64,000 nucleotides of DNA from an uncultured virus (IMG/VR IMGVR_UViG_2941446319_000001). Its lineage: Duplodnaviria > Heunggongvirae > Uroviricota > Caudoviricetes. The DNA is taken from IMG/VR virus record IMGVR_UViG_2941446319_000001; one strand, 5' to 3'. The notes beneath the pieces are model-generated. The model did no database searches and was not told the origin of the DNA. It saw only the letters and a program-made list of their open reading frames with translations. Shown one piece after another: positions 1-64,000 of this stretch. Numbering within the stretch: position 1 is the first letter of the stretch; each line of letters opens with the position of its first letter. Position numbers and translations under genes: made by a program.

Positions 1-957
1 TCAGAATGTGGCGATCGGGTTGACCGGGCTGCCGGACGTACCGGCGAAGCGGACCGGCGCGACTGCGAGGTGGAAGTCCCACTGGCCGAGCTCGGCAGCC
101 GTCGTCGCGCACGCCTCCAGGTCGCAGTTGTCGAGCATCCACAGACCCATCGCGACGAGGCTCACGGCGTGGACCGGCATCAACACGTCTTCGTACCCTG
201 ATGGCTGAACGTCCTGGGGGGTGTCGGCGCCGATCAGCGCGACCTGCCGTTCGTGCAGCCACGGCAGGCAGGACGCGTGCCACCCGGCCTGGGTGAAACC
301 GCTGACCGCACCGGTCTCGTGCCGGACGCGGCCGTAGCCGGTCCGCAGGAGTACCGCATCGCCGGATCGCACCCGCACACCCTGGCGCCGCTCGGCCTCC
401 TCAAGATCATCGGGAAACACACCCTCCCCCGGTTCCAACCACGGCACATCCCGCACGCTCGCGATGTCCAGCAGGACACCACGCGTGATGATCCCGTTCG
501 CCGCCGCCGTGACGGCCGCCCACGCCGATCCCGTTGCGGCGTCGACCTGCGCGTGCGACCGCCCGTTGTACATCGTGCCGTCCCAGAAGATGTGGCACGG
601 GGAGTCGACGTGGGTGAGGGTGTTGCCGTGGAACGTGACGCCGAGCCGCTCGGACGAAAAGCCCCAGCGCCGGTCGTTGCGGAATCCGGGCACCGGCATG
701 TTCTCGGCGCCCGGCATGTCGGCGGCGCACGGGCACGTCGTCGTCGACCGCTCCATGTCTTCCGGTACGGCAACCTCCCATGCGCACGACACGCTCCTGC
801 CGTGGCGCACGGCCCGCGCCGCCGCCAGCCGGACGTCGTCGGTGATGTGGTTCAGAGTGCCGAGCTCGTCGTCGTCGCCCCACCGTCCCCAGTTCGACAG
901 CGTGTTGAAGTACCCGAGCACGTCGTCCTGTGTAGGCATCGGTCGCCCTGCCGTCAT
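1..957 (-). CDS. Cyclase family (kynurenine formamidase-like) metal-dependent hydrolase
   Basis: SNWGRWGDDDELGTLN N-terminus, HGNTLTHVDSPCH metal motif, GSPVNPIATF C-terminus; GGAGGAG RBS upstream of ATG at 957. Confidence 0.9.
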   Translation of the reverse strand: MTAGRPMPTQDDVLGYFNTLSNWGRWGDDDELGTLNHITDDVRLAAARAVRHGRSVSCAWEVAVPEDMERSTTTCPCAADMPGAENMPVPGFRNDRRWGFSSERLGVTFHGNTLTHVDSPCHIFWDGTMYNGRSHAQVDAATGSAWAAVTAAANGIITRGVLLDIASVRDVPWLEPGEGVFPDDLEEAERRQGVRVRSGDAVLLRTGYGRVRHETGAVSGFTQAGWHASCLPWLHERQVALIGADTPQDVQPSGYEDVLMPVHAVSLVAMGLWMLDNCDLEACATTAAELGQWDFHLAVAPVRFAGTSGSPVNPIATF

Positions 958-1233
958 CCCAGCATCGACTCCTCCGGTCACGTGGTTCGAGGCACCGCAG
1001 GCAGAGTATCCCGCCCTCCCCTTCGACATGACCTCGCCGGCGCCGGAGATACGGTGTGAGCAACTCGATTCGACCCCGGCGAGGTCCCCCATCCGCCTCT
1101 GGTCGTTGAGAGCCGCGACGACCAGAGGCCCGTGTAGGGGAAGAACTGCCGCAGCCGAGGCCGGACGTAGGCGGCTTCGATCAGGTCGCCATGCTCGCCG
1201 TACCGGCCAGATCGGCGACCGGTGCGGTGCTGA

Positions 1234-2790
1234 TCAGGGTTCGACGGCGCAGGCGTCTCTGTTGAGTGAGTATCGGCTCGGCAGGGACGCGTTGCCCGTG
1301 TGGCTGGCGAGGTAGCCCATGGTGACGCTCTGGCCAGGGGCGATGGAGCCGTTGTGGTCGGCGTTGGCCGCGGTGACGAGGTCACCGCCCTGGGTGAGGT
1401 CGGTGTTCCAGTCCGAGATGATGGTCTGGCCCCGAGTGAGGGAGAACCTCAGGGTCCACCCGCTGATCGGTGTGGTGCCGGTGTTGGTGATGGTGAGGTC
1501 GACGGTCATGCCGCCGCCCCAGGTCCGCGTGGTCTGTTCGATCCGGCAGGTCGGCTCGGCCCGCTCGAACGACACGCGGTGCAGGCCGCCGGGAAGGTCG
1601 TTGACGACGTAGAACTCGCCCTCCGGGGTGGCGCCGAACGCGGTGACCTGCGTGGGCATCTGGCCGAGCTCGGCAGGGGTATAGCCGCCCGAGCCGTCCT
1701 CGCGCAGCGCCCACACGGTGTTGGAGCAGTAGTCGGTGGCGATGTAGGTGCCGCCGACCAGGTCGGCGAACTCCTGACCGCGGTACACCTGGCCGCCGAT
1801 GACCGCGCAGCCACCGGTGTACGGGGAGTAGGTGAAGACCGGCTCGGTGTACTCGGCGTCGGAGCGGCACTGAGCCTCGTCGAACACCTCCAGCCCCTCG
1901 TAGCAGGACCAGCCGAGGTTCGCGCCGGCCTGCTGTCCGCGCTTGACGTGGTTGATCTCCTCCCACCGGCCCTGGCCGACGTCGCCGATCCACATCGAGC
2001 CGTCCGCATGGTCGATGGAGAAGCGCCACGGGTTGCGCCCGCCGTACATCCATATCTCCTCGCGGGCGCCCTCGACGCCGACGAACGGGTTGTCCTCGGG
2101 CACGCAGTAGGCCAGGTCGCCGCAGCTCCGGCTCACGTCGACGCGCAGGATCTTGCCCAGCAGGGTGTCCAGGCGCTGCCCGGTGTCGAAGGGGTCTCCG
2201 GAGCCGCCGCCGTCGCCGATGCTCATGTACAGGTTGCCGTCGGTGCCGAAGGCGAGCTGGCCGCCGTTGTGGTTGCTGTGCTCGGCGTGCTCCTGGGACA
2301 GCAACGGCTCGAGATTCGCGGTGTCGAGCTCGTATCGGGCCAGGGTCACCGCGCCGTCCGGCAGCGCGGTGTAGGCCAGGTACAGGTCCTGACTCTCGGC
2401 GAAGTCGGGCGCGAGGGCGATGCCGAGCAGCCCCCGCTCGTTGCCGGATTCGTCCACCGACGCCCTGATGTCGATGATCGGGGTGGATTCGAGACCGGTG
2501 TCCGGATGGTAGACGCGTACGGTGCCGCGCTTCTCGATGATGAGCAGCCGGTTCGTTCCGTCGTCGGGCGCGGCGATGGCGGTGGGGCGGCGCAACCCGA
2601 ACGCGACCTGGGTGGTGGTCGCGTTGATCTCCTCCAGCGGCACCGCAGAGGCTTCTGCCCCCCGCGCGCCGCTGTCCGTGACGGACGACGACGCAGCCGC
2701 AGCGGCCGGTGGAGTGAGTACGGTCAGCGGGGCGAGCAACGGCAGGGACAAGGCGAGCAACGCGGGGGCTGCCCAGCGTTTTGCTGGCAT
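1234..2790 (-). CDS. Secreted PQQ-dependent glucose/sorbosone dehydrogenase-family protein with C-terminal CBM2 domain
   Basis: Signal peptide, ERGLLGIA, NHNGGQLAFGTDG, GKILR, GRNPWRFS motifs; C-terminal WGGGMTVDLTITNTG...W...NGSIAPGQS CBM2 pattern. Confidence 0.88.
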   Translation of the reverse strand: MPAKRWAAPALLALSLPLLAPLTVLTPPAAAAASSSVTDSGARGAEASAVPLEEINATTTQVAFGLRRPTAIAAPDDGTNRLLIIEKRGTVRVYHPDTGLESTPIIDIRASVDESGNERGLLGIALAPDFAESQDLYLAYTALPDGAVTLARYELDTANLEPLLSQEHAEHSNHNGGQLAFGTDGNLYMSIGDGGGSGDPFDTGQRLDTLLGKILRVDVSRSCGDLAYCVPEDNPFVGVEGAREEIWMYGGRNPWRFSIDHADGSMWIGDVGQGRWEEINHVKRGQQAGANLGWSCYEGLEVFDEAQCRSDAEYTEPVFTYSPYTGGCAVIGGQVYRGQEFADLVGGTYIATDYCSNTVWALREDGSGGYTPAELGQMPTQVTAFGATPEGEFYVVNDLPGGLHRVSFERAEPTCRIEQTTRTWGGGMTVDLTITNTGTTPISGWTLRFSLTRGQTIISDWNTDLTQGGDLVTAANADHNGSIAPGQSVTMGYLASHTGNASLPSRYSLNRDACAVEP

Positions 2791-3083
2791 GTCGGCTCCA
2801 GAGACGGGGGGCGTCGGGGTCCGGAGGACACTGGTTCCCAGGACCGGAGCGCGTCCGGGCTCGCAACAGGCCCGGCCCGATCGCATCCCGCCGGCAGAGC
2901 GGAGTACGACGCCGACCGGGCAGACTCCTCGCCCTGACGTGCCCGACCGGACGGTATCCGCTCGCCCGCCGCACAGCCAGGCCCGCGACCGCGACTTCCG
3001 CCCTGAGAGCTGACGCCAGGCCATGGCGGCCTCTCTGACCAGGGACGATATGAGACCCTCTCGGCGAGGCCCGCCACTGGCTC

Positions 3084-3400
3084 ATGAAACGTACATCGCT
3101 ACGCACCTGGCCGCCGCAGGCGGGGCAGGAGCTTGGGACCACCGCTCGGGCTCCTCGCGCGGCGACCGCAACGCCCCCGCCCCTGCGCCCGGACGTCCTG
3201 ACCCACCTGATCAAGCACCCCGACCTCGCCCTCACCGCCAACGAGATCGCCAAGGTCCTCAACCGTTCCTCCGGAGCGGTCGCCAACGCCCTGGACACCC
3301 TCGCGAGCAACGGCGAGGCCGAGCTCGTCAGCGAGCGCCCCACCCACTTCCGCATGGCAAGGCCCAGGCCTGACACCCCGCCTCATCGGGCCCGGCCGAT
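3084..3400 (+). pseudogene. Possible truncated winged-helix DNA-binding protein
   Basis: LTANEIAKVLNRSSGAVANALDTL resembles an HTH; the frame then runs into the convergent gene as low-information sequence; end approximate. Confidence 0.4.
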
Positions 3401-3467
3401 CGCCCGGGCCCCTGCCATGAAGCCCAGCGCCCCTCGATGGGCATGTACCGTGCCCCCACCCTCCGGC

Positions 3468-3926
3468 TCAGGGCGTCTTGTACTCCGCCGCCTTGCCGCA
3501 GTAGCTGGTCCCGATGGGCGAGTTGGGGAACCGGCACACCTGGACGACCACGCGATCGATCGCGGTGACGCCGTTCGGGTCGGACAGTCCGAAGTCGAGC
3601 TCTACGGTGCCGTCGTCCGCCCGGAGCGTCTCGGAGTCGACGATGGTGTCGCCGTTGTAGGCCGTGAAGGTGGCCCTCGAATGCATCTGGTCCGGAGCGC
3701 ACGGTGAGATGTCGGGGTCATCGGCCAAAGTGCCCTTGACCTGCACGATCGGCTTGATGACGGGCCCTTCCAGCCAGTCGAGCGTTCCCTCCGTGACGCC
3801 GCGGCCGCACTGGTCCCCGGAGCCGGCGGAGAACTCCACCGACGCCTGCGCCGCCATGGCGGGCTGCGTCCCCAGCAGACCTACGGCGACGACGGCGCCC
3901 AGCGCCGGCCAAGTACGTAAGCGCAT
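3468..3926 (-). CDS. Small secreted hypothetical protein
   Basis: Signal peptide MRLRTWPALGAVVAVGLLGTQPAMAA, four Cys, GAAGG RBS. Confidence 0.7.
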   Translation of the reverse strand: MRLRTWPALGAVVAVGLLGTQPAMAAQASVEFSAGSGDQCGRGVTEGTLDWLEGPVIKPIVQVKGTLADDPDISPCAPDQMHSRATFTAYNGDTIVDSETLRADDGTVELDFGLSDPNGVTAIDRVVVQVCRFPNSPIGTSYCGKAAEYKTP

Positions 3927-4149
3927 GGCATCGACCTTCCCGTGGGGGTGATCCGGCCACACCATCGTGAGCCACAGCGTTGCCATGCGCCAGCCCGCAC
4001 CGCCCGTCCAGGCCCGCAGCAGCGTTGGCGTCCGTCATGCGGTCAAGGTGTCGCAACGCTGGATCAGGCTGATCATCGCTCGGCAGAAGCCGAGGCGCTG
4101 CTGCTGGCTCCAGTCGTCGGTCAGCCGGTCCAGGACCTGCTGCTGCCCG

Positions 4150-4412
4150 TCCGTACGGGCCGAAAGCGACACAAGACGGTGAAGCCCCGGCGGTCGCTCA
4201 AGCTTCCTCGGCTCTGCGCGGAGGCGCCGCGTGAACTGCACGAGGAACAGGACGACACTTCCGGGCCGGTCTTCCGGGCTCAGAGTGGCAACACTTCCGG
4301 GCTGGCCTTCCGGGCTCAGAGCGACAACGCGCACAACCTGCGGCGGGACTCCCGTAAGATCCTCGACCGCGCCGGGCTCGTCGGCAAGGAATGGTCACCG
4401 CGCGGGATGCGA
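4150..4412 (+). pseudogene. Degraded tyrosine integrase fragment
   Basis: Translation ...KTVKPRRSLKLPRLCAEA...AHNLRRDSRKILDRAGLVGKEWSPRGMR resembles the catalytic region of actinobacterial integrases (KT.KSRR.L.LP ... NVRRDFR ... W.PRELRH); no intact start or end; limits approximate. Confidence 0.6.
4255..4326. repeat. Imperfect 36-bp tandem duplication
   Basis: acacttccgggccggtcttccgggctcagagtggca followed by acacttccgggctggccttccgggctcagagcgaca. Confidence 0.9.
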
Positions 4413-4703
4413 CAGCCTGACGCTCGCGTGACCTTACAGCCACAAGATCGCTGAGTAACAAGAGAAATCTCTGACGGCGGGGCGGCATTCCCATTCGACT
4501 GCGGTCGTCCAGGCCGACGGAATCGGGGTAGGGGCCGGGACGCCGGTTGCGGACTGCAATGTAAATAAAAAGCCGTGCATTGCGGCGTTTCGGCGCCAGT
4601 CGATATGTAGCCATGTTCATGGTGAACGGCCGCATCCTCCGCCCGCATGTGGGGGCACAGGATGCAGCCGTTCAACTGGCGGTGTCAGCCGGCGCGGTAC
4701 CGG

Positions 4704-5090
4704 CTAGCAGAGCCACCTTCGCGCTGACTCCACGTTACCGGCCGTTGTCCTGGCCAGTGTGTAGTAGTTTCCGGCGCCGGTCGTGCTGCAGTAGGCGTAC
4801 GAGGTGACCGGGCTGGTACCCCGGGGACAGCAGCCTGCCCTTACGTCGAATCCAGGCACGTCGATCCAGATCTCCACCGTGACCGCTTGGTTGCCGCATC
4901 CGCCGATTCCGGAGATCACGTCTCCGTTCCGGCTCGGAGGATAGGCGTACGGCTGGTACCCGTTGCAATCAGCCGCAGCCGAGGCGGTAGATGCTCCCGG
5001 CGCTGCCGGGGCTGCCGACACCGCCGAGGCCCATGACATGAAGAGCCCTAGTGCCACCGTGAGAATCATGATAATTCGCCGGAAACTCAT
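4704..5090 (-). CDS. Small secreted Cys-containing protein
   Basis: Signal peptide MSFRRIIMILTVALGLFMSWASAVSA; six Cys in the mature part. Confidence 0.65.
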   Translation of the reverse strand: MSFRRIIMILTVALGLFMSWASAVSAAPAAPGASTASAAADCNGYQPYAYPPSRNGDVISGIGGCGNQAVTVEIWIDVPGFDVRAGCCPRGTSPVTSYAYCSTTGAGNYYTLARTTAGNVESARRWLC

Positions 5091-5790
5091 CCTTTTCTCC
5101 CATCTACGAGCCACCGATGATTGAGTGATGCTGGTGGTTTCACGTCGAGGCTGCACATGCCTTCGAATGTCAATTTCGATTGCGCCGGCGGCCCTTCCCG
5201 TACGATTCTGGCGAGCTGCCGGATCGGCGGCTATCCCTTATCCACCGATATATTTCCTAGCCTGCAATGCAGTTGATGTGCTTTCCTGCAAATTAGCATA
5301 GTAAGATCTTGGACAATAGATTTTAGGGAGCCAAAAAGCGCTGCATTCCTGCCAATCGACGCCTCGATGAGGATGCCGCGGCCCATCCGGTCATCATCCC
5401 CGGGCGATCGTGGTCGCCCAGGGGAAGGTTCATCTCACGGAACTCCCGGTCCTCCTGCAGCTTCTTGGGCTTCGATCTCCAACCCGTCCACGGCGGATCG
5501 AGCTGGGAGAAGCGCCGTATCGAGCGGATGCGGAGCTTCCTCGTCGCACTGTGGCCACCGAATGGCACACCGTACGGATGTACGTGTCTTCCGCCTCAAT
5601 CGGGGCCGATCACCACCGAGAAGCCAACGGTTTACGGGGCCGACGTTCCTGCTGCATCAAGCCTCTGACCTCCGGGTACGATGCTCGCCTCCCCCGCCAT
5701 GGAAGATCATCCCGTGTATATCCGGCGAGGCAGGGCCAGCCGTGATCACCCAGGAACCTGCGGATCTAAGATCCGGGAGACTGTGTAGAC

Positions 5791-6105
5791 ATGAGCAAGA
5801 TCGAGCGCCCTCTCGTACGTGAAATGTTTCCCGATCTACTCGCAGATCTCATCGCGTGTCTGAGGGAGGAAGGTGAGGAGGATCTCGCGATCTCCGCCTG
5901 GGACATCCGGTTCTATGAGAAGTGCGGATGCAGTGATGATTTCTGCCAGAGCTTCTATACGGCCGAGCGGCCCGACGGAGCGTACGGTCCGGGGCACAGA
6001 TGTGTGCCGCTGCTTCCAGCGAGAGGCGATCTGATCCTTGACGTCGTTGAGGGACGGATCATGTTCGTGGAGGTCTTGCACTACCCGAAGCTCCCGGCGA
6101 ACTGA
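5791..6105 (+). CDS. Hypothetical protein (acidic, CGCSDDFC motif)
   Basis: Clean ORF with GGAG RBS and protein-like composition. Confidence 0.7.
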   Translation: MSKIERPLVREMFPDLLADLIACLREEGEEDLAISAWDIRFYEKCGCSDDFCQSFYTAERPDGAYGPGHRCVPLLPARGDLILDVVEGRIMFVEVLHYPKLPAN

Positions 6106-6431
6106 AGCCATTGGCTTGGGACCTGCATCGCTTACGACCCGATGAGGCGCTGAACTGGGCAGAGACCCGGTCGGGAGTGACCGTGGTTGACCGCTCGTCA
6201 CCCCCTTGGTGGCCTGCTAATGGCCCGACCGACCAACGCTTGACTCTCCCGTCTCCAGTGTTCCGTGGTACTCGGCAGGGTGGGCCTCGAGATCGACGGC
6301 GCGTTCTACCGCATCAGCAAACCCGGCTTCGAGATGCTGATTCCTCACTGGGAAGGGTGCGCCCCTGAAACAGCTGATGAAGCAGACGCGACCATCACGC
6401 TGTCCGACGGCACTCGCCGGTCGCTACGGTC

Positions 6432-6644
6432 ATGACGCTCGGTGTCGTCAGCAACACCATGGATCGCTGGCGGGACACAGGCGAGTGCCTCAGCGGCCAG
6501 TACTTCTGGTGTTCCGATCTGATCGTCATCCGTGAACCCGGCTTCGACCCGAAGATCACCGCAGTGCAGGAAGTGATCGCATCTGGAGAAATCGACGACG
6601 CATGTGGCGTCCTTCCGCCGCTCGATGAGGACGTGGATCAGTAG
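6432..6644 (+). pseudogene. C-terminal remnant of a hypothetical protein
   Basis: MDRWRDTGECLSGQYFWCSDLIVIREPG is protein-like; upstream sequence (ADATITLSDGTRRS) is in another frame. Confidence 0.45.
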
Positions 6645-7182
6645 GTAAGTGGCTAACCAGGGATCCAGCAGTTGTACAGCAGTTCGTCGTTCTCCCTGGC
6701 CCGACGTGCCGTCGCAATCAAGGGTAGGCGCCCGCTATCCGGTGAGCCGGTGCTGAGGAATGAGGTACCGGATCGTCGATCGCTTTCAGCCACCACCGGA
6801 GGCCAGCTCATACGTGGCGGTCGTAGGGCTGCATTCGTGTGGCGGCGTGACGCTGGGGTTGGCGAGCTCGCTCGGGGTGGCGAGCGCCACGGTCGGCGTG
6901 ACGGTCCGTGCTGCTGCCACGTCATGCTCCGAGGCACCTGCGGTGACGTTCACGCCGGTTGCGAATCGGTGCCCCAGAGCAACGGCAGGGGTGGGATTCT
7001 TCGCTGAAGGCCGGATGACCACGCATCCCAAACGAGCAACCTGCTTACCCTGGGGCGCAAGCATCGGGCGAAGCCCGACACAGGAGGAACGTCCGAGCGC
7101 CAGCGAGGCCCACGCTTACAGGGCGGGCATCAGACGGCCCACCGAAGCCCTGGGTAACGGGTGGGTGGCTCTGGCACTTTCA

Positions 7183-7228
7183 GGTGGGCGGTACTGGTTT
7201 CGAACCAGTGACCCCTCGCTTGTAAGGC
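7183..7228 (-). mobile_element. att site: displaced 3' half of tRNA-Val(TAC)
   Basis: Minus strand reads gcc-TTACAA-gcgag-gggtc-actgg-TTCGAAA-ccagt-accgccc-acc (anticodon loop, 3' anticodon stem, T-arm, acceptor 3' strand); the 5' stem strand, D-arm and 5' acceptor are absent. Confidence 0.88.
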
Positions 7229-7329
7229 CCATGGGGGTCTAGCGCTGTGCTGTCCTGTACTTGACCAGGTCTATTGGATATGACCGCAAGCGACTTTCCC
7301 AAAAGCGAGAGGGCACTAAACGATCACTC

Positions 7330-7653
7330 TTACTCTTGGACCAGACGAGGGCGTCGTGCGTCGCGCTGGCCGCGGTCGTACCCGTCGATCCCGCCCTCGA
7401 ACCAGGCGTGCACCGCTAGGTCCAGCATCGCCTTGTCCGCCGGCATGCCGTTCTTGATGCGCTCAACGGCCTTCCACAGCAGCAGGCGAAGGATGGGGTT
7501 GTCGGAGTCGGGCCACGGCGGCGCAGGCGCAATCTCTTCCCGCGGACTCGGCCAGTCGCCTCGCTGCCTGTCCTGCTCATCGAGTACGGCCATCAGCGGC
7601 CGAGCGATGCTGTCGGGAACGCGCGGCGGATCGAAGTCCTCAATCTCATCCAT
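7330..7653 (-). CDS. Hypothetical protein
   Basis: Protein-like ORF from MDEIEDFDPP, divergent from the recombinase; start uncertain. Confidence 0.6.
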   Translation of the reverse strand: MDEIEDFDPPRVPDSIARPLMAVLDEQDRQRGDWPSPREEIAPAPPWPDSDNPILRLLLWKAVERIKNGMPADKAMLDLAVHAWFEGGIDGYDRGQRDARRPRLVQE

Positions 7654-7746
7654 GGCCCCCATTGTCGAGGCTGACTGGTCGCCATGTCCTGCCCGTTCCG
7701 ACAGATGAACCCCTGCCGCTTGGCTGACCCCCGATAGCATCGCCTT

Positions 7747-8730
7747 ATGCGGAGCCAGAACGAGATCGCCCGTACATCCCATGACCTGACCACCACACAA
7801 GAACGCGTCGAAGCCATGGATCAGGCGGCAAAGGACTACCTGCTCAAAACCGCCAACAAGAACACAAGCAAGGCATACCAGGATGACTGGAACACCTGGC
7901 TCCGCTACTGCTCAAAAGTCCGCATACCACCTCAAGAAGTGACCTCCGGAACATATAGCGGCTTCGTCGCATGGATGCTCGGACAAGGCAAAGCGACGAA
8001 AACCATCCAACGCCGCCTCACCGGAGTGCGCGTCGCCATGAAGGACGCAGGAACCCCCATACCGGCCGACGTCATCGAGGCGGCAGCCAAGACTCTCGAC
8101 CGAGCGCTCAAACAGCTCGCCGAAGCCGGCCACCTACGCGAACCAGCCAAGGCGAAAGCGTTCACCGTCGAAGAACTCCGCGCCATGTCCCTCGCCTGTC
8201 CCGACACTCCGGCCGGCATCCGCGACCGTGCCCTGCTCGTCGTCGGCTTCGCCATCGGCGCCCGCCGCCACGAGCTCGCCGGACTGCACGTGCGCAACAT
8301 GGTCGATGCCGCCGAAGGACTGGAGGTGCTGGTGCGAGTCAGCAAGACCGGCTACCGCGACGTTGCCGTCCCCTACGGTCAGCACCTGTCCACCTGCCCC
8401 GTCCGCGCTTGGCAGGCGTGGCTCGGCAGCTCGGGTATCGGCGACGGCCCCGCCTTCCGGCGCATCGACCGGCATGGGCGCATCCTCGGCAGCCTGTCCC
8501 CCGAGGGGGTCGGCGACATCGTCACCCGCGCCGCGGAGCGCGCCAACCTCGGCCACCGCACCGCACACGGCCTGCGTTCCGGCATGGCCACCGAAGCGCG
8601 TCGTGGTCAGCACGACGCGGTCACCATCGCCGCACAGGGCGGATGGACGCCGCACAGCCGCGAGATGCTCGGCTACATGCAGATCGTCGACCGATGGACC
8701 GACAACCCTCTGCGCGGCATCGGCATGTAG
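7747..8730 (+). CDS. Cre-like tyrosine recombinase
   Basis: N-terminal NTSKAYQDDW; RDRALL..GARRHEL (R), SKT (K), HGLRSG (HxxR), GGW (W, Cre-type), catalytic Y in MLGY. Confidence 0.92.
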   Translation: MRSQNEIARTSHDLTTTQERVEAMDQAAKDYLLKTANKNTSKAYQDDWNTWLRYCSKVRIPPQEVTSGTYSGFVAWMLGQGKATKTIQRRLTGVRVAMKDAGTPIPADVIEAAAKTLDRALKQLAEAGHLREPAKAKAFTVEELRAMSLACPDTPAGIRDRALLVVGFAIGARRHELAGLHVRNMVDAAEGLEVLVRVSKTGYRDVAVPYGQHLSTCPVRAWQAWLGSSGIGDGPAFRRIDRHGRILGSLSPEGVGDIVTRAAERANLGHRTAHGLRSGMATEARRGQHDAVTIAAQGGWTPHSREMLGYMQIVDRWTDNPLRGIGM

Positions 8731-8904
8731 ACCTACCCTCCGACTCCCTCAGCGAGGGCAGATTCTGCCCTCTTCGGTAGAGATCATCGCTACCTCTAGG
8801 TAGAGCCCTGTCCCCCGCGCACAAGAACGTTCCAAGAGGTGCACACCCAGCGGGCAGGATGCGCGTCTAACACCCCGTCCGCTTCCTCTCCCCCTGGAGA
8901 TTGC

Positions 8905-9591
8905 ATGCGTCTCATCGCACGCGCTGCCGCCGCTGTCGTCGCTGCGGCGGTCCTGCCCGCTCTCGCATTACCGGCCGGCGCCGCAGCGAAGCCGAAACTG
9001 CCGAAGGGCACGATCACCGCGAGCGTCGTGAAGGTGGTGGACGGGGACACGCTCGACGTCCGCCGCGCCGGCAAGACGCTGCGGGTCCGGCTGCTGGAGG
9101 TCGACACCCCCGAGCGGGGCCAGTGCTGGTTCTCCGCCGCTACCGCCCGCACCAAGGCCCTCCTGCCGGTCGGCAAGGCCGTCTACCTTCTGCGCGACAA
9201 GGACCCGAAGGACCGCTACGGCAGGTGGCTGTACTACGCGTTCAACGCGAAGGGCGTGCACGTCAACCGCAACCTCGTCCGGTACGGGTACGGCAAGGCC
9301 GTCCTCTACGCGCCGAACGACCGCTACATCAGCGTGATGCGCGCCGAGCAGGCCAAAGCGAAGAAGGACAGGCTGCGCATCTGGTCCGGCCGGTGCGACA
9401 AGCCGGGCGGCACCACCCCGACACCCACCCCCACGCCGACGAACACCACCAAGCCGTCCGGCGTCGACCCCCGCTACCGGACGTGCGGCGACGCGAACGC
9501 GGCAGGGTACGGCCCTTACCGCCGCGGGGTTGACGCGGAGTACGCCTGGTATCAGGACCGCGACGGCGACGGAGTCGTCTGCGAGCGCTAA
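8905..9591 (+). CDS. Secreted thermonuclease (SNase family) with C-terminal Excalibur Ca-binding domain
   Basis: Signal peptide; VVDGDTL, RVRLLEVDTPE, DRYGRWL; PT linker; TCGDANAAG...DRDGDGVVCE. Confidence 0.92.
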   Translation: MRLIARAAAAVVAAAVLPALALPAGAAAKPKLPKGTITASVVKVVDGDTLDVRRAGKTLRVRLLEVDTPERGQCWFSAATARTKALLPVGKAVYLLRDKDPKDRYGRWLYYAFNAKGVHVNRNLVRYGYGKAVLYAPNDRYISVMRAEQAKAKKDRLRIWSGRCDKPGGTTPTPTPTPTNTTKPSGVDPRYRTCGDANAAGYGPYRRGVDAEYAWYQDRDGDGVVCER

Positions 9592-9600
9592 GCATCGCCC

Positions 9601-9700
9601 AGCAACGGCAGCGGCCCCCGGACTATCAAGCCGGGGGCTTCGCTGTTGCTGCGGCAGCAGGCAGCAGAACGGCCCCGCCTCCCACAAGGGGGCGGGGCCG
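9601..9700. terminator. Two GC hairpins between convergent genes
   Basis: gcccccgg..ccgggggc (9614-9638) and cggccccgcc..ggcggggccg (9670-9700). Confidence 0.7.
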
Positions 9701-9711
9701 CGGTGTTCAAG

Positions 9712-10059
9712 TCAGGCGTCTGCTAGTTCCACCCGACGAGTGGACGGCTGCTCCTCTTGCGTCAGCTCGTAGCGCGGGAACCCTTGGGTGCCGCATTCTG
9801 CGGCGTGAAGGGCGCACTGAACGTTGGCTAGGAACAGCTTGATTGCATCCACTTGCGTGGCCGCTTCGATCCCCATCAGGAAGTGGATGCGGCGCTCAAC
9901 GAGACTGGCGGTCAGGTCCGGCTCTACGATGCCCACTTCGAGGCCCTGAAGCTTAACCAGCTCGTCAAAGACGCGGTCGGTGAAGGCGTCGAACGCGTCG
10001 TCGCTGTCGTCTTGGTCGGTGCAGACGAATCCGGCATCCATGCGCAGGTAGTGGGTCAT
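9712..10059 (-). CDS. Putative HicB-like antitoxin
   Basis: Acidic 115-aa ORF directly downstream of the HicA-like gene; called mainly from context. Confidence 0.5.
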   Translation of the reverse strand: MTHYLRMDAGFVCTDQDDSDDAFDAFTDRVFDELVKLQGLEVGIVEPDLTASLVERRIHFLMGIEAATQVDAIKLFLANVQCALHAAECGTQGFPRYELTQEEQPSTRRVELADA

Positions 10060-10069
10060 ACACTGCTCC

Positions 10070-10282
10070 TCACCAGCAAGTCACCCTGTTCAACTGGCCC
10101 AGTAGGTTCTTCAGACAGTTCGGGTCGGACGGTGTGCTCGGCATCGTCTTCTTGCACTTCAGTGGGCACGGGCAGTACATCTTGTAGTGCCCATTCCCCC
10201 CGAGCTCGACCCTCCAACCCTTCTGTTCGGCCTCCCTGAGGACCGCCTCGAACTCTTTCGTCTTGTGTCGCGGTCTGACCAC
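10070..10282 (-). CDS. HicA-like toxin
   Basis: 70-aa basic ORF with KEFEAVLREAEQKGWRVELGGNGHYKM...TPSD, a dsRBD-like HicA pattern with GxH. Confidence 0.65.
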   Translation of the reverse strand: MVRPRHKTKEFEAVLREAEQKGWRVELGGNGHYKMYCPCPLKCKKTMPSTPSDPNCLKNLLGQLNRVTCW

Positions 10283-10577
10283 CTTTGTCCCACCTGTCGA
10301 CGACTTGAGTCTACGCACCGGCCTCGTCCCCGAACAGACCGCCCTGCCGTAGGTTGGCACAACGCATGACGCCCGGACAGCGGTTTGGGATGACGCGTCG
10401 GCAAAACCGGAGCCCTTGGAACGGCAGCGGCCCCCGGAAGATCCAAGCCGGGGGGCCTTTGCGTTGTCGCCATGACGGATAGGCGAGTTTCTTAAAACTC
10501 TTCGAGAAACATCCTGACTGGAGTCATCCCCCGGCGTAGCGTCGGGCACACAGATGCCCCGAAGCTGGGAGGTCCGC

Positions 10578-11426
10578 ATGGCCAGCACAGAAAAGATCAA
10601 CGAAGCACGAAGGGCGCTCGCCGATCGGCTCAAGGAGCTCCGTCTCCACCCCGCCCACGGCAACCCCATGACCGGCGACCAGCTCGCCGACGCCATGGGA
10701 TGGCCTGGCCGCAAAGCCCGCATCAGCAAAATCGAGAACGCGACGCAGCCCCCCACCATCGACGACATCAAAGCGTGGGCAACCGCATGCGGCGCCGACC
10801 ATGAGATCCCCGACCTGATAGCGCAGGTGCGCACCATCGACAGCATGTACACGGAATGGCGGCGCCTGGAGCAGCGAGGGCTCTTCGAGGTCCAGGAGGC
10901 GTTTATCAGCCTCTACGAGCGCACCACCCAGCTCAGGGTGTGGCAGCACTCCGCCGTCCCCGGCCTGCTCCAGACGGAGGCGTACGCCCGCGCCCACCTG
11001 GCGACCATCATCGCGTTCCGCGGCATCCCGGACGACCTGGATCGCGCCGTGGCGGCCCGCATGTCGCAGCAGGACAGCATCGGCGGCGTCCGCCGGTTCG
11101 TGTTCCTGCTCGGCGAGCAGGCACTCCACACGCCGATGCTGGATGCGGGCGGAATGCGTGAGCAGCGGGAGCGGCTGGCCGGCTACACCCACGACCACCC
11201 GAACGTGTCCCTGGGGATCCTGCCCCGAGACGTCCGCCCGCCGGTGATGCCGCCGGAGAACTTCTGGCTGTACGACACCGCCGAGGTCAGGGTGGATGGG
11301 GTAGCGGCGCAGTTCCGGATCAAGAAGCCGGACGACATCGCCGTCTACGAGAAAGCGTTCACCGCCCTGTCCGAGGTGTGCGTGTATGGGGAGGCAGCCA
11401 GGAGGCTAATCGAAGCCAACGACTGA
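10578..11426 (+). CDS. XRE-family regulator with DUF5753-type C-terminal domain
   Basis: LADRLKELR..QLADAMGW..RISKIEN HTH; VPGLLQTEAYAR; LGEQAL; PNVSLGILP. Confidence 0.88.
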   Translation: MASTEKINEARRALADRLKELRLHPAHGNPMTGDQLADAMGWPGRKARISKIENATQPPTIDDIKAWATACGADHEIPDLIAQVRTIDSMYTEWRRLEQRGLFEVQEAFISLYERTTQLRVWQHSAVPGLLQTEAYARAHLATIIAFRGIPDDLDRAVAARMSQQDSIGGVRRFVFLLGEQALHTPMLDAGGMREQRERLAGYTHDHPNVSLGILPRDVRPPVMPPENFWLYDTAEVRVDGVAAQFRIKKPDDIAVYEKAFTALSEVCVYGEAARRLIEAND

Positions 11427-11578
11427 TCTTTAAGAAACTTATCGAAACTTCGTTGAGCTGCCACGACACAGCTCTCTAACGTCAGCGGCGAACACCTTCG
11501 CAGGCCAGGCACTCGGGGACCGCGCCACCCGCCTGGCCCGACGCGACCTCCACCCACGTCGCCCGTGAGGAAATCGCC

Positions 11579-11941
11579 GTGTCCAACGACGCCTCAACCC
11601 AGGCCGCCCTCGACCTCCACAGTGCCGTCGCGAGAGCCGCAGTAGCTGCCCGCGCTGCCGCCGCCCGCGAACCGTTCGAACTCCGCCAACTGGCCGTACT
11701 GCAGGACACCTACCCCGGCTGGGACATCAGCCGCGTCCGAGACGATTCCGGCCGGCAGCGGTGGCTCGCCGTGTACGGCGGTCCACTCACGGAAGAGATG
11801 CGCGCCGCCAACGCGGCAGCCACAATCCTGGAGTCGGATGCTGTCACCCTCGCGGCCACCCTCGCGTGGCAGTCGGCCCTCGTCGGCGCTGTGACCGCGA
11901 CACATCAGCCCTTCGGCCAGTCCTTCGGCGGGGAGACGTAG
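11579..11941 (+). CDS. Hypothetical protein
   Basis: GAGG RBS; LQDTYPGWDI motif. Confidence 0.6.
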   Translation: MSNDASTQAALDLHSAVARAAVAARAAAAREPFELRQLAVLQDTYPGWDISRVRDDSGRQRWLAVYGGPLTEEMRAANAAATILESDAVTLAATLAWQSALVGAVTATHQPFGQSFGGET

Positions 11942-11949
11942 CTGCCGCG

Positions 11950-12237
11950 CTACTCCTCGGCCGCCTGAAGTTTCTCGGCGGCGCCCGCCAGCACGTAGCT
12001 TCCGGTGCCCCGCTCCGTCTCCACCAGGCCGGCCTCGCGCAAGGCGCGGTGCACCTTCTGGGCGACCGTGTTCGACATGTCCCACCCGGTCATGAGTTCG
12101 TGCACCGTGGGCACCCGGTCGCCAGGGGCCAGCTCACCGGTGCGGATCTGGTCGCAGATCGCCGCGAACGCCTGGCGCCACTTCGACCGACTCGGATGCA
12201 TGCGATCAAGATTCGTGCGCCATACCAGGGTGGACAT
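11950..12237 (-). CDS. GntR-family winged-helix regulator
   Basis: QIRTGELAPGDRVPTVHEL...VAQKVHRALREAGLVETERGTGSYV; start may be at 12201. Confidence 0.9.
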   Translation of the reverse strand: MSTLVWRTNLDRMHPSRSKWRQAFAAICDQIRTGELAPGDRVPTVHELMTGWDMSNTVAQKVHRALREAGLVETERGTGSYVLAGAAEKLQAAEE

Positions 12238-12371
12238 AGCAACACGTAGACGCCCCGTAATACACGTGGATATGGTTTAAGACACCTTGACGTGGCAGAC
12301 TCGATGGCCAGACATGAGTCGGGCCCGGCAAGCGCGCGAACGCTAGACCGGGCCCTGATCGCACACTGGAG

Positions 12372-12635
12372 GTGCGACATATGGACCAGCCTAACCCGAT
12401 GCCCCAGATCCCAGAGTTCAACGTCTGGGAAGACGGCGAAGGCTTCCACGCCACCTGGGCCAAACCGCTCGGCGCCGACGAAGCGCACGCGCGCATCCCA
12501 GAGCAGGCTGATTCCCGGCACGTCGACCAGCTTGAGGCCGAGTGCGCCTGGCTGCGCATCCGCCGGGATCTCGCGACCCAGTCCACCTGGCGGCGCACAG
12601 TGGATATCCCGTTCAGGACGGGCGACCCGACGTGA
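12372..12635 (+). CDS. Hypothetical protein
   Basis: GGAGG RBS nearby, protein-like ORF. Confidence 0.55.
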   Translation: MRHMDQPNPMPQIPEFNVWEDGEGFHATWAKPLGADEAHARIPEQADSRHVDQLEAECAWLRIRRDLATQSTWRRTVDIPFRTGDPT

Positions 12636-12732
12636 GCGCCGACCCCGACGGCTGGGCAGCGAAGAGAACCGGCTCAACCGCGTGCGACGCAGGCAGAAGC
12701 CACAGCACCGAACTCCCAGGCCGGAGGTAGAG

Positions 12733-12957
12733 GTGTCCGGGTACGGCATCGGGTTCACAGGCCGGCCCGGCGTGGGCATGGCGGAGCTTGGCACGCTACA
12801 GCGGCACGCAGTGCCTGTTCCTTGGCCGCCAGGTGCACCCTACGGTGACGCGGTGTGCGGCCGGCGCGTCGTCCTCAACTGGATCTGGGGGCAGCCGATG
12901 ACGTACTCCCTCAAGGACGGCTCCCTGTGCGCGGAGTGCGTACAGCGCCTCACCTAG
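12733..12957 (+). CDS. Small zinc-finger-like hypothetical protein
   Basis: GGAGG RBS plus GTG; H..AVCG..CAEC. Confidence 0.55.
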   Translation: MSGYGIGFTGRPGVGMAELGTLQRHAVPVPWPPGAPYGDAVCGRRVVLNWIWGQPMTYSLKDGSLCAECVQRLT

Positions 12958-13149
12958 ACAGCCCGGCCCCCGCTTTCTGCTGCGGATTGCGGGAGCCGGG
13001 CGATCAACCCGGTCCTAGCGCGGACACCGGGACGCTGGCGGCCCTGCCCTTCCGGCCGGAGGGGACGGAGGGCAGGGCTGCCGCAAACAAATAGGAGGGA
13101 ATCCGTGAACGACTGGCCGCAAAATTCCCCACGTCCTACCGTCGGGGAC

Positions 13150-13446
13150 ATGAGCACCACTGACCGTGACCACTTCACTGCGATCACCACCCCCCGCGGG
13201 AGTGTCGTGAGCATCCCGTTCCTCACCGCCGAGCAGGCCGCCGACGTCGCCGACCAGTTCGAGCCGCCCGCCGAACCAGTCGCGCCGATCGAGGCCGGCG
13301 AGGAAACCCAGCAGTGCAGCAAGTGCAGCGGGGCCGGCGGCTGGAACGAAGAGGTCCGGACGAAGACCGGCAAGGGCGGCGAGGTCGTCACGCAGAAGTG
13401 GGTGAACTGCAGGCCCTGCGGCGGCACCGGGCGAGTCTCGAAGTAG
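13150..13446 (+). CDS. Small protein with DnaJ-type zinc-finger repeats
   Basis: CSKCSGAG and CRPCGGTG (CxxCxGxG). Confidence 0.7.
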   Translation: MSTTDRDHFTAITTPRGSVVSIPFLTAEQAADVADQFEPPAEPVAPIEAGEETQQCSKCSGAGGWNEEVRTKTGKGGEVVTQKWVNCRPCGGTGRVSK

Positions 13447-13544
13447 GGCAAGACGCGAGCTGGCCCCCGCCTACGAATCCCGGGCGGGGGCCTTCGCGCC
13501 TGGCAAGGCGAGGGCTCCCGTGACAGCCTTGCCAGGCACACGAA

Positions 13545-13579
13545 AAGGCCCTGCCGCCCGTCGTGGGCGGCAGGGCCTT
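13545..13579. terminator. Intrinsic terminator-like hairpin
   Basis: aaggccctgccgccc-gtcgt-gggcggcagggcctt preceded by an A-run; further hairpins at 13462-13492. Confidence 0.75.
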
Positions 13580-13614
13580 CGTCCTATCTCCGGAAGGTTA
13601 CACATGTCCGTTTC

Positions 13615-13629
13615 TGCAAGTAGCTTGCA
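13615..13629. promoter_or_regulatory. Palindromic operator candidate TGCAAG-N3-CTTGCA
   Basis: Perfect 6-bp inverted repeat 30 bp upstream of the HTH gene that precedes the transfer genes. Confidence 0.5.
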
Positions 13630-13659
13630 AAGCATTGGTGCGACTGCTACACCTAAGAA

Positions 13660-13887
13660 GTGACCGACGAGCGGGAGGTGAGCGACGACATGCTTGCCGC
13701 ACGACTTCGTGAAACAGCCGCCCGCGTACAAGCAGGCGAACAAGCCCGCGACGAACGAGGACGACTCATCGAAGAAGCCGGCCGCCGCAACTGGCCCCGC
13801 GAAGTGATCGCCGACTTGGCCGGCGTCAGCCACCAAGCAGTGACCCAACGCATCCAGAAGAGCCGCCAGCAAGACACAACCGAATAA
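13660..13887 (+). CDS. Small HTH DNA-binding protein
   Basis: WPREVIADLAGVSHQAVTQRI. Confidence 0.75.
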   Translation: MTDEREVSDDMLAARLRETAARVQAGEQARDERGRLIEEAGRRNWPREVIADLAGVSHQAVTQRIQKSRQQDTTE

Positions 13888-13973
13888 GCCGAACGCCCCG
13901 GAGCCAGCGTTGGCGCGCTGACCCCGGGACTTGATCTCGAAACCTCCGTGACTAGAGGACAGGTCCGAGACCC

Positions 13974-15539
13974 ATGGCACAAAGTAATGCCGCTGACCTG
14001 CTCAGCGGTAGTCCTGTTGATCCGTTTCCCGTTTCCTCTCCCGCCGACTGGTGGGCGTGGATATGGACCCATATCTCCATCCCTCTCCCGCCCATCGAGG
14101 TGCTGTGGGGTGTCGGCGCGCTGGCCGTCCTCCTGCTCACCTTCCTGTTCGGCCGCGCCTCTCTGAAAGGTCTGCGCAGCCTCGGGCGCCTCACGAAGGC
14201 GTACCTGTCCAGCCGTTCCATCGAGGACGTGCTGACGATCGTCGCCGCCTCGATCGCGACCGGCGTCTCCGCGACCGGCATGTGGCGCTTCGCCGAAGAC
14301 GTACTCCACCTGCCATTCCTCCTGCGGGTGCTGCTGTTCGCCTTCATCGAGGTCGCGATCGTCACCTCGGCGGTGCGTGCCCGCCGGAACATGCGGGAGA
14401 ACTTCTCCGCCGGCGTGGACGGCATGGCCGTGTGGGCGCTCACCGTCCTCACTGCGGTCCTGTCGAGCATGGACGCCCGCTCGCTGCCGGAGGCGGTGTT
14501 CAGGCTCGCCGCCCCGCTGGTCGCAGCGTGGCTGTGGGAGCGCGGCATGGCCATCGAACGCCACCGCATCCGCGGCACCAAGGGCATCCACTGGCGGTTC
14601 ACGCTGGAACGCGCCATGGTCCGCCTCGGCCTGGCGGAGGCGCGCGACCGTAGCGCCGCCGACGTGGACGCCCACCGCAGGCTCACCCGCGTCGCGCTGG
14701 CCGCCAAGCGGGCCAAGGCGCTGCGCGAAGCCGGCGCCCCCGAGCGCAAGCTGCGCGCCGCCTTCGCCAAACTCGACAAGGCCATGGACCAGGCCGTCGA
14801 GCACACCGGCCTGTCCGACGACGAGACGCGGCAATCGGCTCTGCTGGCGCGGATCGACGCGCTGAACAGCACGGCCACGCTGGCACGCCGGGACAAGGTC
14901 GCCAGGTGGGCCGACCCGACGACCCAGGAAGACCGGGAGCGGGCCGAGACGGCATTGAACGAGGTGCTGCAATTCGACACCGCCGAGGCGACCCAGCGGG
15001 CCATCGACCGGACCGCGGTGACGCTGATGGCGTTGACCGAGCGGGCGACCTCCGAGCAGGTCACCAACAAGGTCACGCCGCTGGTCACCGAGACTGTCAC
15101 CCATGTGGACGTCCCCGCCCCCCGGAACGGCACCACGCTGACCCCTGCCGTGACTGCTCCGGTGACTCCCTCGTTGACCGTCGAACGAGTCAACGAAGAC
15201 GTCACGTTCGACGTCACCGACGAAGCCTGGTTCGACATCGAGCGGGCGCTGACCGCGGACCCCTCGGTGACCCGGATGTTGACCCACCCGATGACCCCTG
15301 ACGAGGTCACCCAAGAGGTCAACGACGCCGCCGATGAGGCTACGAAGACCAAGGTCATGCGCCTCTACTGGGAATCCGAGGTGGCGAAGAAGCGCCACCC
15401 GCGCCCGATCGATCTGGCCCGCCATGCGGGCGCCGATCGCAGCCTCGCCTCCCGCCTCCTCAACGAATGGGTTGAGGAGCTGTCTGGCTGGGACAAGCGC
15501 CGCGCCAAGGCCGCACTACGCGGCAAGGCATCCGCGTAA
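13974..15539 (+). CDS. Multi-pass membrane protein with C-terminal HTH, Spd/DUF2637-like transfer accessory
   Basis: Several TM helices, helical coiled region, T/V-rich linker, C-terminal PIDLARHAGADRSLASRLL HTH; first gene of the operon ending in the FtsK gene. Confidence 0.6.
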   Translation: MAQSNAADLLSGSPVDPFPVSSPADWWAWIWTHISIPLPPIEVLWGVGALAVLLLTFLFGRASLKGLRSLGRLTKAYLSSRSIEDVLTIVAASIATGVSATGMWRFAEDVLHLPFLLRVLLFAFIEVAIVTSAVRARRNMRENFSAGVDGMAVWALTVLTAVLSSMDARSLPEAVFRLAAPLVAAWLWERGMAIERHRIRGTKGIHWRFTLERAMVRLGLAEARDRSAADVDAHRRLTRVALAAKRAKALREAGAPERKLRAAFAKLDKAMDQAVEHTGLSDDETRQSALLARIDALNSTATLARRDKVARWADPTTQEDRERAETALNEVLQFDTAEATQRAIDRTAVTLMALTERATSEQVTNKVTPLVTETVTHVDVPAPRNGTTLTPAVTAPVTPSLTVERVNEDVTFDVTDEAWFDIERALTADPSVTRMLTHPMTPDEVTQEVNDAADEATKTKVMRLYWESEVAKKRHPRPIDLARHAGADRSLASRLLNEWVEELSGWDKRRAKAALRGKASA

Positions 15540-15551
15540 CCATCTCAACGA

Positions 15552-15743
15552 TTGGACAAGAGCATGGCTCTGCTTGTGATCGTCGGCGTCTTGATAGGCG
15601 CTGTTGTCACCATGATGATCTTCAAGATCACGCGCTGGTGGGAGCTCATCATCCTGGTCGGCCTGGGCTCCCTGGCCACCGTCTGTGTCTACAACGGCTA
15701 TGTCGGCGAGTTCTTCGACACGCTCACGGCGTGGGCTCGGTGA
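15552..15743 (+). CDS. Small two-TM membrane protein (Spd-like)
   Basis: Two hydrophobic helices; stop overlaps next start (GTGA). Confidence 0.6.
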   Translation: MDKSMALLVIVGVLIGAVVTMMIFKITRWWELIILVGLGSLATVCVYNGYVGEFFDTLTAWAR

Positions 15744-16417
15744 GTGGCATGAGCTGGCTCATCATCGCCCTAGTCCTCGTGATCGCCATCGGCGCGGTCG
15801 AGAAGTCCGACATCAGGCCCGCCGCCCGCATCCGTGGCAGCCGCGCCTACCAGGGCGGCCGGCGGCGCGCGATCGACCTCGGCAGTGTCCTGCGCGGACG
15901 GCCTCCGCTGTACGTCAATGGCCAGCGCACCGATGTGAAGGACCTGACGGCGCAGGTCGCGGCGATGTCCGACCTGAAGCCTCCCAGGCAGCCCAAGGCG
16001 AAACGCCCCACCATCGCCTACACCCCGCCCACCGCACCTGCGCCGACGCCTGCCGCAGCCAACGGCAGCGCCTCAGCGCCGGGGTCCGCCGGCATCACCG
16101 TGGACTTCTTCCAAGGGGTTCTGATGCTGATCAACGCCCCCTACGAAGGGCCGAACGACGCCCTGCGCCAGCTCCGGAGCCTCGCCGAAGGCGGCAGGCA
16201 GTGGAACGGCGGCCTGATCGGGCTGCACCGGCGGATGTCCGATCCGGCCGACATGCGGATCGACCCGTTCGTAGCGGATCACGTGGTCCGTGCGGCGGCG
16301 CTGGGCCAGGCGATGGTACTGGAGCTGGTGGAGGCGGACACGGCGATGACCGCCCTGCTGAACATGACCCTTGCCGAGATCACCGAGCGGGGCCTCCAGG
16401 TCCCCAACACCAAGTAG
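15740..16417 (+). CDS. Membrane-anchored hypothetical protein in the transfer operon
   Basis: N-terminal TM SWLIIALVLVIAIGAV; coupled to upstream gene; alternative ATG at 15749. Confidence 0.65.
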   Translation: MSGMSWLIIALVLVIAIGAVEKSDIRPAARIRGSRAYQGGRRRAIDLGSVLRGRPPLYVNGQRTDVKDLTAQVAAMSDLKPPRQPKAKRPTIAYTPPTAPAPTPAAANGSASAPGSAGITVDFFQGVLMLINAPYEGPNDALRQLRSLAEGGRQWNGGLIGLHRRMSDPADMRIDPFVADHVVRAAALGQAMVLELVEADTAMTALLNMTLAEITERGLQVPNTK

Positions 16418-16425
16418 GAGTGACG

Positions 16426-18414
16426 TTGAAGCGGGCGCAGCAGCAACCGGCCGGCTACCACGTGGTGTTCCAGCCGCAGGAGCCGCCGAAGCGCCGCGCC
16501 TGGCCTATCCGGGCGGGCCGGTGGATGCGCAGGAACCGGCTGTGGCTGATCCCGCTCGCCATCCCGTTCGGCCTGCTCGTGGCAGCTCACACGGTATACA
16601 AGGCGGGCTGGTGGTGGTGGTTCATCCCTGCGGTACTACTGGTGTCTGCCGCCGTCGTGATGGGCGCCCCGGACCGGTGGGACCGTACCGCGGAGGTGCG
16701 GTTCGCTCGCGCCACCGCCGCGGGGATCGCCGCCTGGCTGATCGCAGGCGCGCTGTGGGGCGTCTGGAACGCTCTCATGACGTACACGCTCGGCGGCCTG
16801 TGGACGATGTGGACCGTCTGCTGGTGGTGGCACAAACGCCCCCGCAAGCAAGACAAGGCCATCGCCGAGTGGGACCTGCAGTGGCAGCTCATCATCCACC
16901 GAATGCGCCCACAACAGCTCACCAACAGCCACGTCATCGAGGTGGACCTGTCGGACGAGAACGTGGACGCATTGCTCATCAAGCTCGACCGGGGGCGGCA
17001 GAACATCGGCAACCTGCGGGACGCTGGCGAGTCAATCCTGTCTGCGTGGGAGTACCCGGAGGAGACCACGTTCCGGGTGGTCAAGCACGGCAGGAACCGG
17101 AACTGGGCCTGGTTCAAAATCCAGCACGCCAACCCGCTGGCCGAACGCCGCGAGTGGGACGAGGACCTCGCCCCGTCCAGCTTCCTGGACGAATTCGTCG
17201 TGGGCTTCACCCCCGAAGGCGCTCTGATCAAGACGACGCTGCCGAAGGCGCACTGGTTCATCGTCGGCCAGACACAGTTCGGCAAGTCCACGTGGCTGTC
17301 CCTGAAACTCGCCCAGCTTGCCGCCTGCGACGACGTCCTCATCTGGGTGATCGACCTCAAGGGCGGCGGCATGGCCGCCCCGTGGAAGCCGTGCATCGAC
17401 TGGCTGGCCACTACCCATGCCGAGGCCGAGCAGATGCTGGCCGCAGCCAAGCGGATCATCAATGCCCGCTCCTCCCTCACTGGCGACCACATCCCCTCCC
17501 CCGAGGACCCGGCGATCGTCATCGTCATGGACGAGTGCAACGAAGCTTTCGGGCAAGGCACAGGCACCGCCGCGCTGGTGGCTGCGGGGGTATCGGTGGC
17601 GCAACTCGGCGCGGGTATGTCGGTCGAGCTCGACGCGGCCACCCAGATCGGTGGCCTGTCGTCGATGGGCGACGAGCGGATCCGCTCCAACCTGTCCAAG
17701 TGCATGGCGTTCCGCTGCCAACAGGACGCGCACGCCGAGTACGCGCTGGAGGACTGGAAGCACCTGAGCGCCTCCAAGCTGGATCAGCCCGGCATGTTCT
17801 ATTTCAAGGACCAGGCAAAACCGTCCGTACTGGGCCGCGGCTTCTGGATCTCTACGCCGCAGCGCGCCCGCCTGGCCCGCATGTACGCCGCCCGCCGCCC
17901 GGTACTGCCGGAGGCGCTCGCTCTGCACGCCGGCGAAGCGTACTCGTCTCGCCACGATCGTGGGGCTGCCGCTCGGCCGCCCTCCCCTGCCCGCGAGGAG
18001 TTTTCTGTGCCTACCCCTGCCGAGATGGCCGCCGCGATCGAGTCCGGCCTTCCCGATCCTGTCACGCACGCTCAGATGGCAAGGCTTGCCGAGGCCCGTG
18101 CCGCCGATGGCCTCCCTCCCCTGTCGGCGGAGCAGGCCTCCCGGACTGGTCAAGATCGTTTTGTGGCTGAGCTGCAGTCCGGACCCCGCTCCCCCACCCA
18201 GCTCATCGAAGCGTCAGGGATGAGCAAGTCGTGGGTGATGGCGATGCTGCCCAAGCTCGTCGAGTACGGCGCAGCTCGCCAAGCAGGACCGCGAGAGCCG
18301 TACGAGGCGGTCCCCGGGATGGACATCCAGGAGGCGCTGGCCGAGATCAGACGCGACCGGCGCAAGCTCGAAGACAAGGCCAAGACCAAGGTCAAGGATC
18401 TGGTGACGTCATGA
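16426..18414 (+). CDS. traB: TraB-like FtsK/SpoIIIE DNA translocase
   Basis: AGGAG RBS plus TTG; four N-terminal TM helices; Walker A GQTQFGKS; IDLKGG; Walker B IVIVMDE; ATQ motif; C-terminal winged helix SPTQLIEASGMSKSWVMAMLPKLVEYG. Confidence 0.82.
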   Translation: MKRAQQQPAGYHVVFQPQEPPKRRAWPIRAGRWMRRNRLWLIPLAIPFGLLVAAHTVYKAGWWWWFIPAVLLVSAAVVMGAPDRWDRTAEVRFARATAAGIAAWLIAGALWGVWNALMTYTLGGLWTMWTVCWWWHKRPRKQDKAIAEWDLQWQLIIHRMRPQQLTNSHVIEVDLSDENVDALLIKLDRGRQNIGNLRDAGESILSAWEYPEETTFRVVKHGRNRNWAWFKIQHANPLAERREWDEDLAPSSFLDEFVVGFTPEGALIKTTLPKAHWFIVGQTQFGKSTWLSLKLAQLAACDDVLIWVIDLKGGGMAAPWKPCIDWLATTHAEAEQMLAAAKRIINARSSLTGDHIPSPEDPAIVIVMDECNEAFGQGTGTAALVAAGVSVAQLGAGMSVELDAATQIGGLSSMGDERIRSNLSKCMAFRCQQDAHAEYALEDWKHLSASKLDQPGMFYFKDQAKPSVLGRGFWISTPQRARLARMYAARRPVLPEALALHAGEAYSSRHDRGAAARPPSPAREEFSVPTPAEMAAAIESGLPDPVTHAQMARLAEARAADGLPPLSAEQASRTGQDRFVAELQSGPRSPTQLIEASGMSKSWVMAMLPKLVEYGAARQAGPREPYEAVPGMDIQEALAEIRRDRRKLEDKAKTKVKDLVTS

Positions 18415-18436
18415 GGTCACTCACAGTCCGTCACCA

Positions 18437-18560
18437 AGGTCCACGAAGATCACTCCTGTGGACTTGTGGGAGCCCATACGTGCGTAGGCGTGGGCGCGCG
18501 GGCGCGAGTGGACCTCCCGTGGACCTCGCGAAGAGGGGTTCGTGGACCATCCGTGGACCT
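18437..18560. promoter_or_regulatory. clt-like cis-acting transfer locus: cluster of 8-bp GTGGACCT repeats
   Basis: GTGGACTT 18458, GTGGACCT 18508 and 18519, GTGGACCA 18542, GTGGACCT 18553, inverted AGGTCCAC 18437; two pairs have 3-bp spacers; directly downstream of the traB-like gene. Confidence 0.75.
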
Positions 18561-18595
18561 CACGATGATCTACAGAGCGTAACCGCCGAGAGGGG

Positions 18596-18865
18596 ATGTC
18601 GATCATGTTCGCGGCGATGATGACCGACCTGCTGGACATGGCCACCGCCACCGCATGGATGGCTGACGGCCTTTGCAGCCAGACCGATCCGGAGGAGTTC
18701 TTCCCCGACACTGGCGAGAGCTCGGACGCCGCCAAGCAGGTGTGCCGCGACTGCCCGGTGCGCGAGCGGTGCCTGGAGTACGCGCTCGCCGAGGGGATCG
18801 AATTCGGCGTCTGGGGTGGCCTGACCGCCAGCGAACGCGCCAAGCGGCTCGACCTAGCCGCTTAA
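18596..18865 (+). CDS. whiB: WhiB-family transcription factor
   Basis: LCSQTDPEEFFP..AKQVCRDCPVRERCLEYAL..GVWGG. Confidence 0.95.
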   Translation: MSIMFAAMMTDLLDMATATAWMADGLCSQTDPEEFFPDTGESSDAAKQVCRDCPVRERCLEYALAEGIEFGVWGGLTASERAKRLDLAA

Positions 18866-18900
18866 CCGACCAGTGCACCACCGAGAGAAGGAGAGCGGCA

Positions 18901-19071
18901 ATGGCCAGCGACAAGCCCAGACGGCAGCCCAGGATCCAGCAGACGGCCCCGGTCGTGAACAACACGACCGGCCCAGTCACCATCCGGGGAGTGACCGCGT
19001 ACGACGAGGAAGGCAACGCGGTCGGTCGGGTTGGCGTTGAGGCGCCGGGCGACGGAGACGTTGCGGAGTAG
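18901..19071 (+). CDS. Small hypothetical protein
   Basis: AAGGAG RBS and ATG. Confidence 0.55.
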   Translation: MASDKPRRQPRIQQTAPVVNNTTGPVTIRGVTAYDEEGNAVGRVGVEAPGDGDVAE

Positions 19072-19170
19072 CCAGTTCAGGCGTGAGAGCCCTGGGCGTC
19101 TTCCCCATCGCCCAGGGCTCTCGCATGTCCAGGCTATGCCTTTATGTCCGTTTCGGCGTAGTGTGCTGCC

Positions 19171-19368
19171 GTGGCAACGTGGCACGGCCCCGACGGCATC
19201 CTCATCGAGCCGATCATCCTCAATGATCGGCCGCGCCTACGCGTCACCCAAACCGTCAACGGGCGCCGCTACCTGATCGCCTACTGCGCCAGTGTCAAGC
19301 AGGTGGCCAAGCACGTGGCCCTAGCGGACCTCGTCGAGGTCATCCCGCTCCGCCGCGGCGTCGCGTAG
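19171..19368 (+). CDS. Small hypothetical protein
   Basis: Protein-like ORF WHGPDGILIEPIILNDRPRLRVTQ. Confidence 0.55.
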   Translation: MATWHGPDGILIEPIILNDRPRLRVTQTVNGRRYLIAYCASVKQVAKHVALADLVEVIPLRRGVA

Positions 19369-19614
19369 CGCCTTCTCCGCTTTCTGCCGGTTGTCCACCG
19401 TGGCCCACCACCGGTGGGTCTGGATCTGCACGGCCAGCCTCCGGCACTCGTCCTGCGCCGCCGACCACGCCAGCTTTTGCTCTTCGGACGCTGCCTCGGC
19501 TTCTCCCGCGACGACAGCAGCGTGTGGGGGTAGCGCCCGTCCAGCGGCAGACAGCCGTTCCTCGGCCGCCACGAACGCGCGCCGCAGCTCAACCAGGTCG
19601 TCAAAGTCAGACAT
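19321..19614 (-). CDS. Hypothetical helical protein
   Basis: GGAG RBS, MSDFDDLVELRRAF. Confidence 0.55.
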   Translation of the reverse strand: MSDFDDLVELRRAFVAAEERLSAAGRALPPHAAVVAGEAEAASEEQKLAWSAAQDECRRLAVQIQTHRWWATVDNRQKAEKALRDAAAERDDLDEVR

Positions 19615-19752
19615 CGTGCATCTCCCCAGGTCATATGGTGCGAGTCGCATCTTAGAGGAGGGACTGGAGAGCTAACCGGTCGCCACTCTGGGACAACCAT
19701 CTGTGACCGGGTGTCGTCTAACAGTGGTCAACTCCCCAGCACGAAGGGCCCA

Positions 19753-20160
19753 ATGATGCGCTCTCCCCTTGTCGCCGCCGTCCTCGCGGTCGCACTCGCG
19801 GCCGGCTGCTCATCTGCCACCCGGTCCGCGGACCTGGTGCCGTCAGACACGGCTACCGCCGTGCCGTCCCCCACGCCGACGAGCACGATGTCCGCAACGC
19901 CGACGCCCACAAGGACGATCACGCCGATCCCGGTACCCACTCCGACGCCTACGCGGGTGAAGAAGACGCCCCGCAAGGTGGTGGCCAAGCCGACACCGAA
20001 GCCGAAGCGGACGACGAAGGCCCCTCGCCCGGCGATCAGGTCCGACGTCCATCCGGGCTCGTTCTGCTCTCCGCAGGGGGCGATGGGCCGGACGGTGAAG
20101 GGGACGCTGATGCAGTGCTCGTCCAAGGCGGGCGCTCAGGCGCGGTGGCGCTCGGCCTGA
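19753..20160 (+). CDS. Putative lipoprotein, Pro/Thr-rich
   Basis: Lipobox LAAGC; PT-rich linker; C-terminal VHPGSFCS...LMQC domain. Confidence 0.75.
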   Translation: MMRSPLVAAVLAVALAAGCSSATRSADLVPSDTATAVPSPTPTSTMSATPTPTRTITPIPVPTPTPTRVKKTPRKVVAKPTPKPKRTTKAPRPAIRSDVHPGSFCSPQGAMGRTVKGTLMQCSSKAGAQARWRSA

Positions 20161-20176
20161 CCCGGACGACACGAAA

Positions 20177-20208
20177 AGGCCCGCCGCTCCGTATGGAGTG
20201 GCGGGCCT
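20177..20208. terminator. Terminator hairpin between convergent genes
   Basis: aggcccgccgctcc-gtat-ggagtggcgggcct with an upstream A-run. Confidence 0.75.
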
Positions 20209-20212
20209 CGCG

Positions 20213-21535
20213 TCACCCGCTGACCACGGCGAGCTGCCGAACACCCGGGGTTCGGGGGTGGCGCTCCACCAGCTCGGCGGCGATTCTCCGGATCGACGGC
20301 CTGTCTTGCACTTCGGCCGGCGCGTGCTGGTAGGCCGTCAGCAGTTCCGCCGCGGCCTGCTCAGGTTTGCCCCACTGCCACCAGGCGCGGGCGAGGTCGG
20401 TGTGGAGCCTTCCCCGCCGCTCGGGCGTGGAGAACATGCCGGTCCGCAGGCTCCGGGCGGCATGCAGGGCGGTCCCGGCGTCGCCTAGGGCGTAGTGGAT
20501 GTCCACGCGGTAGAGCGCCGCGAACGGCCTCATCGCCGGAATACGGGCGGCGGCACGCTCGGCCTCGGCGATCCCCTCCAGTGCCCGGTCACGGTCCCCT
20601 GCCCAGGCGCAGGTGTACGCGCGGGCACACAGGAGCCGCAGGTGCGTGGCGGCTTCGGATGTGGTGCGCAGCCCGGTCGTCGTCAGTTGGTCGACGCCCC
20701 TGGACATCACGGCGGTGGCGAGGTCGGGGCGTCCCTGGATACGCAGCATCATGCCCAGAGCTCGCGCTGAGGCCGCCTTGGCAACGGGGTCTTCGGATCT
20801 GTCGGCGTACAACATCGCTCGCTCCGCCGCGATCCGGGCAGAGGGCTTTTTGCCGATCTTGTTGAGGGTGTCGGTGGCCAGGTTGTAGCTCGCCGAGACC
20901 ATCACCCACCTCGTGGAGGTGTCAGCTTGCTCGGCCGCCTCCCGTGCCGATGCGAGCAAACCAGGCAGGGCGGCGATGAGGGCGGTCAGTTCGCTGGCGT
21001 CGAATTGGCGGCGCGCGGACCGGAGCATCTGGGCGAGTTCCGCCGGGCTGGCGGCGTGGTCCGCTTGCGGGGGCACCGCCAGGGCGTCGTCCAAGCGCTG
21101 GAGCAGTGACAGTGGGACGCTGAGCCCGGCTGCTGTGAGCAGTGTGCGACGCCGCATCGGATCGGTCCCCTCGTCGTGACTTCCATCATGCAGTGTAATC
21201 GTTTCATTGCTCTGTGTGACAGGTCTTAGGTGCTGGCGCGTTTCGGCAGGCGCAGACATCGCGGCGACGCCCACCATCGCTCGACCACCAATGGCCTCGC
21301 CCACGTCGGGCAGGAGTCCGAAGATCTGCGGCGGCAGGCCGAGGGCGGCGGCGAAGCGCCGCAGCACCGTCGTGTCACTCAAAGGGGCAACCCCGCGCTC
21401 GTAGCGGGAGACCTGCGAAATCGAGTACCCGGTCCGCTGCCCGAGATCGGCGAGCGTCAAGCCCTGAGCCTGCCGGGCAGACCTCACGACAGCACCGGCG
21501 GACCGTCTACCAGATGGATGCATCGGCTGCTCCAC
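20213..21535 (-). CDS. XRE-family regulator with C-terminal TPR-like helical domain
   Basis: ARQAQGLTLADLGQRTGYSISQVSRYERG; internal MRRRTLL; C-terminal PERRGRLHTDLARAWWQWG. Confidence 0.88.
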   Translation of the reverse strand: MEQPMHPSGRRSAGAVVRSARQAQGLTLADLGQRTGYSISQVSRYERGVAPLSDTTVLRRFAAALGLPPQIFGLLPDVGEAIGGRAMVGVAAMSAPAETRQHLRPVTQSNETITLHDGSHDEGTDPMRRRTLLTAAGLSVPLSLLQRLDDALAVPPQADHAASPAELAQMLRSARRQFDASELTALIAALPGLLASAREAAEQADTSTRWVMVSASYNLATDTLNKIGKKPSARIAAERAMLYADRSEDPVAKAASARALGMMLRIQGRPDLATAVMSRGVDQLTTTGLRTTSEAATHLRLLCARAYTCAWAGDRDRALEGIAEAERAAARIPAMRPFAALYRVDIHYALGDAGTALHAARSLRTGMFSTPERRGRLHTDLARAWWQWGKPEQAAAELLTAYQHAPAEVQDRPSIRRIAAELVERHPRTPGVRQLAVVSG

Positions 21536-21685
21536 ACGAGAGTCCCGGCCTCACCGTAACCCGCCTACGGGCCTGAGGCACGGCGGTTTGCAGAACACGC
21601 AAACCACTACCGCGACGTGCAAGAACGTCTAGCAGTGCACGCCGGTCCGGGGCTTGCTGGAACCAACCGGACCACAGGAGAGCAC

Positions 21686-22729
21686 ATGCTACCGACCCCC
21701 ACCGCGCCCGGCTTGAACCTCGCGGCGGCCACAGGCGGCGACTTCGCTCGCCGCGGCGGGCAACTGCGAGTCTCCCTCACTCCCCGCTGTCAACTCGGCT
21801 GCTGGTTCTGCCACAACGAGGGCGAGATTCCGCCACGCATCACCCACCACGACCGCGCCATCCAGCCCCGCCGCCGGGCGTTCAACGCCAGCGATTTCCT
21901 GACCGCGATCAACGCCATGACCTCCGCCGGGATCCGGCGCGTGTTCTTCACCGGCGGCGAGCCGCTGCTGTCCCCGCTGGCACGCCCGATCCTGCAGGGC
22001 CTGCCCGAGCATCAGATGAGCGACTACACCACCACGCTGATCACGAACGGTCTCACCCTCACCAAGGACCTCGACTGGCTGGCCGCCACCGCGCTGGACC
22101 GGATCAAAGTCTCGCTGCACTACTTCTCCGATGCCTCCATCGCCGCGATCGCCGAGGGAAAATCCGGCGACATCGCGAAGATCAAAGCCGGTATCGAGGC
22201 CGCCATCGACGTCATCCCCCTCGTGGAGCTGAACCTTCTCCTGCAGGAGCAGAACGCTCACGAGGTGATGGACATCATCTCCTACGCCCGCGAGCTCGGC
22301 ACCGGACTGCAGATCATCGAACTCGTCGACACCGACCACAACCAGGACCTGGGCGGCGCGAAGGTCCCATCGGCCGATATCAGCTCTCACCTCCGCTCGA
22401 TCTCCACCGCCGAGAAGGTGGTCACCTCCGGCACCGGCCAGGGGCGACGAGTCTTCACCGTCTCCGGCCAGCGCGGCGAGATGACCATCGAGGTCATCGA
22501 CGCCTCACTCGGCCGCCACCACGTCGGCCAGTGCACCACGTGCCCCAAGCGGTCGCAGTGCATCGAAGGCTTCTGGGCGCTTCGCCTGGACTCGGCCGGC
22601 GCCCTCAGCCCATGCCTGCTCCGCCCCGACTTGCGCCTGGACGTCACCCCGTACACGCAAGATCAGGCCGCGCTGCTGGCGGCCGTCTCCGCACACCTGG
22701 ACGCCTTCACCGAAGGGACGCTCTCGTGA
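21686..22729 (+). CDS. Radical SAM protein, MoaA-like
   Basis: AGGAG RBS; RVSLTPRCQLGCWFCHNEG (CX3CX2C); TGGEPLL; ITNG; C-terminal CTTCPKRSQC...LRLDSAGALSPCLLR. Confidence 0.88.
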   Translation: MLPTPTAPGLNLAAATGGDFARRGGQLRVSLTPRCQLGCWFCHNEGEIPPRITHHDRAIQPRRRAFNASDFLTAINAMTSAGIRRVFFTGGEPLLSPLARPILQGLPEHQMSDYTTTLITNGLTLTKDLDWLAATALDRIKVSLHYFSDASIAAIAEGKSGDIAKIKAGIEAAIDVIPLVELNLLLQEQNAHEVMDIISYARELGTGLQIIELVDTDHNQDLGGAKVPSADISSHLRSISTAEKVVTSGTGQGRRVFTVSGQRGEMTIEVIDASLGRHHVGQCTTCPKRSQCIEGFWALRLDSAGALSPCLLRPDLRLDVTPYTQDQAALLAAVSAHLDAFTEGTLS

Positions 22730-23412
22730 CCATCACCGCAACCCGCGGCATCAACAAGCCGCTTCCTGCCGCCTACCAGCCGGCCGCAACGCCCCGCTCG
22801 GGCATCTTTGTGGTCCTGGAGGGGATCAGCGGATCGGGCAAATCCACCCTCGCCGCCCACCTGGCCGCGCGGCTGGACTGCCAGTCCTTCCACACCGTCC
22901 CGGCCCCGGTCTCGGACCTGCAGCCGTACATCAACGCGAACGCCCGTACCCTGCCCCAACTGGCCTTCTACCTGGCAGGGGCGCTGCACGCCGCCGACCT
23001 GGCCCGCAAGGCGCTACAGCACGGGCACGCGGTCGCCGACCGCTACGTCAACTCTGTCATCGCCAACCACGCCGCCGTGCACGGCCTCGACAACGCCACT
23101 GTCATCGAGACCATCGCCCCCTTCGCCGGCTACCTGGCTGAGCCGGACCTGACCGTCTACCTGCACACCGACCTCGCGGAACTGACCGAGCGGATGGGCG
23201 CCAAGACCGACCAGACCGCCGCCGACCGCGACCTGATCGCCGACCGGGCCCTGCTACGACGACTCCAAGAGCGCTACGACCAGGTCGCCGACGACGACCC
23301 GACCGCCTACCACTTGCACACGGACGGCCGCACCCCGGATCAGCTCGCCGACCACCTCGCCAACATGGTCCACGCAGTGGCCAGCGTCCAGACGCCCCTC
23401 GCTCACATCTGA
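22726..23412 (+). CDS. dTMP-kinase-like nucleoside monophosphate kinase
   Basis: GTGA overlap with the radical SAM stop; P-loop LEGISGSGKST; DRY; PDLTVYL. Confidence 0.85.
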   Translation: MTITATRGINKPLPAAYQPAATPRSGIFVVLEGISGSGKSTLAAHLAARLDCQSFHTVPAPVSDLQPYINANARTLPQLAFYLAGALHAADLARKALQHGHAVADRYVNSVIANHAAVHGLDNATVIETIAPFAGYLAEPDLTVYLHTDLAELTERMGAKTDQTAADRDLIADRALLRRLQERYDQVADDDPTAYHLHTDGRTPDQLADHLANMVHAVASVQTPLAHI

Positions 23413-23498
23413 CAAGGCGACACGAACGGCCCGTGCTCCCCGCGCGCCCGCGATAGCGTCGGCCCCACGACGCATCGCCCACCGCGGGGAGCACGGCC

Positions 23499-23942
23499 AT
23501 GACCACCGAACCGTTTCGGCCCCACGTGGGCGTGCACCTGATCCTCATCCAGGATGGCAAGGTACTCCTCCTGCTGCGGGCCAACACCGGTTTCGCGGAC
23601 GGCTCGTGGTCGGTGCCCGGCGGCTGCCTGGATGCCGGCGAAACCTTGCCCGAGGGTGCGGCGCGCGAGGCCCGTGAGGAGCTCGGCATCGTCATCGACC
23701 CAGCCGACCTGGATTTCGCGCTGGTGTGTCACCACGCCGACCCCGACGGCCAGGCACGCATCGGCGTTTTCTTCGTCGCCACCCGGTGGACGGGAGAGCC
23801 GGTCAACGCTGAGCCGGGCAAATGCGACAAGCTCGACTGGTTCAGGCTCGACGACCTGCCCGACGACGTCGTCACCTACATCCGCACCGGCCTCACCGCC
23901 TACCGCGGCGGCCTTGCCTTCAGCCTCGACGGCTGGTCGTAG
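23499..23942 (+). CDS. Nudix hydrolase
   Basis: Nudix box GCLDAGETLPEGAAREAREELG; NAEPGKC. Confidence 0.92.
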   Translation: MTTEPFRPHVGVHLILIQDGKVLLLLRANTGFADGSWSVPGGCLDAGETLPEGAAREAREELGIVIDPADLDFALVCHHADPDGQARIGVFFVATRWTGEPVNAEPGKCDKLDWFRLDDLPDDVVTYIRTGLTAYRGGLAFSLDGWS

Positions 23943-24076
23943 GGGTTCGCGCGAAAGCCCATCGCCTGGCTGGAGAAATAGGCCCCGAAACGCGAATCAA
24001 CCCCCGCCTCTCCGGAGAGGTGCGGGGGCTGCTTCATGGAGGGCGACGGCTCCCGTCTGCTCCGACGATACGGCGG

Positions 24077-24322
24077 TCAGGGCTGGCCGTCGAGGTCGTC
24101 GTACGCCCGATCTTCGGGTGAGAGCCAGTCGGACCACGCGCGAGAGAACTGCCACTCGCCGGCCTCGCGGGTCACGTCTCGCTGCTCCACTCGTTTCCTC
24201 CACCGGGTTGAGGTGTCCCCACCAGAGCAGTCGGGCCCGTCCGTGTGGCGCATTCGGTGCCAGCCCGCACGCGTGCCGGGGCAGCATCCTGGGGTCTGGT
24301 AGCGGCCTAGCATCCTGGCCAC
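24077..24322 (-). CDS. Small hypothetical protein
   Basis: Overlaps upstream stop; last of a three-gene minus-strand cluster. Confidence 0.5.
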   Translation of the reverse strand: MARMLGRYQTPGCCPGTRAGWHRMRHTDGPDCSGGDTSTRWRKRVEQRDVTREAGEWQFSRAWSDWLSPEDRAYDDLDGQP

Positions 24323-24657
24323 GTCTCACGCTCCGCTCTGAGCCTGTCGATCCTCGCCCGCAGCTCGTCCAGGTCATCCACCTTCAGCGGCTGCTTGAGC
24401 CTCTCCTCCGCGCCAGCCAGCAGGGCACGGACCTCGTCCGCGTAGAAGCGGTCACCGTTCGAGTAGACGAAGATCTCGCGCCCGTCGTTGCCGATGATGG
24501 TGGTCCGCTCAGACTCCATCTCGGCACTCCCCTCGATTCGCCCAATCGAGAATCTCACCGCCGCGAGAGGTATCGAAGGAGACCGGCCACCCTCCCACTC
24601 CCAGCGGCGGCCGTCGCCGCTCCCTCGTGGAGTGATCATGTACTCGAAGTCGCTCAC
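24307..24657 (-). CDS. Hypothetical protein
   Basis: GTG overlapping upstream TGA; coiled C-terminus. Confidence 0.5.
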   Translation of the reverse strand: MSDFEYMITPRGSGDGRRWEWEGGRSPSIPLAAVRFSIGRIEGSAEMESERTTIIGNDGREIFVYSNGDRFYADEVRALLAGAEERLKQPLKVDDLDELRARIDRLRAERETWPGC

Positions 24658-24899
24658 GCGTCCGCCGGGTATCGGGTGTAGTTGCCGGGCGTCTCCTGCC
24701 ACACCCGCATCGCATCCGCCTGAGCCCGCGCGCCGGCAGCCCGGACGGGAGCGCCGTTCTTCTCGGCAAGGTCCGCCCACGCCTCGACGATGGCGGGCGC
24801 GGTGAGGTCCTTCGCACGCAGGACGAACACGGGCTCGTCCTCGCCGATGACCCCGTGCGGGTCCTGGATCTGCTGATAGTCGTCGCGGCCGTGGCGCAT
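24654..24899 (-). CDS. Small phage protein (DEPVFVLRAKD motif)
   Basis: GAGGAG RBS; compact 81-aa ORF. Confidence 0.7.
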   Translation of the reverse strand: MRHGRDDYQQIQDPHGVIGEDEPVFVLRAKDLTAPAIVEAWADLAEKNGAPVRAAGARAQADAMRVWQETPGNYTRYPADA

Positions 24900-25178
24900 G
24901 CGGGTTCTCCTCTGGGGTTGAAAGGGGCCGGGCGGCCCAAGGCGACCCGACCCCGTAAGCCCGCCGCCCTACCACCGTCGTGGGCGCCGCAGCGTCCTGC
25001 GGCAGAGGCGGGTAGCCCCACCTTAACGCCGCTCTTATCCGTCTTGTAGTAGTAGGCGCGCCTTTTGCGCCACACTGTATAAGTCGGCTGGCATATTCGC
25101 CCGCCCGTATGGAGTGGGGAGGATGCCGCGCCGATCGACCAGCTCCCCCCGAGGGCTGGCACCCCGAGAGGACCCTCA

Positions 25179-26066
25179 ATGCACAGCAGACTCGCGGCCG
25201 TCGTGGCCGCCGTGACGCTGGCGGTGACTGGCGCGGCCATCGCCGGGCCGGCGCACGCCACCCCCGCCCCCAAGCCGAGCGTGAACGTCGCAGACGCGTG
25301 CGCTCCCCTCTCCCTGGTCAACCCCACCCGGTGGGGCGCCCAGTTCAGCTACCGCGTCGTCGGCCACCGCCCGGTCGGCCCTGTCGCCGTCCCTGCCCGT
25401 TCGACGGTTCAGCGTGAGCTGCGTCCCCGCTACGGCTCCGGCGCTCTGGCCGTGCAGTGGTGGGCTCGGTCTCACGACTGGCGGGCCAAGGCCGTAGCGG
25501 TGGTCCGTGCGGAGCGTGTGCTCCGCACGGCGAACGGCGTCGAGGTGGCAGCTCAGGCCAAGTTCGATGCTGCGGACAAGGTTCTCCCCACCAAGACCGA
25601 CAAGTGGGCAGGCTCATGGGCTGCAGAGCTCGCGAGGCTGAAGGTCGTCGCCGCTGACCAGGACCAGACGGAGCATCGCGCCGAGGCGCTAGAGAAGATC
25701 GCCCTGATCGAGCCGTACCTCGACGCCGAGTCGGCTCTCGCTGACGCCAAGGTCAAGGTCGTCGACGCCCGCAGCACGGTCAGCAAGGCCCAGGAGGCGT
25801 CCTACTGGACGCGCTGGAACCGAGGCCTCGTCCGAGTGGCGGAGTGCGTCACCCCGACTCCGACGCCTACCCCGACCGTGACTCCCACCGAGGAGCCGAC
25901 CGCCACTCCGACCCCGGAGCCGACCCCGACCGTCACCGAGACGGAGACCCAGGAGCCGACTCCCGAGCCGACCGTTACCCAGACCAACACCCGCGTGATC
26001 GTCGTCAATGACGTGATCGTCCCCGACAGGGTCGACACCGGTCTCGGCGGCCTCGCCACCAAGTAA
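25179..26066 (+). CDS. Secreted protein, probable class F sortase substrate
   Basis: Signal peptide, helical insert, PT/PE-rich linker, C-terminal VPDRVDTGLGGLA; adjacent to the sortase. Confidence 0.7.
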   Translation: MHSRLAAVVAAVTLAVTGAAIAGPAHATPAPKPSVNVADACAPLSLVNPTRWGAQFSYRVVGHRPVGPVAVPARSTVQRELRPRYGSGALAVQWWARSHDWRAKAVAVVRAERVLRTANGVEVAAQAKFDAADKVLPTKTDKWAGSWAAELARLKVVAADQDQTEHRAEALEKIALIEPYLDAESALADAKVKVVDARSTVSKAQEASYWTRWNRGLVRVAECVTPTPTPTPTVTPTEEPTATPTPEPTPTVTETETQEPTPEPTVTQTNTRVIVVNDVIVPDRVDTGLGGLATK

Positions 26067-26128
26067 TCCCCCCTGGGGCTGGACTGCGCTGGAGCGGTCC
26101 AGCCCCGCTTCCCTTTCTGGAGCCCTCC

Positions 26129-26713
26129 ATGCGTAGCCTCGCCGCCGTAGCCGCCGCCTTGGTCCTCGTGTCCGCCTGCGGCGGGAACGGCCCTTCTGGG
26201 CAAGCTCAGCCGCGCCTCGCTGCGGAAGATCCCCCCTCAAGCATCAGCACTCCCACGCTCACCAAGTCGCCTCGCGCGGCCGAGCCGGAGCGGATCCGCA
26301 TCCCGTCGATCGGCGTAGACGCCCGCATCGTCAAGGTCGGACTCAAGGCCAACGGCGACATGGAGACGCCCGACTTTGGCAAGGCGGGCTGGTACACCGA
26401 AGGCCCCCGCCCGGGGCAGGACGGACCGGCCGTGGTCGTCGCCCATGTGGACAGCAAGACCGGTCCGGACGTTTTCGCCAAGCTCAAGCAGCTGAAGCGC
26501 GGAGAGAAGATCGCCATCACCGACAAGAGCGGCAAGGTACATCAGTTCGTGGCCCGCCGCCAGCAGCAGACTGACAAGACCGCGCTCCCCGTGAAAGCCA
26601 TCTGGGGGAAGACGGACGGCCCGGCGCTGAGGCTCATCACCTGCGGCGGCGACTTCGACCGCAGGATCAACCACTACGTCAGCAATGTGATCGTGTGGGC
26701 CGACGCCGCCTGA
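26129..26713 (+). CDS. Class F sortase
   Basis: Lipobox-like VSAC; RIRIPSIGVDA; AGWY..GPRPG..GPAVVVAHVDS; LRLITCGGDFD...N. Confidence 0.93.
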   Translation: MRSLAAVAAALVLVSACGGNGPSGQAQPRLAAEDPPSSISTPTLTKSPRAAEPERIRIPSIGVDARIVKVGLKANGDMETPDFGKAGWYTEGPRPGQDGPAVVVAHVDSKTGPDVFAKLKQLKRGEKIAITDKSGKVHQFVARRQQQTDKTALPVKAIWGKTDGPALRLITCGGDFDRRINHYVSNVIVWADAA

Positions 26714-26729
26714 CCCTAGACGTACGACG

Positions 26730-26762
26730 ACGCCCGCCCTCCCGGAGGAGGGCGGGCGTTTC
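26730..26762 (+). terminator. Intrinsic terminator
   Basis: acgcccgccctcc..ggagggcgggcgt followed by a T-run. Confidence 0.85.
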
Positions 26763-26786
26763 GCATTCCTAGGCCAATCGCCCTTG

Positions 26787-26809
26787 TGTACACAATGACA
26801 ACTGTGTAC
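26787..26809. promoter_or_regulatory. Operator candidate upstream of the Phd/YefM gene
   Basis: GTACACA-N8-TGTGTAC inverted repeat containing TGTACA. Confidence 0.55.
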
Positions 26810-26813
26810 TCTC

Positions 26814-27242
26814 ATGGAGGTGAGCGAGAACGAGATCGGCCTCCGCGAAGGACGCGCCAAGTTCGGCGACCTGGTCAACCGAGCGGAGTACTCAGGCCAG
26901 ACCACCTACGTCACCCGGCACGGCCGCCGAGTCGCCGCCATCGTCCCCATCCACCTCATCCCCCAGGAGTGCACCATGACGACCTTCCAGATCCTCGCCA
27001 GCAACGGCAGCGAAGAGCCCAGCGAAGGCCCCGCGTGGCTGATCGTGGACGACTCTGACAGCGTCATCGTGGCCGCGCCGTTCAAGGACGGCGACACGAT
27101 CGACGACGCCATTGCCCGGTTCGTCGAGGCGGGGGAACTGCCCGAGGGGGCACAGCTGGAGCGTCAGGAGCGGATGCACGACCCGTACTCGTGGCAGCCC
27201 TCGGGTTACGCATTCCGGTGGACCGTCACAGCGCCCGAGTAG
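26814..27242 (+). CDS. Phd/YefM-type antitoxin domain fused to an unknown domain
   Basis: EIGLREGRAKFGDLVNRAE..TTYVTRHGRRVAAIVP; start may be GTG at 26820. Confidence 0.8.
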   Translation: MEVSENEIGLREGRAKFGDLVNRAEYSGQTTYVTRHGRRVAAIVPIHLIPQECTMTTFQILASNGSEEPSEGPAWLIVDDSDSVIVAAPFKDGDTIDDAIARFVEAGELPEGAQLERQERMHDPYSWQPSGYAFRWTVTAPE

Positions 27243-27370
27243 TACGTTCAGCGCGTGGCCCGGCGCGCTTGCGAAGCCGGGCCCGTGCACCATCTCCCTG
27301 CCCCCGCTTGCACCGGGGACAGGGCCTCTTTGCGTCACCCTGGCGTAGCCGTCACGAGCAAGGAGGACAC

Positions 27371-27622
27371 ATGGCGACCCTTGACGACCTGGAAGTAGAA
27401 GACCCAGTCATCACGGTCATTCTCACGGAAGTCCACAAAGACGACACCGCCACAGTGCAGGCGTGGCAGGTAGATCGCCGCCCGGACACCGTGGCCGAAC
27501 TGGACCAGGTCAGAGAGAAACTGCGCACCCTGTGGGGCGACCCATGCGACCAGACGATCGGCGTGATCGCGCGCGACGAAGGCGGGGAGCCGGAACTCCA
27601 CGTGCAGCTAGATGACATATAG
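27371..27622 (+). CDS. Acidic hypothetical protein
   Basis: AAGGAGG RBS plus ATG. Confidence 0.7.
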   Translation: MATLDDLEVEDPVITVILTEVHKDDTATVQAWQVDRRPDTVAELDQVREKLRTLWGDPCDQTIGVIARDEGGEPELHVQLDDI

Positions 27623-27657
27623 CCCCGTGCTCGCTGCCTGACCCCGGACATGCGAAA

Positions 27658-27701
27658 AGAGCGCCTCGCCCCAGTCCCGAAGGACCGAAGCGAGGCGCTC
27701 T
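27658..27701. terminator. Terminator hairpin ending the late (lysis) operon
   Basis: agagcgcctcgc..gcgaggcgctct; followed by TTTCGCATG on the minus strand. Confidence 0.8.
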
Positions 27702-27741
27702 CATGTCGCCACCCGGGGAGGTAGGCGCGTACGTGGGGCGG

Positions 27742-28104
27742 TCAGGCCGCCAGGTTGTAGGCGCTCTTCGGCTTGCTGGTCTGCCGCAGGAACACCGCCA
27801 CGCCAGCACCCACGAGCGACATGATGACCGCCGTCTTCTCCGGGGTGGCGTCCCAACCGAACGTGATCGCAGCCGAGATCGCAGCCTGAACGAAGCCCAG
27901 AATGGCCGCCTTGATGCTGCCGCCGTTGTCCGTGCTGCGGGTGGTGAACGCCATCCACACGCCCGCAGCGGCCAGCACAGCCGCGTTCACGCCAGCGGTC
28001 ATCTCCTCCGACCACGGCAGGAAGAACGCGGCCACGAACTGCACCACCATGGCCACGAACGTCGCGTACAGGACCGGCTCGCCGGTTAGCTCGTCACTCT
28101 TCAT
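27742..28104 (-). CDS. Holin-like membrane protein
   Basis: Four TM helices, EPV motif, downstream of endolysin. Confidence 0.7.
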   Translation of the reverse strand: MKSDELTGEPVLYATFVAMVVQFVAAFFLPWSEEMTAGVNAAVLAAAGVWMAFTTRSTDNGGSIKAAILGFVQAAISAAITFGWDATPEKTAVIMSLVGAGVAVFLRQTSKPKSAYNLAA

Positions 28105-28209
28105 GCGCCCCTCCAAGGGGTGAGGCCCGCACTCGGCGGGGGGATTTGGGAATGCGAAAGGGCGGCCCACATCTGGTGGACCACCCGAGGAAAAGACAGG
28201 TGTGTGCGG

Positions 28210-28935
28210 CTACTTGCCGAGCGCGCCGAGCTTGGCGAGGATCTCGTCCTGCTTCGCCTCGATCCGGTCCAGCCGCTGCTGGGTCCGGTCCTGCTCCGTC
28301 TCCAGCTCCTGCAGAAAAGCCGCAGGCGAACGCTCCGACTCGGCGTCCTCACCCTTGTTCATCTTGATCCGGGCGTCGTGCCAAAAGGCGTTAACGTCCA
28401 TGTCGTCGTCCTCCTCGATGGCCTGTGAGCCGCTGGGGCCCTTGGTAAAGGTGCCGTCCCGGACGAGCCGGTACAGGCTGTCCCCGGGGCAGGAAGTGCT
28501 GTAGAAGTCGCGGTGGCCCTTCACCGCGCCGGCGACGCCCTTCGACATCAGCCACGCGCGCAGGCCGCGCACCGCCTCAATCTGAGCGGCCGTGGGCTTC
28601 TCGCCAGGGCCGGACATGAGCGTCACGCTGTACCAGTCGGCGTTGCCGCCCGGCTGTGCCGCCTGGATCCGGTCCAGGCCGCGCCCCTCGAACACCTTGC
28701 CGTGCGGGCACGCCCCCCACGAGTAGCCGATGTCGGCCCATCCACGGTTCGACCCCATGTGGAACTTCCGGGTGCGACGCCAGTAGTCCACGCAGGACGC
28801 GTGCGGCTTGCCCGCCAGGTTCTGGTCAGAGCCGTCGTAGTGGATGACTAGCCCGCGCGTGGGACGTGCGGTCGAAGCGCCGGAAGCGCCCCACCCGAAC
28901 TCGCTGCGCTTGATCAGCTGCATGTTCCAGGTCAC
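28210..28935 (-). CDS. Endolysin, N-acetylmuramoyl-L-alanine amidase (PGRP/Amidase_2)
   Basis: LVIHY, GWADIGYS, FEGRG, GHRDFYSTSCPG. Confidence 0.92.
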   Translation of the reverse strand: MTWNMQLIKRSEFGWGASGASTARPTRGLVIHYDGSDQNLAGKPHASCVDYWRRTRKFHMGSNRGWADIGYSWGACPHGKVFEGRGLDRIQAAQPGGNADWYSVTLMSGPGEKPTAAQIEAVRGLRAWLMSKGVAGAVKGHRDFYSTSCPGDSLYRLVRDGTFTKGPSGSQAIEEDDDMDVNAFWHDARIKMNKGEDAESERSPAAFLQELETEQDRTQQRLDRIEAKQDEILAKLGALGK

Positions 28936-29276
28936 CCCTGTTTCTGATGCTCTCGACGCTTAGCGCGCCAGGTCCGGATGATGATGGTGAGCCTCCACGC
29001 GAGCACGACCGGGACGCCGCTGAAAGCGATCAAGCGCAGGGCGACGAACCACCGCCCGTCCGGGACCGCCAACCGCAACGCCCACAGCGACAGACACACC
29101 GCCAGCACAAGCTGAAACGCCATCACATGCCTGCCGGACGGCGTCTCCCACCAACGGGCCAGCAGCGCCTGAGCCGCCACACACGCGACAGCCAGCAGCG
29201 CCGACACCAGCACCAGTACGGTCCCCACCAGATAGGCGGTCCCGTCAAGCACGGCTACCACCCCCAAAAGCGTCAT
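28932..29276 (-). CDS. Putative holin
   Basis: Three TM helices, WWETPSGRHVM, coupled to endolysin. Confidence 0.75.
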   Translation of the reverse strand: MTLLGVVAVLDGTAYLVGTVLVLVSALLAVACVAAQALLARWWETPSGRHVMAFQLVLAVCLSLWALRLAVPDGRWFVALRLIAFSGVPVVLAWRLTIIIRTWRAKRREHQKQG

Positions 29277-29457
29277 CGAACAGCTCCGAGAATCCGTTCG
29301 CCTCCCGCAGGCGCCGCAACCTGGCTGCGATCGAGCGGGCGCGTGCCGCCCTCTCGCGGGCCAGCCTCAGGTCCTCTTCGGCGCGCTGCCGGGAATCCTC
29401 GGCCGCACGTCTGGCCTCGTCTATGTCCGGCAGCCTCTCGTCCTCGTGGTCGTTCAC
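29245..29457 (-). CDS. Small lysis-cassette protein
   Basis: Coiled ORF ending LREANGFSELF; overlaps both neighbours. Confidence 0.65.
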   Translation of the reverse strand: MNDHEDERLPDIDEARRAAEDSRQRAEEDLRLARERAARARSIAARLRRLREANGFSELFDDAFGGGSRA

Positions 29458-29807
29458 GATCCGGCCCCGATTTGCCGCGACCGGATCTCAGCCAGGAGTA
29501 CGGCAGCCACTTGGGCTCCTTCCGTGGAGGCCAGCAGCGCCGCCCGGATCTCTTCGGCGTGCGCACGGCGCGTCAGTTCGTGCGCCTCGCACTCGCGCAC
29601 GTACAAGGCCCGCCACTCGTCGGCGTCAGCGTTCGCCTCAGCCACCCGGGCGTCCCGGTCGGCCCGCACGTCATCGAGGGTGGCGCGGGTGGCGAGCGTG
29701 GACGGCACGAGGTGGCCCTTGAACACCATCCAGCCGACCAGCCACAGCACGCCGAGCAGGACGCCGAACGCCCCCAACTGCACGACGGGGATCTGCGTCC
29801 ACTCCAC
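29454..29807 (-). CDS. Membrane protein of the lysis cassette
   Basis: One TM then GHLVP and a coiled coil. Confidence 0.7.
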   Translation of the reverse strand: MEWTQIPVVQLGAFGVLLGVLWLVGWMVFKGHLVPSTLATRATLDDVRADRDARVAEANADADEWRALYVRECEAHELTRRAHAEEIRAALLASTEGAQVAAVLLAEIRSRQIGAGS

Positions 29808-29915
29808 TCACAGCCTCCAACAGAAGAAAAAGGGGGGCTGACATGGGGAAAGGTGGTGGCCGCCCGTGCCCTTGGGGGCGCATCAAGCCCTGCGCGGGCG
29901 GCCACGATCGAGGGG

Positions 29916-30323
29916 TCAGGCCATCAGCCCGACCGCCCGCAGCGCGGCGCGGAGGTCCAGGCCGAAGGTGCGCAGCATGGTGAGGTCGTCCTGCACTGCC
30001 TCGCCGTTGGCGCGGTTGTAGGTCTCCGGCCACGAGTTCGGCGTGGACAAGCCCGACATGCCGCCTACATCCGCTGCCTGAGGTACCGGCTGCGACAGCA
30101 GCGAAGTGGTCGTGCCGGAGGAGTCTTTCCAGAACGGTTCCCCGGCGGTGGCGAACAGATGCCCACCAGCGGCGGGTGTGGACGGGCTGGCCACGTTGCC
30201 GATCACCCAGCCTTGCGAGGCGGTCGTGAGGCCGGACCGCTGATGCAGCAAAGCCTTCAGTTCAGCCACTTCGGCTTGGAGCTTGCGGATGTCGGCGAGA
30301 ACGTCACCCGGGTACTTGTCCAT
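29916..30323 (-). CDS. Minor tail / tail-tip-associated protein
   Basis: Position after the Tal-like gene; N-terminal coiled coil. Confidence 0.6.
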   Translation of the reverse strand: MDKYPGDVLADIRKLQAEVAELKALLHQRSGLTTASQGWVIGNVASPSTPAAGGHLFATAGEPFWKDSSGTTTSLLSQPVPQAADVGGMSGLSTPNSWPETYNRANGEAVQDDLTMLRTFGLDLRAALRAVGLMA

Positions 30324-32146
30324 CAGGCCACCTCCAACCCCTCGAAGATCAGTTGCGCTTCTTCTTTGCCGGACTGCTTGCTCGTCGGGGTGATGCCGAT
30401 GCCGATGATCCGCCTGACCCGGCTATGGGGCAGGTGCCATTCGTTGTTGAAGTACAGGCGTGCCTGATCCCCGAGACTGTTCGGGGTGAAGGACGGCTCC
30501 GCCCCCAACGCGACCGTCACCGAGTCCACCCGCAACGCGCCCGCTGCTGTCGCCGCCCAGTAGGTGGCGTAGTCGTCCAGCGTCTGCTGCACGATCACGG
30601 AGTTGTAGTTGAGCGTCCGGTCCAGGCGAGGCCAACCGGCGCTGAGATGCGCTGCGGCTTCTGCCGGCGCCGACATGAGCGGGGTCGAGGTGGTGGAGGC
30701 GTCTGCCGCCTCGGCCGGGTCGATCCCGCCACGTGCCCGCCAGATGGTGCCGCCGCGGAGCGCGTCGAGTTCTTCGTCCAAGTCGAGGATGTCGCCGCCG
30801 TTCGGCGAGTCGACGAACACGTGCTCGACGCCCGCTGATCCAAGCGTCGGGTATCCCCACACCCAGTGCCGTTCCACTCCCGCTGCCCCGAGCACGTGGT
30901 TGATCGTCCACTCGAACCCGTTGTCGAGCTGGGCGAGTTCGAGGAGGCGCTGCCCGTAGGTGGCTTCGTCCGGCTTGTAGGTGTGGTCTCGGACGACGCC
31001 GGACGTGCCCTCCTGCAGCACCAGGTTGAGGCTGGCGTGCAGCTGCCCCTGCATGTGCTGGATCAGGGACCGGGCGATGTCGATCTGGTCGTCGCCGACG
31101 TACTCCAGCAACTCCTGCAGCTCGACGTGCAGCAGGTAGGCATCCATAGTGGATCCGCGCAGCTGGATCGTCGGGGTGCTGCCGCGGGAACGGCCAGTCT
31201 TGGTCGCGGTGATCCAGTACTCGCCCCAGATGGCGCCGTCGCGGTAGATCTCGCAGGTGATCACACCAGGGCCAATGGACAGGTCGGTGATCCCGCCTGT
31301 CCCCTCCTGGTCCCGTGGGATCACTCGGCCGACCCGTTGGGCGACCGTCCGGTTCGGTACCGCGATCTGCGCGGAGAACGTGCCCGCCTGCAGAAGCCGC
31401 TTGTCGAAGCGGACGTTGGACAGTTCGAGGTCGTCCAGGTAGGTGCCGCCCCAGTCCCGAAAGACGTACCGGTACTGCGACGTGCCCACGCCCGGCGTGA
31501 ACGGCGGCGGCGGATCCGGGACCGGCCCCAGGACGGCGGACCCGATCGAGATGGACACGCCCAGCCCGAACCGGGTACCGGTCGGAGCGACCCCGAACGA
31601 CTTCAAGCCGGACGCCGTACTGGAGTTCAGCTGCCGGCTGGCCGCCGCCGAGGCGATGAACCCGGCCGGCGCGTTGATGGTGCCGCGCATCTGATAGTTC
31701 GACGGCGCCGTGAACGTCACAGCCGTCGGGAACGAGCTCGTACAGCCCGCCCTGATCTCCAGGTGCGACGCAGACGCCGGGCTCACCGACGGGGTGACGA
31801 GCGTCTCGGCGAAGTTCAGCGCGAACTGAACCTTCGGCGCGGAGGTCGTGTCGGCGTCCTTGACGCAGATCACGTGCATGGTGCCGTCAGCGTTGATCGG
31901 CTGCCCGAACGTGTACTGCGACGATTCGCCGCCCGTCGCGACTTTGCGCAGCACCCGGCAGGCCATCTCGTCGGCGTTGCGGCTGGCCGTGTTCGTCCAC
32001 CCGGAGGAGTTCACCCCGGACAGGCCCGAGTCGCCGAAGTAGATCGCGATCAGCAGGTCGCCCGCCTGCACCCCGGACGGGCGCTGGACGATGATGGGGC
32101 CGCCCTGTTCGGCGCCGGTCGAGGAGGAACGCACGCTAGCAGCCAC
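30323..32146 (-). CDS. Minor tail (Tal/hub-like) protein with extra N-terminal beta domain
   Basis: N-terminal RPSGVQAGDLLIA domain; C-terminal YRDGAIWGEYWI, LAQLDNGFEW, AGWPRLD typical of actinophage minor tail proteins. Confidence 0.75.
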   Translation of the reverse strand: MAASVRSSSTGAEQGGPIIVQRPSGVQAGDLLIAIYFGDSGLSGVNSSGWTNTASRNADEMACRVLRKVATGGESSQYTFGQPINADGTMHVICVKDADTTSAPKVQFALNFAETLVTPSVSPASASHLEIRAGCTSSFPTAVTFTAPSNYQMRGTINAPAGFIASAAASRQLNSSTASGLKSFGVAPTGTRFGLGVSISIGSAVLGPVPDPPPPFTPGVGTSQYRYVFRDWGGTYLDDLELSNVRFDKRLLQAGTFSAQIAVPNRTVAQRVGRVIPRDQEGTGGITDLSIGPGVITCEIYRDGAIWGEYWITATKTGRSRGSTPTIQLRGSTMDAYLLHVELQELLEYVGDDQIDIARSLIQHMQGQLHASLNLVLQEGTSGVVRDHTYKPDEATYGQRLLELAQLDNGFEWTINHVLGAAGVERHWVWGYPTLGSAGVEHVFVDSPNGGDILDLDEELDALRGGTIWRARGGIDPAEAADASTTSTPLMSAPAEAAAHLSAGWPRLDRTLNYNSVIVQQTLDDYATYWAATAAGALRVDSVTVALGAEPSFTPNSLGDQARLYFNNEWHLPHSRVRRIIGIGITPTSKQSGKEEAQLIFEGLEVA

Positions 32147-32175
32147 GACTGCACCCCCGAACGGTGGAATCGGAT

Positions 32176-33249
32176 TTACAGCCAGGCGTCCCGGTACAGC
32201 GCCACGGCCAGGTCGCCGCCCGCGTCGCCGCTGTAGGTGACCCGGTTCGTTCCGGGTCTCAGGGTGAAGTCGACGATCGGCGCGGACGTGCCGGTGATGG
32301 TCGAGGTGACCGGCTCGCCGCCCACGGTGGCGGTGCCCTCAAACGTGTTGATCACCAGTTGTTCACCCGCGAGGACGTCGAGGGCGAACGCCAGCGTCCT
32401 GCCGGTGTCGGCGTTGGCGAAGGTCGGATTCGTGACCGGGCCATCCACGCGGATCCGAGGATGCGTGGAAGTGTTGCCCGCGTTCGACAGCACCGTCTGA
32501 ATGCCGACCGGCACGTTCACGCCGGTCTGCTCGATGTTGTACCGGCGAGGATCCGCGCACGCGATCAGCACCGTCACGGTGGGCAGGCCGGCGTTGTAAT
32601 CGCCATCCATGTCCACATCCCGGTCGATCACCTGCCCGTAGGCGACCTGCGGATCGCCGTACCCTCTAACCACCAGAGGCAGCGGCGCCTCAGACTCGGG
32701 CAGGCCGGTGACCAGGTCGATCTGCGTCAGCATGTCGTCGATCTGGCTCGGGTTGGATCCCGAGTTGGGTTGCAGCCGGAGGGTGACGAGCCGCTGCTGG
32801 GAGAGTTTGCGGCCATCCCACGCGCCATGCTGGGCGGGCCGGGCGACGTTGAGGTTGTCCACCTGCGGCAGGCCCCGCCACCCTTCTACCGGCAGCAGCA
32901 CGGCCACGTCCGTGCCGGGCCCCCACAGCGTGTAGTTCCACTCCACCTGCCCGGCCGTGGTGACGAGGTCGCCTGCGACAAGCGGGATCGTGACCGTGAT
33001 CGCCGGCCACTCGCTGACCGTCTCGAAGGCGGGCAGCGTGAAGTTCTGGTCGAACGCCAGCGTCAGCGCCGGCCACTCCGAGAGGGTCTCGAACGGACCG
33101 AGGAACAGGTTGACGTTCGGGGTGGTCACCGTGACCGGCGGCCACTCGCTGACCGTCTCGAAGACGGGCAGCGCCACATCGACCTGCAGCGTGTACGGCG
33201 CCCTGACCACGATCGGACGGTTCGGCCTGGCGCGGCCTAGACGAGCCAC
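32176..33249 (-). CDS. Distal tail (Dit-like) protein with N-terminal repeats
   Basis: ACADPRRY, NAGNTSTHPRIRVDGP, LRPGTNRV, YRDAWL; three FETxSEWP repeats. Confidence 0.75.
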   Translation of the reverse strand: MARLGRARPNRPIVVRAPYTLQVDVALPVFETVSEWPPVTVTTPNVNLFLGPFETLSEWPALTLAFDQNFTLPAFETVSEWPAITVTIPLVAGDLVTTAGQVEWNYTLWGPGTDVAVLLPVEGWRGLPQVDNLNVARPAQHGAWDGRKLSQQRLVTLRLQPNSGSNPSQIDDMLTQIDLVTGLPESEAPLPLVVRGYGDPQVAYGQVIDRDVDMDGDYNAGLPTVTVLIACADPRRYNIEQTGVNVPVGIQTVLSNAGNTSTHPRIRVDGPVTNPTFANADTGRTLAFALDVLAGEQLVINTFEGTATVGGEPVTSTITGTSAPIVDFTLRPGTNRVTYSGDAGGDLAVALYRDAWL

Positions 33250-33262
33250 CCGCCACCCCCCA

Positions 33263-33967
33263 TCACCAGTTGGCGGCGCGGCGAACCGCGGCAGTCGACA
33301 CGACCGGGCGCCGGGTCTGCGGCACGCCCGCCGACGCGACCGCGATCGTGAACCCGTGCCGGAAGCCCAACGTGAGCAGCGACGTGAAATTGAGTGACCC
33401 GGTCGCAGCCCCGGATGTGAGCTGCTTGGACGCGAGAGCGCCCGTGCTGTTGCCGCCCGCCTGCAGATCGGCTTCTTCGGTGTAGGTGGCGGGGACCGTC
33501 CAGGTGATGGTCTCGAAGTCCGGCTGACCCGACACCCACCGCAGTTCCAGGTCGTCATCCCCTGCCGGGGTAATGCCGGGCGACGGCACCGACGTGGAGA
33601 ACGCGTCATTCCCGGTCTGGGCGACCACCGGCGTCAGCGCCGTGTTCGCGCCCATCACGGCCGCGATCGCGATCACGCCCGTGCTGCTGCTGTTCTGCGT
33701 GAACCCGTAGTTCGCCGGCTCACTACCGCCTGCGACCTTCCACCAGATTTTCGTCTTGTTGTCGTAGTCGGTCCCCGAAGCTCGGGTCGCCAGCGACTCC
33801 CACGTGGCACCACCCGTCGGGGTGCCCATGTTCGCCAGCGTCCCCTGGACCATGCTGTGGCAGGCGATCAGCACGTCCCCGGAGACCGCACCGGTCGGCT
33901 TGGTGACGTTGATCGACCCGACCGCGTCAAGCAGGCCGGACGACACCGCGCGCACGCTTGCGGGCAT
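33263..33967 (-). CDS. Virion structural protein (beta-rich domain)
   Basis: KPTGAVSGDVLIACH..WWKVAGGSEPANYGF..SVPSPGITP. Confidence 0.65.
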   Translation of the reverse strand: MPASVRAVSSGLLDAVGSINVTKPTGAVSGDVLIACHSMVQGTLANMGTPTGGATWESLATRASGTDYDNKTKIWWKVAGGSEPANYGFTQNSSSTGVIAIAAVMGANTALTPVVAQTGNDAFSTSVPSPGITPAGDDDLELRWVSGQPDFETITWTVPATYTEEADLQAGGNSTGALASKQLTSGAATGSLNFTSLLTLGFRHGFTIAVASAGVPQTRRPVVSTAAVRRAANW

Positions 33968-34435
33968 CTAGCACCGCTCAAACCACATGGCGGCCCGCAG
34001 GGCGACCGCGTCCGCAGACGTGCACCGGACCGCGAACCCCTCACCCAGCGGCGAATCCGGGGTGTCACCCAGCGGCCAGTCGTACATGACCAGCCCACCA
34101 TTCGGCGACAGCAGGAACTCCTCCAGCACCGTCACCACCGTCGGCACGCTCGTCCAGTTCGACGCGGCCAGAAACCCGGTCGCGGCATGCCGGCCGTACA
34201 CCTGCCGCGGCGTCACGGGCGAGGAGTTGGTGCCGGGCGCGTTCGTGGCGAACGTGACAGCGCACAACTCCACCAGCGTCGGCGCGTCGGTCGCGTCTAC
34301 GCCGTTGAACCCGATCCGGAGCTTCTTCAGGTCCACGCCGTACTCGGTCCCGGCCTGCACGCCGAGCACGTACTTGAGCGTCGAGGCGACCAGGGACACC
34401 GAACCCGACGTAACGACGTAACCGCTTTTGGCCAT
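33968..34435 (-). CDS. Putative virion structural protein
   Basis: Tightly packed in the tail operon. Confidence 0.6.
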   Translation of the reverse strand: MAKSGYVVTSGSVSLVASTLKYVLGVQAGTEYGVDLKKLRIGFNGVDATDAPTLVELCAVTFATNAPGTNSSPVTPRQVYGRHAATGFLAASNWTSVPTVVTVLEEFLLSPNGGLVMYDWPLGDTPDSPLGEGFAVRCTSADAVALRAAMWFERC

Positions 34436-34436
34436 G

Positions 34437-34754
34437 TCAGTGCACCACGATCAGAACGCGAATGCCGGAAAGGACCTGGGAGCCGGGGTTGTGCGCCCAG
34501 AGCCGGAAGTGACTCATCTCCAGCCGAAATTCGGCACCAGCGGCCAGGACGTAGCCTGCATCTGCCAGTCCACCTGGATTTGCCGTCATGTTCATCTCGC
34601 CGCCGAGGTAGACGGGGCCCTCTGAGAAGTTCTGCACGATGACCAGGTGGCGCGGTGTGTACTCGGGGAGCATGTTCAGCCCCACCACCTCGCGGTACAG
34701 ATCCTTGTAAGCGTTTAGGCCCACACTGAGGCTGTTCTGGAAGATCCGCATCAT
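34437..34754 (-). CDS. Hypothetical tail-region protein
   Basis: AAGGAG RBS plus ATG. Confidence 0.6.
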   Translation of the reverse strand: MMRIFQNSLSVGLNAYKDLYREVVGLNMLPEYTPRHLVIVQNFSEGPVYLGGEMNMTANPGGLADAGYVLAAGAEFRLEMSHFRLWAHNPGSQVLSGIRVLIVVH

Positions 34755-34809
34755 GCTCCTTACATGCGAAAACCCCCGCACGCTGGCGAGGGTGGAAGGT
34801 CGAAAGTGG

Positions 34810-35274
34810 TTAGGCCGCGGTGCGCCACACGGAGCGCCATACGCCGTCAGCATTGAAGGTGACGTCGAAGCTTCCGTCCTGAGATGCGTATTCTTGCCCG
34901 AGGTCGCGGAGCAGCACGGCCCTGTTGGACAGGCCCGGCACGTAGATGAGCAGGCCCCGGGCGGAGATCGTCGCCGACGTCCAGCCGATCGCCGACATCT
35001 TCCAGCCGATCTTGTTGGCCGCCGTCAGCTCCGCGAACGAGGTGACGGTCAGATTGACGCCACCCGCCGTATAGCCGGGCCCTGACGTCTCGTTCGCGTC
35101 GTACGGAGACGCCCCATAAGCCGGGCTCACCTGCGAAAAGTCCGGGGTCAGCGCCTCCTCGAACAGCGCCGCCTTGAACGTGCCCGGAGTCGTATTCGAC
35201 AGATCGAGCGCGATCGTATTCGACAACGCTGCGATGATCGTGTCGTTGAACCAGCCGTCCTGCGTGATCGCCAC
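34810..35274 (-). CDS. Virion structural protein, paralog of 58043-58504
   Basis: KAALF..TPDFS..ANETSGPGYTAGGVNLT. Confidence 0.7.
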   Translation of the reverse strand: MAITQDGWFNDTIIAALSNTIALDLSNTTPGTFKAALFEEALTPDFSQVSPAYGASPYDANETSGPGYTAGGVNLTVTSFAELTAANKIGWKMSAIGWTSATISARGLLIYVPGLSNRAVLLRDLGQEYASQDGSFDVTFNADGVWRSVWRTAA

Positions 35275-35284
35275 CGTGCGCCCC

Positions 35285-35524
35285 CTACCTCAAATTGATG
35301 CGCACGTCGCGGTGGTAGCCGCCGCGCTCGTCGGTTCGTTCGGTCACCACGTGACCGTTCTGGTCCATGACCCGCTTCTCTCGGGGCGTGTCCACCAGCA
35401 CCTGATCGCGGGTGGCGGACGTCCGCTCACCCGTCACCACATCCACGCTGCGGCCCTCACCGAGCGGCTCACCGCCCCGCATGTAGGCGCCAAAAGGCAC
35501 ACCCGACTCCGGATCCCAAGGCAT
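35285..35524 (-). CDS. Small protein, paralog of 58719-59003
   Basis: ATRDQVLVDTPREKRVMDQNG. Confidence 0.65.
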   Translation of the reverse strand: MPWDPESGVPFGAYMRGGEPLGEGRSVDVVTGERTSATRDQVLVDTPREKRVMDQNGHVVTERTDERGGYHRDVRINLR

Positions 35525-35564
35525 GGCTGAACCCGCCCTCCTACTCGAATGTTGAAGGGCGGGC

Positions 35565-38500
35565 TTAGCCGCGCCCGCCGAGATGCATGCTGGCCTGCGC
35601 GAACAACACCGCGGCGTCCGCGCTCTCCCGCACTACCAGGTCCGGGAACGTGACCGTCTTGTTCACCACCGTCGAAGCACCAGCCGCCCCGCCCGGGCCA
35701 GCGCTGCCGCCACCGGGCGGTGTCGCATACCCGCGGGAAGGGCCCCGCTGGGGGGCAGACACCCGAGACGAGTTGGCCGGCGCACCCATCGACCCGGCAG
35801 AGGGGCCGGACACGAACTTGCCGCCGAAATCGCTCGCCACCTGTGACACCAGATCCATCGCCCGATCACGGAACGCGGGATCGTAGGGAATGAACGCCTC
35901 CGGCCCGTTGCCTTCGCCGTACAGGATCGTCGGCGAATCGGCGATGTGCGGGGCAGGAGTGGCACGCCCACCCGAGGCGAACTTCTGTAGGCCGCCCTCG
36001 GCGTAGCGCATGATCGCACCAGCCGCCAACTGGCTGTTCTTCGTGTAGACATGCAGCGGGATCTTGCGACCGCTGTTGAGCTTGACGAAGTTGTCGATGG
36101 CCTCCTGCGCCGGCTTCACATCCGCGCCGACCCGAATGTCCTTCGACTTCAGCTTGGCCAGGACTTCGACTAGGTTTTGGCCGCCCTTCGCAGCCTTGAT
36201 CGCGTCGGACTCGGAGATGCCGTACGCCTTGGCCAGCTCCAGCACCTGATTGCGCGCGGCCTCATTCTTCCCAGCCAAGTCGATCATCGCCGGGAGCTGC
36301 CGCAGCACCGCGTCACGTGCCTCGGTGGTCCTGCCCGTAAGCGTGACCTGGCCCTCCGCCGACAGGCGGACCTTCTCGACGTACCCGGCGAAAGCGTCAC
36401 GCGCCTGGATGACTGCGTCACGCTGTGCGGCAGTGAGACCGGGCGTCAACGTCAGCTTGCCGTTGGCGCCGTCGATCGCCGTCTTGGCGTCGTTGAACGC
36501 CTTCTCCATGTCGCGCACGGTGGCGGCGGCGTCCGTCTGCGAGTTGAACTCGTCCAGCGACGCCCTAAAGACGCCCAGCCGTTCGGCCGCTTGGCCAATC
36601 TCGCGTTGTGCCCCGTTCACCTGCCCGCCCAGCAGTTCCACTGCCGTGCCGACTGCTCCGGTAGTCGCCGGGATGCCGTCCATCGACGCGGCGTACTGCG
36701 GAAAGAGATCTTTCAGCTTCTCCACCGGCGTACCGGCTGCGATCGCCTGATCGGCGAGCCGCTTGAAGGTGACGGCGGCCTGCTCTGCGTTGCCGCCGGC
36801 GACCAGCTTGGACAGGGACGCGTCGAAGTTGTCGACCGCCTGCTTACCGTTATCAAGCTGGATGCCAAGTGAGGAGTCGATCGTGTCGCCCAGAGTGTGC
36901 ATGAACCCGAGGATCGGATTGTCGCTCGACAGCCGGGCGGCCGAATCGGCGAACGTTTCGATGCCGCCGGTCAGCCCCGCCATCTTGGGGGCGAGCTGAT
37001 CGAGCACATCCTGAGTGGCCTGGCCGCTCTCGCCGAACTTGGCAAGGTTGGTGGCGAGCTTGTCCAGGTCCGGGTTAAGGCCAGCCGCCGCGTCGCCGAT
37101 CTGGTCGAACGCGATCGCGACGCCCGCCACAGTGGCAGCGATCAGGCCGCCCTTGCCGAACACCCCTGCCAGGTTGGCGAGTTTGCTCTGGGCTCCCCCG
37201 GCCTTCTTGCCCGCCCCCTCCACGGCCTCGCCGAAGCTGCTGAAGAAGCCAACGGCACCGCTGACGGCCTGGAAGCCCTTCACCGCGACGACCACGGCGG
37301 CGATGGCGACCGCCAGCGCCTGGATCTGGCCGGGGCTCATCTGGCTGAGCACCTCGGCCAGGAGGACGAACGCGCCAAGCTTGAGCGTCGTTCCGAGCTT
37401 GGCGGCGGCAAAGATCAGGCCGATGCCGGTGGCGATCGCTTGGATCTGGCCAGGGTCGAGGTCCGCCAGCTTCTCCGACAGTTGCACGAAGAAGTCCAGC
37501 GCGCCTGGGCCAACGTCCGCCCCGACCTGCACGATCTTGCCTGCAAAGGTGGCGATGTTGCCGAAGATCTCCGCAACCTTCGGCCCGTTCTCGCGGACGT
37601 AGGCGATGAACGCCTCAAACTCGGGCGACCCGTCGAGGGACTGCCCCCAATCCTCGAACTCCTGGGTGATGTCCTCCAGGTTGTCCATCAGTTCGTCAGT
37701 GAACGGCAGGAACGCCTGCACGATGCCGGTGAGCCCGCCGGCCACGTTCAGAGCGCTGTCGCCGAGCCCGTCGATGGCGCGCGGCGCCTGCTCGGTCAGG
37801 TCGCGGAAGAAGCTCTGCCACTGCTCGGACTTCAGCTCCTTGTTGGCCTGCTTCAAGAAGTCGTCGAACGCTGCCGCACTGGCCTTGACCAGCGGGGTGC
37901 TGGTCTTCATGCCGGTCGACATCAGGTCCATGCCGCTGCGGATCGCCGGGAACACGTCCGGCTGCAGGCTCCGCTGCCACGCGACGTAGCCGTCCTGGAA
38001 CGCCTTGACGTCCTTGGCCAAGGCTCGCTCGGCCTTGGACAGCTCCGCCATCTTGGAAGCGGCACCGCCAGCAGCCCCGCCAGCGGATTCCATCGCGGCC
38101 TTCTGCTGCAGCTTCAACACGGTGAGCTGCTTGGACGCCATCGCCAGGTCGGTCTCGGCCTTCAAGAGCTTGTCCTGCGCGGCCCGAACCTGGTCGGATC
38201 CTTCGACGCCGGCCTTGGCGGCTTCCTTCTGGTCTTCCTTCAGGCGCTTCGTTCGGACGGACTGCTCTTCCAGCCGCTGCACCGACATGCGGTAGTTGAG
38301 TTCGGCGCGCTTGACGTCGAGCTCGTCGGAGTCGGGGTCGGTCTGCACCTCGGCGAGTCGCTGCCGCGCCTCTTCCACCGACAGCGCTGCGTCCTGCTCC
38401 GCGAGTGCGGCGTCCTTCACCGACAAGGTGAGGTCGTCGAGCGCCCGCTTGGCGTCCCGTCGTGCCCGCGTCAGGTCTTCCTGGGCCTGCTTGACGCCCT

Positions 38501-39602
38501 TCTGGGCGTCGGCGACCCTGCGCTCGGCCTGCTCCAGCTGGAGCGCGCGGGAGGCTGCTTCGGCCGCGGACTGGCCCGCGCTCTTCGTCGCCCCTCCGGC
38601 GCCACCAGCGGCGGACGCCTGCTGCTTGAGTGCCTCATTGATGCGCCCGAGGCTCGGCACGGCAACCGCGGCGAAACCCGCGGCGCCCGCACCTGCGGCG
38701 GTGAAAGCTGCGCCGAGCACGCTCACGCCAACCGCGATGGACGTCACCGCGGGCAGCGACGCCAGCGCGGCGCCCACCATCGCGATTGCGGACAGGGCTC
38801 CGCCCACGTCCGCGTCCACGTTGATCCGCGCGGATCTGCCGCTGACCGACGACAGCGATGACTCCAGCGCACGCAACTCCGAGAGTGCCTGCACGGTGTC
38901 GACCTGGACGTCGATGTCCGTGGTGGAAGTGTTCAGCCGCTGCAGTTCCCGCTCGATTGCGGCGATTTCCGTTCGAGCGGCAGCAGCGTCCAGGTCGATG
39001 CCGATGCGGCGGCCGTTGAGTTCGGCCATCCGCGCCTTGAGCTCTTCAAGCGCAGTGCGGGCCGGATTGACGTCCACGTCGGGCGTGATCGGCTCCGGCT
39101 CGCCCAGCTTGTCGATCTCCCGCTGCAGAGCCTGCAGCTGGGTGAGAGCGGCCATTGTGTCGGCGCGCACGTCGATCTCAGCCGACTCAGACAGGCGGTC
39201 CAGCGCGAGGTGGAGGTTGGCCATCTCCGCGAGGGCGGACCCTGCGTCGATGTCGAGGCCGATCTGCTTCGACGACAGGGTTTGCAGGCTGGCGCGAACC
39301 TCTTGCAGCTTCTGTCGCGCTTCTGAGGCGTCGGCGTCCAGCTCGGCTTTTGGAAGGCTCTTGAACGCGGCTTCGAGACGACGGGAGAACGCCTTGGCGA
39401 AGGCGCCGGCGATCTGATCGCCCTCTTTGGGCGCCTGCCGCTTACGCTTCTGCTGTTCGCGGTCGTACGGCTCGAACGGGTCCCCCGACCCGTCACCGAG
39501 CCCATCGCGAAACTTCTTAGCTGCCGCTTCGGCCTTGGCCATCGCGGCGATGAACGACTTAACATCGGCCGTCAGCTTGACCGTTACAGATCTGTCAGCC
39601 AC
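35565..39602 (-). CDS. Tape measure protein
   Basis: About 1345 aa, Ala-rich helical; starts ADRSVTVKLTAD; C-terminal FASGG..GEGNGPEAFIP; follows the tail chaperones. Confidence 0.93.
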   Translation of the reverse strand: MADRSVTVKLTADVKSFIAAMAKAEAAAKKFRDGLGDGSGDPFEPYDREQQKRKRQAPKEGDQIAGAFAKAFSRRLEAAFKSLPKAELDADASEARQKLQEVRASLQTLSSKQIGLDIDAGSALAEMANLHLALDRLSESAEIDVRADTMAALTQLQALQREIDKLGEPEPITPDVDVNPARTALEELKARMAELNGRRIGIDLDAAAARTEIAAIERELQRLNTSTTDIDVQVDTVQALSELRALESSLSSVSGRSARINVDADVGGALSAIAMVGAALASLPAVTSIAVGVSVLGAAFTAAGAGAAGFAAVAVPSLGRINEALKQQASAAGGAGGATKSAGQSAAEAASRALQLEQAERRVADAQKGVKQAQEDLTRARRDAKRALDDLTLSVKDAALAEQDAALSVEEARQRLAEVQTDPDSDELDVKRAELNYRMSVQRLEEQSVRTKRLKEDQKEAAKAGVEGSDQVRAAQDKLLKAETDLAMASKQLTVLKLQQKAAMESAGGAAGGAASKMAELSKAERALAKDVKAFQDGYVAWQRSLQPDVFPAIRSGMDLMSTGMKTSTPLVKASAAAFDDFLKQANKELKSEQWQSFFRDLTEQAPRAIDGLGDSALNVAGGLTGIVQAFLPFTDELMDNLEDITQEFEDWGQSLDGSPEFEAFIAYVRENGPKVAEIFGNIATFAGKIVQVGADVGPGALDFFVQLSEKLADLDPGQIQAIATGIGLIFAAAKLGTTLKLGAFVLLAEVLSQMSPGQIQALAVAIAAVVVAVKGFQAVSGAVGFFSSFGEAVEGAGKKAGGAQSKLANLAGVFGKGGLIAATVAGVAIAFDQIGDAAAGLNPDLDKLATNLAKFGESGQATQDVLDQLAPKMAGLTGGIETFADSAARLSSDNPILGFMHTLGDTIDSSLGIQLDNGKQAVDNFDASLSKLVAGGNAEQAAVTFKRLADQAIAAGTPVEKLKDLFPQYAASMDGIPATTGAVGTAVELLGGQVNGAQREIGQAAERLGVFRASLDEFNSQTDAAATVRDMEKAFNDAKTAIDGANGKLTLTPGLTAAQRDAVIQARDAFAGYVEKVRLSAEGQVTLTGRTTEARDAVLRQLPAMIDLAGKNEAARNQVLELAKAYGISESDAIKAAKGGQNLVEVLAKLKSKDIRVGADVKPAQEAIDNFVKLNSGRKIPLHVYTKNSQLAAGAIMRYAEGGLQKFASGGRATPAPHIADSPTILYGEGNGPEAFIPYDPAFRDRAMDLVSQVASDFGGKFVSGPSAGSMGAPANSSRVSAPQRGPSRGYATPPGGGSAGPGGAAGASTVVNKTVTFPDLVVRESADAAVLFAQASMHLGGRG

Positions 39603-39734
39603 CCGACACCTCCTCATCGAAGGGCCGAAAGCGGCCGAATCGGGGACTGGTCAGGGGATGTCGTGGGATCGTGCCAACCGGGCCACCAAGTGGCGCGTCC
39701 TACGCGCGCACATCCCTCTCCCCAGGAGCCACAC

Positions 39735-40181
39735 GTGAGCCAGTACGGACCTCAGGACGACCGGCCTTACCCCCAGCAGCCGCCGCAGCCGTACGGGCAG
39801 ATGTACAGCCCGCCGCAGACGCCGCAAGGGCCCACCAGTCATGCCGCGCCGCGGCACAGCCAAGGGCTCGCCATCACGTCGCTGGTGATGGGGGTGGCCG
39901 GCTCCGCCCTCGCGCTACTGCCAGCGCTGCGCGGTGTAGGCCTGGTCGTCGGCTTCGCGGCCGTGGTCCTCGCCATCGTTGCGCTCGCCGCCAAAAGCCA
40001 GGGCGGCAAGATGTTCGCCGCGGGCGGCTTAGCCCTCGGCTTCGCGGCGCTGCCGATCGCAGTCGGCCTCTACATGCTGAGCGCCAGCCAGGAGCGCGGC
40101 AACCTGCAGCAGCAACAGCAGATCGAGGAGTGCATCCTCGCCAACCCCGAGACGGCGCTGGAGTGCGCCGGCCTGGAGTAG
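39735..40181 (+). CDS. Antisense moron: three-TM membrane protein (DUF4190-like)
   Basis: AGGAG RBS plus GTG; P/Q-rich N-terminus, GLAITSLVMGV, three TM helices. Confidence 0.75.
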   Translation: MSQYGPQDDRPYPQQPPQPYGQMYSPPQTPQGPTSHAAPRHSQGLAITSLVMGVAGSALALLPALRGVGLVVGFAAVVLAIVALAAKSQGGKMFAAGGLALGFAALPIAVGLYMLSASQERGNLQQQQQIEECILANPETALECAGLE

Positions 40182-40182
40182 G

Positions 40183-40518
40183 TCACCGGCCGACTGCCTT
40201 CTTCACCTTCGAGAACACGCGGAACAGCAGGCCAGGCGGGCTCTCCGTGTACTCAGACTTGCGGTGCTCCAGCGGCGTGCAGGCGTGGCACCGGGTCGGC
40301 GGCGGAGCCTCATACATGCCTTCGTGGTCGGGGTTGGTCGTCTCCGACAACGGCAAGCCGCAGCCGGGGCAGCGGTCCGCCTCGATCCTCCGCCACGCCT
40401 TCGCGTACGCCAGATCCTCATTCGTCCACTCGGGGTCGTGCGTGACCACCTCGCGGAGCATGCGGCCGTCATCGTCGTACTCGTAGGAGACGACCGAGGT
40501 GCGCCGCTTGCCCAGCAT
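40183..40518 (-). CDS. Tail assembly chaperone, frameshifted (gpGT) C-terminal part
   Basis: In the -1 frame of the upstream chaperone; CPGCG..CHAC. Confidence 0.8.
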   Translation of the reverse strand: MLGKRRTSVVSYEYDDDGRMLREVVTHDPEWTNEDLAYAKAWRRIEADRCPGCGLPLSETTNPDHEGMYEAPPPTRCHACTPLEHRKSEYTESPPGLLFRVFSKVKKAVGR

Positions 40519-40553
40519 GATCGACCTGGGCAGCCCGTACGCGGCGGCGAGCG

Positions 40554-41075
40554 CTACTTCTTCGGCGACTTCCGGAGAGCTTCGGATGCTCTCCGCGATT
40601 TTGGGATGTCATCGCCGGACCTGTTGAGCTGCCACAACGTGTTGAACAGGTCGTTCCACTGACCGATCGTCAACCGGTCCACCAGCAGCCCGGCCTGATC
40701 GAACGTCATAGCCGGGTCGATGGCGCACGCAGCCAGCAGGCCGACACCGAACGTGTCCGTGTTGAACGCGCCATCGTCGGTGTCTTCCCGCGGCGGATGG
40801 GCGGCCAGCAGATCCGACCAGCCTTTGTGGGTGACAGCCCGCAGCTTGATGCCGATCGTATGATCGGCCATCTCCTGCTCCAGCTGCTGAATCCGGGAGG
40901 CGACCTTTTTGCCTGCCGCGCCCACACCCGCGAGCGAGTCGCGGGCCTGAGCCTCGGCCTTGGCCAGCTCCTGCTCGGCCTGCTCCCACTCCGCCCGCAG
41001 GTCGGCGCGCATGCACAGGGGGTAGACACGCTCGGGCAGACGAATCTGCCCGAGAATGTCGTCGATCGACTGCAT
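40554..41075 (-). CDS. Tail assembly chaperone (gpG-like)
   Basis: Between major tail and tape measure; WSDLLAAHPPR..FNTDTF. Confidence 0.85.
   Translation of the reverse strand: MQSIDDILGQIRLPERVYPLCMRADLRAEWEQAEQELAKAEAQARDSLAGVGAAGKKVASRIQQLEQEMADHTIGIKLRAVTHKGWSDLLAAHPPREDTDDGAFNTDTFGVGLLAACAIDPAMTFDQAGLLVDRLTIGQWNDLFNTLWQLNRSGDDIPKSRRASEALRKSPKK
40599..40605 (-). other. Programmed -1 frameshift slippery site C CCA AAA
   Basis: Minus strand ATC CCA AAA TCG; the -1 frame stays open into the downstream ORF. Confidence 0.85.
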
Positions 41076-41560
41076 CAGGCGGCCACCGTCGCGTCAGAGT
41101 CGGCGGTGGTGTGATTGAACAGCTTCGACACGAAGCGCTGCGCCGCGTTGAGCTCGGGAGGCTGCATGTTCGGCCGCCCGCACCGGACCGGATACACCTC
41201 GACGGTCTGAGCGGCGACGTAGCTGGTCTCGTGCGGCAGGTTACGCCGCACCACCAGGTAGCCGAGCTGCCGGTCGGTGAGGGTGTCCCAGCCGATGTCC
41301 TCGGCCGTCTCTTCCTTGCGCTTCACGGTCAGCTCGATGCTGTACTTCACCGTACCCGCGTCTTCGGTCTCGTCGCGGGAGGCGAGCGCGGTGTTGTCCA
41401 CCGCGGCCTGCTCGGGCGAGATGCCGAGCCCGTCCTTGGTGATGTACTCCTGCAGGTCGACGCCGGCGTTCAGTTCGGCGGCGGTGGGCGCATTGATGTT
41501 GGCGACGGTGAGGCAGAACGTCACCTTGACGTTGCCATCACCGAGAAGGTCGGCAGCCAT
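41075..41560 (-). CDS. Major tail tube protein
   Basis: NINAPTAAELNAGVDL..GYLVVRR..VEVYPVRCG. Confidence 0.88.
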   Translation of the reverse strand: MAADLLGDGNVKVTFCLTVANINAPTAAELNAGVDLQEYITKDGLGISPEQAAVDNTALASRDETEDAGTVKYSIELTVKRKEETAEDIGWDTLTDRQLGYLVVRRNLPHETSYVAAQTVEVYPVRCGRPNMQPPELNAAQRFVSKLFNHTTADSDATVAA

Positions 41561-41563
41561 CGG

Positions 41564-41776
41564 TCACTCCTTTTCGGTGGTGTTGGCCGCCGTGCTGCGG
41601 CGCGTGCTGGGCTTGGGGTCCTCGACCGGCCCTGCGGGCGGCTGGCCCGAGCTGGCGGGCGGCGCCTGAGGCGCGTCGGCCCGCTCGTAGTCGGGGAAAT
41701 GCCGGAGAGCGTCCGGCGAGATGAGCGCGGTGAGGCCGGTGGTCTTCGACCGGACCTTGATCTTCGGGCGGGGCAT
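41564..41776 (-). CDS. Small hypothetical virion-region protein
   Basis: ATG overlapping upstream TGA. Confidence 0.6.
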   Translation of the reverse strand: MPRPKIKVRSKTTGLTALISPDALRHFPDYERADAPQAPPASSGQPPAGPVEDPKPSTRRSTAANTTEKE

Positions 41777-42108
41777 CAGATCCGCCCGACCGCGAACGTG
41801 ACCGTCGTGACCGGGGCGGCGACGAACGTGACCAGCCGGCCGTCCTCCGGATCGCCGAACTCTGGCAGCATCGGGATCCACTGCTCGGCGCCGGTCGACA
41901 GGTTGTAGACCTTGTCCGGCAGCGCCTCGCCATAGCTGGTCTCGCCAGCGCCGGACACGGTGACGGTGATCGCACCGCCCGACCCGTTCTTGAAATGCAC
42001 CCACGTGCGGGAGTCGGCGAGGACCTTGTCCCCGGTGGTGGCGGTGGCGGCGTGATAGGTGGGCGTGACCCCACCTACCGTGATCGCCTGAGCTGTGCGG
42101 GTAGCCAC
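41776..42108 (-). CDS. Putative structural protein
   Basis: AAGGAG RBS; HFKNGSGGAITVTV. Confidence 0.7.
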   Translation of the reverse strand: MATRTAQAITVGGVTPTYHAATATTGDKVLADSRTWVHFKNGSGGAITVTVSGAGETSYGEALPDKVYNLSTGAEQWIPMLPEFGDPEDGRLVTFVAAPVTTVTFAVGRI

Positions 42109-42180
42109 TACGGGCTCCTTTCGGGCATGCAAAAGAGCCCGGACACCAGCAGGTGGCGGGCTATGTGAAGTGGATGTGGC

Positions 42181-42615
42181 CTAGGTCGGCTGGGAGCGGA
42201 ACGCGATCTCCACGACCGCCATGTACACAGGCGTTGGGACCGTGTCGTCTCGAATGATCGGCGCCTGGCCGGGAGCCGCCTGGACGCGGTAAGTGGAACG
42301 GCCCGACACAGTGAGACGCTGCCCGATCAGGGCGGCCCTGACGTCGTCGGTGGCCCCTTCGACTTGCGTCTCGGTGGCGCCGAACACATTGATCTGGGCG
42401 GCGTAGTCGAGATACTCCAGCGGCTCAGCCGCATTGCCGTCAGGGATTCCCGGCGATGGATAGACGACGGCGTACCGGACGAAGGTGGATGCGCCGGGCG
42501 TACCCTGCCAGCCCGATCCGGCTGGCTGTTTCGCACGATCGACCAGCATTGGAACGGCGGTGATGGCGGCCACGACCGCGTTGGTGTGTGGTGTCGTGGG
42601 CGCGATGGGGATCAT
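42181..42615 (-). CDS. Tail terminator-like protein
   Basis: Synteny after the HK97-gp10-like gene; YAVVYP. Confidence 0.7.
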   Translation of the reverse strand: MIPIAPTTPHTNAVVAAITAVPMLVDRAKQPAGSGWQGTPGASTFVRYAVVYPSPGIPDGNAAEPLEYLDYAAQINVFGATETQVEGATDDVRAALIGQRLTVSGRSTYRVQAAPGQAPIIRDDTVPTPVYMAVVEIAFRSQPT

Positions 42616-42965
42616 TCGAGCGCCTTCTCTCCGACCTGGCGCATGATTTCGTCGATGGGCTTTACGGCTCGGTCGAAAGCAGGACGCATGTATGGCTGGG
42701 GACTCATGCGGCTCGTCCCGTATTCGACGAAATTTCCGTAGTTTGCCGTGGGGCCGGCCTCGAAGCCCATGCCGTCATCGTCGAAGTCCTGTCCGATGGT
42801 GGACTTCAGGTTGCCCGTGTCGACGGGCACGCTCGCTTGGGCGCCTGCCACCGTGTCGAACGCGATCTTCTGGACGACGGTCCGGGTGAGCGCTTCAGCT
42901 TTCGGCCCCGCCCCTGCAAGGTCTGCGGCCAAATTGTCCAGGCCGGAGGCGTCCCAACTCATCAC
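42612..42965 (-). CDS. HK97 gp10-family tail component
   Basis: VPVDTGNLKSTI..YGNFVEYGTSRMSPQPYMRPAFD. Confidence 0.92.
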   Translation of the reverse strand: MMSWDASGLDNLAADLAGAGPKAEALTRTVVQKIAFDTVAGAQASVPVDTGNLKSTIGQDFDDDGMGFEAGPTANYGNFVEYGTSRMSPQPYMRPAFDRAVKPIDEIMRQVGEKALE

Positions 42966-43390
42966 CCCTCCGGTTCGGTGAGGTTGATCTTGGCTTTCAG
43001 GACGCGCTCGAACCGCTCGGTCGCGTGACGGATGTCGGTGACAATCAGTTGCTTGCCAACGATGCCGGGGTCCTTAGCCGAGGTGACCGTCACAAGGTCG
43101 TGTTCGAGGACCTCCGCCGCGTCCCACTCGATGGTGATCTCGTAGTCGGCGATGGCGGTCTGCTGCTCGCCGACGACTTGCACCCGCGAGGGGGACGGCG
43201 CGGTGATACGGCAGGGCCCCGTGTAGACGGCGGCCGACGTGGGCGGATGCCACACGCCGTCCCCGTCCAGGCTGCCGTCGCCGGTGGTGCGGGTGATGGA
43301 GCACCGGGCCGTCTGCGCGCCTGTGGCTACCGGCCGGTGATGCTCCGACCATCGGCCGTGGATCGGGGCGCTGCCCGCGAGAGGAGACAC
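42962..43390 (-). CDS. Head closure protein (DUF6093-like)
   Basis: CSITR..VYTGPCRI..DLVTVTSAKDP. Confidence 0.75.
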   Translation of the reverse strand: MSPLAGSAPIHGRWSEHHRPVATGAQTARCSITRTTGDGSLDGDGVWHPPTSAAVYTGPCRITAPSPSRVQVVGEQQTAIADYEITIEWDAAEVLEHDLVTVTSAKDPGIVGKQLIVTDIRHATERFERVLKAKINLTEPEG

Positions 43391-43402
43391 CGGTCCTCCC
43401 CT

Positions 43403-43756
43403 CTACGGTTCGTAGCCGAGGACGCCGAGATGCGGGTCGAAGTCCAGGACGTCGAAGCCGACGCTGTCGTCCCCCACGCCCTCGTCCACCTGCTGGCGCA
43501 GGTCTTTGGCGCGTGATCGGAGTTCGGCAGCGACTTTCGGGCCGTCCGTGGACAGGTCCTGCGTCGTGATGACCTTGCCGACCAGCGCCTCATTCGAGGC
43601 GATGATCTCCAACGCTGCCGCCGCAGCGAGCTTGACCGAGCCCTCCATGGACAGGAGGGCGTCGATCTGCGGGTCGATCAGCAGTTGGCTGTCAGCGTCG
43701 GTGTCCGGGATGAGGAGACGAACCCGGCCCACATCGGTGCTGTAGTCGATCGCCAT
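43403..43756 (-). CDS. Head-tail adaptor
   Basis: DVGRVRLLIPDTD..AAAALEIIASNE..DLSTDG. Confidence 0.8.
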   Translation of the reverse strand: MAIDYSTDVGRVRLLIPDTDADSQLLIDPQIDALLSMEGSVKLAAAAALEIIASNEALVGKVITTQDLSTDGPKVAAELRSRAKDLRQQVDEGVGDDSVGFDVLDFDPHLGVLGYEP

Positions 43757-43764
43757 CACGCCTC

Positions 43765-44058
43765 CTAGGCGGGGATGACCGCGATCCCCCACGTGGCCGA
43801 CGCGGGGTCGACCGCACCGGCGGTGCCGTTGATGATGCGAATCGTCACCGTGTTGGCGGCGGACACGAACGCGGACACGACCAGGCCGGCGTTGAGGTTG
43901 CCAGGCGGGGCCACGACAGCGAAGTCTCCGGTGGCCGCGCCCGTCACGGTGGCGGTGAGCGTGCCGACCGCGCCGGCCGCGATGGACGCGAAGTCGAGCG
44001 TCGCCGTGGCCTTCAGGATCTCGCTCGGCTTGGTGCCGTAGTAGGCGGCGTTGGCCAT
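43765..44058 (-). CDS. Putative structural/decoration protein
   Basis: LDFASIAAG..TVTGAATGD..VSAANTVTIR. Confidence 0.65.
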   Translation of the reverse strand: MANAAYYGTKPSEILKATATLDFASIAAGAVGTLTATVTGAATGDFAVVAPPGNLNAGLVVSAFVSAANTVTIRIINGTAGAVDPASATWGIAVIPA

Positions 44059-44324
44059 CAGGTGGTTCCCTTCGGCTTGGTTCTCGGGGCGGTCTTTCGC
44101 GTGCTGCGCGCGGTGGCCGGCGGCGGCTCAGGAGATGACGCCTTCGCTGGGGGCGCGTGCACGGAGGGCTCACGCAGCTCGACCGTCTGCCCGTCGCCCG
44201 CTGGGGGCGGTTCAGGGAGACGGTCGAGGATACGCGTGAGCAACTCGTTCTGGCAGTCGAGCCGATCAACGACCGCAGCCAGGTACTTCTGGTCGGTAGT
44301 GATTGGGCGGGGAGGATCAGTCAT
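44058..44324 (-). CDS. Small hypothetical protein after the capsid gene
   Basis: Coupled to next gene; low-complexity C-terminus. Confidence 0.55.
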   Translation of the reverse strand: MTDPPRPITTDQKYLAAVVDRLDCQNELLTRILDRLPEPPPAGDGQTVELREPSVHAPPAKASSPEPPPATARSTRKTAPRTKPKGTT

Positions 44325-44387
44325 CAGAATGTCCGGTTGACATGTCGAATTGCCTGCATCGCCATCTCTTCGGTGGGACAATGGATC

Positions 44388-45335
44388 ATGGGTAGAGGTG
44401 GAGGAAGTCGAGTTCCGGTTCGTTGCGCTATCTGCGACACCGAATGGACCGTGAAGGCAAGCCGCGCACGACAGAACAACGCGATCACCTGTTCCAAGGA
44501 GTGCTTAAGCACGCTCCGGAGCCGCAACCGGATCAAGCACTTCGGCAGTGAAGATTTGCGAGTGGCGACCTGCCGAACATGCGGGCAGACGTTCACACGC
44601 AAGCCGTCGCAACTCGCGAAGTACGAGGCGAACTACTGCAGCCGAGGCTGCAAGGTCGCTGCCTCGATCGGTGTACCGAACCTCGCCCGCATCAACGGGC
44701 AATGGATCCCTTGTCAAACCTGCGGAATTGACGTCTGGCGGACGCCAGGAACGGAGAGGTCACGCACGTATTGCTCGCCATCCTGTGCAGGCCATGCCCA
44801 ACGTGGCCCGCGTGGCCCGCGCACTGAGCGGATCACGAAGGCGTGCCCAGTGTGTGGGCTGACCAGAGCAGGACTCTTGCCTTCCGCGGCCCAGCGATTC
44901 CGCTTCTGCTCGTCGTCGTGCGCCGCCCAAGCGATTCAAGGAGCCAAGCGCGGCCTGCCCGGGATGCCGTGGACCGTTGAGCAGCGCGCCAAAGTGTCGG
45001 CAACGTTAGCCCAGAAATACCGGAACGAGTGGACCTGGAAATCGGCACGGCAATCCGCCCAGATGACCGGAGCGGGCAATCCCGCATGGAAGGGCGGCGC
45101 GCGGCTCAAGGGCTACACGCCCGGTTTCACGCCCAGGCTCAAGCAGCAGATTGCCCAGCGCGATCAGCACGTGTGTCGATTGTGCGGTGCACCGCGCGGC
45201 AGCGGAACGCATGCCGTTCACCACATCGACGGCGAGAAGCACGACCACAGTGCATCGAATCTCGTGCTGCTTTGCATCTCCTGCCACAGCAAGGTGCATC
45301 ATCACAACTTGCCGATTCCGCCTGCTACGGATTAA
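44388..45335 (+). CDS. HNH endonuclease with tandem zinc-binding repeats, antisense insertion
   Basis: Four CxxC...CSxxC repeats; GNPAWKGG; RDQHVCRLCG..VHHIDGEKHDHSASNLVLLCISCHSKVH. Confidence 0.88.
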   Translation: MGRGGGSRVPVRCAICDTEWTVKASRARQNNAITCSKECLSTLRSRNRIKHFGSEDLRVATCRTCGQTFTRKPSQLAKYEANYCSRGCKVAASIGVPNLARINGQWIPCQTCGIDVWRTPGTERSRTYCSPSCAGHAQRGPRGPRTERITKACPVCGLTRAGLLPSAAQRFRFCSSSCAAQAIQGAKRGLPGMPWTVEQRAKVSATLAQKYRNEWTWKSARQSAQMTGAGNPAWKGGARLKGYTPGFTPRLKQQIAQRDQHVCRLCGAPRGSGTHAVHHIDGEKHDHSASNLVLLCISCHSKVHHHNLPIPPATD

Positions 45336-46471
45336 CCCCCAGCTCCCGTCGAAGCGATGCTCATCCGACTGTCGACGAAACTTCCGCCATAGACGTGCTT
45401 AATCTTCTTCTCGGCCGCCTCGGTGTCGAAGCTGAACGGCTCCTCGCCGCCGCCGATCCGGCGCATGTCCGGCACCTTCTCGTACAGGGCGGGCGCCTCG
45501 AAGCCGCGCAGCCGGCCGAACTCCATCGCGGGCCTCGGCCCACTCGGGTTGGCGAACACCCACCAGGAGGTGTCGGCGTTCGAGCTGGTGGCGACGCTGG
45601 GGATCCAGTAGTTGACGGAGATCCGCAGGTTCGCGGCCACGCCGTTACCCGAGATGATGCGAACGTTGCCGCTGGCGTCCACGGTCCGGTACTCGGTCGT
45701 GTCGATGATCTCCTGCGCCTGGAGGGCCAGGCCGGGGCCGACGACGAGTTCGACTGCCTTGACGACGATCGGGTTGCCGTTCTCGTCGGTCCGCTTCATC
45801 AGTGTGGTGATCGCCGACTGGAGGGCTGCCCGGTCCAGGGCTGCGGTGAGCAGGTTGCTGCCCGTGTAGACGCTGGTGAGCGGCCCGTCAACGCCGCAGA
45901 ACAGGCGGGTGACGAACTCCTCCTCCGAGTCGCGGGCGGAGTCGGCGAGGTCCTGGGGGAGCCGCATGAAAGCGTTGAGGTCGTCGTTGATCATCGCCTC
46001 CCAGGAGAGGGCGAAACCGGCCTCATACTTGGAGACCGCGTACTCGTACGCGACCTCGTCCATGCCGCGCCGCTCGTGCTCGGCAAGCTCGCCGACCTTG
46101 GACAGCAGGCCGCGGACGCCCGTGGAGGCGAACCGCTTGACGGCCCGGAAGTCGTTGACGGTGGCAGCCCTGGCGTAGTTCATCCACGTCGGCTGCACCG
46201 CCTCGTAGGCGCCGTACATCTGCCGGTCCAGCGAGTCGGCGAACAGCAGCGGGAAATCGCTGGTGGACATCGCCTCGGAGAAGTGGTGCAGCGGCCGGCG
46301 GCCGTAGCGGATGTCCTGGACGAAAGCCTCAGCTTCGAGCAGGGCCCGCTCCCACTTGGGGTCACGGCGGGGGACGCCGGTCGACACCTTGCGCTGGCCG
46401 CCGAACGACTCGCGCAGGGCGTTTGCTTCGGAGTCGATCCGCTCGACCGAAGAGTTGAAAAGGGTGGTCAT
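45332..46471 (-). CDS. Major capsid protein
   Basis: EAMSTSDFPLLF, VNDFR, SWEAMINDDLNAF; follows scaffold and DUF2190-like genes. Confidence 0.9.
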   Translation of the reverse strand: MTTLFNSSVERIDSEANALRESFGGQRKVSTGVPRRDPKWERALLEAEAFVQDIRYGRRPLHHFSEAMSTSDFPLLFADSLDRQMYGAYEAVQPTWMNYARAATVNDFRAVKRFASTGVRGLLSKVGELAEHERRGMDEVAYEYAVSKYEAGFALSWEAMINDDLNAFMRLPQDLADSARDSEEEFVTRLFCGVDGPLTSVYTGSNLLTAALDRAALQSAITTLMKRTDENGNPIVVKAVELVVGPGLALQAQEIIDTTEYRTVDASGNVRIISGNGVAANLRISVNYWIPSVATSSNADTSWWVFANPSGPRPAMEFGRLRGFEAPALYEKVPDMRRIGGGEEPFSFDTEAAEKKIKHVYGGSFVDSRMSIASTGAGG

Positions 46472-46482
46472 GGGATGGACTC

Positions 46483-46845
46483 CTAATAGCCGATCTTGAC
46501 GGGGATGGTGCCGGTCGCGCCGCTGGTGACGGAGCCGAGCGCGTAACCGAAGCGCTTGTTGCCCGACGACGCGTCATTGATCTTGTTGGCGTCGGCGGAG
46601 TCGAAGTACATGAGGGTGCCCGGCACCACGTTGCCGCCCTCGGCGTCCACGAACAGGTCGGCTACGCCGTTGCACTTGACGGTGGCGAAGCCGTCGGAGT
46701 CCTCGTCCGTCAGCGCGACGAACGGCAGGTCCACCAGCACGCCCGGGTCGCCGGACATGATCAGGCCAGCGGTGCCGGAGCCGGTGACTCCGGAGACGTT
46801 GACCCTGAGCTGGTCGCCGTCCTCGAAAACGATGTTGGTTGCCAT
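46483..46845 (-). CDS. Capsid cement/decoration protein (DUF2190-like)
   Basis: MATNIVFEDGD..SGDP..VALTD..FGYAL. Confidence 0.8.
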   Translation of the reverse strand: MATNIVFEDGDQLRVNVSGVTGSGTAGLIMSGDPGVLVDLPFVALTDEDSDGFATVKCNGVADLFVDAEGGNVVPGTLMYFDSADANKINDASSGNKRFGYALGSVTSGATGTIPVKIGY

Positions 46846-46867
46846 GAAAGTTCAGGTCCTTCCGGGG

Positions 46868-48397
46868 TTACGGGCGGCCGACAGCGGCCAGGCGGGCGGC
46901 TTCGGGACTGAGCCCGCGGGACTTGTACGTCTCCTCCAGCGCCGTCACGGTCGCCGCATCCGAGACGGACGACGCGGACGAGGTGGCGGACTCGCCCAGG
47001 CCGCGGACCTGACCGGCGCCCTCACCCTCGGCGAGGGAGGCCAGGTAGGTGGATTCGGCCTTCGCCGCCTCCTCCACGCTGGTCTTCAGAGCGGACTCGT
47101 CTAGGGTGTTCTCGCCGGTCAGCGGGACACTCTCGGAGGTGACCGCGGCCAGGAGCTTGGCCTGCGCGCCGGCGGGCAGGCCGGACTCGGCCAGCACCTT
47201 CGTGGCGATGGGACGGGCGGCCTCCAGGGCGGTGAAGCGGGCCAGCATCAGCTTGGCGTCAGCGGCCTCCTGCAGCGCGGCGGCCTTGTCAGCCTCAGCG
47301 GTGGTGCGCGCCTCTTCCAGCTCGCGCGCCTGGGCCTCGGTGAGCTCGGGCATGCCGACCTCTCTTTCGTTCTCGACGGCGGGCGAGCTGCCCGGCTCGT
47401 TCTTGGATTCCGCCACCTCGGTGGGCGCGGGGTTCTCGGGGTTGGCGGCGTCTGCCGCTACGGGAGGGGAGGGGTCGTCCCACAGGTCCCGCTCGTACAG
47501 GTGAGGCATCTGGTCGGCGACCTTCGCGTTGAACGCGGTCAGCCCTTCGCCGATCGCCTGCGACAGGCCGATGCGCTCGTCGCGAGACAGCCGGCCCTCG
47601 CCGAACATGTCGTCGCACATCTCGGTGAACAGCCGATGAATGCGGGACTCCAGCCAGTGGCCGACGTTGCGCGCCTCCGAAACCTTCGCCGCAGGCTTCG
47701 ACTTGGGCGCGACCTTGCCCTTGAGGAAGGGGGGCAGGTCCTCCTCGTCGTCGTCCTCATCCGGTTCGACGTCTTCGGCGTCGTCTGGCTTCTTGCTGTC
47801 GTCGTCCTGGCCCTTGGCGTCCTTCTTCTTGAACGGCGGCGCCTTCGCCTCAGTGGCGGACCTCAGCAGGTCCCCCGACTGAGCGCGGGCCGATTCCAGC
47901 AGTGCCACGATCTTTCCTCCAGCTCCTGCGGCGGTCACGAAGTCCACGGAGGACGCCTCGGCGAGGCTGGTGACGATCGGGCCGCGAATGTTGTCCTCGG
48001 TGGACGCCTCGACGGTGCCGAAGGCGCGGATGCTCATGCCGATGTGCTCGGCCATGGCTTCGATGACGGGCGCCCAGTGCGGGTACACCTCGACGTCGGC
48101 GTACAGGCCGTCGCCCTCGTAGACCGCGGTGGTGGCCAGATGGCCCGCCAGGTCGCGCACGGAGCGCTCGGGCCGCTCGTACGCCTCGGTGACGCCCGGG
48201 TGATCCAAAAACACGGGCAGACCCTGGACGAATACGGCGGGGCCGTCCTGCCGCAGCATCGCCGCCGGGTAGAAGCCGGAACTGCCTTGCACGTCCCCGG
48301 CGATGATCCGCGCCCGGAACTTGCGGTTTTTCGGGGCCTGCCCGCCCGTAGCCTCGGCGAGCGGCACGCGCTCGACGAGCGCCTGCTGTTCGGGCAT
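46868..48397 (-). CDS. Prohead protease / scaffold fusion
   Basis: GSSGFYPA..FLDHP..SVDFVTAAGAGGK, then an acidic helical scaffold. Confidence 0.82.
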   Translation of the reverse strand: MPEQQALVERVPLAEATGGQAPKNRKFRARIIAGDVQGSSGFYPAAMLRQDGPAVFVQGLPVFLDHPGVTEAYERPERSVRDLAGHLATTAVYEGDGLYADVEVYPHWAPVIEAMAEHIGMSIRAFGTVEASTEDNIRGPIVTSLAEASSVDFVTAAGAGGKIVALLESARAQSGDLLRSATEAKAPPFKKKDAKGQDDDSKKPDDAEDVEPDEDDDEEDLPPFLKGKVAPKSKPAAKVSEARNVGHWLESRIHRLFTEMCDDMFGEGRLSRDERIGLSQAIGEGLTAFNAKVADQMPHLYERDLWDDPSPPVAADAANPENPAPTEVAESKNEPGSSPAVENEREVGMPELTEAQARELEEARTTAEADKAAALQEAADAKLMLARFTALEAARPIATKVLAESGLPAGAQAKLLAAVTSESVPLTGENTLDESALKTSVEEAAKAESTYLASLAEGEGAGQVRGLGESATSSASSVSDAATVTALEETYKSRGLSPEAARLAAVGRP

Positions 48398-48410
48398 GGT
48401 GACCTCCAGG

Positions 48411-48563
48411 TCAGGTGATGTCAGGCAGGAAGCCTGCGAAGACGAGCAGCGCCCCGGCGAGGCAGGCGAGGGCGGCGACCCAGCCCTTGTGGACGGCGGC
48501 GTAGACGGCAGCCCCGAGCAGGCAGAGGCCGGCGATGATGACGAGCAGTTCGGTGACGGACAT
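48411..48563 (-). CDS. Small two-TM membrane protein
   Basis: Own translation MSVTELLVIIAGLCLLGAAVYAAVHKGWVAALACLAGALLVFAGFLPDIT; GGAG RBS. Confidence 0.6.
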   Translation of the reverse strand: MSVTELLVIIAGLCLLGAAVYAAVHKGWVAALACLAGALLVFAGFLPDIT

Positions 48564-48579
48564 CAGGTCTCCCTGAGGT

Positions 48580-49668
48580 TCAGGCGGCGCTGCTGCGTCG
48601 CTGCTTGGCGATGCGCTCCAGGTCCTTGACCGGCCGCACCCCGTACGAGTCGCGCCATTCGGGGGTCGTGCGGAGTTCCGGCAGGTCTTCCCACTCGACG
48701 TCGCCTGACTTGAGCAGGTCGAGGCGACGGCGACCCATGATCTGCACCTGCTCGGCTTCGGGCAGTGCGTTGAAGATGGCGCGTGCGTCGGGGATGAGGT
48801 CGTCGGGCTCGTCGATGCCTTCGAAGCCGAGGTCGGCCCAGCTCTTGGTTTTGGGTGTGCGACTGCAGCGGCCCTGTTGGTGATCTATCGGACCTGGCTC
48901 GGTCAGCGGGTGGACGGTGCCATGGCGAGCCCAGCACGAGGGACAGGTTCGGCCCCTGCTGGAGTTGAGCTCGCACATCCACACCCAGCCCGCCAGCACG
49001 TCGCCGTGCTGTTCCTGGCCGATCTCGGCGGCCTCGCGGTGGGCGTCCAACGTCTCGGTGCGCGCCAGGTTGAGCGCCCGGGTGAGACCGCCGTTGAACT
49101 CGCCTTCGAGGTTCTTCACCATCCGGGCGGCGGCGGTGCGCGGGTTGTCGCCCACGACCACGCCGCGGACCAGTTCACGTTTCATCCGCTCGGTGGCTTC
49201 GTCGGCGAGGGGCCAGTGCCGGGCGTGGATCTGCTCGGCGGTGCGGCGGACGATCGAGTCGATGGCGTCGGGCTGCTGGACCTTGTAGTTCGCGGCGAGC
49301 GCCTTGGTGGAGCCGTACGGGAGTTGGGAGGCGACGAGCGGGTTCTGGGCGTCGAGGGCGACCTTGGCCGCCAGTCGGGCGGCTTCGATCGTCTCGGTGC
49401 GGGTGAGGTCGGCGAGGCGTTCGAGGGTGGCGCCGATCACGTCAAGGGCGCGCACCACGCGGGCGGTGTGCTGGATCTGCCTGCGTGACGGCCACGCCCC
49501 GTCGCCGATCTGCAGGAGCTCGCCGATCGCCTCCACGACGTCGAGGGCGATCTGATCCCACGCTCTCACCCAGGCGGAGACCAGCGACCTGGACGTGCTG
49601 TCCACGATGCTGCTGACCGCCTGGCGCATCTGCTCGACGATGCGGATCGTCTCCGAGGTGATCGCCAT
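48580..49668 (-). CDS. Minor head (MuF-like) protein
   Basis: RALNLARTE..RTCPSCWARHG..DHQQGRCSR. Confidence 0.88.
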   Translation of the reverse strand: MAITSETIRIVEQMRQAVSSIVDSTSRSLVSAWVRAWDQIALDVVEAIGELLQIGDGAWPSRRQIQHTARVVRALDVIGATLERLADLTRTETIEAARLAAKVALDAQNPLVASQLPYGSTKALAANYKVQQPDAIDSIVRRTAEQIHARHWPLADEATERMKRELVRGVVVGDNPRTAAARMVKNLEGEFNGGLTRALNLARTETLDAHREAAEIGQEQHGDVLAGWVWMCELNSSRGRTCPSCWARHGTVHPLTEPGPIDHQQGRCSRTPKTKSWADLGFEGIDEPDDLIPDARAIFNALPEAEQVQIMGRRRLDLLKSGDVEWEDLPELRTTPEWRDSYGVRPVKDLERIAKQRRSSAA

Positions 49669-49678
49669 GACCACCTCG

Positions 49679-51346
49679 CTACGCCGGGTCGGGCTCCGCG
49701 GCCGGTTCGTCGTCCGGGGGCTTTTCGTCTTCGCTGCCGGGCTTGTCGGGCTTACGGCCTGCGAGGAGTGCGGCCGGATCGTCGCCGCGGCGGAAGGCGT
49801 CCACGGCAGCCTGGCCGGCTTGCCCTGCGGCGCCTTCAGGGGGCTTGAAGTTGCCGTCCTCATCCGTCAATCCGTCGAGGATGGACTCCACATCTCTCAC
49901 GCCGAGCGCCTCCAGGAGGAGACGGACGACGACGAGAGGCGGCACGTAGCCGGTCGCGTCGGCCTTCACGATGGCCTCGATGACGGCGCCAGGGTCAAGG
50001 TCGTCAATGTCAGGCCAGGCGATATCCAGCGTGTCGTCGGCGTCGGCGGCGAGTTCAACGGTTTCGACGCCGTCTTCCAGCCTGACGGTGCCCTTGAGCT
50101 TGCCCTGCGGCGCCTTTACCGCGGAGGCGATGACGTAGCCGAGGATGGCCTGGAACGTTTCCGTCCACGCCTCGCGGCGGAGCTCCATGGTGCGCTCAGT
50201 GGGCGAGTCGAGGGTTTCGGCTGTGGCGCGGGCGCCGGTGGTGCCGGGGTCTCCGAGGAGCATCGTCACCGGTACGTCGAGGGCTGCGGCCACCATGGCG
50301 GCGAGCGGACGCCCGGACTCGGAGTCGATCGTGGCGCCCGACTTGGGGATGGCCTCCAACGCCATGTCCGGGGTGGTAAAGGCGGTGGCGCCGGCGCGCT
50401 GCGGTTCGCCGCTGTAGCGGTCGGTGGTCGGGGCTGTGGCCATCCTCGCCTTGGCCGCGGCCTGCTTGCTGCCCTTGCTGGTGAGCTTCCACGCGAACCG
50501 GGACAGCGCCTTGACGAGGGTCGCCCAGTCCTCCAGGAAGCTCTTGTACGCCTGCGCCCAGTCGATCGCGGTGTAGGTGACGCCGAGGCCGAACTTCCAG
50601 CCCTTGTCGCCGCCCGTCTTCATGTGGTGGACGGGGGCGTCCCACATGACCTCCGCCACGTCGCCGACCTGGTCGCGCACCCGGAGCGGCTTAGCACCCT
50701 TGGGGCGGTAGCCGAGCGCCGGATAGTAGACGGTGCGGTGCCGGGAGGTGAGGCCGCCGGTGATCGGGTCGGTGCTGCTCTCGAACCAGACGCGCTTGTA
50801 GTACCAGACTTCGGAGCAGTCTTCGGGGTTGGTGATGACGTCGGCGATCTCATCCCAGGGGATGGATCGGGCTTGGACGCGGCCGGTGCGCGGGTTGGTG
50901 AACAGCGCCCAGAACAGGTTGCCGTCCGTGTCCAGCGCCTTCTCGTTCTCGATCTTCGCCTGTGCGCCGGTCAGGCAGCGGCGGTTACCGGCGTCGTCGA
51001 GGAACGCCTGGACGAGGGCGTTGACGTCCTCGTCGCGGGCGCTGATCTCCACGCCTTGGCCCCACACGTACGCCATCCGCAGGGCCAGCCCGCGCTTGAT
51101 CAGGGCGTTCTTCAACGCCATGATCCGGTTGACGGCAGTGATCTGCCGCAACCCTTCGCGGGTGAACTCCTGCTCGGCCATCGAGGTCAGCCGCTGCCAG
51201 CCCGGCTCGTACATGCGCCGTTCGAGGTCGGCGATGGACTCTTCCAGGTGGGCGACCGTCGCACGCTCTGCGCGGACCACCTCGGCCAGCTCGGTGCGGC
51301 CGGTCACCCGGTAGAACGTCTCCTGCAAGCGGGAGGCGAGACCCAC
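49679..51346 (-). CDS. Portal protein
   Basis: 555 aa between TerL and MuF; DGNLF..LLGDPGTTGARATAETLD. Confidence 0.88.
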   Translation of the reverse strand: MGLASRLQETFYRVTGRTELAEVVRAERATVAHLEESIADLERRMYEPGWQRLTSMAEQEFTREGLRQITAVNRIMALKNALIKRGLALRMAYVWGQGVEISARDEDVNALVQAFLDDAGNRRCLTGAQAKIENEKALDTDGNLFWALFTNPRTGRVQARSIPWDEIADVITNPEDCSEVWYYKRVWFESSTDPITGGLTSRHRTVYYPALGYRPKGAKPLRVRDQVGDVAEVMWDAPVHHMKTGGDKGWKFGLGVTYTAIDWAQAYKSFLEDWATLVKALSRFAWKLTSKGSKQAAAKARMATAPTTDRYSGEPQRAGATAFTTPDMALEAIPKSGATIDSESGRPLAAMVAAALDVPVTMLLGDPGTTGARATAETLDSPTERTMELRREAWTETFQAILGYVIASAVKAPQGKLKGTVRLEDGVETVELAADADDTLDIAWPDIDDLDPGAVIEAIVKADATGYVPPLVVVRLLLEALGVRDVESILDGLTDEDGNFKPPEGAAGQAGQAAVDAFRRGDDPAALLAGRKPDKPGSEDEKPPDDEPAAEPDPA

Positions 51347-51360
51347 AATGCCTCCCTCGG

Positions 51361-52821
51361 CTAATACGGCGAGATTGAGAACTCGGCCAGGTCGTCGTCG
51401 AGGTCTTCGTTGCCGACGATCTCGTCAGGCGGCGCCACGTGGCCGTAGGCGAGCATCACCGAGTCGGCGCGGTCAGGAGACGGCAGGCCGCGCTTCTTCA
51501 TGTCGTCCTTCGACTCGATCAGCACCTGGCCGCGGGCAGTGAACTTGTACTTGAGGGTGCCGAGCTGTGAGGCGAGCTCATCGTCTTCGGGGTCAAGGTC
51601 GATGTCGCCGGCCTCGAACCGTTCACGGAGCCCCCACCACCATTCGGCGCGGGCGTTCGCGTAGTGCTCGCGGTCCATCGCCCCGGCGCCGGACTGCATG
51701 TCGAGGACGTCATGCCCCGCTTCGAGGAGCTCGTCGACGACGCCGGAGCCGACACCGACGCCGTCCACGCGGATCTCCTGCACGTGGTGCTCGCGCTTGG
51801 CCGCGATGACCTTCCCGGTCGTCTCGGTCGTCCTGGCGTGGGAGAAGTCACCGATGATGCGGGCGATCGGCCCGCGGGCGAGGCACAGGATGGAGCGGTC
51901 GGAGCCGAAGCGTGCGACATCCACGCCGAGGACGTTGACCGGGCCGGGTTCCAGGGTGCGCTGCCGGGCGGCTTCGATCCAGCGGGGCGAGATGAGGGTG
52001 TCGTCGCCGACCTCGGGGAAGTCACCGAGGACCTTGGACACGTAGCGGGGCGAGGTTTCGCCCCACCGCTTGCGCTTGTCCTCAACCCACTCGGGCGACA
52101 ACATGAGCGGCCGGAGCTTCTCGGGGAACGGCTCGTCGGTGAAGTTCGGGGTGTCGAACCCGGAGATGCGGATCGTGTTCCAGCCGGAGCCGGGCTTACA
52201 CACGTTGCCGAATTCGGTGTTCGGGTCATCGGGGTTGCCGATCGCCAGGATGCGGCAGTCGGCGCCGGTGGTGATGGCCTCTACGGCGGTCCACAGCTGT
52301 TCGGGGATGCCGCACGCCTCGTCGAGGATGACCAGGACGTAGCGGCGGTGGATTCCCTGGAAGCCGTGCTGGTCCTGGTCTGCCGGCTTGCGACCCCAGC
52401 CGACCAGAGTGCCGTCGTCCAGCTTCCACTCATCCGACTGCAGTACCCGTCCGGGCAGCGGGTCGCCGGCCGGGTTCTTGGCCGCCTTCCGGATCTCCTC
52501 CCACAGGATCGCGTGCACCTGCGCGTAGGTGGGGGCGGTGGAGACGATGAACGCCTCACCGGGCGGGTGGACGTCGATCCACCAGCAGGCGATCTGGGCG
52601 GCGAGGAACGACTTGCCGGCGTTGTGGCAGGACTTCACCGCGGTGCGGCGATGCCCTACGACTGACAGGGCGATGTCGCGCTGCTTGGACCAGAGGTGCC
52701 CGCCGAGCCTGTCGTGGACCCAGCCGACCGGATCGTTCAGGTAGGGACTCGGCTTGGGTGGTTCGACGCTCTCTTCGATGCGGTCAGCTGCTCGCGACAG
52801 AACGGAGGCGACGGGCGACAT
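51361..52821 (-). CDS. terL: Terminase large subunit
   Basis: SCHNAGKS, VILDEACG, IGNP, GVDVARFGSD, SPDRAD. Confidence 0.95.
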   Translation of the reverse strand: MSPVASVLSRAADRIEESVEPPKPSPYLNDPVGWVHDRLGGHLWSKQRDIALSVVGHRRTAVKSCHNAGKSFLAAQIACWWIDVHPPGEAFIVSTAPTYAQVHAILWEEIRKAAKNPAGDPLPGRVLQSDEWKLDDGTLVGWGRKPADQDQHGFQGIHRRYVLVILDEACGIPEQLWTAVEAITTGADCRILAIGNPDDPNTEFGNVCKPGSGWNTIRISGFDTPNFTDEPFPEKLRPLMLSPEWVEDKRKRWGETSPRYVSKVLGDFPEVGDDTLISPRWIEAARQRTLEPGPVNVLGVDVARFGSDRSILCLARGPIARIIGDFSHARTTETTGKVIAAKREHHVQEIRVDGVGVGSGVVDELLEAGHDVLDMQSGAGAMDREHYANARAEWWWGLRERFEAGDIDLDPEDDELASQLGTLKYKFTARGQVLIESKDDMKKRGLPSPDRADSVMLAYGHVAPPDEIVGNEDLDDDLAEFSISPY

Positions 52822-53329
52822 GGCGGCTCGCCTCCACCTGCTGCTCTTGCGGTAGTCCGAGGTCGGCGATGCCTCCGGTCACGGCCCGCATGATGAGGTC
52901 GGCCTGCTGTTCGGAGATGCGCGCCAGGCGTTCGTCGATGTTGAGCCGGGCCATGGCGGTGAGGAACTTCTCGCACCGGTCCATGGCCCGCTCGAAGAGT
53001 GCGACCTCGGCGCGAAGCTGTTCGCCGCCTTCGGTGGAGTAGCGGAGGCTGGTGAGTTCGTTGACGTGGTCGCGGATGGCGTCCTTCCAAGCGACGACCT
53101 CGCCGGTGATCTTCGCCAGTTCGGATAGCGGGTCCGTGATGGGCTCGACGTCCATGCGGGCCAGTTGTGCGCGGACCTTGCCTTCGGCTACACGCTGGGC
53201 GGCTTTGGCTTTCACCTGCTTGGCGCGTCCGCCGTGGGCGTGGCATACGAGGCCGCCGGTGATGGCGTAGTTGTTGCACGGGTCGCCGTTGGTCTTGCGG
53301 CCTTTGCACTTCAGGGCTTGCCGTCCCAT
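52784..53329 (-). CDS. terS: Terminase small subunit (HGGxSTG-type)
   Basis: CKGRKTNGDPC..VCHAHGG; directly upstream of TerL. Confidence 0.75.
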   Translation of the reverse strand: MGRQALKCKGRKTNGDPCNNYAITGGLVCHAHGGRAKQVKAKAAQRVAEGKVRAQLARMDVEPITDPLSELAKITGEVVAWKDAIRDHVNELTSLRYSTEGGEQLRAEVALFERAMDRCEKFLTAMARLNIDERLARISEQQADLIMRAVTGGIADLGLPQEQQVEASRHVARRLRSVASS

Positions 53330-53465
53330 GTGCCGCCTCCAAGGGTTCGAGGTGTGGGGGCGGGTTCTGGGTCGCGGGCCCGGAAGGGATCTTGTTCTGC
53401 TGGGACGATTACGGACGGTAGGTATCAGCCCCGGCGATCGAGAGAGCTTTTCATCGAAATCTCAC

Positions 53466-53753
53466 TTACCGTGACGAAACAGGGGGCATCTCTGTGGCCG
53501 TGTTCGGCGGCTGAGCAGTGCCGTTCCGGTGCTCGTCGTCCAGGTGTTCGACCGCAACCGCCCACAGGCTGGGGATGGTCAGGACGTACGCCACCTTGGG
53601 ATCCCGGTAGTCGCCTTCGAGGTGGCCGTAGTGAGCGATCGGGTGGCCCTTGCAGTCCCGGCAGTAGAGGCTCACTCCGCCGTCTGCGTCGCCTGTCAGC
53701 TTGAGGCGCTGGTCGAGGAGTGCGGCTATGAGAGCGTCGGTGGAGACCCTCAT
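53466..53753 (-). CDS. Hypothetical protein
   Basis: Part of a tightly packed small-gene run; CxxC. Confidence 0.55.
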   Translation of the reverse strand: MRVSTDALIAALLDQRLKLTGDADGGVSLYCRDCKGHPIAHYGHLEGDYRDPKVAYVLTIPSLWAVAVEHLDDEHRNGTAQPPNTATEMPPVSSR

Positions 53754-53754
53754 G

Positions 53755-53949
53755 TCAGCCCTTGGCCTTCGGATAGCTGCCGACCTCGACCGTCTCCCTG
53801 GGGGCCACTTCGTCCAGGACGACAGGCCACACGCAGTCGGTCGGCTCAACGCAGGCGGCCACAGCCTTCTCCCGCGAGGAGAACACGCCGCCCAGCTCCC
53901 ACAGGCTGCCGTCCTGGCTCTTTACCTGGCCCATGATCCAGAGACTCAT
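53755..53949 (-). CDS. Hypothetical protein
   Basis: WELGGVFSSREKAVAAC; ATGA coupling. Confidence 0.65.
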   Translation of the reverse strand: MSLWIMGQVKSQDGSLWELGGVFSSREKAVAACVEPTDCVWPVVLDEVAPRETVEVGSYPKAKG

Positions 53950-54191
53950 CGCTCAGCCTCGCTCATGAACACTTCCCGGACCTTGGTAAGCCCGTCCGGC
54001 CAGCGGGCGACCAGGAAGCGGCGGGTCCGAGATGGCAGCTCGCACGACACGCTGTCGTCCCGCGTGAAAACCAGTTCGCCCGGGAGGTGGCCGCCGGTGG
54101 CGAGTTCATCGGCAGTGGGTGCGTCGGCGGTCCGCAGGTTGATCGCGAACGTCACTCGCACCTCTGATCCATCGCCCACGAAGTTGCTCAT
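53946..54191 (-). CDS. Hypothetical protein resembling the N-terminus of the tail tube protein
   Basis: GDGSEVRVTFAINLRTADAPTADELATG versus GDGNVKVTFCLTVANINAPTAAELNAG. Confidence 0.55.
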   Translation of the reverse strand: MSNFVGDGSEVRVTFAINLRTADAPTADELATGGHLPGELVFTRDDSVSCELPSRTRRFLVARWPDGLTKVREVFMSEAER

Positions 54192-54457
54192 TGCTCACCT
54201 GCCGGAGGAGTCCAGCCGAGAACGATCAGCGCGGCCCATGCTTCGTCGGGCATGGACACCTCGAAGCGGGAGTTCTCCACGCCTAGTTCCGTGACCTCGA
54301 TCGCGTAGATGGCGAGCTCCGCTTCTACGCGAGGCCAGCCGTTGCGCGGGTCCACGTCGATGGTGAGGCGGCGAATGCCTTCGCTGAAGTCTTGCCCGTC
54401 GAGGGTGACCTTGTGAGGGAGCGGGCCACCGGACAGGGTGAGGGTGCGCTTGGACAT
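54188..54457 (-). CDS. Hypothetical protein
   Basis: Coupled to neighbours. Confidence 0.6.
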   Translation of the reverse strand: MSKRTLTLSGGPLPHKVTLDGQDFSEGIRRLTIDVDPRNGWPRVEAELAIYAIEVTELGVENSRFEVSMPDEAWAALIVLGWTPPAGEQ

Positions 54458-54696
54458 CACGCGCTCACCTGCCCCATGCCGAGCCAGCCGTTCAGGATGC
54501 TGGCGTGGATGATGCCCGCCATGAGCAGGACGCATCCGAGCCACACCCCACCGTGGCCGAGGGGCCCGATCTTGGCGCCTTCAAACTCTTCCTGCCAGAT
54601 CCACAGCAGGGCGTTGACCGCGCCGAAACTGCCGAGGGCGGAGCAGAGGAGCAGGATTCCGAGCAGAATCTGACCTGCGACGTACATGAAGTCCAT
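54457..54696 (-). CDS. Small membrane protein
   Basis: Two TM helices; GGAG RBS. Confidence 0.6.
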   Translation of the reverse strand: MDFMYVAGQILLGILLLCSALGSFGAVNALLWIWQEEFEGAKIGPLGHGGVWLGCVLLMAGIIHASILNGWLGMGQVSA

Positions 54697-54802
54697 GGGG
54701 GTTCTCCCGGTAATGGCGAGGACCCCGAGTCCGGGAGGTCTCGGGGCCCTCTAACCTGCGGTGGCGAACCGCAGGGTCCTATCCGGCACAGGTTGTGCCA
54801 GG

Positions 54803-54991
54803 TCAGGCGTCCTGTTTGCGTTCAGCCCGCGAAGCCTGCCAACTCGACCAGTGGCCGGCGACGTTGGCCCAGACGGACATGATGACGAGCCAGGGGATGG
54901 AGTCCTTCCACCACAGTAGCGACGGGATCATGAGGGCGATCCAGGTGATGGTGGCTGCCAGGTGAAAGTGCTGCCAAAAGCGTGAACTCAT
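54803..54991 (-). CDS. Small membrane protein
   Basis: Trp-rich, two TM helices. Confidence 0.65.
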   Translation of the reverse strand: MSSRFWQHFHLAATITWIALMIPSLLWWKDSIPWLVIMSVWANVAGHWSSWQASRAERKQDA

Positions 54992-54997
54992 GGCAGG

Positions 54998-55309
54998 TCA
55001 GTCGATCTTTACGGGGCGGCCTTCGATGACCGGCTCCTCAGGTGAGGCGTCGATCCGCACGAACGGCACGTAGGTGCCGGGCGCGGCGGAGAAGTCGAAG
55101 TTGGTGCCGGGCCCGATCAGGATCTGGGCGACGGTCTGACCGTCCTCGTCCTCACCCCACCCGGCCTCTTTCCACCCGGCCTCCGTTGGGCGTGCTGGGT
55201 ACAGGCACACCTGCATCTCCACGCCCAAGCCGGTGAGCACGTCGGGAGGGCCGTCGACCGCCACGTCCAAGTACTCCTTGGATTCGCGCGGGTACTCGCG
55301 TACAGGCAT
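54998..55309 (-). CDS. Putative fibre-associated structural protein
   Basis: GGAGG RBS; ESKEYL..ILIGP..VRIDASPEEPV. Confidence 0.65.
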   Translation of the reverse strand: MPVREYPRESKEYLDVAVDGPPDVLTGLGVEMQVCLYPARPTEAGWKEAGWGEDEDGQTVAQILIGPGTNFDFSAAPGTYVPFVRIDASPEEPVIEGRPVKID

Positions 55310-55320
55310 CGGCCCTCCTT

Positions 55321-57972
55321 TCAGGGTGCGACCGTCCAGCGGCGGCGGGTTCTGGTCGTGCCCCAGTCGCGGTCTGCGGTAGGGCTCGTCCAGCGCCGTT
55401 TCGCCGGCTGATCGCCGAGGCGTGCGTGGATGTCTCCGACCTGGCCTGTGGACACGGTCGGGCTTGGGATGGAGGCGGTGGCGGCGACGGTTGGAGGCCG
55501 TGCCGTAGTCGAGATCAGCGCCGCGGGGATGGTCGCGTGGGCTGCCACTGCTGCGGGTGTGGCTGCGACGAGCGTCACCGTGGTCGGGGTGTGAACCGCG
55601 GCGGTGGCCAGGACTACAGCCGGTGCTGCGGTGGAGCCGGCCGAGGTGTCGGACCCAGGGATGGACGCCGATGCGTTGATCGTGGCCGGTGTGGCGGTCG
55701 CGTTGCCGCCGGCCTGGACGGTCGGCGTGGGCACCGTGACGCTGGCTGTGACCGCGCCTGGCGTTGCTGTCGCCCCCGTCGCCACGGTGGGCGCAGGGAT
55801 GCTCGCAGAAGCGGCTACGACGCCAGGAGAGGCGGTAGTGCCAGTAGATGCCCCAGCGGCGGGAATCGACGCCGTAGCGGCGACTACAGCCGCTTGTGCG
55901 GTGGATCCTGCTGTGATGTCCGGGGCTGGGATGTCCGCTGCAGCCTGGACTGTGGCAGGCGAGGCCGTCGAGGAGGAGCCGGACTGGACGGCCGGCGCCG
56001 GGATCGTGGCGACGGCGGACACGACTGCCGGGGTGGCGGTCATGTCCGCGGCGACGTCAGGGGTGGGGATGGTGGTGGTCGCCGGAACCACGCCAGGTGT
56101 CGCGGTTGCCCCGGTGGACACGGTGGGCGCCGGAATCGTGGTCGTGGCCCCGACGACGAGCGGGGCGGCTGTGGAGCCGGTGGAGACGGTCGCAGCGGGG
56201 ATGCTGGCCGACGCGGTGACCGTGGCTGGGAGGGCTGCGGTGACCGCTGTAACGGACGGCGCGGGGATGCTGGCCGTCGCCTGGACGGTGGCCGGTGAAG
56301 CGGTGGCGCCCGCGCTGGCCGTGGGTGTCGGCACCGTAGCGGTCGCCTGGACGACCATAGCGGCGATGACAGAGCCCGTGGACACCGTCGGGGCAGAGAT
56401 CGACGCGGTAGCCGCTACGACGCTCGGAAAGGCCGTCGAGCCCGCGCTGGCGGTGGGAGCCGGGACCGTAGAGGTCGCGGCCACCACGGCAGGGGAAGCG
56501 GTCGAGCCGGTCGATGCGGCGGGCGCGGGGATCGACGCGGACGCCTGCACGGCAGCGGGTGTCACGGTCGCGTCGGGGTTGGCGAGCGCCGGGGCGAAAC
56601 CGAGCGTCACCCCAGAGACGGCAGCGAGGACGACGGTAGAGGTGAAGTTCTCGGTGCCGGTGGGGCTGGTGGAGGACAGTTCGCGGGTCGCCGCTGTGGC
56701 GGTGGTGTATGTGGTGGACTGGACGTCGGCGATCTCATCCAGACCGGCCGGCGGCGTCCAGGTGGAGGCCTCACCGACGGCGACACCGACCGCGAAACGC
56801 AACTCCAGCGAGTTGGCTGCGGGTGGGGTGATGCCGGGTGTGGGGGTGGTGGCGGTTTCTGCGGCGTTGGCGAGCGCAAAGGTGGGCTCGTCGGTGCCGG
56901 CGTCTTGGACGGCGACGATGATGACGGTGCCGTCTGACTGGGTGTCCTGGCCGAAGTCCCAGGTGGCGGGTTCGGTGCCGTCCGCGATCCGCCAGTACAC
57001 GACCACTTGGAGTTGGTCTTCGCCTGCGGTGTAGGTGGTGAGCTGCGTCCAGTCGGGGTCGGCGGTCATGTCGGCGAGGGTGCCGACGTCGCAGGCGTGG
57101 TGGGCGAGCAGCAGGTCGCCTGTCTGGCTGGTGGGGGCGGGCGTGGTGAGGGTGGGGAGCCGGTCGCCGATGAAGCTGATGTCGCGTACGGCGGGGTTGA
57201 GGCCGGGCGTGCTTGCGGCCGGGGCGGGGATCGTGGCGACGGCCTGGACGACGGCGGGGGTGGCGGTGGCGTTGCCGGTCGTGGTGACGGTCGGGGACGG
57301 GATCGACGCGGTCGCCTGAACCACGGCAGGGGTGGCGGTCGCGTCCGTGCCCGCCACCGCCGATGGGACGCACGCCACGAACGCGAGACGGGCGTCCATG
57401 CTGGCCGCCGACGCGAACGTCAACGTGCCCGTCGATCCGCCCGTGGTGCGGTGGCGGGTAGACGACGCCCCAGACGTGCGAGTCCCCGACTGCGCCTCGC
57501 CCCGCTTGGTGTGAGGAGCCGACACACCCCACGGGGTGAGAGTCGCACCGAGGGTGACATCGCCGAACGCGAACCGGATCTCGCAGTCGTCCTCGCCGAT
57601 GGCGGTGGTGGACGGGGTGGTCACGTTCGTGCCGAAGCCGGAGCTGTTGCTGTTCGAGGCGGGTGTGGTGGCTCCGTCGGCGTCCTGGACGGCGATGATG
57701 ATGACGACACCGGCGGAGGTGTTGGCCTGCCCGAAGCTGTAGCTGCCGGGCTCGGACGGGCCTGCGACCTTCCACCACAGCTTGCCGATGACCGTGGCCG
57801 AGCGCTGCTGCAGCAGCGTCCACCCGGACGCGGTCAGTGAGCCGATCGCGCCGGCGTTGCCCGTGTGGGCGGCGATCAGCACATCGCCTTCGACAACACC
57901 GGACGGCTTGTTGCAGGAGATGCTGGTGGAGGTGCCGGTGGCGGTGGTGTGGGACCGGTACGTTGCCGCCAC
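55321..57972 (-). CDS. Long fibre/filament-like protein with two beta domains and many ~21-23 aa A/T/P/V repeats
   Basis: KPSGVVEGDVLIAAH and TGDLLLAHH domains; repeats of the type ATPAVVQATASIPAPTVSTG. Confidence 0.75.
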   Translation of the reverse strand: MAATYRSHTTATGTSTSISCNKPSGVVEGDVLIAAHTGNAGAIGSLTASGWTLLQQRSATVIGKLWWKVAGPSEPGSYSFGQANTSAGVVIIIAVQDADGATTPASNSNSSGFGTNVTTPSTTAIGEDDCEIRFAFGDVTLGATLTPWGVSAPHTKRGEAQSGTRTSGASSTRHRTTGGSTGTLTFASAASMDARLAFVACVPSAVAGTDATATPAVVQATASIPSPTVTTTGNATATPAVVQAVATIPAPAASTPGLNPAVRDISFIGDRLPTLTTPAPTSQTGDLLLAHHACDVGTLADMTADPDWTQLTTYTAGEDQLQVVVYWRIADGTEPATWDFGQDTQSDGTVIIVAVQDAGTDEPTFALANAAETATTPTPGITPPAANSLELRFAVGVAVGEASTWTPPAGLDEIADVQSTTYTTATAATRELSSTSPTGTENFTSTVVLAAVSGVTLGFAPALANPDATVTPAAVQASASIPAPAASTGSTASPAVVAATSTVPAPTASAGSTAFPSVVAATASISAPTVSTGSVIAAMVVQATATVPTPTASAGATASPATVQATASIPAPSVTAVTAALPATVTASASIPAATVSTGSTAAPLVVGATTTIPAPTVSTGATATPGVVPATTTIPTPDVAADMTATPAVVSAVATIPAPAVQSGSSSTASPATVQAAADIPAPDITAGSTAQAAVVAATASIPAAGASTGTTASPGVVAASASIPAPTVATGATATPGAVTASVTVPTPTVQAGGNATATPATINASASIPGSDTSAGSTAAPAVVLATAAVHTPTTVTLVAATPAAVAAHATIPAALISTTARPPTVAATASIPSPTVSTGQVGDIHARLGDQPAKRRWTSPTADRDWGTTRTRRRWTVAP

Positions 57973-58042
57973 GCCAACCCCCTGACATGCGAAAACCGCC
58001 CGTAGGCGGCAGAGTCAGGAGGTCAGGCAGCGTCGTGGAAGG

Positions 58043-58504
58043 TCAGGGGACAAGGTCCAGTGCGGCCCAGCCGCTAGCCGAGACCTGGATCAGCAGGGTT
58101 CCTGCAGACGTCGCGTAGTCCTGGGTCAGGTCCACGAGCAGGAACGCCGACTTGGGCGTGAGGCCGTTGTTGTAGATCAGGACGCCGCGTACGCCGGTGA
58201 GCGTCGAGGACGACCACGATGGGTCGGCGGAGTCGAAGGTGAGCACCCCGGACGAGCCGGTCAGGGTCGTGGTGGTGAGGACGACTCCACCAGCGGTGTA
58301 ACCGGTGCCCGAGACCTCGTTGGCGTTCCAGACGCCCGCGCCATAGGCAGCATTCGCCGTTGACGTGCTGTAATCGGGAGTCACACTGTTGGTGAAGAGA
58401 GCGGCCTTGATCAGGGTCTCGCTCTCCAGGTCCAGATCGAGGTTCGAGTCGCCGAGCGACGCCCCGATGTTGTTGACGAAGATGCCGCTTCCGGAGATCG
58501 CCAC
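58043..58504 (-). CDS. Virion structural protein, paralog of 34810-35274
   Basis: KAALF..TPDYS..ANEVSGTGYTAGGVVLT..FDSADPSW. Confidence 0.72.
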   Translation of the reverse strand: MAISGSGIFVNNIGASLGDSNLDLDLESETLIKAALFTNSVTPDYSTSTANAAYGAGVWNANEVSGTGYTAGGVVLTTTTLTGSSGVLTFDSADPSWSSSTLTGVRGVLIYNNGLTPKSAFLLVDLTQDYATSAGTLLIQVSASGWAALDLVP

Positions 58505-58507
58505 TGG

Positions 58508-58735
58508 TCAGCCCTCCTGTCCCATGGTCTCGACGTAGGCGTCTCCGCCCACGGATGTGGTCTCATCGCGCGCGAGAGAGCGCGCCCCCCGCAGGGCGTC
58601 AGCCGCCTCGCGGATGCGGTCCTGGTCCCCCGACTGCTTGGCGTCGATCAGGTCGGCTTCGAGCCCACCCAGCGCGTCCAGGGCGTCGGCCTGTGCTCGG
58701 AGTTCGGCGGCGGCGCGCTTAGCGCTGCTGGACAT
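58508..58735 (-). CDS. Small helical hypothetical protein
   Basis: AAGGAG RBS. Confidence 0.65.
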   Translation of the reverse strand: MSSSAKRAAAELRAQADALDALGGLEADLIDAKQSGDQDRIREAADALRGARSLARDETTSVGGDAYVETMGQEG

Positions 58736-59003
58736 CGGTGGTCTCCTTCTTCATTGCGGAGGCGAGAATGACGGCCCGAACCGTTTCGAGGTTCTTGATG
58801 GTCACGTCCTGCCGGTCCGACCCGTACTGGCGGACCTCGTTGCCGAGCTGGTCCAGGACGCGTTTCTCGGACGGGGTGTCCACGAGCACCTGATCTCGGG
58901 TGGCGTTCGTCCATCCGCCGGCGCGGGTTTGCACACCCTTCGACTTCAGCCACTCCCCGTACGGGCCGTGACGCTCGCGGTCGTACTCCTCGCGCATGAC
59001 CAC
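58719..59003 (-). CDS. Small protein, paralog of 35285-35524
   Basis: ATRDQVLVDTPSEKRVLDQLG. Confidence 0.65.
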   Translation of the reverse strand: MVMREEYDRERHGPYGEWLKSKGVQTRAGGWTNATRDQVLVDTPSEKRVLDQLGNEVRQYGSDRQDVTIKNLETVRAVILASAMKKETTDVQQR

Positions 59004-59056
59004 CCCCGGAATGCGAATGGCCCGCTCGGTGGCGGGCCTCAGGTGGTCAGATGCGG

Positions 59057-59306
59057 TTACGGGTGGTCGGGCTGCGCTCTCGTACGCGGCACCCGCGAGT
59101 AGTCCTCACCGGGGATCGGCTCAACCTCGTGAGCCATGAACCACACCCGGCGCGGTGCTTGGAGGCCCGCCTCGGTAGCCGGGGGCGATCTCCACGATCT
59201 CGACCAGTGCTTCCCACGAGCCGTCCGGCTTGCGACGCCACTCGATCAAGCCGCCTGCCATGGCGTGGTGGCCTGGGAGGCGGACAGATGGTGGAAGGCC
59301 CTGCAT
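59057..59306 (-). pseudogene. Small gene with an apparent 1-nt frameshift
   Basis: MQGLPPSVRLP..EWRRKPDGSWEALV..GYRGG continues in another frame as LQAPRRVWFMAHEVEPIPGEDYSRVPRTR; span 250 nt = 3n+1. Confidence 0.5.
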
Positions 59307-59349
59307 GCTGCGACGATACCCAGCGGTCGAACGGGCATTCGAGTCAGGG

Positions 59350-59877
59350 TTAGAAGTCGTGGGCGCATGCCGGGCAGACGTAGATCTTCTGCAGGTCTGT
59401 CTGCGCGACCATCGGCGGGTTGTCCGGGGAGGTCTCCGCGTTGATCCGGGCCACGAGGGCGACATGCTCGGCCATCAGATCAGCGGCGGTCGGGTAGACG
59501 CGGCTGCACTCGCGGCAGGTCCGGTAGGGGGCGCTCTCCGACTTCACCGCGTTGGCGTAGTCCTCGGGCACCCACGGCCCCTGGAGAGTGGCGTACGCCG
59601 GATGGTCAGCGAAGCGGGCGATACGAGCAGGGAAGACCTCGGTCTCGTACTCCCGGCGGGCGTACGACAAGTCCACGTTGCCGGGGCACTCCATGGCCAC
59701 GCAGTAGTCGTAGCGCTCCAGCAGGCGGCGGTCAGCTTCGATGTTCGCCTTCAGCCTGTCGCCGTAGACGCGGAGGTAGCCCTGTACGAGAGGGCCGCTC
59801 GTCAAGCGGTCCAGGTCCGCCGCCTCCTCATCGAGGCGGGCGCGGAAGAACTCGACGATCGCGGCTTCTCGCTCCAC
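59350..59877 (-). CDS. DUF6221-like phage protein with C-terminal Cys-rich extension
   Basis: IVEFFRARLDEE..NIEADRRLL..FADHPAY; CREC..CPAC. Confidence 0.65.
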   Translation of the reverse strand: MEREAAIVEFFRARLDEEAADLDRLTSGPLVQGYLRVYGDRLKANIEADRRLLERYDYCVAMECPGNVDLSYARREYETEVFPARIARFADHPAYATLQGPWVPEDYANAVKSESAPYRTCRECSRVYPTAADLMAEHVALVARINAETSPDNPPMVAQTDLQKIYVCPACAHDF

Positions 59878-59894
59878 GAGGGGGCTCCAGGGTG

Positions 59895-59952
59895 AGGGGG
59901 TTGATCCGGGCGGACGGCGGCGTGCAGCTCAGACCGCCCGCCCGGAGGCCTA
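59895..59952. repeat. Intergenic hairpin element, copy 1
   Basis: agggggttgatccgggcggacggcggcgtgcagctcagaccgcccgcccggaggccta. Confidence 0.85.
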
Positions 59953-59955
59953 AAG

Positions 59956-60072
59956 TCAGCGCCTGCTCCTGCGGAAGCTTCGTTCCACGAGCCAGCAGGC
60001 GAGCACCTGAATGGTGACGGAGAAGACCAGAGCAGCCACGGTCATGAGAGCCCAGAAGGCATCGTCATCCAT
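59956..60072 (-). CDS. Very small TM protein
   Basis: Own translation MDDDAFWALMTVAALVFSVTIQVLACWLVERSFRRSRR. Confidence 0.4.
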   Translation of the reverse strand: MDDDAFWALMTVAALVFSVTIQVLACWLVERSFRRSRR

Positions 60073-60126
60073 CGACGACCGCCCCGTACATCTGGGCGAG
60101 TTCTTCGGGCGCAGAGATGTACGGCA

Positions 60127-60648
60127 TCAGTCGCTCACCCACTCCGGGTTGAAGCCGGGACGGTGGCGGTAGCCTTTCGCGAACCGCTTCACCAGGTAGG
60201 TGCTGGGGCCGTAGAGGGGTTCTCCAGGATGGTCCGGATCTCCTGCCCCTTGGCCTTCTCCATAGGCGATCTCGTCAAGCTGGTCCACGATGGAGACCAT
60301 CACGTCGAGCAGCGCCAGTTCGGCTTCACACCGGGCGATCGTGTCCCGAGGCTGCTGGAGCACGATGTGGTCAGCGGCTTCCCGCTTCCACACGCCGCCG
60401 CCGTCGTCGTACTCGGTGGTCGCGACAGGGCTAAGCACCGGGACCTCGGTCTCTTGCTCGGTCTCCCGGTCGTATTTCCACGTCGTATCGCCTGTAGGCG
60501 CTCCGTGGATCTGCCAGGCGTCGGTATCGCTGCCCTGCCCGTCTTGCCCGGTGTTCACCCACGGGCCAGGGGATGCCTCGTCGGCCGCCTTTGCCTGAGT
60601 GAGGTCGCCTTCGATGGTGGCTCTCAGCCACGCCAGCAGGTCATCCAT
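60127..60648 (-). CDS. DUF6221-family protein
   Basis: MDDLLAWLRATIEGD..ADHIVLQQPRDTIARCEAELAL..YRHRPGFNPEW. Confidence 0.8.
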   Translation of the reverse strand: MDDLLAWLRATIEGDLTQAKAADEASPGPWVNTGQDGQGSDTDAWQIHGAPTGDTTWKYDRETEQETEVPVLSPVATTEYDDGGGVWKREAADHIVLQQPRDTIARCEAELALLDVMVSIVDQLDEIAYGEGQGAGDPDHPGEPLYGPSTYLVKRFAKGYRHRPGFNPEWVSD

Positions 60649-60958
60649 GAGCGTTGCCGAGAGGCTCGGAGATCATGCGGTCGTTCAGCAGCGTCTCTAG
60701 ATCGCCGTGCTGCGGTGGGCGGGAGATGAGCCGGGACAGCGCCAACTCCGGGCCGTAGCCTGGGCAGCGGTGGTGCCAGTCGATCACCTCGTACACGGTG
60801 GTGCCGCACACCGTGATCCGGTCGCCCTCGACGGTCACCCACTCGTTCTCGGCCAGCCACGTGCGAGGGAAAGCAGCGGTGCGGTCAGCCCAGGTGACGC
60901 ATGCGTCGCCGTACGCGCCGACATCGACGGTCACGGCGCCGTGATTGCAGAAGGCCAT
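60641..60958 (-). CDS. Hypothetical protein
   Basis: AGGA RBS; overlaps next gene. Confidence 0.55.
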   Translation of the reverse strand: MAFCNHGAVTVDVGAYGDACVTWADRTAAFPRTWLAENEWVTVEGDRITVCGTTVYEVIDWHHRCPGYGPELALSRLISRPPQHGDLETLLNDRMISEPLGNAHG

Positions 60959-60976
60959 GAGCGGTCCTAGGAGGTC

Positions 60977-61035
60977 AGGGGGTTGATGTCCGGGCGGACG
61001 GTGGCGTGCAGTCGGACCGCCCGCCCGGAGGTCTA
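60977..61035. repeat. Intergenic hairpin element, copy 2
   Basis: agggggttgatgtccgggcggacggtggcgtgcagtcggaccgcccgcccggaggtcta. Confidence 0.85.
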
Positions 61036-61040
61036 GGGGG

Positions 61041-61391
61041 TCAAGGTCGGACCCACTGCTGACGTTCGCGACTCCACACCAGTTCGCGCCTGCCTGCGGC
61101 GATCAGCAGCCTGTTCAGGTCCGGCCGCGCCTCGGGGTGGTCTGGCTCGCATGCCACCCAGCCGCCGTTGCCCGGCCGCCAGATGCACCACCAGCCCTCA
61201 CGCTCACACTCGACGTTGCCGGGCCAGGCGCCCGTCCAGATCGCGAACACCTCGGCGAACTCGTGCTCTCGGCACTGGAGTTGCTGCGTGCCGCAGAGCG
61301 GGCAGCGGGCTACGTCGCAGCCGATCTCGTGCGGACCGTCGGGCTCGACCTGACAGTCCGGGCAGCGAAGATCCTTGGTCGCGGCGGTCAC
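61041..61391 (-). CDS. Cys-rich zinc-binding phage protein
   Basis: CPDC..H..GCDVARCPLCG.Q.LQC..WTGAWPG; GTGA coupling. Confidence 0.72.
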   Translation of the reverse strand: MTAATKDLRCPDCQVEPDGPHEIGCDVARCPLCGTQQLQCREHEFAEVFAIWTGAWPGNVECEREGWWCIWRPGNGGWVACEPDHPEARPDLNRLLIAAGRRELVWSRERQQWVRP

Positions 61392-62344
61392 GGGCGGATC
61401 ACCTTCGGGTCCAGCGTGTTGTACTCGCCGATGGTCGAGTGGATGCGCTTCCATGCGTGCCGGACGCCCTTCGGGGTGAGGCGGGCGTACGTGGTGAGGA
61501 GCGTGCCCCGCGTGTGCGTCTCGTAGTCGGTGGTGGCGTTCTCGCACCAGCCCGCCTTGAGAGCGGTCGCGGTCGCCTGCCCCTTCTCTGAAGTACCAGC
61601 CCGGATGACCATCCCGATCATGCCGAGGTAGGCGAAGACGTGTTCCTGCAGCACCTTGATGCCGCGAGGGTGCGCCCACTGCTGGACGTTACGGGCGAAG
61701 GTGCGGACCGTCATGGTTCCGTTAGCGGCGGCGAAGGTCTCGGCGAGTTCGTGACCCGGTGTCAGTTCCTTGATCTTCTCGTCGCGCTGCTCAACCTGTC
61801 GCTCGGCCTGCATACGCGCCATCACCTGATCGCGGAGCATGTCCAGCACGACCAGCACGCCCTCTGGCGTGGTCGTGTCCGGGACCGCCAGATCGGTCGC
61901 GGACGTCGCCGCCTGCTTCTCGGCGATCTCCTGCTTATAGGTCTGCACCGCGAAGTACGTCTGGGCGCGGGCGATGGCGGGCCGCTTGGGGTTGCCGTTC
62001 TGCGCGACGAGGAAGCTCGCGTAGCGCGTCAGCCGGTAGTCGGCCACGGCCCTGAAGGCTCCCGAGCCGATCGGGACCATTCTGTCGCGGGCGACAAAAT
62101 GGTAGGCGACCTCGAAGCCGCTCTTCTGGCAGGCTTCCATCGCCCTCTGGATGGCGTCGGAGAACTTCCGCCAGTCGGTGCCGTAGTCGAGTTCGGGCAT
62201 CAGGTCCCGTGCGAACCAGTGCTCTCCGTCCTCGTCCATGTGGCGAATCTCATCCAACGGCGACGCCGGGCCGCTCGCTGTCGAAAGCTCCAACTGTCGG
62301 CCCTGGTCGTCGGCCTCATCGTCGAACGGGATACGGTAGTCCAT
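61388..62344 (-). CDS. Phage antirepressor (BRO/DinD-like N-terminus plus KilA-C/ANT-like C-terminus)
   Basis: EHWFARDLMPELDY..WRKF..DYRLTRYASFLVAQNGNPKR..IARAQTYFAVQT; C-terminal LTPKG. Confidence 0.85.
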   Translation of the reverse strand: MDYRIPFDDEADDQGRQLELSTASGPASPLDEIRHMDEDGEHWFARDLMPELDYGTDWRKFSDAIQRAMEACQKSGFEVAYHFVARDRMVPIGSGAFRAVADYRLTRYASFLVAQNGNPKRPAIARAQTYFAVQTYKQEIAEKQAATSATDLAVPDTTTPEGVLVVLDMLRDQVMARMQAERQVEQRDEKIKELTPGHELAETFAAANGTMTVRTFARNVQQWAHPRGIKVLQEHVFAYLGMIGMVIRAGTSEKGQATATALKAGWCENATTDYETHTRGTLLTTYARLTPKGVRHAWKRIHSTIGEYNTLDPKVIRP

Positions 62345-62557
62345 GGTCGATCTCCTGGTGATGCAGGTGGTCGGCAAGCTCCGGGCGGTCGGTGAAGCGG
62401 CCGTCCGGGGCGCTCTCGATCGAGAGCCCGATGCCTAGATCTTACCGTTTGACCTGCATAAACGCCGGTTCGTCAAGCGCTCCGAAGATCGCTAGCGCGG
62501 GCATCGCAGCAGGTCAGACGGTGTGATGAACGCCACTCTCGCAGCGCCCGGTTTAGG

Positions 62558-62749
62558 TTAGAGATGTCCGTTTTCGGAGCGCCTCAGGATCAGCCGACGT
62601 ACCGCGTCAGCGTCGTACACCAGCACCCCGCCCGCGCTCTCAGCGACGATCCGGGCCCGGGCGGCGTCAGCCACCACCTGACGGGTTGGCTGCCAGTGCT
62701 GCATCCACGCCGCCACCTCGTGAAGGTGGGCAGCGGACAGGGCGGCCAT
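62558..62749 (-). CDS. Small hypothetical protein
   Basis: TGATG coupling. Confidence 0.5.
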   Translation of the reverse strand: MAALSAAHLHEVAAWMQHWQPTRQVVADAARARIVAESAGGVLVYDADAVRRLILRRSENGHL

Positions 62750-63144
62750 CAGCCCTGCCCCTCGTCGCTGAGCCCTTCTACCGGTACAAGCCGGTAGTGG
62801 GCGTCCACGTGGGACGCCTTCTCGACGGAGAACCGGCAGCCGCCGCACACAGCGTCGTCGTGCCAGTAGCCGTGGTTAAGGGTGCCGCAGTGGTGCAGCC
62901 AGGCGAACTCCTGCCGCTCGCGGTCGGCCTGCTGCTGAAGCTTGTGCACGCTCGCCGGGGTCGGCTCCGGCTCGTGGACGCTCGCACCCTCGGGCAAGTG
63001 ACACAGCATGCACCGGCCGTTCGAGTCCGCGATCGGCTCGTGCGGGTGGAACTGCATGTGCTTGTTCTGCCAGTCGAACGGGACCAGCGCCCCGCAGTCC
63101 TCGCACGCTTCGGCCTCGTTGATGCCGATCCCTTGAAAAGGCAT
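62749..63144 (-). CDS. Cys/His-rich hypothetical protein
   Basis: CEDC, CMLC, CGGC; TGATG coupling. Confidence 0.6.
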   Translation of the reverse strand: MPFQGIGINEAEACEDCGALVPFDWQNKHMQFHPHEPIADSNGRCMLCHLPEGASVHEPEPTPASVHKLQQQADRERQEFAWLHHCGTLNHGYWHDDAVCGGCRFSVEKASHVDAHYRLVPVEGLSDEGQG

Positions 63145-63806
63145 CAGGCATCCACCCGCGCCGAGCTGGACCTCAGAGTGTCCCGGTTCGGGTTCTCGCA
63201 CACCGAGAACCCGTCCGCTTCCGTATAGGTGAGGCGCTGGACGGTGAACCACCGGCCGTGCAACGACTGGCTCGGGTCTACGCCCGCCTGCCCACAGACC
63301 ATGTCGTGCGGGACGGAGAAGTGGTCGGCGGTGCTGTGGATCGGGGTCTCCAGGACGGTACGGCCATCGGCCTCGTACCAGACGCGCACGTCGATCCTGT
63401 CCAGCCCGGCGACGACCTCGGCCGCCCGCTCGTCCCGCTCTGCGAGGAACTTGACGTACTCGTCCTCTGCCGCAGCCTGGACCTTCTCCAGGTCCCAGCC
63501 CTCGACAATCAACTGATGGGGGCCGTGCGCGTTATTCTCCACCGTCACAGAGATGCGGTCCGGGTCCCCGACGAAGTCTTCCCTGCCGGAGTGGTGCTGC
63601 AGTTCGCGGTCCTTGCCGAGCGTGCGGGTGATCGTGTGCCAGTCGCGCACCTCGGGCGGCGCGTCGAGCAGCTCGAACTCTTCGACATTGTCTCCGTGCT
63701 CGTACGCTTCGGCCGCCTCGCGCGTGCTGAAGACCTGCCGGATGCTGTACCAGTAGTCGCCGGGGTCTCCGCTGGTCGCTACGTACGCCTTCATGCGCTT
63801 CTCCAC
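63144..63806 (-). CDS. Hypothetical protein
   Basis: Long acidic ORF; VFSTREAAEAY. Confidence 0.65.
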   Translation of the reverse strand: MEKRMKAYVATSGDPGDYWYSIRQVFSTREAAEAYEHGDNVEEFELLDAPPEVRDWHTITRTLGKDRELQHHSGREDFVGDPDRISVTVENNAHGPHQLIVEGWDLEKVQAAAEDEYVKFLAERDERAAEVVAGLDRIDVRVWYEADGRTVLETPIHSTADHFSVPHDMVCGQAGVDPSQSLHGRWFTVQRLTYTEADGFSVCENPNRDTLRSSSARVDA

Positions 63807-64000
63807 AGGGGGTGCAGGGGGTTAAGCGCGGCATGCCTACAACCCCCCAGCTAAGACATGCCGCGCGTTCAAGGGGGATGGCAGGGCCGGTCCGGGTGAG
63901 CCCTCAGCACCAGAGGATCGGACCGGCCCGCCAAGGCGCTCAAGCAGCACGGGGGCACCGCGAGCGCCGGGCGCACTCCTCGGGGGAGGGCGCGTATCGG

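Follow-up and report, generated by a model that had tools for sequence, protein, structure and literature searches.

A tailed actinomycete prophage carries a TraB-like FtsK ATPase beside a clt-like repeat array

Streptomyces plasmids move double-stranded DNA with TraB, an FtsK-type ATPase acting on clt repeats, and a locus in which such an ATPase lies among the genes of a tailed phage raises the question whether a prophage could also move its own DNA between hyphal cells. The window, that is, the whole stretch of 64,000 nucleotides analysed here, holds the left attachment site of the element (7182..7228), a 47-bp segment that repeats the 3' part of tRNA-Val(TAC) without a mismatch. The earlier note had recognised this copy and saw no second one; we located the partner beyond the window, as a perfect 47-bp repeat at 98677-98723, 34.7 kb past the window end and within a tRNA-Val gene called by ARAGORN at 98678-98751 on the minus strand. 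The repeat occurs in exactly two copies in the window +/- 40 kb (self-BLAST and fuzzy search), with no third or internal copy in that range even when up to 8 mismatches in 47 were allowed, in agreement with the earlier view that no internal att is present. Within the 64-kb window, no intact tRNA was found, and in both relatives' genomes checked the tRNA-Val gene is intact, contains an att-like site with 1 mismatch and is free of a prophage. A tyrosine recombinase (7747..8730, plus strand; Pfam Phage_integrase, E 5.7e-9; PHROG 1, E 9e-17) adjoins the left att and reads away from it, and a second one of 299 aa, outside the window at 97683-98582 on the minus strand (Pfam E 4.7e-23), adjoins the tRNA-Val. 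Judged by its sequence, 7182-98723 is one temperate siphovirus-type prophage of ~91.5 kb in the tRNA-Val(TAC) 3' end, with its right end outside the window; this tailed prophage of a large-genome actinomycete is apparently intact.

The head, tail and lysis genes described previously were all identified on the minus strand: a lysis cassette of two holins and an amidase (27742..29267), and tail, head and packaging genes (29454..52821) including Dit, the tape measure (35565-39617), the tail tube, the capsid (45332-46471), the portal (49679-51346) and TerL (51361-52821). Early and middle genes, an antirepressor among others, follow on the same strand (52784..64000) and extend beyond the window as far as the second integrase, at 98582; among their products are SSB, a second WhiB, an AAA_24 protein and a primase-helicase of the Toprim/AAA_25 type. 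Among the 81 ORFs of the window and 52 ORFs to its right that were scanned, none matched the ParA/ParB families. On the plus strand, an HTH/DUF5753 regulator (10554..11426) has a counterpart of 80% identity in a Streptomyces MAG relative, and a variable cargo (21617..23942) encodes a radical-SAM (viperin/MoaA-like) protein, a nucleotide kinase and a Nudix protein, a candidate defence cluster with no homologues in the related loci L016 and L037. The Nudix gene might have been taken for a Pif-like immunity factor, but it lies within the viperin-plus-kinase-type cluster.

The cassette arm is located between the attachment site and the lysis genes, is transcribed against nearly all other phage genes and converges with the lysis cassette. 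Its ORFs, defined by GC3 frame analysis and ORF lists, and their hydropathy reproduce the previously described run: a multi-TM protein, a pair of small membrane proteins and an FtsK ATPase, which with a GTGGACC array and a WhiB regulator form the conserved core of the arm. Upstream and on the opposite (minus) strand, the GntR gene noticed before (11950..12237) encodes a short winged-helix regulator of 95 aa without an effector domain (Pfam GntR, E 3.4e-12). It is 87% identical in L016, GntR genes occupy the equivalent position in relatives L037 and C371, and it is a candidate Kor/TraR-like repressor. The small HTH protein of the earlier reading exists as an ORF for 75 aa (13660..13887, plus strand), but its HTH corresponds to sub-threshold Pfam matches only (E 0.05-0.08), and it had no BLAST match in L016 or L037. 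The first conserved gene encodes a 521-aa protein (13974..15539, plus strand), 64-65% identical in L016 and L037 and 39% in L039, with at least two TM segments by hydropathy; the multi-TM assignment thus stands, whereas the C-terminal HTH once ascribed to it has no family match. This protein is possibly DUF2637-like, on the strength of Atlas feature matches to DUF2637 clusters (score 0.95) that Pfam and hhalign did not confirm, and the same two methods left a DUF2637/Spd-like nature of the ATPase's partner proteins unconfirmed. Next come a 63-aa protein with two TM segments by hydropathy (15552..15743, plus strand; homologues in L037 and L038) and a protein of ~228 aa, its start uncertain (15731..16417, plus strand), with one N-terminal TM segment and a Pro/Ala-rich linker. 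The latter had no match in family searches, and its homologues lie directly upstream of the ATPase gene in all five relatives' loci.

The ATPase itself (16420..18414, plus strand; 664 aa) has the TraB architecture attributed to it, as hydropathy, motifs and a structural model agree: two strong N-terminal TM segments, an FtsK-type motor whose Walker A reads GQTQFGKST and whose Walker B reads VIVMDE, and a predicted winged helix plus a long helix in the C-terminal 100 aa. In Foldseek, the model matches TcpA, a coupling protein of conjugation, as well as FtsK motors (E ~1e-13); its C-terminal domain gave weak matches to generic wHTH proteins (E 1e-3 to 2e-2) and no specific match to the FtsK gamma domain. 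In profile searches, the protein aligned to positions 61-634 of 639 of NCBIfam plasmid_TraB (E 2.4e-13) and matched PHROG 31069 (E 1.3e-21), Pfam FtsK_SpoIIIE was not significant (E 0.12), and the score on the curated TraB model, 49.5 bits, missed the cut-off of 800 bits by far. In the FtsK phylogeny that had been proposed as a check, the ATPase falls among Tra-like proteins of phages and plasmids (91/85) and joins curated TraB (80/63), with chromosomal FtsK and EccC placed elsewhere, although the deep branches, where long branches meet, are moderately or weakly supported.

Within the 181 bp that separate the ATPase gene from whiB lies a clt-like repeat array (18438..18560, plus strand), with CGTGGACC(T) at 18438 (inverted), 18508, 18519, 18542 and 18553 and a degenerate copy at 18458. 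The repeat cluster reported directly 3' of the ATPase gene is well beyond chance: GTGGACC occurs five times in 18438-18559 (four direct, one inverted), against ~0.035 copies expected from its genome frequency of 0.28 per kb on both strands (Poisson P ~4e-10 for at least five). The array layout is kept in all six loci, and a WhiB-family regulator (18596..18865 here, plus strand; Pfam Whib, E 2.3e-24), present in 5/5 relatives' loci, always follows it directly. Four loci combine the array word GTGGAC with a predicted recognition helix SWV(M/A)A, the other two combine GTGCAC with SWVRH, and these helix-word states are interleaved on the protein tree. The predicted helix and the array are at most ~400 bp apart, so recombination could co-transfer both without a functional link. 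The earlier description of a phage with a TraB/clt-type module holds for the single att-bounded element, the TraB architecture and the conserved, co-varying array; by the curated model, the ATPase falls short of TraB.

We infer that this prophage might act as a conjugative phage, with its own membrane pump and docking array moving DNA across a membrane or septum between hyphae or mycelial compartments, a reading to which we give an even chance. The ATPase would be anchored in the membrane, its C-terminal winged helix would dock on the repeats in phage DNA that has excised or is replicating, and the enzyme would pump this double-stranded DNA across a membrane or septum, as TraB does with Streptomyces plasmid clt. 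The GntR protein would repress the cassette, comparable to plasmid kil-kor systems. No virions would then be needed for the phage genome to pass between hyphae in a conjugation-like manner, or from one compartment of a mycelium to another. If so, prophage DNA may travel between hyphal cells by a route additional to virus particles.

Alternatively, the arm could be a separate AICE that adjoins an ordinary prophage in tandem or is nested in it, with one integrase for each of the two elements. Consistent with this, there is one tyrosine recombinase per end, the arm lies on the opposite strand, its GntR, Tra-like ATPase and Nudix genes are typical AICE contents according to PMC3218068, and the genome also contains a small AICE of the classic type, whose Tra protein is 27% identical. 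However, besides the missing third att copy and the Nudix gene's place in a viperin-type cluster, none of the 29 ORFs scanned from 7.3 to 28.2 kb matched an AICE-type replication initiator, as the earlier note had it. Moreover, two diverged relatives share the gene order of the circularised element, namely C371, a 42.7-kb contig of a Streptomyces MAG, and L037, 22 kb from an 83,342-bp metagenome contig: in both long contigs, homologues of the right-end early genes are joined through a single integrase to GntR and the pump cassette with no host genes between, and C371 continues on the other side of the arm with genes for a sortase, an amidase and a holin, followed by the next late gene. This colinearity argues that the cassette is the phage's own part; the separate AICE is largely refuted and highly improbable.

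The array could instead be an operator for another regulator, since it ends 36 bp before the whiB start with whiB next in 6/6 loci. The repeats would then be whiB promoter operators bound by GntR, WhiB or the ATPase winged helix as a repressor, and the ATPase, rather than translocating the phage's own genome, would for instance exclude superinfecting DNA or serve lysogeny in some other way. The arm does lie where temperate phages keep lysogeny-expressed genes; however, none of the four cassette proteins matches a PADLOC defence family, the concerted change of all array copies tracks the ATPase helix, and the array position fits characterised clt loci, making this explanation improbable. Also rather unlikely is a pump whose service to spread or inheritance stays within a single mycelium, where it would carry phage DNA through vegetative cross-walls or, like FtsK/SpoIIIE/SffA proteins, into prespore compartments, with no intermycelial transfer. 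The anatomy behind the main reading, a membrane-anchored motor with a wHTH and a docking array on the phage's own genome, fits such a pump as well, and TraB together with Spd proteins is known to drive spreading within the mycelium. In the co-occurrence search proposed earlier, an FtsK-like gene lies 25-37 kb from TerL in 4/5 genus genomes with a TerL relative. This recurrence also counts for the main reading; the genes belong to three different lineages, and such non-orthologous replacement suggests that phages of mycelial hosts routinely need a gene of this kind. Cultured phages of Streptomyces and Thermobifida carry FtsK-like genes too, for which their authors proposed roles in segregation or replication. 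Yet the sequence level does not separate this explanation from intermycelial transfer, and in plasmids one TraB performs both jobs.

For a prophage with its own pump and docking array, the TraB/Tra/TraA plus clt systems of Streptomyces plasmids and AICEs (pSVH1, pIJ101, pJV1, pWTY27) offer the closest anatomy: a membrane-anchored FtsK-type ATPase of ~650-700 aa with a C-terminal winged helix, a short direct-repeat array directly 3' of its gene, and a GntR regulator and small membrane proteins nearby. In pWTY27, as described in PMC3583192, four 7-bp repeats in 159 bp after traA, the position matched here, are bound by TraA and required for transfer. The plasmid and AICE Tra proteins share ~25-30% identity at best with the prophage ATPase, which is far below the curated TraB cut-off, and the replicon here, a tailed prophage of 91.5 kb instead of a plasmid or a 9-24 kb AICE, has replication genes of phage type. 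FtsK-like translocases of cultured actinophages (Streptomyces Hiyaa, Spocter, Galactica and Keanu; Thermobifida P1312; PHROG 31069 and 1358) form the sister group in the tree (91/85), with alignments that span from a third to less than half of the protein at 25-28% identity; Hiyaa and P1312 likewise have a large membrane or unknown protein just upstream, and P1312 an integrase nearby. An 86-kb circular, phage-plasmid-like replicon of Saccharopolyspora pogona (NZ_CP031143.1), extrachromosomal with ParA unlike the integrated prophage, encodes a 657-aa P-loop protein that aligns weakly with the ATPase (27% over 155 aa, pairwise E 0.002) and membrane proteins without significant alignment to those of the prophage, but its TerL is 41% identical and its GntR, divergent from a DUF2637 protein and the P-loop protein, gives the same cassette layout. 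Finally, the Streptomyces plasmid-phage pZL12/phiZL12 (Zhong et al. 2010), whose tra gene is needed for transfer, and its relative pSLE1, which like the prophage has two integrase genes, combine tailed-phage structural genes with a tra locus on a ~90-kb replicon, as cited in PMC3583192, PMC4487206 and PMC5431353; pZL12 is an autonomous plasmid with ParAB, whereas the prophage is integrated at tRNA-Val. The FtsK-like genes of actinophages and pZL12 are partial precedents, and the idea of a conjugation-capable phage is less new than the earlier note implied, because such genes are annotated in cultured actinophages and pZL12 is cited as a tra-dependent plasmid-phage.

Self-comparison of the window extended by 40 kb on either side identified a 47-bp perfect direct repeat at 7182–7228 and 98677–98723, the right-hand copy of which makes up the 3' portion of a gene for tRNA-Val(TAC) (98678–98751). 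An earlier note on this DNA had seen no second tRNA-Val att copy and had looked to the sequence beyond position 64000 for the other att; the copy does exist there, as a perfect partner within the tRNA gene, and the two repeats delimit a prophage of about 91.5 kb. No third att copy was detected in the same region at 8 mismatches in 47 positions, 5 in 30 or 3 in 24, and this mismatch-tolerant search therefore yielded no internal att, the presence of which the note had named as pointing to a separate tandem AICE. Inside the window itself, neither ARAGORN nor Rfam predicted a tRNA. The prophage carries two different tyrosine recombinases, one per end, at 7747–8730 (plus strand), just inside the left end, and at 97683–98582 (minus strand; L002:13683–14582 in the DNA to the right of the window), just inside the right end. 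Both read away from the attachment site, and in the circular form they would read divergently from attP. On two related contigs, C371 from a Streptomyces MAG (G110) and the metagenome contig L037, a single integrase, unrelated to either of these two, lies at the equivalent junction. The first recombinase gene is adjoined by a gene for a staphylococcal-nuclease-fold protein with an Excalibur domain (8839–9591; PADLOC ‘SNc+LTD’, E 3e-21), and over its last 64 bases this gene matches, at 89% identity, a host gene lying some 3 kb beyond the left end of the window.

The host is an actinomycete with a 10.7-Mb genome in 41 contigs, and the DNA of the window is GC-rich (66–71%). In both of two other genomes of the same genus (G021 and G058), the tRNA-Val gene, which carries an att-like site (1 mismatch), has the same ROK-family gene as its neighbour, and 9–12 kb of unrelated DNA takes the place of the prophage. 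Synteny with relatives is absent from the left flank; thus, the empty site was assessed solely from the tRNA-Val/ROK side, and the integration locus can be described as a variable hot spot. In Logan contigs of the probable source run, the unitigs around the 47-bp repeat were of equal depth (~121–123), the graph being ambiguous on the joined flanks, and prophage and host unitigs were alike in depth. On the left side of the att copy, a stretch of roughly 3.2 kb (3990–7180) with a lower GC content of 62% contains no convincing genes and no family matches and includes a 36-bp tandem duplication (4255–4326); it may be what is left of an older element that had used this tRNA-Val hot spot.

Genes were called from third-position GC analysis together with ORF lists. 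The minus strand of the window encodes what looks like a full complement of proteins for lysis, tail, head and packaging, followed by early genes, and further phage early genes, for an SSB, a Toprim/AAA_25 primase-helicase, an AAA_24 protein and a second WhiB, are located between 64 and 98.6 kb. The plus-strand region between the left att and the lysis genes, hereafter the arm, contains a 75-aa ORF (13660–13887) followed by genes for three proteins with membrane segments predicted by hydropathy, namely, of 521 aa (13974–15539), 63 aa (15552–15743) and 228 aa (~15731–16417), and for a 664-aa ATPase (16420–18414); a WhiB gene (18596–18865) follows after a 181-bp spacer 3' of the ATPase gene, all on the plus strand. 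The anatomy outlined in the earlier note, with membrane proteins, an FtsK-type ATPase, repeats and phage genes in one element, is thus borne out and extended. A promoter and terminator scan of 11.8–19.2 kb yielded no signals above chance.

The ATPase contains Walker A (GQTQFGKST) and Walker B (VIVMDE) motifs and two strong N-terminal hydrophobic segments (residues 41–59 and 65–83), with four long N-terminal helices in the structural model. The last 100 residues, modelled alone (6 sequences, pLDDT 85), are predicted to form a winged helix (H-H-H-strand-strand) followed by a long helix, and the three hallmarks of the TraB architecture that had been proposed for this protein (TM helices, Walker A/B and winged helix) were accordingly all recovered. 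In Foldseek searches, the best matches of this C-terminal domain were generic wHTH DNA binders, at weak scores (E 1e-3 to 2e-2), and the FtsK gamma domain was absent among the matches listed. The AlphaFold model of the full-length protein (16 homologues, pLDDT 75) was most similar to TcpA of pCW3 and to FtsK motor domains (E ~1e-13), with EccC and HerA as the next matches. At the sequence level, no Pfam family matched at E 0.01, FtsK_SpoIIIE (PF01580) being non-significant at E 0.12. The NCBIfam plasmid_TraB profile (NF041214) covers the ATPase at profile positions 61–634 of 639 (E 2.4e-13), at a score of 49.5 bits, below the cut-off of 800 bits, with genuine members from Streptomyces genomes scoring 816–999 bits. 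PHROG 31069, ‘FtsK/SpoIIIE-like protein’, matches residues 229–515 (E 1.3e-21, 77.7 bits), far more weakly than it matches a true member in G105, another genome of the genus (E 4.5e-105). One homologue of the ATPase, P0014 (1016 aa), includes a LAGLIDADG_3 domain (PF14528), which suggests an intein inside the pump.

DUF2637 proteins are the partner membrane proteins in actinomycete Tra loci. For the 521-aa protein, an atlas feature search gave a score of 0.95 against a cluster whose members carry DUF2637 in 79% of cases, and the protein showed a marginal pairwise match (E 0.001) to Hiyaa gp98, a protein that is itself sub-threshold for this family (19.3 of 22.8 bits). There was no Pfam match to DUF2637 (PF10935) even at E 5 and none by small-profile hhalign; with Pfam, pairwise BLAST and hhalign negative or marginal, the 521-aa protein is at most a possible member of DUF2637.

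The maximum likelihood tree of the motor region comprised 39 of the 43 rows, three TraB rows and one EccC segment being left out. The ATPase of the window and its close homologues form one group (100/99), which is sister to Streptomyces phage Hiyaa, Thermobifida phage P1312 and two plasmid Tra-like proteins (91/85), and this assemblage joins five curated NF041214 TraB proteins (80/63). Chromosomal FtsK, EccC, small Tra proteins and the AICE-type Tra proteins of the genus fall outside, in an unresolved comb. This placement sets the ATPase apart from chromosomal FtsK and EccC; the proposal that it belongs within TraB would fit the junction with the curated TraB proteins, but the supports of the deep branches, where long branches meet, are unstarred.

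The closest homologues of the ATPase, with 61–93% identity, a range that includes 15 of 17 matches, come from metagenomes and one Streptomyces genome. Peptide-pattern searches with the single ATPase retrieved no close relatives from genome contigs or viral contigs, nor did a search from A1, an alignment of ATPase homologues, in viral contigs; scans seeded with A1 yielded five relatives' loci. Along contig C371 (42.7 kb), nine ORFs that are 32–53% identical to the early genes of the element at 80–94 kb are followed by a Cro-like HTH gene, an integrase-like gene, a GntR gene and a TROVE/VWA gene. Next come an HTH/DUF5753 regulator (80% identity) and a GntR regulator (87%), counterparts of the 521-aa protein (65%) and of the 228-aa protein (62%), and then the ATPase (73%) and WhiB. 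Beyond these lie variable genes, a sortase (76%), an amidase, a holin (66%) and a homologue of the late gene that follows (74%). The contig contains neither host genes nor a tRNA. The TROVE/VWA (Ro-like) gene, at L018:2235–3812, lies between the integrase and the cassette arm. No TerL was found in MAG G110, which is incomplete. The part of L037 that was compared (22 kb of an 83,342-bp record) similarly presents early-gene homologues, an HTH gene, an integrase and two GntR genes, and then the cassette, with an ATPase that is 86% identical. The 228-aa protein, ATPase and WhiB genes are adjacent in all five relatives' loci, and homologues of the 521-aa protein are present in the three that reach far enough and match; a partial ORF upstream in L038, another of these loci, does not match it. 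The small genes at 12.3–13.9 kb and the cargo past WhiB are not conserved in the relatives.

Both C371 and L037 are colinear with the circularised 91.5-kb element, which implies that the arm is an inherited part of the phage lineage; on these grounds, we rejected the alternative that the arm is a separately integrated AICE, and consider the presence of a single element to be well supported. The appearance that such a separate element would have is illustrated by a classic small AICE-like element elsewhere in the host genome (L041, G000:C1:103000–112300), with genes for an XRE regulator and a full-length GntR bearing a UTRA domain, some small ORFs, a Tra protein of 588 aa that has a wHTH and is 27% identical to the pump ATPase, and an integrase, followed by host genes. 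An AICE-type replication initiator, reported missing in the earlier note, was likewise not found among the 29 ORFs at 7.3–28.2 kb; this holds for the Rep families with Pfam models, but the scan is blind to RepSA, for which no such model exists.

Three consecutive genes at 21617–23942 encode a radical-SAM protein, with matches to models of MoaA and of prokaryotic viperins, a nucleotide kinase that matches PADLOC VakA and PDC-M51B, and a Nudix protein that matches PDC-S07. They look like a prophage-borne viperin-with-kinase defence cluster rather than including a Pif-like conjugal immunity gene, and they have no counterpart in the relatives. The region 25179–26713 encodes a class F sortase, 76% identical to the copy of the Streptomyces relative, with a 295-aa, possibly secreted protein of unknown family directly upstream, and may be a lysogenic-conversion surface module. 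Elsewhere in the prophage, positions 55300–58000 contain about 2.5 kb of imperfect 66–72-bp periodic repeats of two families (8 and 5 copies) with a G-rich skew, the coding strand being ambiguous between an 883-aa minus-strand ORF and several plus-strand ORFs. Within the prophage, ARAGORN also called a tRNA-like gene whose anticodon has four bases (cttg) at L001:557–631 (window coordinates 64557–64631, minus strand) and a 92-nt tRNA-Ala(ggc) at L002:2869–2960; these may be phage tRNAs, one perhaps of the frameshift-suppressor type or an artefact.

Genes similar to that of the ATPase recur in other phages and plasmids. By tblastn, the ATPase matches six phage records at 25–28% identity (Hiyaa, twice, Spocter, Galactica, Keanu and P1312), all annotated as FtsK-like, as well as 27 actinomycete plasmids. 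The gene upstream of the FtsK-like gene in Hiyaa encodes a membrane protein that matches DUF2637 below the threshold, and in P1312, a 562-aa protein and an integrase are encoded beside it. An 86-kb circular Saccharopolyspora plasmid carries ParA, a TerL with 41% identity, and a GntR gene divergent from genes for a DUF2637 protein and a 657-aa P-loop protein. Among 110 genomes of the genus, five contain a relative of TerL, and in four of these (the host genome G000, G094, G105 and G057), an FtsK-like gene from one of three different lineages lies in the same arm, 25–37 kb from TerL, on the lysis side. In G094, TerL is 88% identical and the pump is of the PHROG 1358 type; that in G105 is of the PHROG 31069 type (E 4.5e-105). 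In the fifth genome, G063, no FtsK-like gene was detected within 40 kb of TerL with the PHROG 31069 and 1358 profiles. The pump is an organ that is kept across related prophages while its gene is swapped.

TraB/Tra proteins, which form a hexameric pore and are required for the transfer of dsDNA between hyphae, act on arrays of short recognition sequences (clt/TRS) that belong to the same replicon and in most cases are located where the gene ends or 3' of it. In the spacer 3' of the ATPase gene, we identified CGTGGACC(T) at 18438 (inverted), 18508, 18519, 18542 and 18553, as well as one degenerate repeat at 18458, so that the repeat cluster that had been noticed directly after this gene is a GTGGACC array. 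There are five GTGGACC copies in the 122 bp directly 3' of the ATPase stop codon, where about 0.035 would be expected from the genome total of 3021 (0.28/kb). The 91.5-kb element contains 32 copies, and the 27 outside the array, compared with the genome rate, indicate no KOPS-like enrichment elsewhere in the element. The array is kept in all six loci, with a spacer of 181–199 bp and a common layout in which an inverted copy and a conserved near-palindrome are accompanied by two pairs of direct copies at a spacing of 11 bp. For comparison, TraB of pSVH1 is reported to read its 8-bp repeats via helix alpha-3, and pWTY27 is described as having four 7-bp repeats within 159 bp after traA that are bound by TraA and needed for transfer (PMC3583192).

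The repeat word varies together with the protein. It is GTGGAC in the window and in the relatives' loci L038, L039 and L040, where the predicted recognition helix is SWVMA or SWVAA, and GTGCAC in L037 and L016 (the Streptomyces MAG locus), where the helix is SWVRH. In the ATPase tree, the window pairs with the L037-type ATPase (P0002), and the L016-type ATPase (P0006) belongs to the sister trio; the two states are therefore interleaved, and at least two changes are needed. Such a concerted pattern would be expected if the winged helix reads the word. With only about 400 bp between helix and array, however, the two may instead travel together by recombination rather than being paired by function, and, the array being directly upstream of whiB, a tie to that gene is a caveat to be set beside the conserved position of the repeats after the ATPase gene.

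Returning to the reading in which the ATPase recognizes the array, the most likely mechanism is that the protein would dock there in a TraB-like manner and, once docked, would pump the double-stranded phage genome across a membrane or septum. Such pumping may serve transfer between mycelia, spread inside a single mycelium or inheritance into spores, three outcomes that look alike at the sequence level. It is possible, although less likely than not, that this integrated tailed prophage with its full equipment also acts as a conjugative element, in which, after excision, the TraB-like pump would load on the GTGGACC array and move the 91.5-kb dsDNA into neighbouring hyphae or compartments, bypassing receptors; lineage-swapped pumps would then be a regular organ of the temperate phages of mycelial actinomycetes. 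Should the pump carry phage DNA from cell to cell, these phages would gain a second, particle-free route of spread, which would ignore receptor-level resistance and blur the line between phages, plasmids and AICEs. The question bears on the function of the many ‘FtsK-like’ genes annotated in actinophages. Such genes are described in many actinobacteriophages (bioRxiv 10.1101/2024.02.16.580700), and the roles suggested for them are DNA segregation (PMC4569894) or replication (PMC11536984).

A full-text literature search found no account of a phage-borne TraB/clt system, and the publications retrieved on Streptomyces-phage FtsK and conjugation, judged by title or abstract, contained nothing on a phage-borne pump. 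Like an AICE, which PMC3218068 defines by Int, Tra and an initiator (RepSA, RepAM/DUF3631 or Prim-Pol) within 9–24 kb, the element has Int and Tra-like genes, but it spans 91.5 kb and has phage replication genes. The element also resembles plasmid-phages of the pZL12 type; pZL12 is cited as a well-characterised relative of pSLE1, a replicon with two integrase genes (PMC4487206), and as a model for Nonomuraea PhiNon1, which integrates at a tRNA-Val (PMC5431353). As in that type, tailed-phage structural genes and a tra-like locus share one replicon. However, whereas pZL12-type replicons are autonomous plasmid prophages with partition genes, the present element sits in the chromosome at tRNA-Val, flanked by att repeats, and none of the 133 ORFs scanned in its region matched ParA or ParB. 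It is an integrated tailed prophage rather than a plasmid-phage, and its pump forms a deep lineage of its own.

Follow-up and report, generated by a model that had tools for sequence, protein, structure and literature searches.

A radical SAM gene, a kinase gene and a Nudix hydrolase gene stand in a row in the prophage-bearing DNA studied here, and the question raised by this locus is what the three proteins make together and whom the product serves. An earlier note on this DNA proposed that a MoaA-like enzyme makes a modified nucleotide, which the kinase activates and the Nudix hydrolase detoxifies, in the service of superinfection defence, DNA modification or signalling linked to transfer.

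Gene order and genomic setting

The window, i.e., the whole stretch of 64,000 nucleotides that was analysed, contains the proposed four-gene arrangement, with a regulator on the minus strand divergent from three plus-strand genes, and the open reading frames were confirmed at the following positions.

20213-21535, minus strand: regulator gene, XRE-type HTH
21586-21606, no strand: inverted repeat and candidate operator, a perfect 7-bp GGTTTGC-N7-GCAAACC in the divergent intergenic region
21686-22729, plus strand: radical SAM gene, 347 aa; CX3CX2C-HNEG plus auxiliary CX2CX5CX17C; MoaA/AbmM-like fold
22726-23412, plus strand: dTMP-kinase-like gene, 228 aa; P-loop, thymidylate/deoxynucleoside kinase fold
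23499-23942, plus strand: Nudix hydrolase gene, 147 aa; MutT/NUDT1-like
24001-24026, plus strand: GC-rich hairpin, 59 nt past the Nudix stop codon, without a T-run

The longest radical SAM reading frame begins at GTG 21617; ATG 21686 is the likely start, because a GGAGAG ribosome-binding site lies 6 nt upstream of it and the database homologues are 347 aa long. The kinase gene is translationally coupled to the radical SAM gene, its GTG start (22726-22728) overlapping the TGA stop codon (22727-22729) as GTGA. The hairpin downstream of the Nudix gene might conceivably mark the end of the transcript; a consensus terminator scan called no terminator at this hairpin.

The remainder of the window is prophage according to PHROGs. 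Upstream of the cassette are genes for an integrase, for a regulator of the GntR type and for an FtsK/SpoIIIE-like protein of 909 aa, a set that is typical of actinomycete integrative conjugative elements. The cassette here sits in a mobile or accessory stretch with the integrase/FtsK-like block on one side and the prophage lysis module on the other. Such a position would suit a defence role as well. A Pfam scan of 39 window ORFs (up to 33.6 kb) identified no molybdopterin genes, in agreement with the earlier note.

Placement of the radical SAM enzyme

The best NCBIfam matches of the radical SAM enzyme are MoaA models (1e-36 to 1e-38), yet all of them fall below the equivalog cut-offs (131.8 against 325.25, 127.7 against 231 and 126.1 against 284.05 bits); the true moaA of this genome, which is located on another contig, scores 365.4 bits against a cut-off of 284. 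The hallmarks of MoaA are a three-cysteine CX2CX13C motif and a C-terminal Gly-Gly, and the true MoaA of the genome has this auxiliary motif and ends in IGG. In contrast, the cassette enzyme possesses, besides CX3CX2C followed by HNEG, four C-terminal cysteines spaced CX2CX5CX17C, and its family ends in ...EGTL(S) without a C-terminal GG. Both cysteine clusters had been pointed out earlier from the single sequence, and the SAM-cluster and four auxiliary cysteines proved invariant in 17 aligned family members. In a profile alignment, MoaA residues that we take to be triphosphate or ribose ligands are replaced in the family (R71->F, N124->K, D128->H, K163->E and R192->Q).

At the level of structure, MoaA, which has two 4Fe-4S clusters, is the best fold match of the cassette enzyme (Foldseek 1.4e-15, TM 0.67), and S. 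aureus MoaA is its best barrel profile match (86.7 bits, N-terminal barrel only). The overall similarity to AbmM (PDB 8wm2) is weak (E 7.9e-10 for the single sequence; 6.8e-16 and 61.4 bits for the profile, a lower score than that of S. aureus MoaA; Foldseek 2.8e-9, TM 0.58), and more than 150 other cluster representatives outscore AbmM. The two enzymes agree in the FCHNEG motif at the SAM cysteines and in an identical CX2CX5CX17C spacing (HMMER alignments to 8wm2, family alignment), and they share the LRL and PCL landmarks. The solved nearest relatives, namely MoaA, AbmM, BlsE, DesII and viperins, are all nucleotide or nucleoside-sugar enzymes.

In a single quick FastTree tree of 131 rows, computed without bootstrap and with AbmM itself not among the rows, the family node has a support of 99 and lies inside an 81-row clade (support 87) that comprises 72 of the 72 rows with an AbmM-type motif; the 47 MoaA-type rows all fall outside it. 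Among the 128 full-length nearest cluster representatives, 69 are AbmM-type. The MoaA-like label holds at the superfamily level but not beyond it; the auxiliary motif and the tree position are AbmM-type. MoaA identity was rejected on the sub-cut-off scores, the other auxiliary motif, the separate clade and the absence of Moco genes from the scanned window ORFs and from the recurrent neighbours in the 80 loci. The proposed kinship with viperins was rejected too, as the enzyme scores 39.9 bits with the viperin model NF038283, whose cut-off is 180, and its four conserved C-terminal cysteines represent an auxiliary cluster, whereas viperins have a single cluster; the PADLOC match to pVip (45.6 bits) covers the N-terminal core only.

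A co-conserved module and its variants

The kinase gene is located directly downstream of the radical SAM gene in all 80 related loci, and in 75 of them a Nudix gene follows further along that strand. The trio of genes therefore makes up one co-conserved module, which was a check named beforehand, and the arrangement is not a product of chance because the same order recurs in 80 out of 80 loci. DNA homology with two congeners is confined to the three-gene stretch (21491-23942 and 21739-23936 of the window), the common block stopping at the Nudix stop codon, and the cassette is patchily distributed within the genus, being present in 6 out of 110 genomes.

Several architectures were distinguished, written here with R for the radical SAM gene, K for the kinase, P for a phosphomutase-like protein, S for an STM4013-family hydrolase and Na or Nb for the two Nudix types: R-K-P-S-Nb in 58 loci, R-K-Na in 12, R-K-Nb in five and R-K-P-S without a Nudix gene in another five, of which three are cut by contig ends and one has Na on the opposite strand. 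The Streptomyces form adds the small phosphomutase-like protein (1.2e-11) and the STM4013-family hydrolase (343.6 bits, cut-off 250), and its Nudix protein belongs to a different subfamily from that of the window. The window-type Nudix (Na) follows the kinase in 12 of the 80 loci and the other type (Nb) in 63; since Na and Nb share 32% identity over 81 aa only, two Nudix lineages occupy one slot.

The kinase matches PF02223 (3.1e-14) and PF01712 (1.4e-6), and its score with TIGR00041 (69.6 bits) lies under the cut-off of 83.25. The Nudix protein (PF00293, 4.6e-20) has an intact Nudix box, GX5EX7REUXEEXGU, and its best PDB match is 4dyw (5e-18), followed by NUDT1/MTH1 entries. The PADLOC candidate system PDC-M51 was considered and rejected: only its B component, the kinase (PDC-M51B, 3.3e-22), is present, and no PDC-M51A was found in the four window proteins, the Streptomyces operon proteins or 66 related radical SAM proteins.

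Flanking genes differ among the 80 loci and mostly encode commonplace regulators or metabolic functions rather than defence proteins; three loci have an HD 5'-nucleotidase-like gene nearby, and four have a second Nudix gene. No conserved transporter or resistance-target gene adjoins the cassette in the 80-locus neighbourhoods, and no moaC-type, other Moco, queuosine or modification genes were identified in the scanned window ORFs or among the recurrent neighbours of the 80 loci. On one Streptomyces plasmid, the type I-E genes cas3 and casA lie some 5 kb away from the cassette.

Possible function of the module, and the regulator of this locus

We give roughly even chances to the proposal that the trio is an operon and a horizontally mobile module making a sugar-modified nucleotide or nucleoside analogue, from which the cassette probably shields its own producer. 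Gene order, translational coupling, co-conservation and family placement are observed directly. In the scheme that we infer for the substrate, chemistry, product and individual enzyme roles, the thymidylate/deoxynucleoside-kinase-like enzyme would phosphorylate a nucleoside or NMP and in this way supply or cryptically activate the substrate, whereupon the two-cluster radical SAM enzyme would take a ribose hydrogen and the sugar would be rewritten. A sulfur-for-oxygen swap yielding a 4'-thionucleotide is the leading guess, because the auxiliary cluster is AbmM-type; dehydration or cyclisation may be envisaged too. The MutT-like Nudix hydrolase would strip pyrophosphate from the analogue triphosphate, thereby keeping it out of the producer's polymerases (self-protection), and would also shift the analogue towards the free nucleoside; the phosphomutase-like protein and the STM4013-family hydrolase, which is of the alkaline-phosphatase type, would finish the dephosphorylation in the Streptomyces form. 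Counted against the analogue-making reading were the PADLOC candidate-defence matches of the kinase and Nudix proteins, the weak AbmM similarity and the lack of a conserved transporter or resistance-target neighbour.

The division of labour suggested by the earlier note, in which the enzyme makes, the kinase feeds and the Nudix detoxifies, has a characterised precedent in thmA-C from Photorhabdus asymbiotica, described as the minimal cluster for 4'-thiothymidine (PMC12691670), and judged by gene content these genes are the closest characterised analogue of the cassette. As in the cassette, a radical SAM gene stands side by side with a kinase gene (here for a nucleoside kinase) and a gene for an NTP-hydrolysing enzyme (here an NTPase), and the three always travel together amid variable flanks and, in that account, without a transporter; the hydrolase serves as producer resistance, thmC alone conferring it (PMC12691670). 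However, thmA-C belong to Gammaproteobacteria and the cassette to actinomycetes, ThmA is reported by its authors not to be similar to AbmM whereas the cassette enzyme has AbmM motifs, and ThmB is an AbmG/dNK-type kinase whereas the cassette kinase is closest to thymidylate kinase. AbmM itself, from the pathway to the albomycin thionucleoside core, is described as swapping sulfur for oxygen using its Fe4S4 cluster, and its kinase-type partner AbmG as acting by cryptic phosphorylation (PMC12691670); this partnership and the nucleotide-type substrate can be likened to the cassette. In contrast to the three-gene operon with its Nudix gene, AbmM is encoded in a large siderophore-nucleoside cluster, and the account at hand describes no Nudix partner for it. 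A tailoring Nudix enzyme, TubG, is described for tubercidin synthesis (PMC6112128). The Streptomyces form also resembles STM4011-STM4015 of Salmonella, Deinococcus and others, where an STM4013/SEN3800-family hydrolase is encoded beside a radical SAM gene, but there the radical SAM proteins STM4011 and STM4012 have no relationship with the cassette enzyme, nor has STM4014 with the phosphomutase-like protein, and the three-gene form of the window lacks the hydrolase.

A viperin-like immune module is the main alternative, although we regard it as rather unlikely. The regulator would release the operon on infection or element entry, and a toxic or chain-terminating analogue, produced in large amounts by the radical SAM enzyme and the kinase, would block phage or plasmid replication; as part of the same, equally doubtful reading, the analogue would stay intracellular and the Nudix hydrolase would limit self-harm or reset the pool. 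The kinase resembles VakA (7.3e-12) as well as PDC-M51B, the Nudix protein resembles PDC-S07 (2.7e-11), and the patchy distribution of a mobile module, its place here between the integrase/FtsK-like block and the prophage, and the nearby cas3/casA genes on the Streptomyces plasmid are all consistent with immunity. In pVip/VakA systems, too, a radical SAM gene adjoins an NMP-kinase-type gene and a modified nucleotide is expected, but the kinase linkage reported for bacterial viperins is 12% (preprint 10.1101/2023.09.13.557418), compared with 80 out of 80 loci here, and the cassette, unlike pVip/VakA, has an auxiliary cluster in its enzyme and a Nudix gene inside the module. The enzyme is no viperin by its score, PADLOC returned nothing beyond weak partial pVip cross-matches for 66 AbmM-type representatives, the PDC-M51A partner was not found among the proteins scanned, and the flanks in the 80 loci are mostly not defence genes. 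Furthermore, three enzymes of the most common form remove phosphate, which is easier to reconcile with a product maturing to a nucleoside than with one accumulating as a triphosphate. The search of 50,697 phage records retrieved no members of the cassette family. A more specific version appears quite unlikely to us, namely that the cassette is an independent viperin-like immunity on actinomycete prophages and islands that arose from the MoaA/AbmM branch, with a sulfur-donating radical SAM enzyme and a kinase producing 4'-thio or otherwise sugar-rewritten NTPs that would poison invading polymerases, and the Nudix hydrolase as a safety valve.

It is improbable that the module belongs to a housekeeping or cofactor pathway, i.e., that it provides a modified purine, pterin or tRNA/DNA-modification precursor or repairs damaged nucleotides, with the kinase and Nudix enzymes acting in salvage and pool sanitation. 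Such enzymes are typical in pool maintenance, and both the best NCBIfam models and the best fold match are MoaA; however, the scores are far under the MoaA cut-offs in a genome that has its true moaA elsewhere, the presumed MoaA ligand residues are replaced, no Moco, queuosine or modification genes were identified in the scanned window ORFs or among the recurrent neighbours of the 80 loci, and the occurrence in 6 out of 110 genomes fits a housekeeping role poorly. Finally, the integrase, GntR and FtsK/SpoIIIE-like genes upstream might suggest that the Nudix gene stands beside the radical SAM-kinase pair by chance and gives an integrative element Pif-like conjugal immunity on its own. This reading is hardly credible and largely refuted, because the Nudix gene is co-conserved with both partners (75 of the 80 loci, with the congener block ending at its stop codon). 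Homologues of the window integrase, FtsK-like and WhiB genes are absent from the flanks of the other loci, and the earlier ideas of conjugal immunity and of a role in virion DNA found no support.

If the analogue-making reading is true, the genomes of at least 143 actinomycete species, in which the cassette was found, would contain a short pathway of three to five genes, easy to express, that leads to a sugar-modified nucleoside, a class that provides drug leads such as thionucleosides and ddh-nucleotides. The formula of radical SAM enzyme, kinase and NTP hydrolase, recently proven for 4'-thiothymidine, would then have evolved at least twice, out of distinct enzyme families. The analysis also delimits an extensive AbmM-type clade of radical SAM enzymes that lacks annotation, with one member only of known reaction.

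The regulator, which the earlier note treated as part of the cassette and described as XRE-TPR, is a property of the present locus and lies outside the conserved module: its homologues adjoin the cassette in only four of the 80 loci (L005, L009, L010 and L012), and other regulator types are found at other loci. Its XRE-type HTH was confirmed at residues 14-71 (PF13560, 9.8e-13; PF01381, 5.5e-10), and the C-terminal ~290 residues match the phage-type regulator family phrog_5823 (1.5e-35), whereas the TPR label is unproven, as no Pfam TPR model matched the protein and a TPR-like stretch was discerned by eye only, at residues ~375-408. The GGTTTGC-N7-GCAAACC repeat may serve as its operator. A TTTGC...GCAAA palindrome is found at the matching place in L010 and L009, and L005 and L012 possess CATTG-type repeats instead.

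The cassette genes and their radical SAM enzyme

The window has the composition of high-GC actinomycete DNA, and the nearest protein relatives come from Nonomuraea. The four genes of the cassette described in the earlier note were all found where it had placed them:

20213–21535, minus strand: regulator with an XRE-type HTH (residues 14–71), divergent from the other genes
21686–22729, plus strand: radical SAM enzyme
22726–23412, plus strand: kinase
23499–23942, plus strand: Nudix hydrolase

The longest reading of the radical SAM frame begins at GTG 21617; ATG 21686 is favoured as the start, because GGAGAG lies 6 nt upstream of it and homologues in the databases have a length of 347 aa. The proposed translational coupling was confirmed, with the GTG start of the kinase overlapping the radical SAM stop codon (GTGA, 22726–22729). 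The kinase has a thymidylate-kinase fold (PF02223 in Pfam, 3.1e-14); the deoxynucleoside-kinase family matches it less strongly (PF01712, 1.4e-6), and the PDB entries it retrieves are thymidylate kinases (~1e-6). The Nudix protein is MutT/NUDT1-like, with an intact Nudix box. A scan for consensus terminators and promoters found none at the operon ends.

Among the NCBIfam models, those of MoaA match the radical SAM enzyme best (126–132 bits versus cut-offs of 231–325). MoaA was nevertheless rejected as its identity, since these scores fall below the cut-offs and the true moaA gene is on another contig (365 bits); viperin was likewise rejected (39.9 bits versus a cut-off of 180). The AlphaFold model (pLDDT 80.4, pTM 0.83) retrieved MoaA first in Foldseek (1.4e-15, TM 0.67), followed by BlsE, the albomycin thionucleoside radical SAM enzyme AbmM (PDB 8wm2, 2.8e-9), RiPP maturases, DesII and viperins, whereas a single-sequence search placed AbmM at the top (7.9e-10) and MoaA second. 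The family profile matches MoaA with 86.7 bits, confined to the barrel, and AbmM with 61.4 bits in two stretches that include the C-terminal cysteine motif. Both cysteine clusters noticed earlier, CX3CX2C and the C-terminal CX2CX5C...C, are present throughout the family, every member of the alignment having C-x3-C-x2-C-H-N-E-G and four C-terminal cysteines spaced CX2CX5CX17C. The HNEG sequence and this spacing are identical in AbmM, whereas the genome's own MoaA has CX2CX13C and a GG ending. The initial description of the enzyme as MoaA-like holds only at the superfamily level; its auxiliary motif is of the AbmM type. In a profile alignment with MoaA, R17 is retained, and R71, N124, D128, K163 and R192 are replaced by F, K, H, E and Q, respectively; the five replaced positions are presumably triphosphate or ribose ligands in MoaA.

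In a profile search covering 1.84 billion cluster representatives, the family stood out as a compact group (511, 357 and 312 bits), the next scores being ~150 bits and belonging to MoaA-like proteins that are all below the MoaA cut-offs. Of the best 150 proteins, 128 are full-length; their auxiliary spacing is AbmM-type in 69, MoaA-type in 47, both in none and neither in 12. In a single quick FastTree without bootstraps (131 proteins, with the MoaA of this genome as root, AbmM not included), the family has a support of 99 and lies inside an 81-row clade with a support of 87, which contains every one of the 72 AbmM-type rows and none of the MoaA type.

Several other radical SAM groups were observed in these searches. 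A large unnamed clade within the protein set P0143–P0269, comprising 69 of the 128 full-length representatives, has the common motifs CX3CX2C-H-x-E-G and CX2CX5C-x-EG-x2-A-[LI]-R...PC, and every scanned member scores below the MoaA cut-offs. A metagenome scan queried with an alignment of five sister-clade proteins yielded 31 loci, of which the classifiable ones were mostly archaeal-type MoaA-like (10 with the MoaA-type motif, 3 with the AbmM-type motif and the remainder with neither). None of the 31 has a kinase matching the cassette-kinase profile, and these mostly MoaA-like loci are uninformative on the sister families. The genome carrying the window also encodes a second MoaA-like paralogue (G000:C4:335162–336070; 167.5 bits versus a cut-off of 284) with CNLDCVFC and an auxiliary motif of neither type; a further weak radical SAM match is located on the same contig at a distance of 1.2 kb.

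Conservation and architecture of the module

Scanning one genome per species identified 143 stretches encoding a relative of the radical SAM enzyme, and the best 80 were analysed. Most of these are from Streptomyces; the others belong to Nonomuraea, Sphaerisporangium, Actinomadura, Sphaerimonospora, Actinacidiphila, Catenulispora, Streptacidiphilus, Wenjunlia and Saccharomonospora. A kinase homologue is located directly downstream of the radical SAM gene in all 80. When a 10-kb region around the cassette was compared with two congeners, DNA homology was restricted to 21491–23942 and 21739–23936, that is, to the three cassette genes and nothing else, in agreement with the proposed co-conservation of the trio. 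The trio is a conserved, mobile module.

Cassette architectures among the best 80 of 143 loci (R, radical SAM; K, kinase; P, phosphomutase-like; S, STM4013-family hydrolase; Na and Nb, two Nudix types)
R-K-P-S-Nb: 58 loci
R-K-Na, the form of the window: 12 loci
R-K-Nb: 5 loci
R-K-P-S, downstream Nudix absent: 5 loci

In the majority form, P is a 165-aa protein and S scores 343.6 bits versus a cut-off of 250; P-S fusions occur in several loci. Na and Nb are only 32% identical over 81 residues, and therefore the same slot is filled by two Nudix lineages. Among the five loci without a downstream Nudix, three are cut by a contig end within 2 kb and one has Na on the opposite strand, which leaves L055 as the only locus truly without a Nudix.

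The radical SAM gene is found on 2 of 72,556 plasmid records, and 50,697 phage records contained no genuine member of the family; the four matches there proved to be Listeria moaA-like genes with 23–24% identity. On a 172-kb linear plasmid of Streptomyces albidoflavus (L085, 1–4173), the five-gene cassette lies ~5 kb from type I-E cas3/casA and adjoins lasso-peptide B2 genes.

The flanks of the best 80 loci are variable, the recurrent neighbours being regulators: NsdA-family TPR-like proteins (20 loci), XRE-HTH proteins of ~420–480 aa (17 loci), anti-sigma-like HATPase proteins (23 loci) and HTH-DUF5753 with DUF6879. A few neighbours encode nucleotide enzymes, namely an HD 5'-nucleotidase-like protein (3 loci) and a second Nudix (4 loci). 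Relaxase/MobC genes occur occasionally, and the remaining flanks are ordinary metabolic genes.

Regulator and genomic setting

The divergent gene had been described as an XRE-TPR regulator. The XRE-type HTH is present, but no Pfam TPR model matches the protein; its C-terminal domain matches the phage regulator family phrog_5823 (1.5e-35). Homologues of this regulator adjoin the cassette in only four of the best 80 loci (L005, L009, L010 and L012), and pairwise comparison with the NsdA-family protein found in Streptomyces loci showed no similarity. The regulator and radical SAM genes are separated by a region with a perfect inverted repeat, GGTTTGC-N7-GCAAACC. The repeat recurs in two loci having the same regulator type and is a candidate operator.

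The cassette is located in a variable region, with synteny to close relatives limited to the first ~1.1 kb of the window; in two relatives, the DNA beside the syntenic gene maps to other contigs of this genome. The surrounding features are as follows:

7747–8730: integrase, upstream of the cassette
7747–18865: upstream set comprising the integrase, a secreted SNase-Excalibur nuclease, HTH-DUF5753 and GntR regulators, a 521-aa protein without a family match, a 909-aa FtsK/SpoIIIE-like protein and WhiB
25179–27242: 295-aa protein, sortase and Phd/YefM-like antitoxin, between the cassette and the prophage lysis genes
27742–29276, minus strand: prophage lysis genes

The upstream set resembles either an integrative conjugative element of actinomycetes or the lysogeny part of the prophage; the window contains no tRNA gene, and no 16-mer direct repeats link 3–9 kb with 26–84 kb. 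No toxin was identified beside the antitoxin gene. A siphovirus-like prophage occupies the minus strand from 27742 to 64000 and positions 1–20000 of the adjoining stretch (L087, G000:C2:947578–967577), exceeding 56 kb and running at least 20 kb past the window. It encodes holin/endolysin, tail proteins, a 1350-aa tape measure, major tail, head, portal and terminase proteins, and early genes for an antirepressor, SSB, a Toprim/AAA primase-helicase, WhiB and a C5 DNA methylase. Its early region also contains a tRNA-like gene (L087, 557–631, minus strand) with a four-base anticodon (cttg), to which ARAGORN assigned no amino acid. The integrase, nuclease, GntR, FtsK-like, WhiB, sortase and lysis genes do not recur beside the cassette elsewhere.

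Possible functions of the cassette

Among characterised systems, the closest is the 4'-thiothymidine cluster thmA-C of Photorhabdus. According to a 2025 report (PMC12691670), it encodes a radical SAM enzyme, a nucleoside kinase homologous to the albomycin kinase AbmG, which acts by cryptic phosphorylation, and a nucleoside triphosphatase; the genes always co-cluster with varying flanks, the three alone yield 4'-thiothymidine in E. coli, and thmC by itself confers resistance. The present cassette follows the same three-part scheme with members of other families: the motifs in its radical SAM enzyme are those of AbmM, whereas ThmA is described as dissimilar to the radical SAM enzymes of the albomycin pathway. 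TubG provides an example of a Nudix tailoring step in a nucleoside antibiotic pathway (PMC6112128). The cassette may belong with radical SAM-kinase-NTP-hydrolase nucleoside-analogue modules. It was not found described in literature searches on radical SAM, kinase, Nudix, MoaA and viperin themes, and NCBI names the enzyme simply 'radical SAM protein' or, wrongly, 'MoaA'.

In the best-supported reading, to which we give about even chances, the three genes form a minimal cassette producing a sugar-modified nucleotide or nucleoside, and the Nudix hydrolase serves for self-protection and/or maturation. In the majority form, P, S and Nudix together point to stepwise dephosphorylation, which would lead towards the nucleoside. 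The main rival, a viperin-like immune role, appears possible but rather doubtful. It accords with the PADLOC matches of the kinase (PDC-M51B, 3.3e-22; VakA, 7.3e-12) and the Nudix (PDC-S07, 2.7e-11), the patchy occurrence of this mobile module and its surroundings in the window. However, the radical SAM enzyme has no PADLOC model, the flanks elsewhere are ordinary and the family is absent from the phage records; component 'A' of PDC-M51 was absent in PADLOC from the window proteins, the Streptomyces operon and 66 related radical SAM proteins. Within the genus, 6 of the 110 genomes carry the radical SAM gene, and a housekeeping or cofactor role is unlikely. That the Nudix is an unrelated Pif-like gene is highly improbable.

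The STM4013 hydrolase family also occurs in another five-gene cassette, STM4015-STM4011, which plasmid records from Deinococcus and Salmonella contain (L088, 3932–9055; L089, 4056–8928). A literature search on STM4011-4013/SEN3800 found no description of its function. This cassette encodes two radical SAM proteins, the STM4013 hydrolase and two unknowns; the present cassette, in its Streptomyces form, draws on the same hydrolase family.
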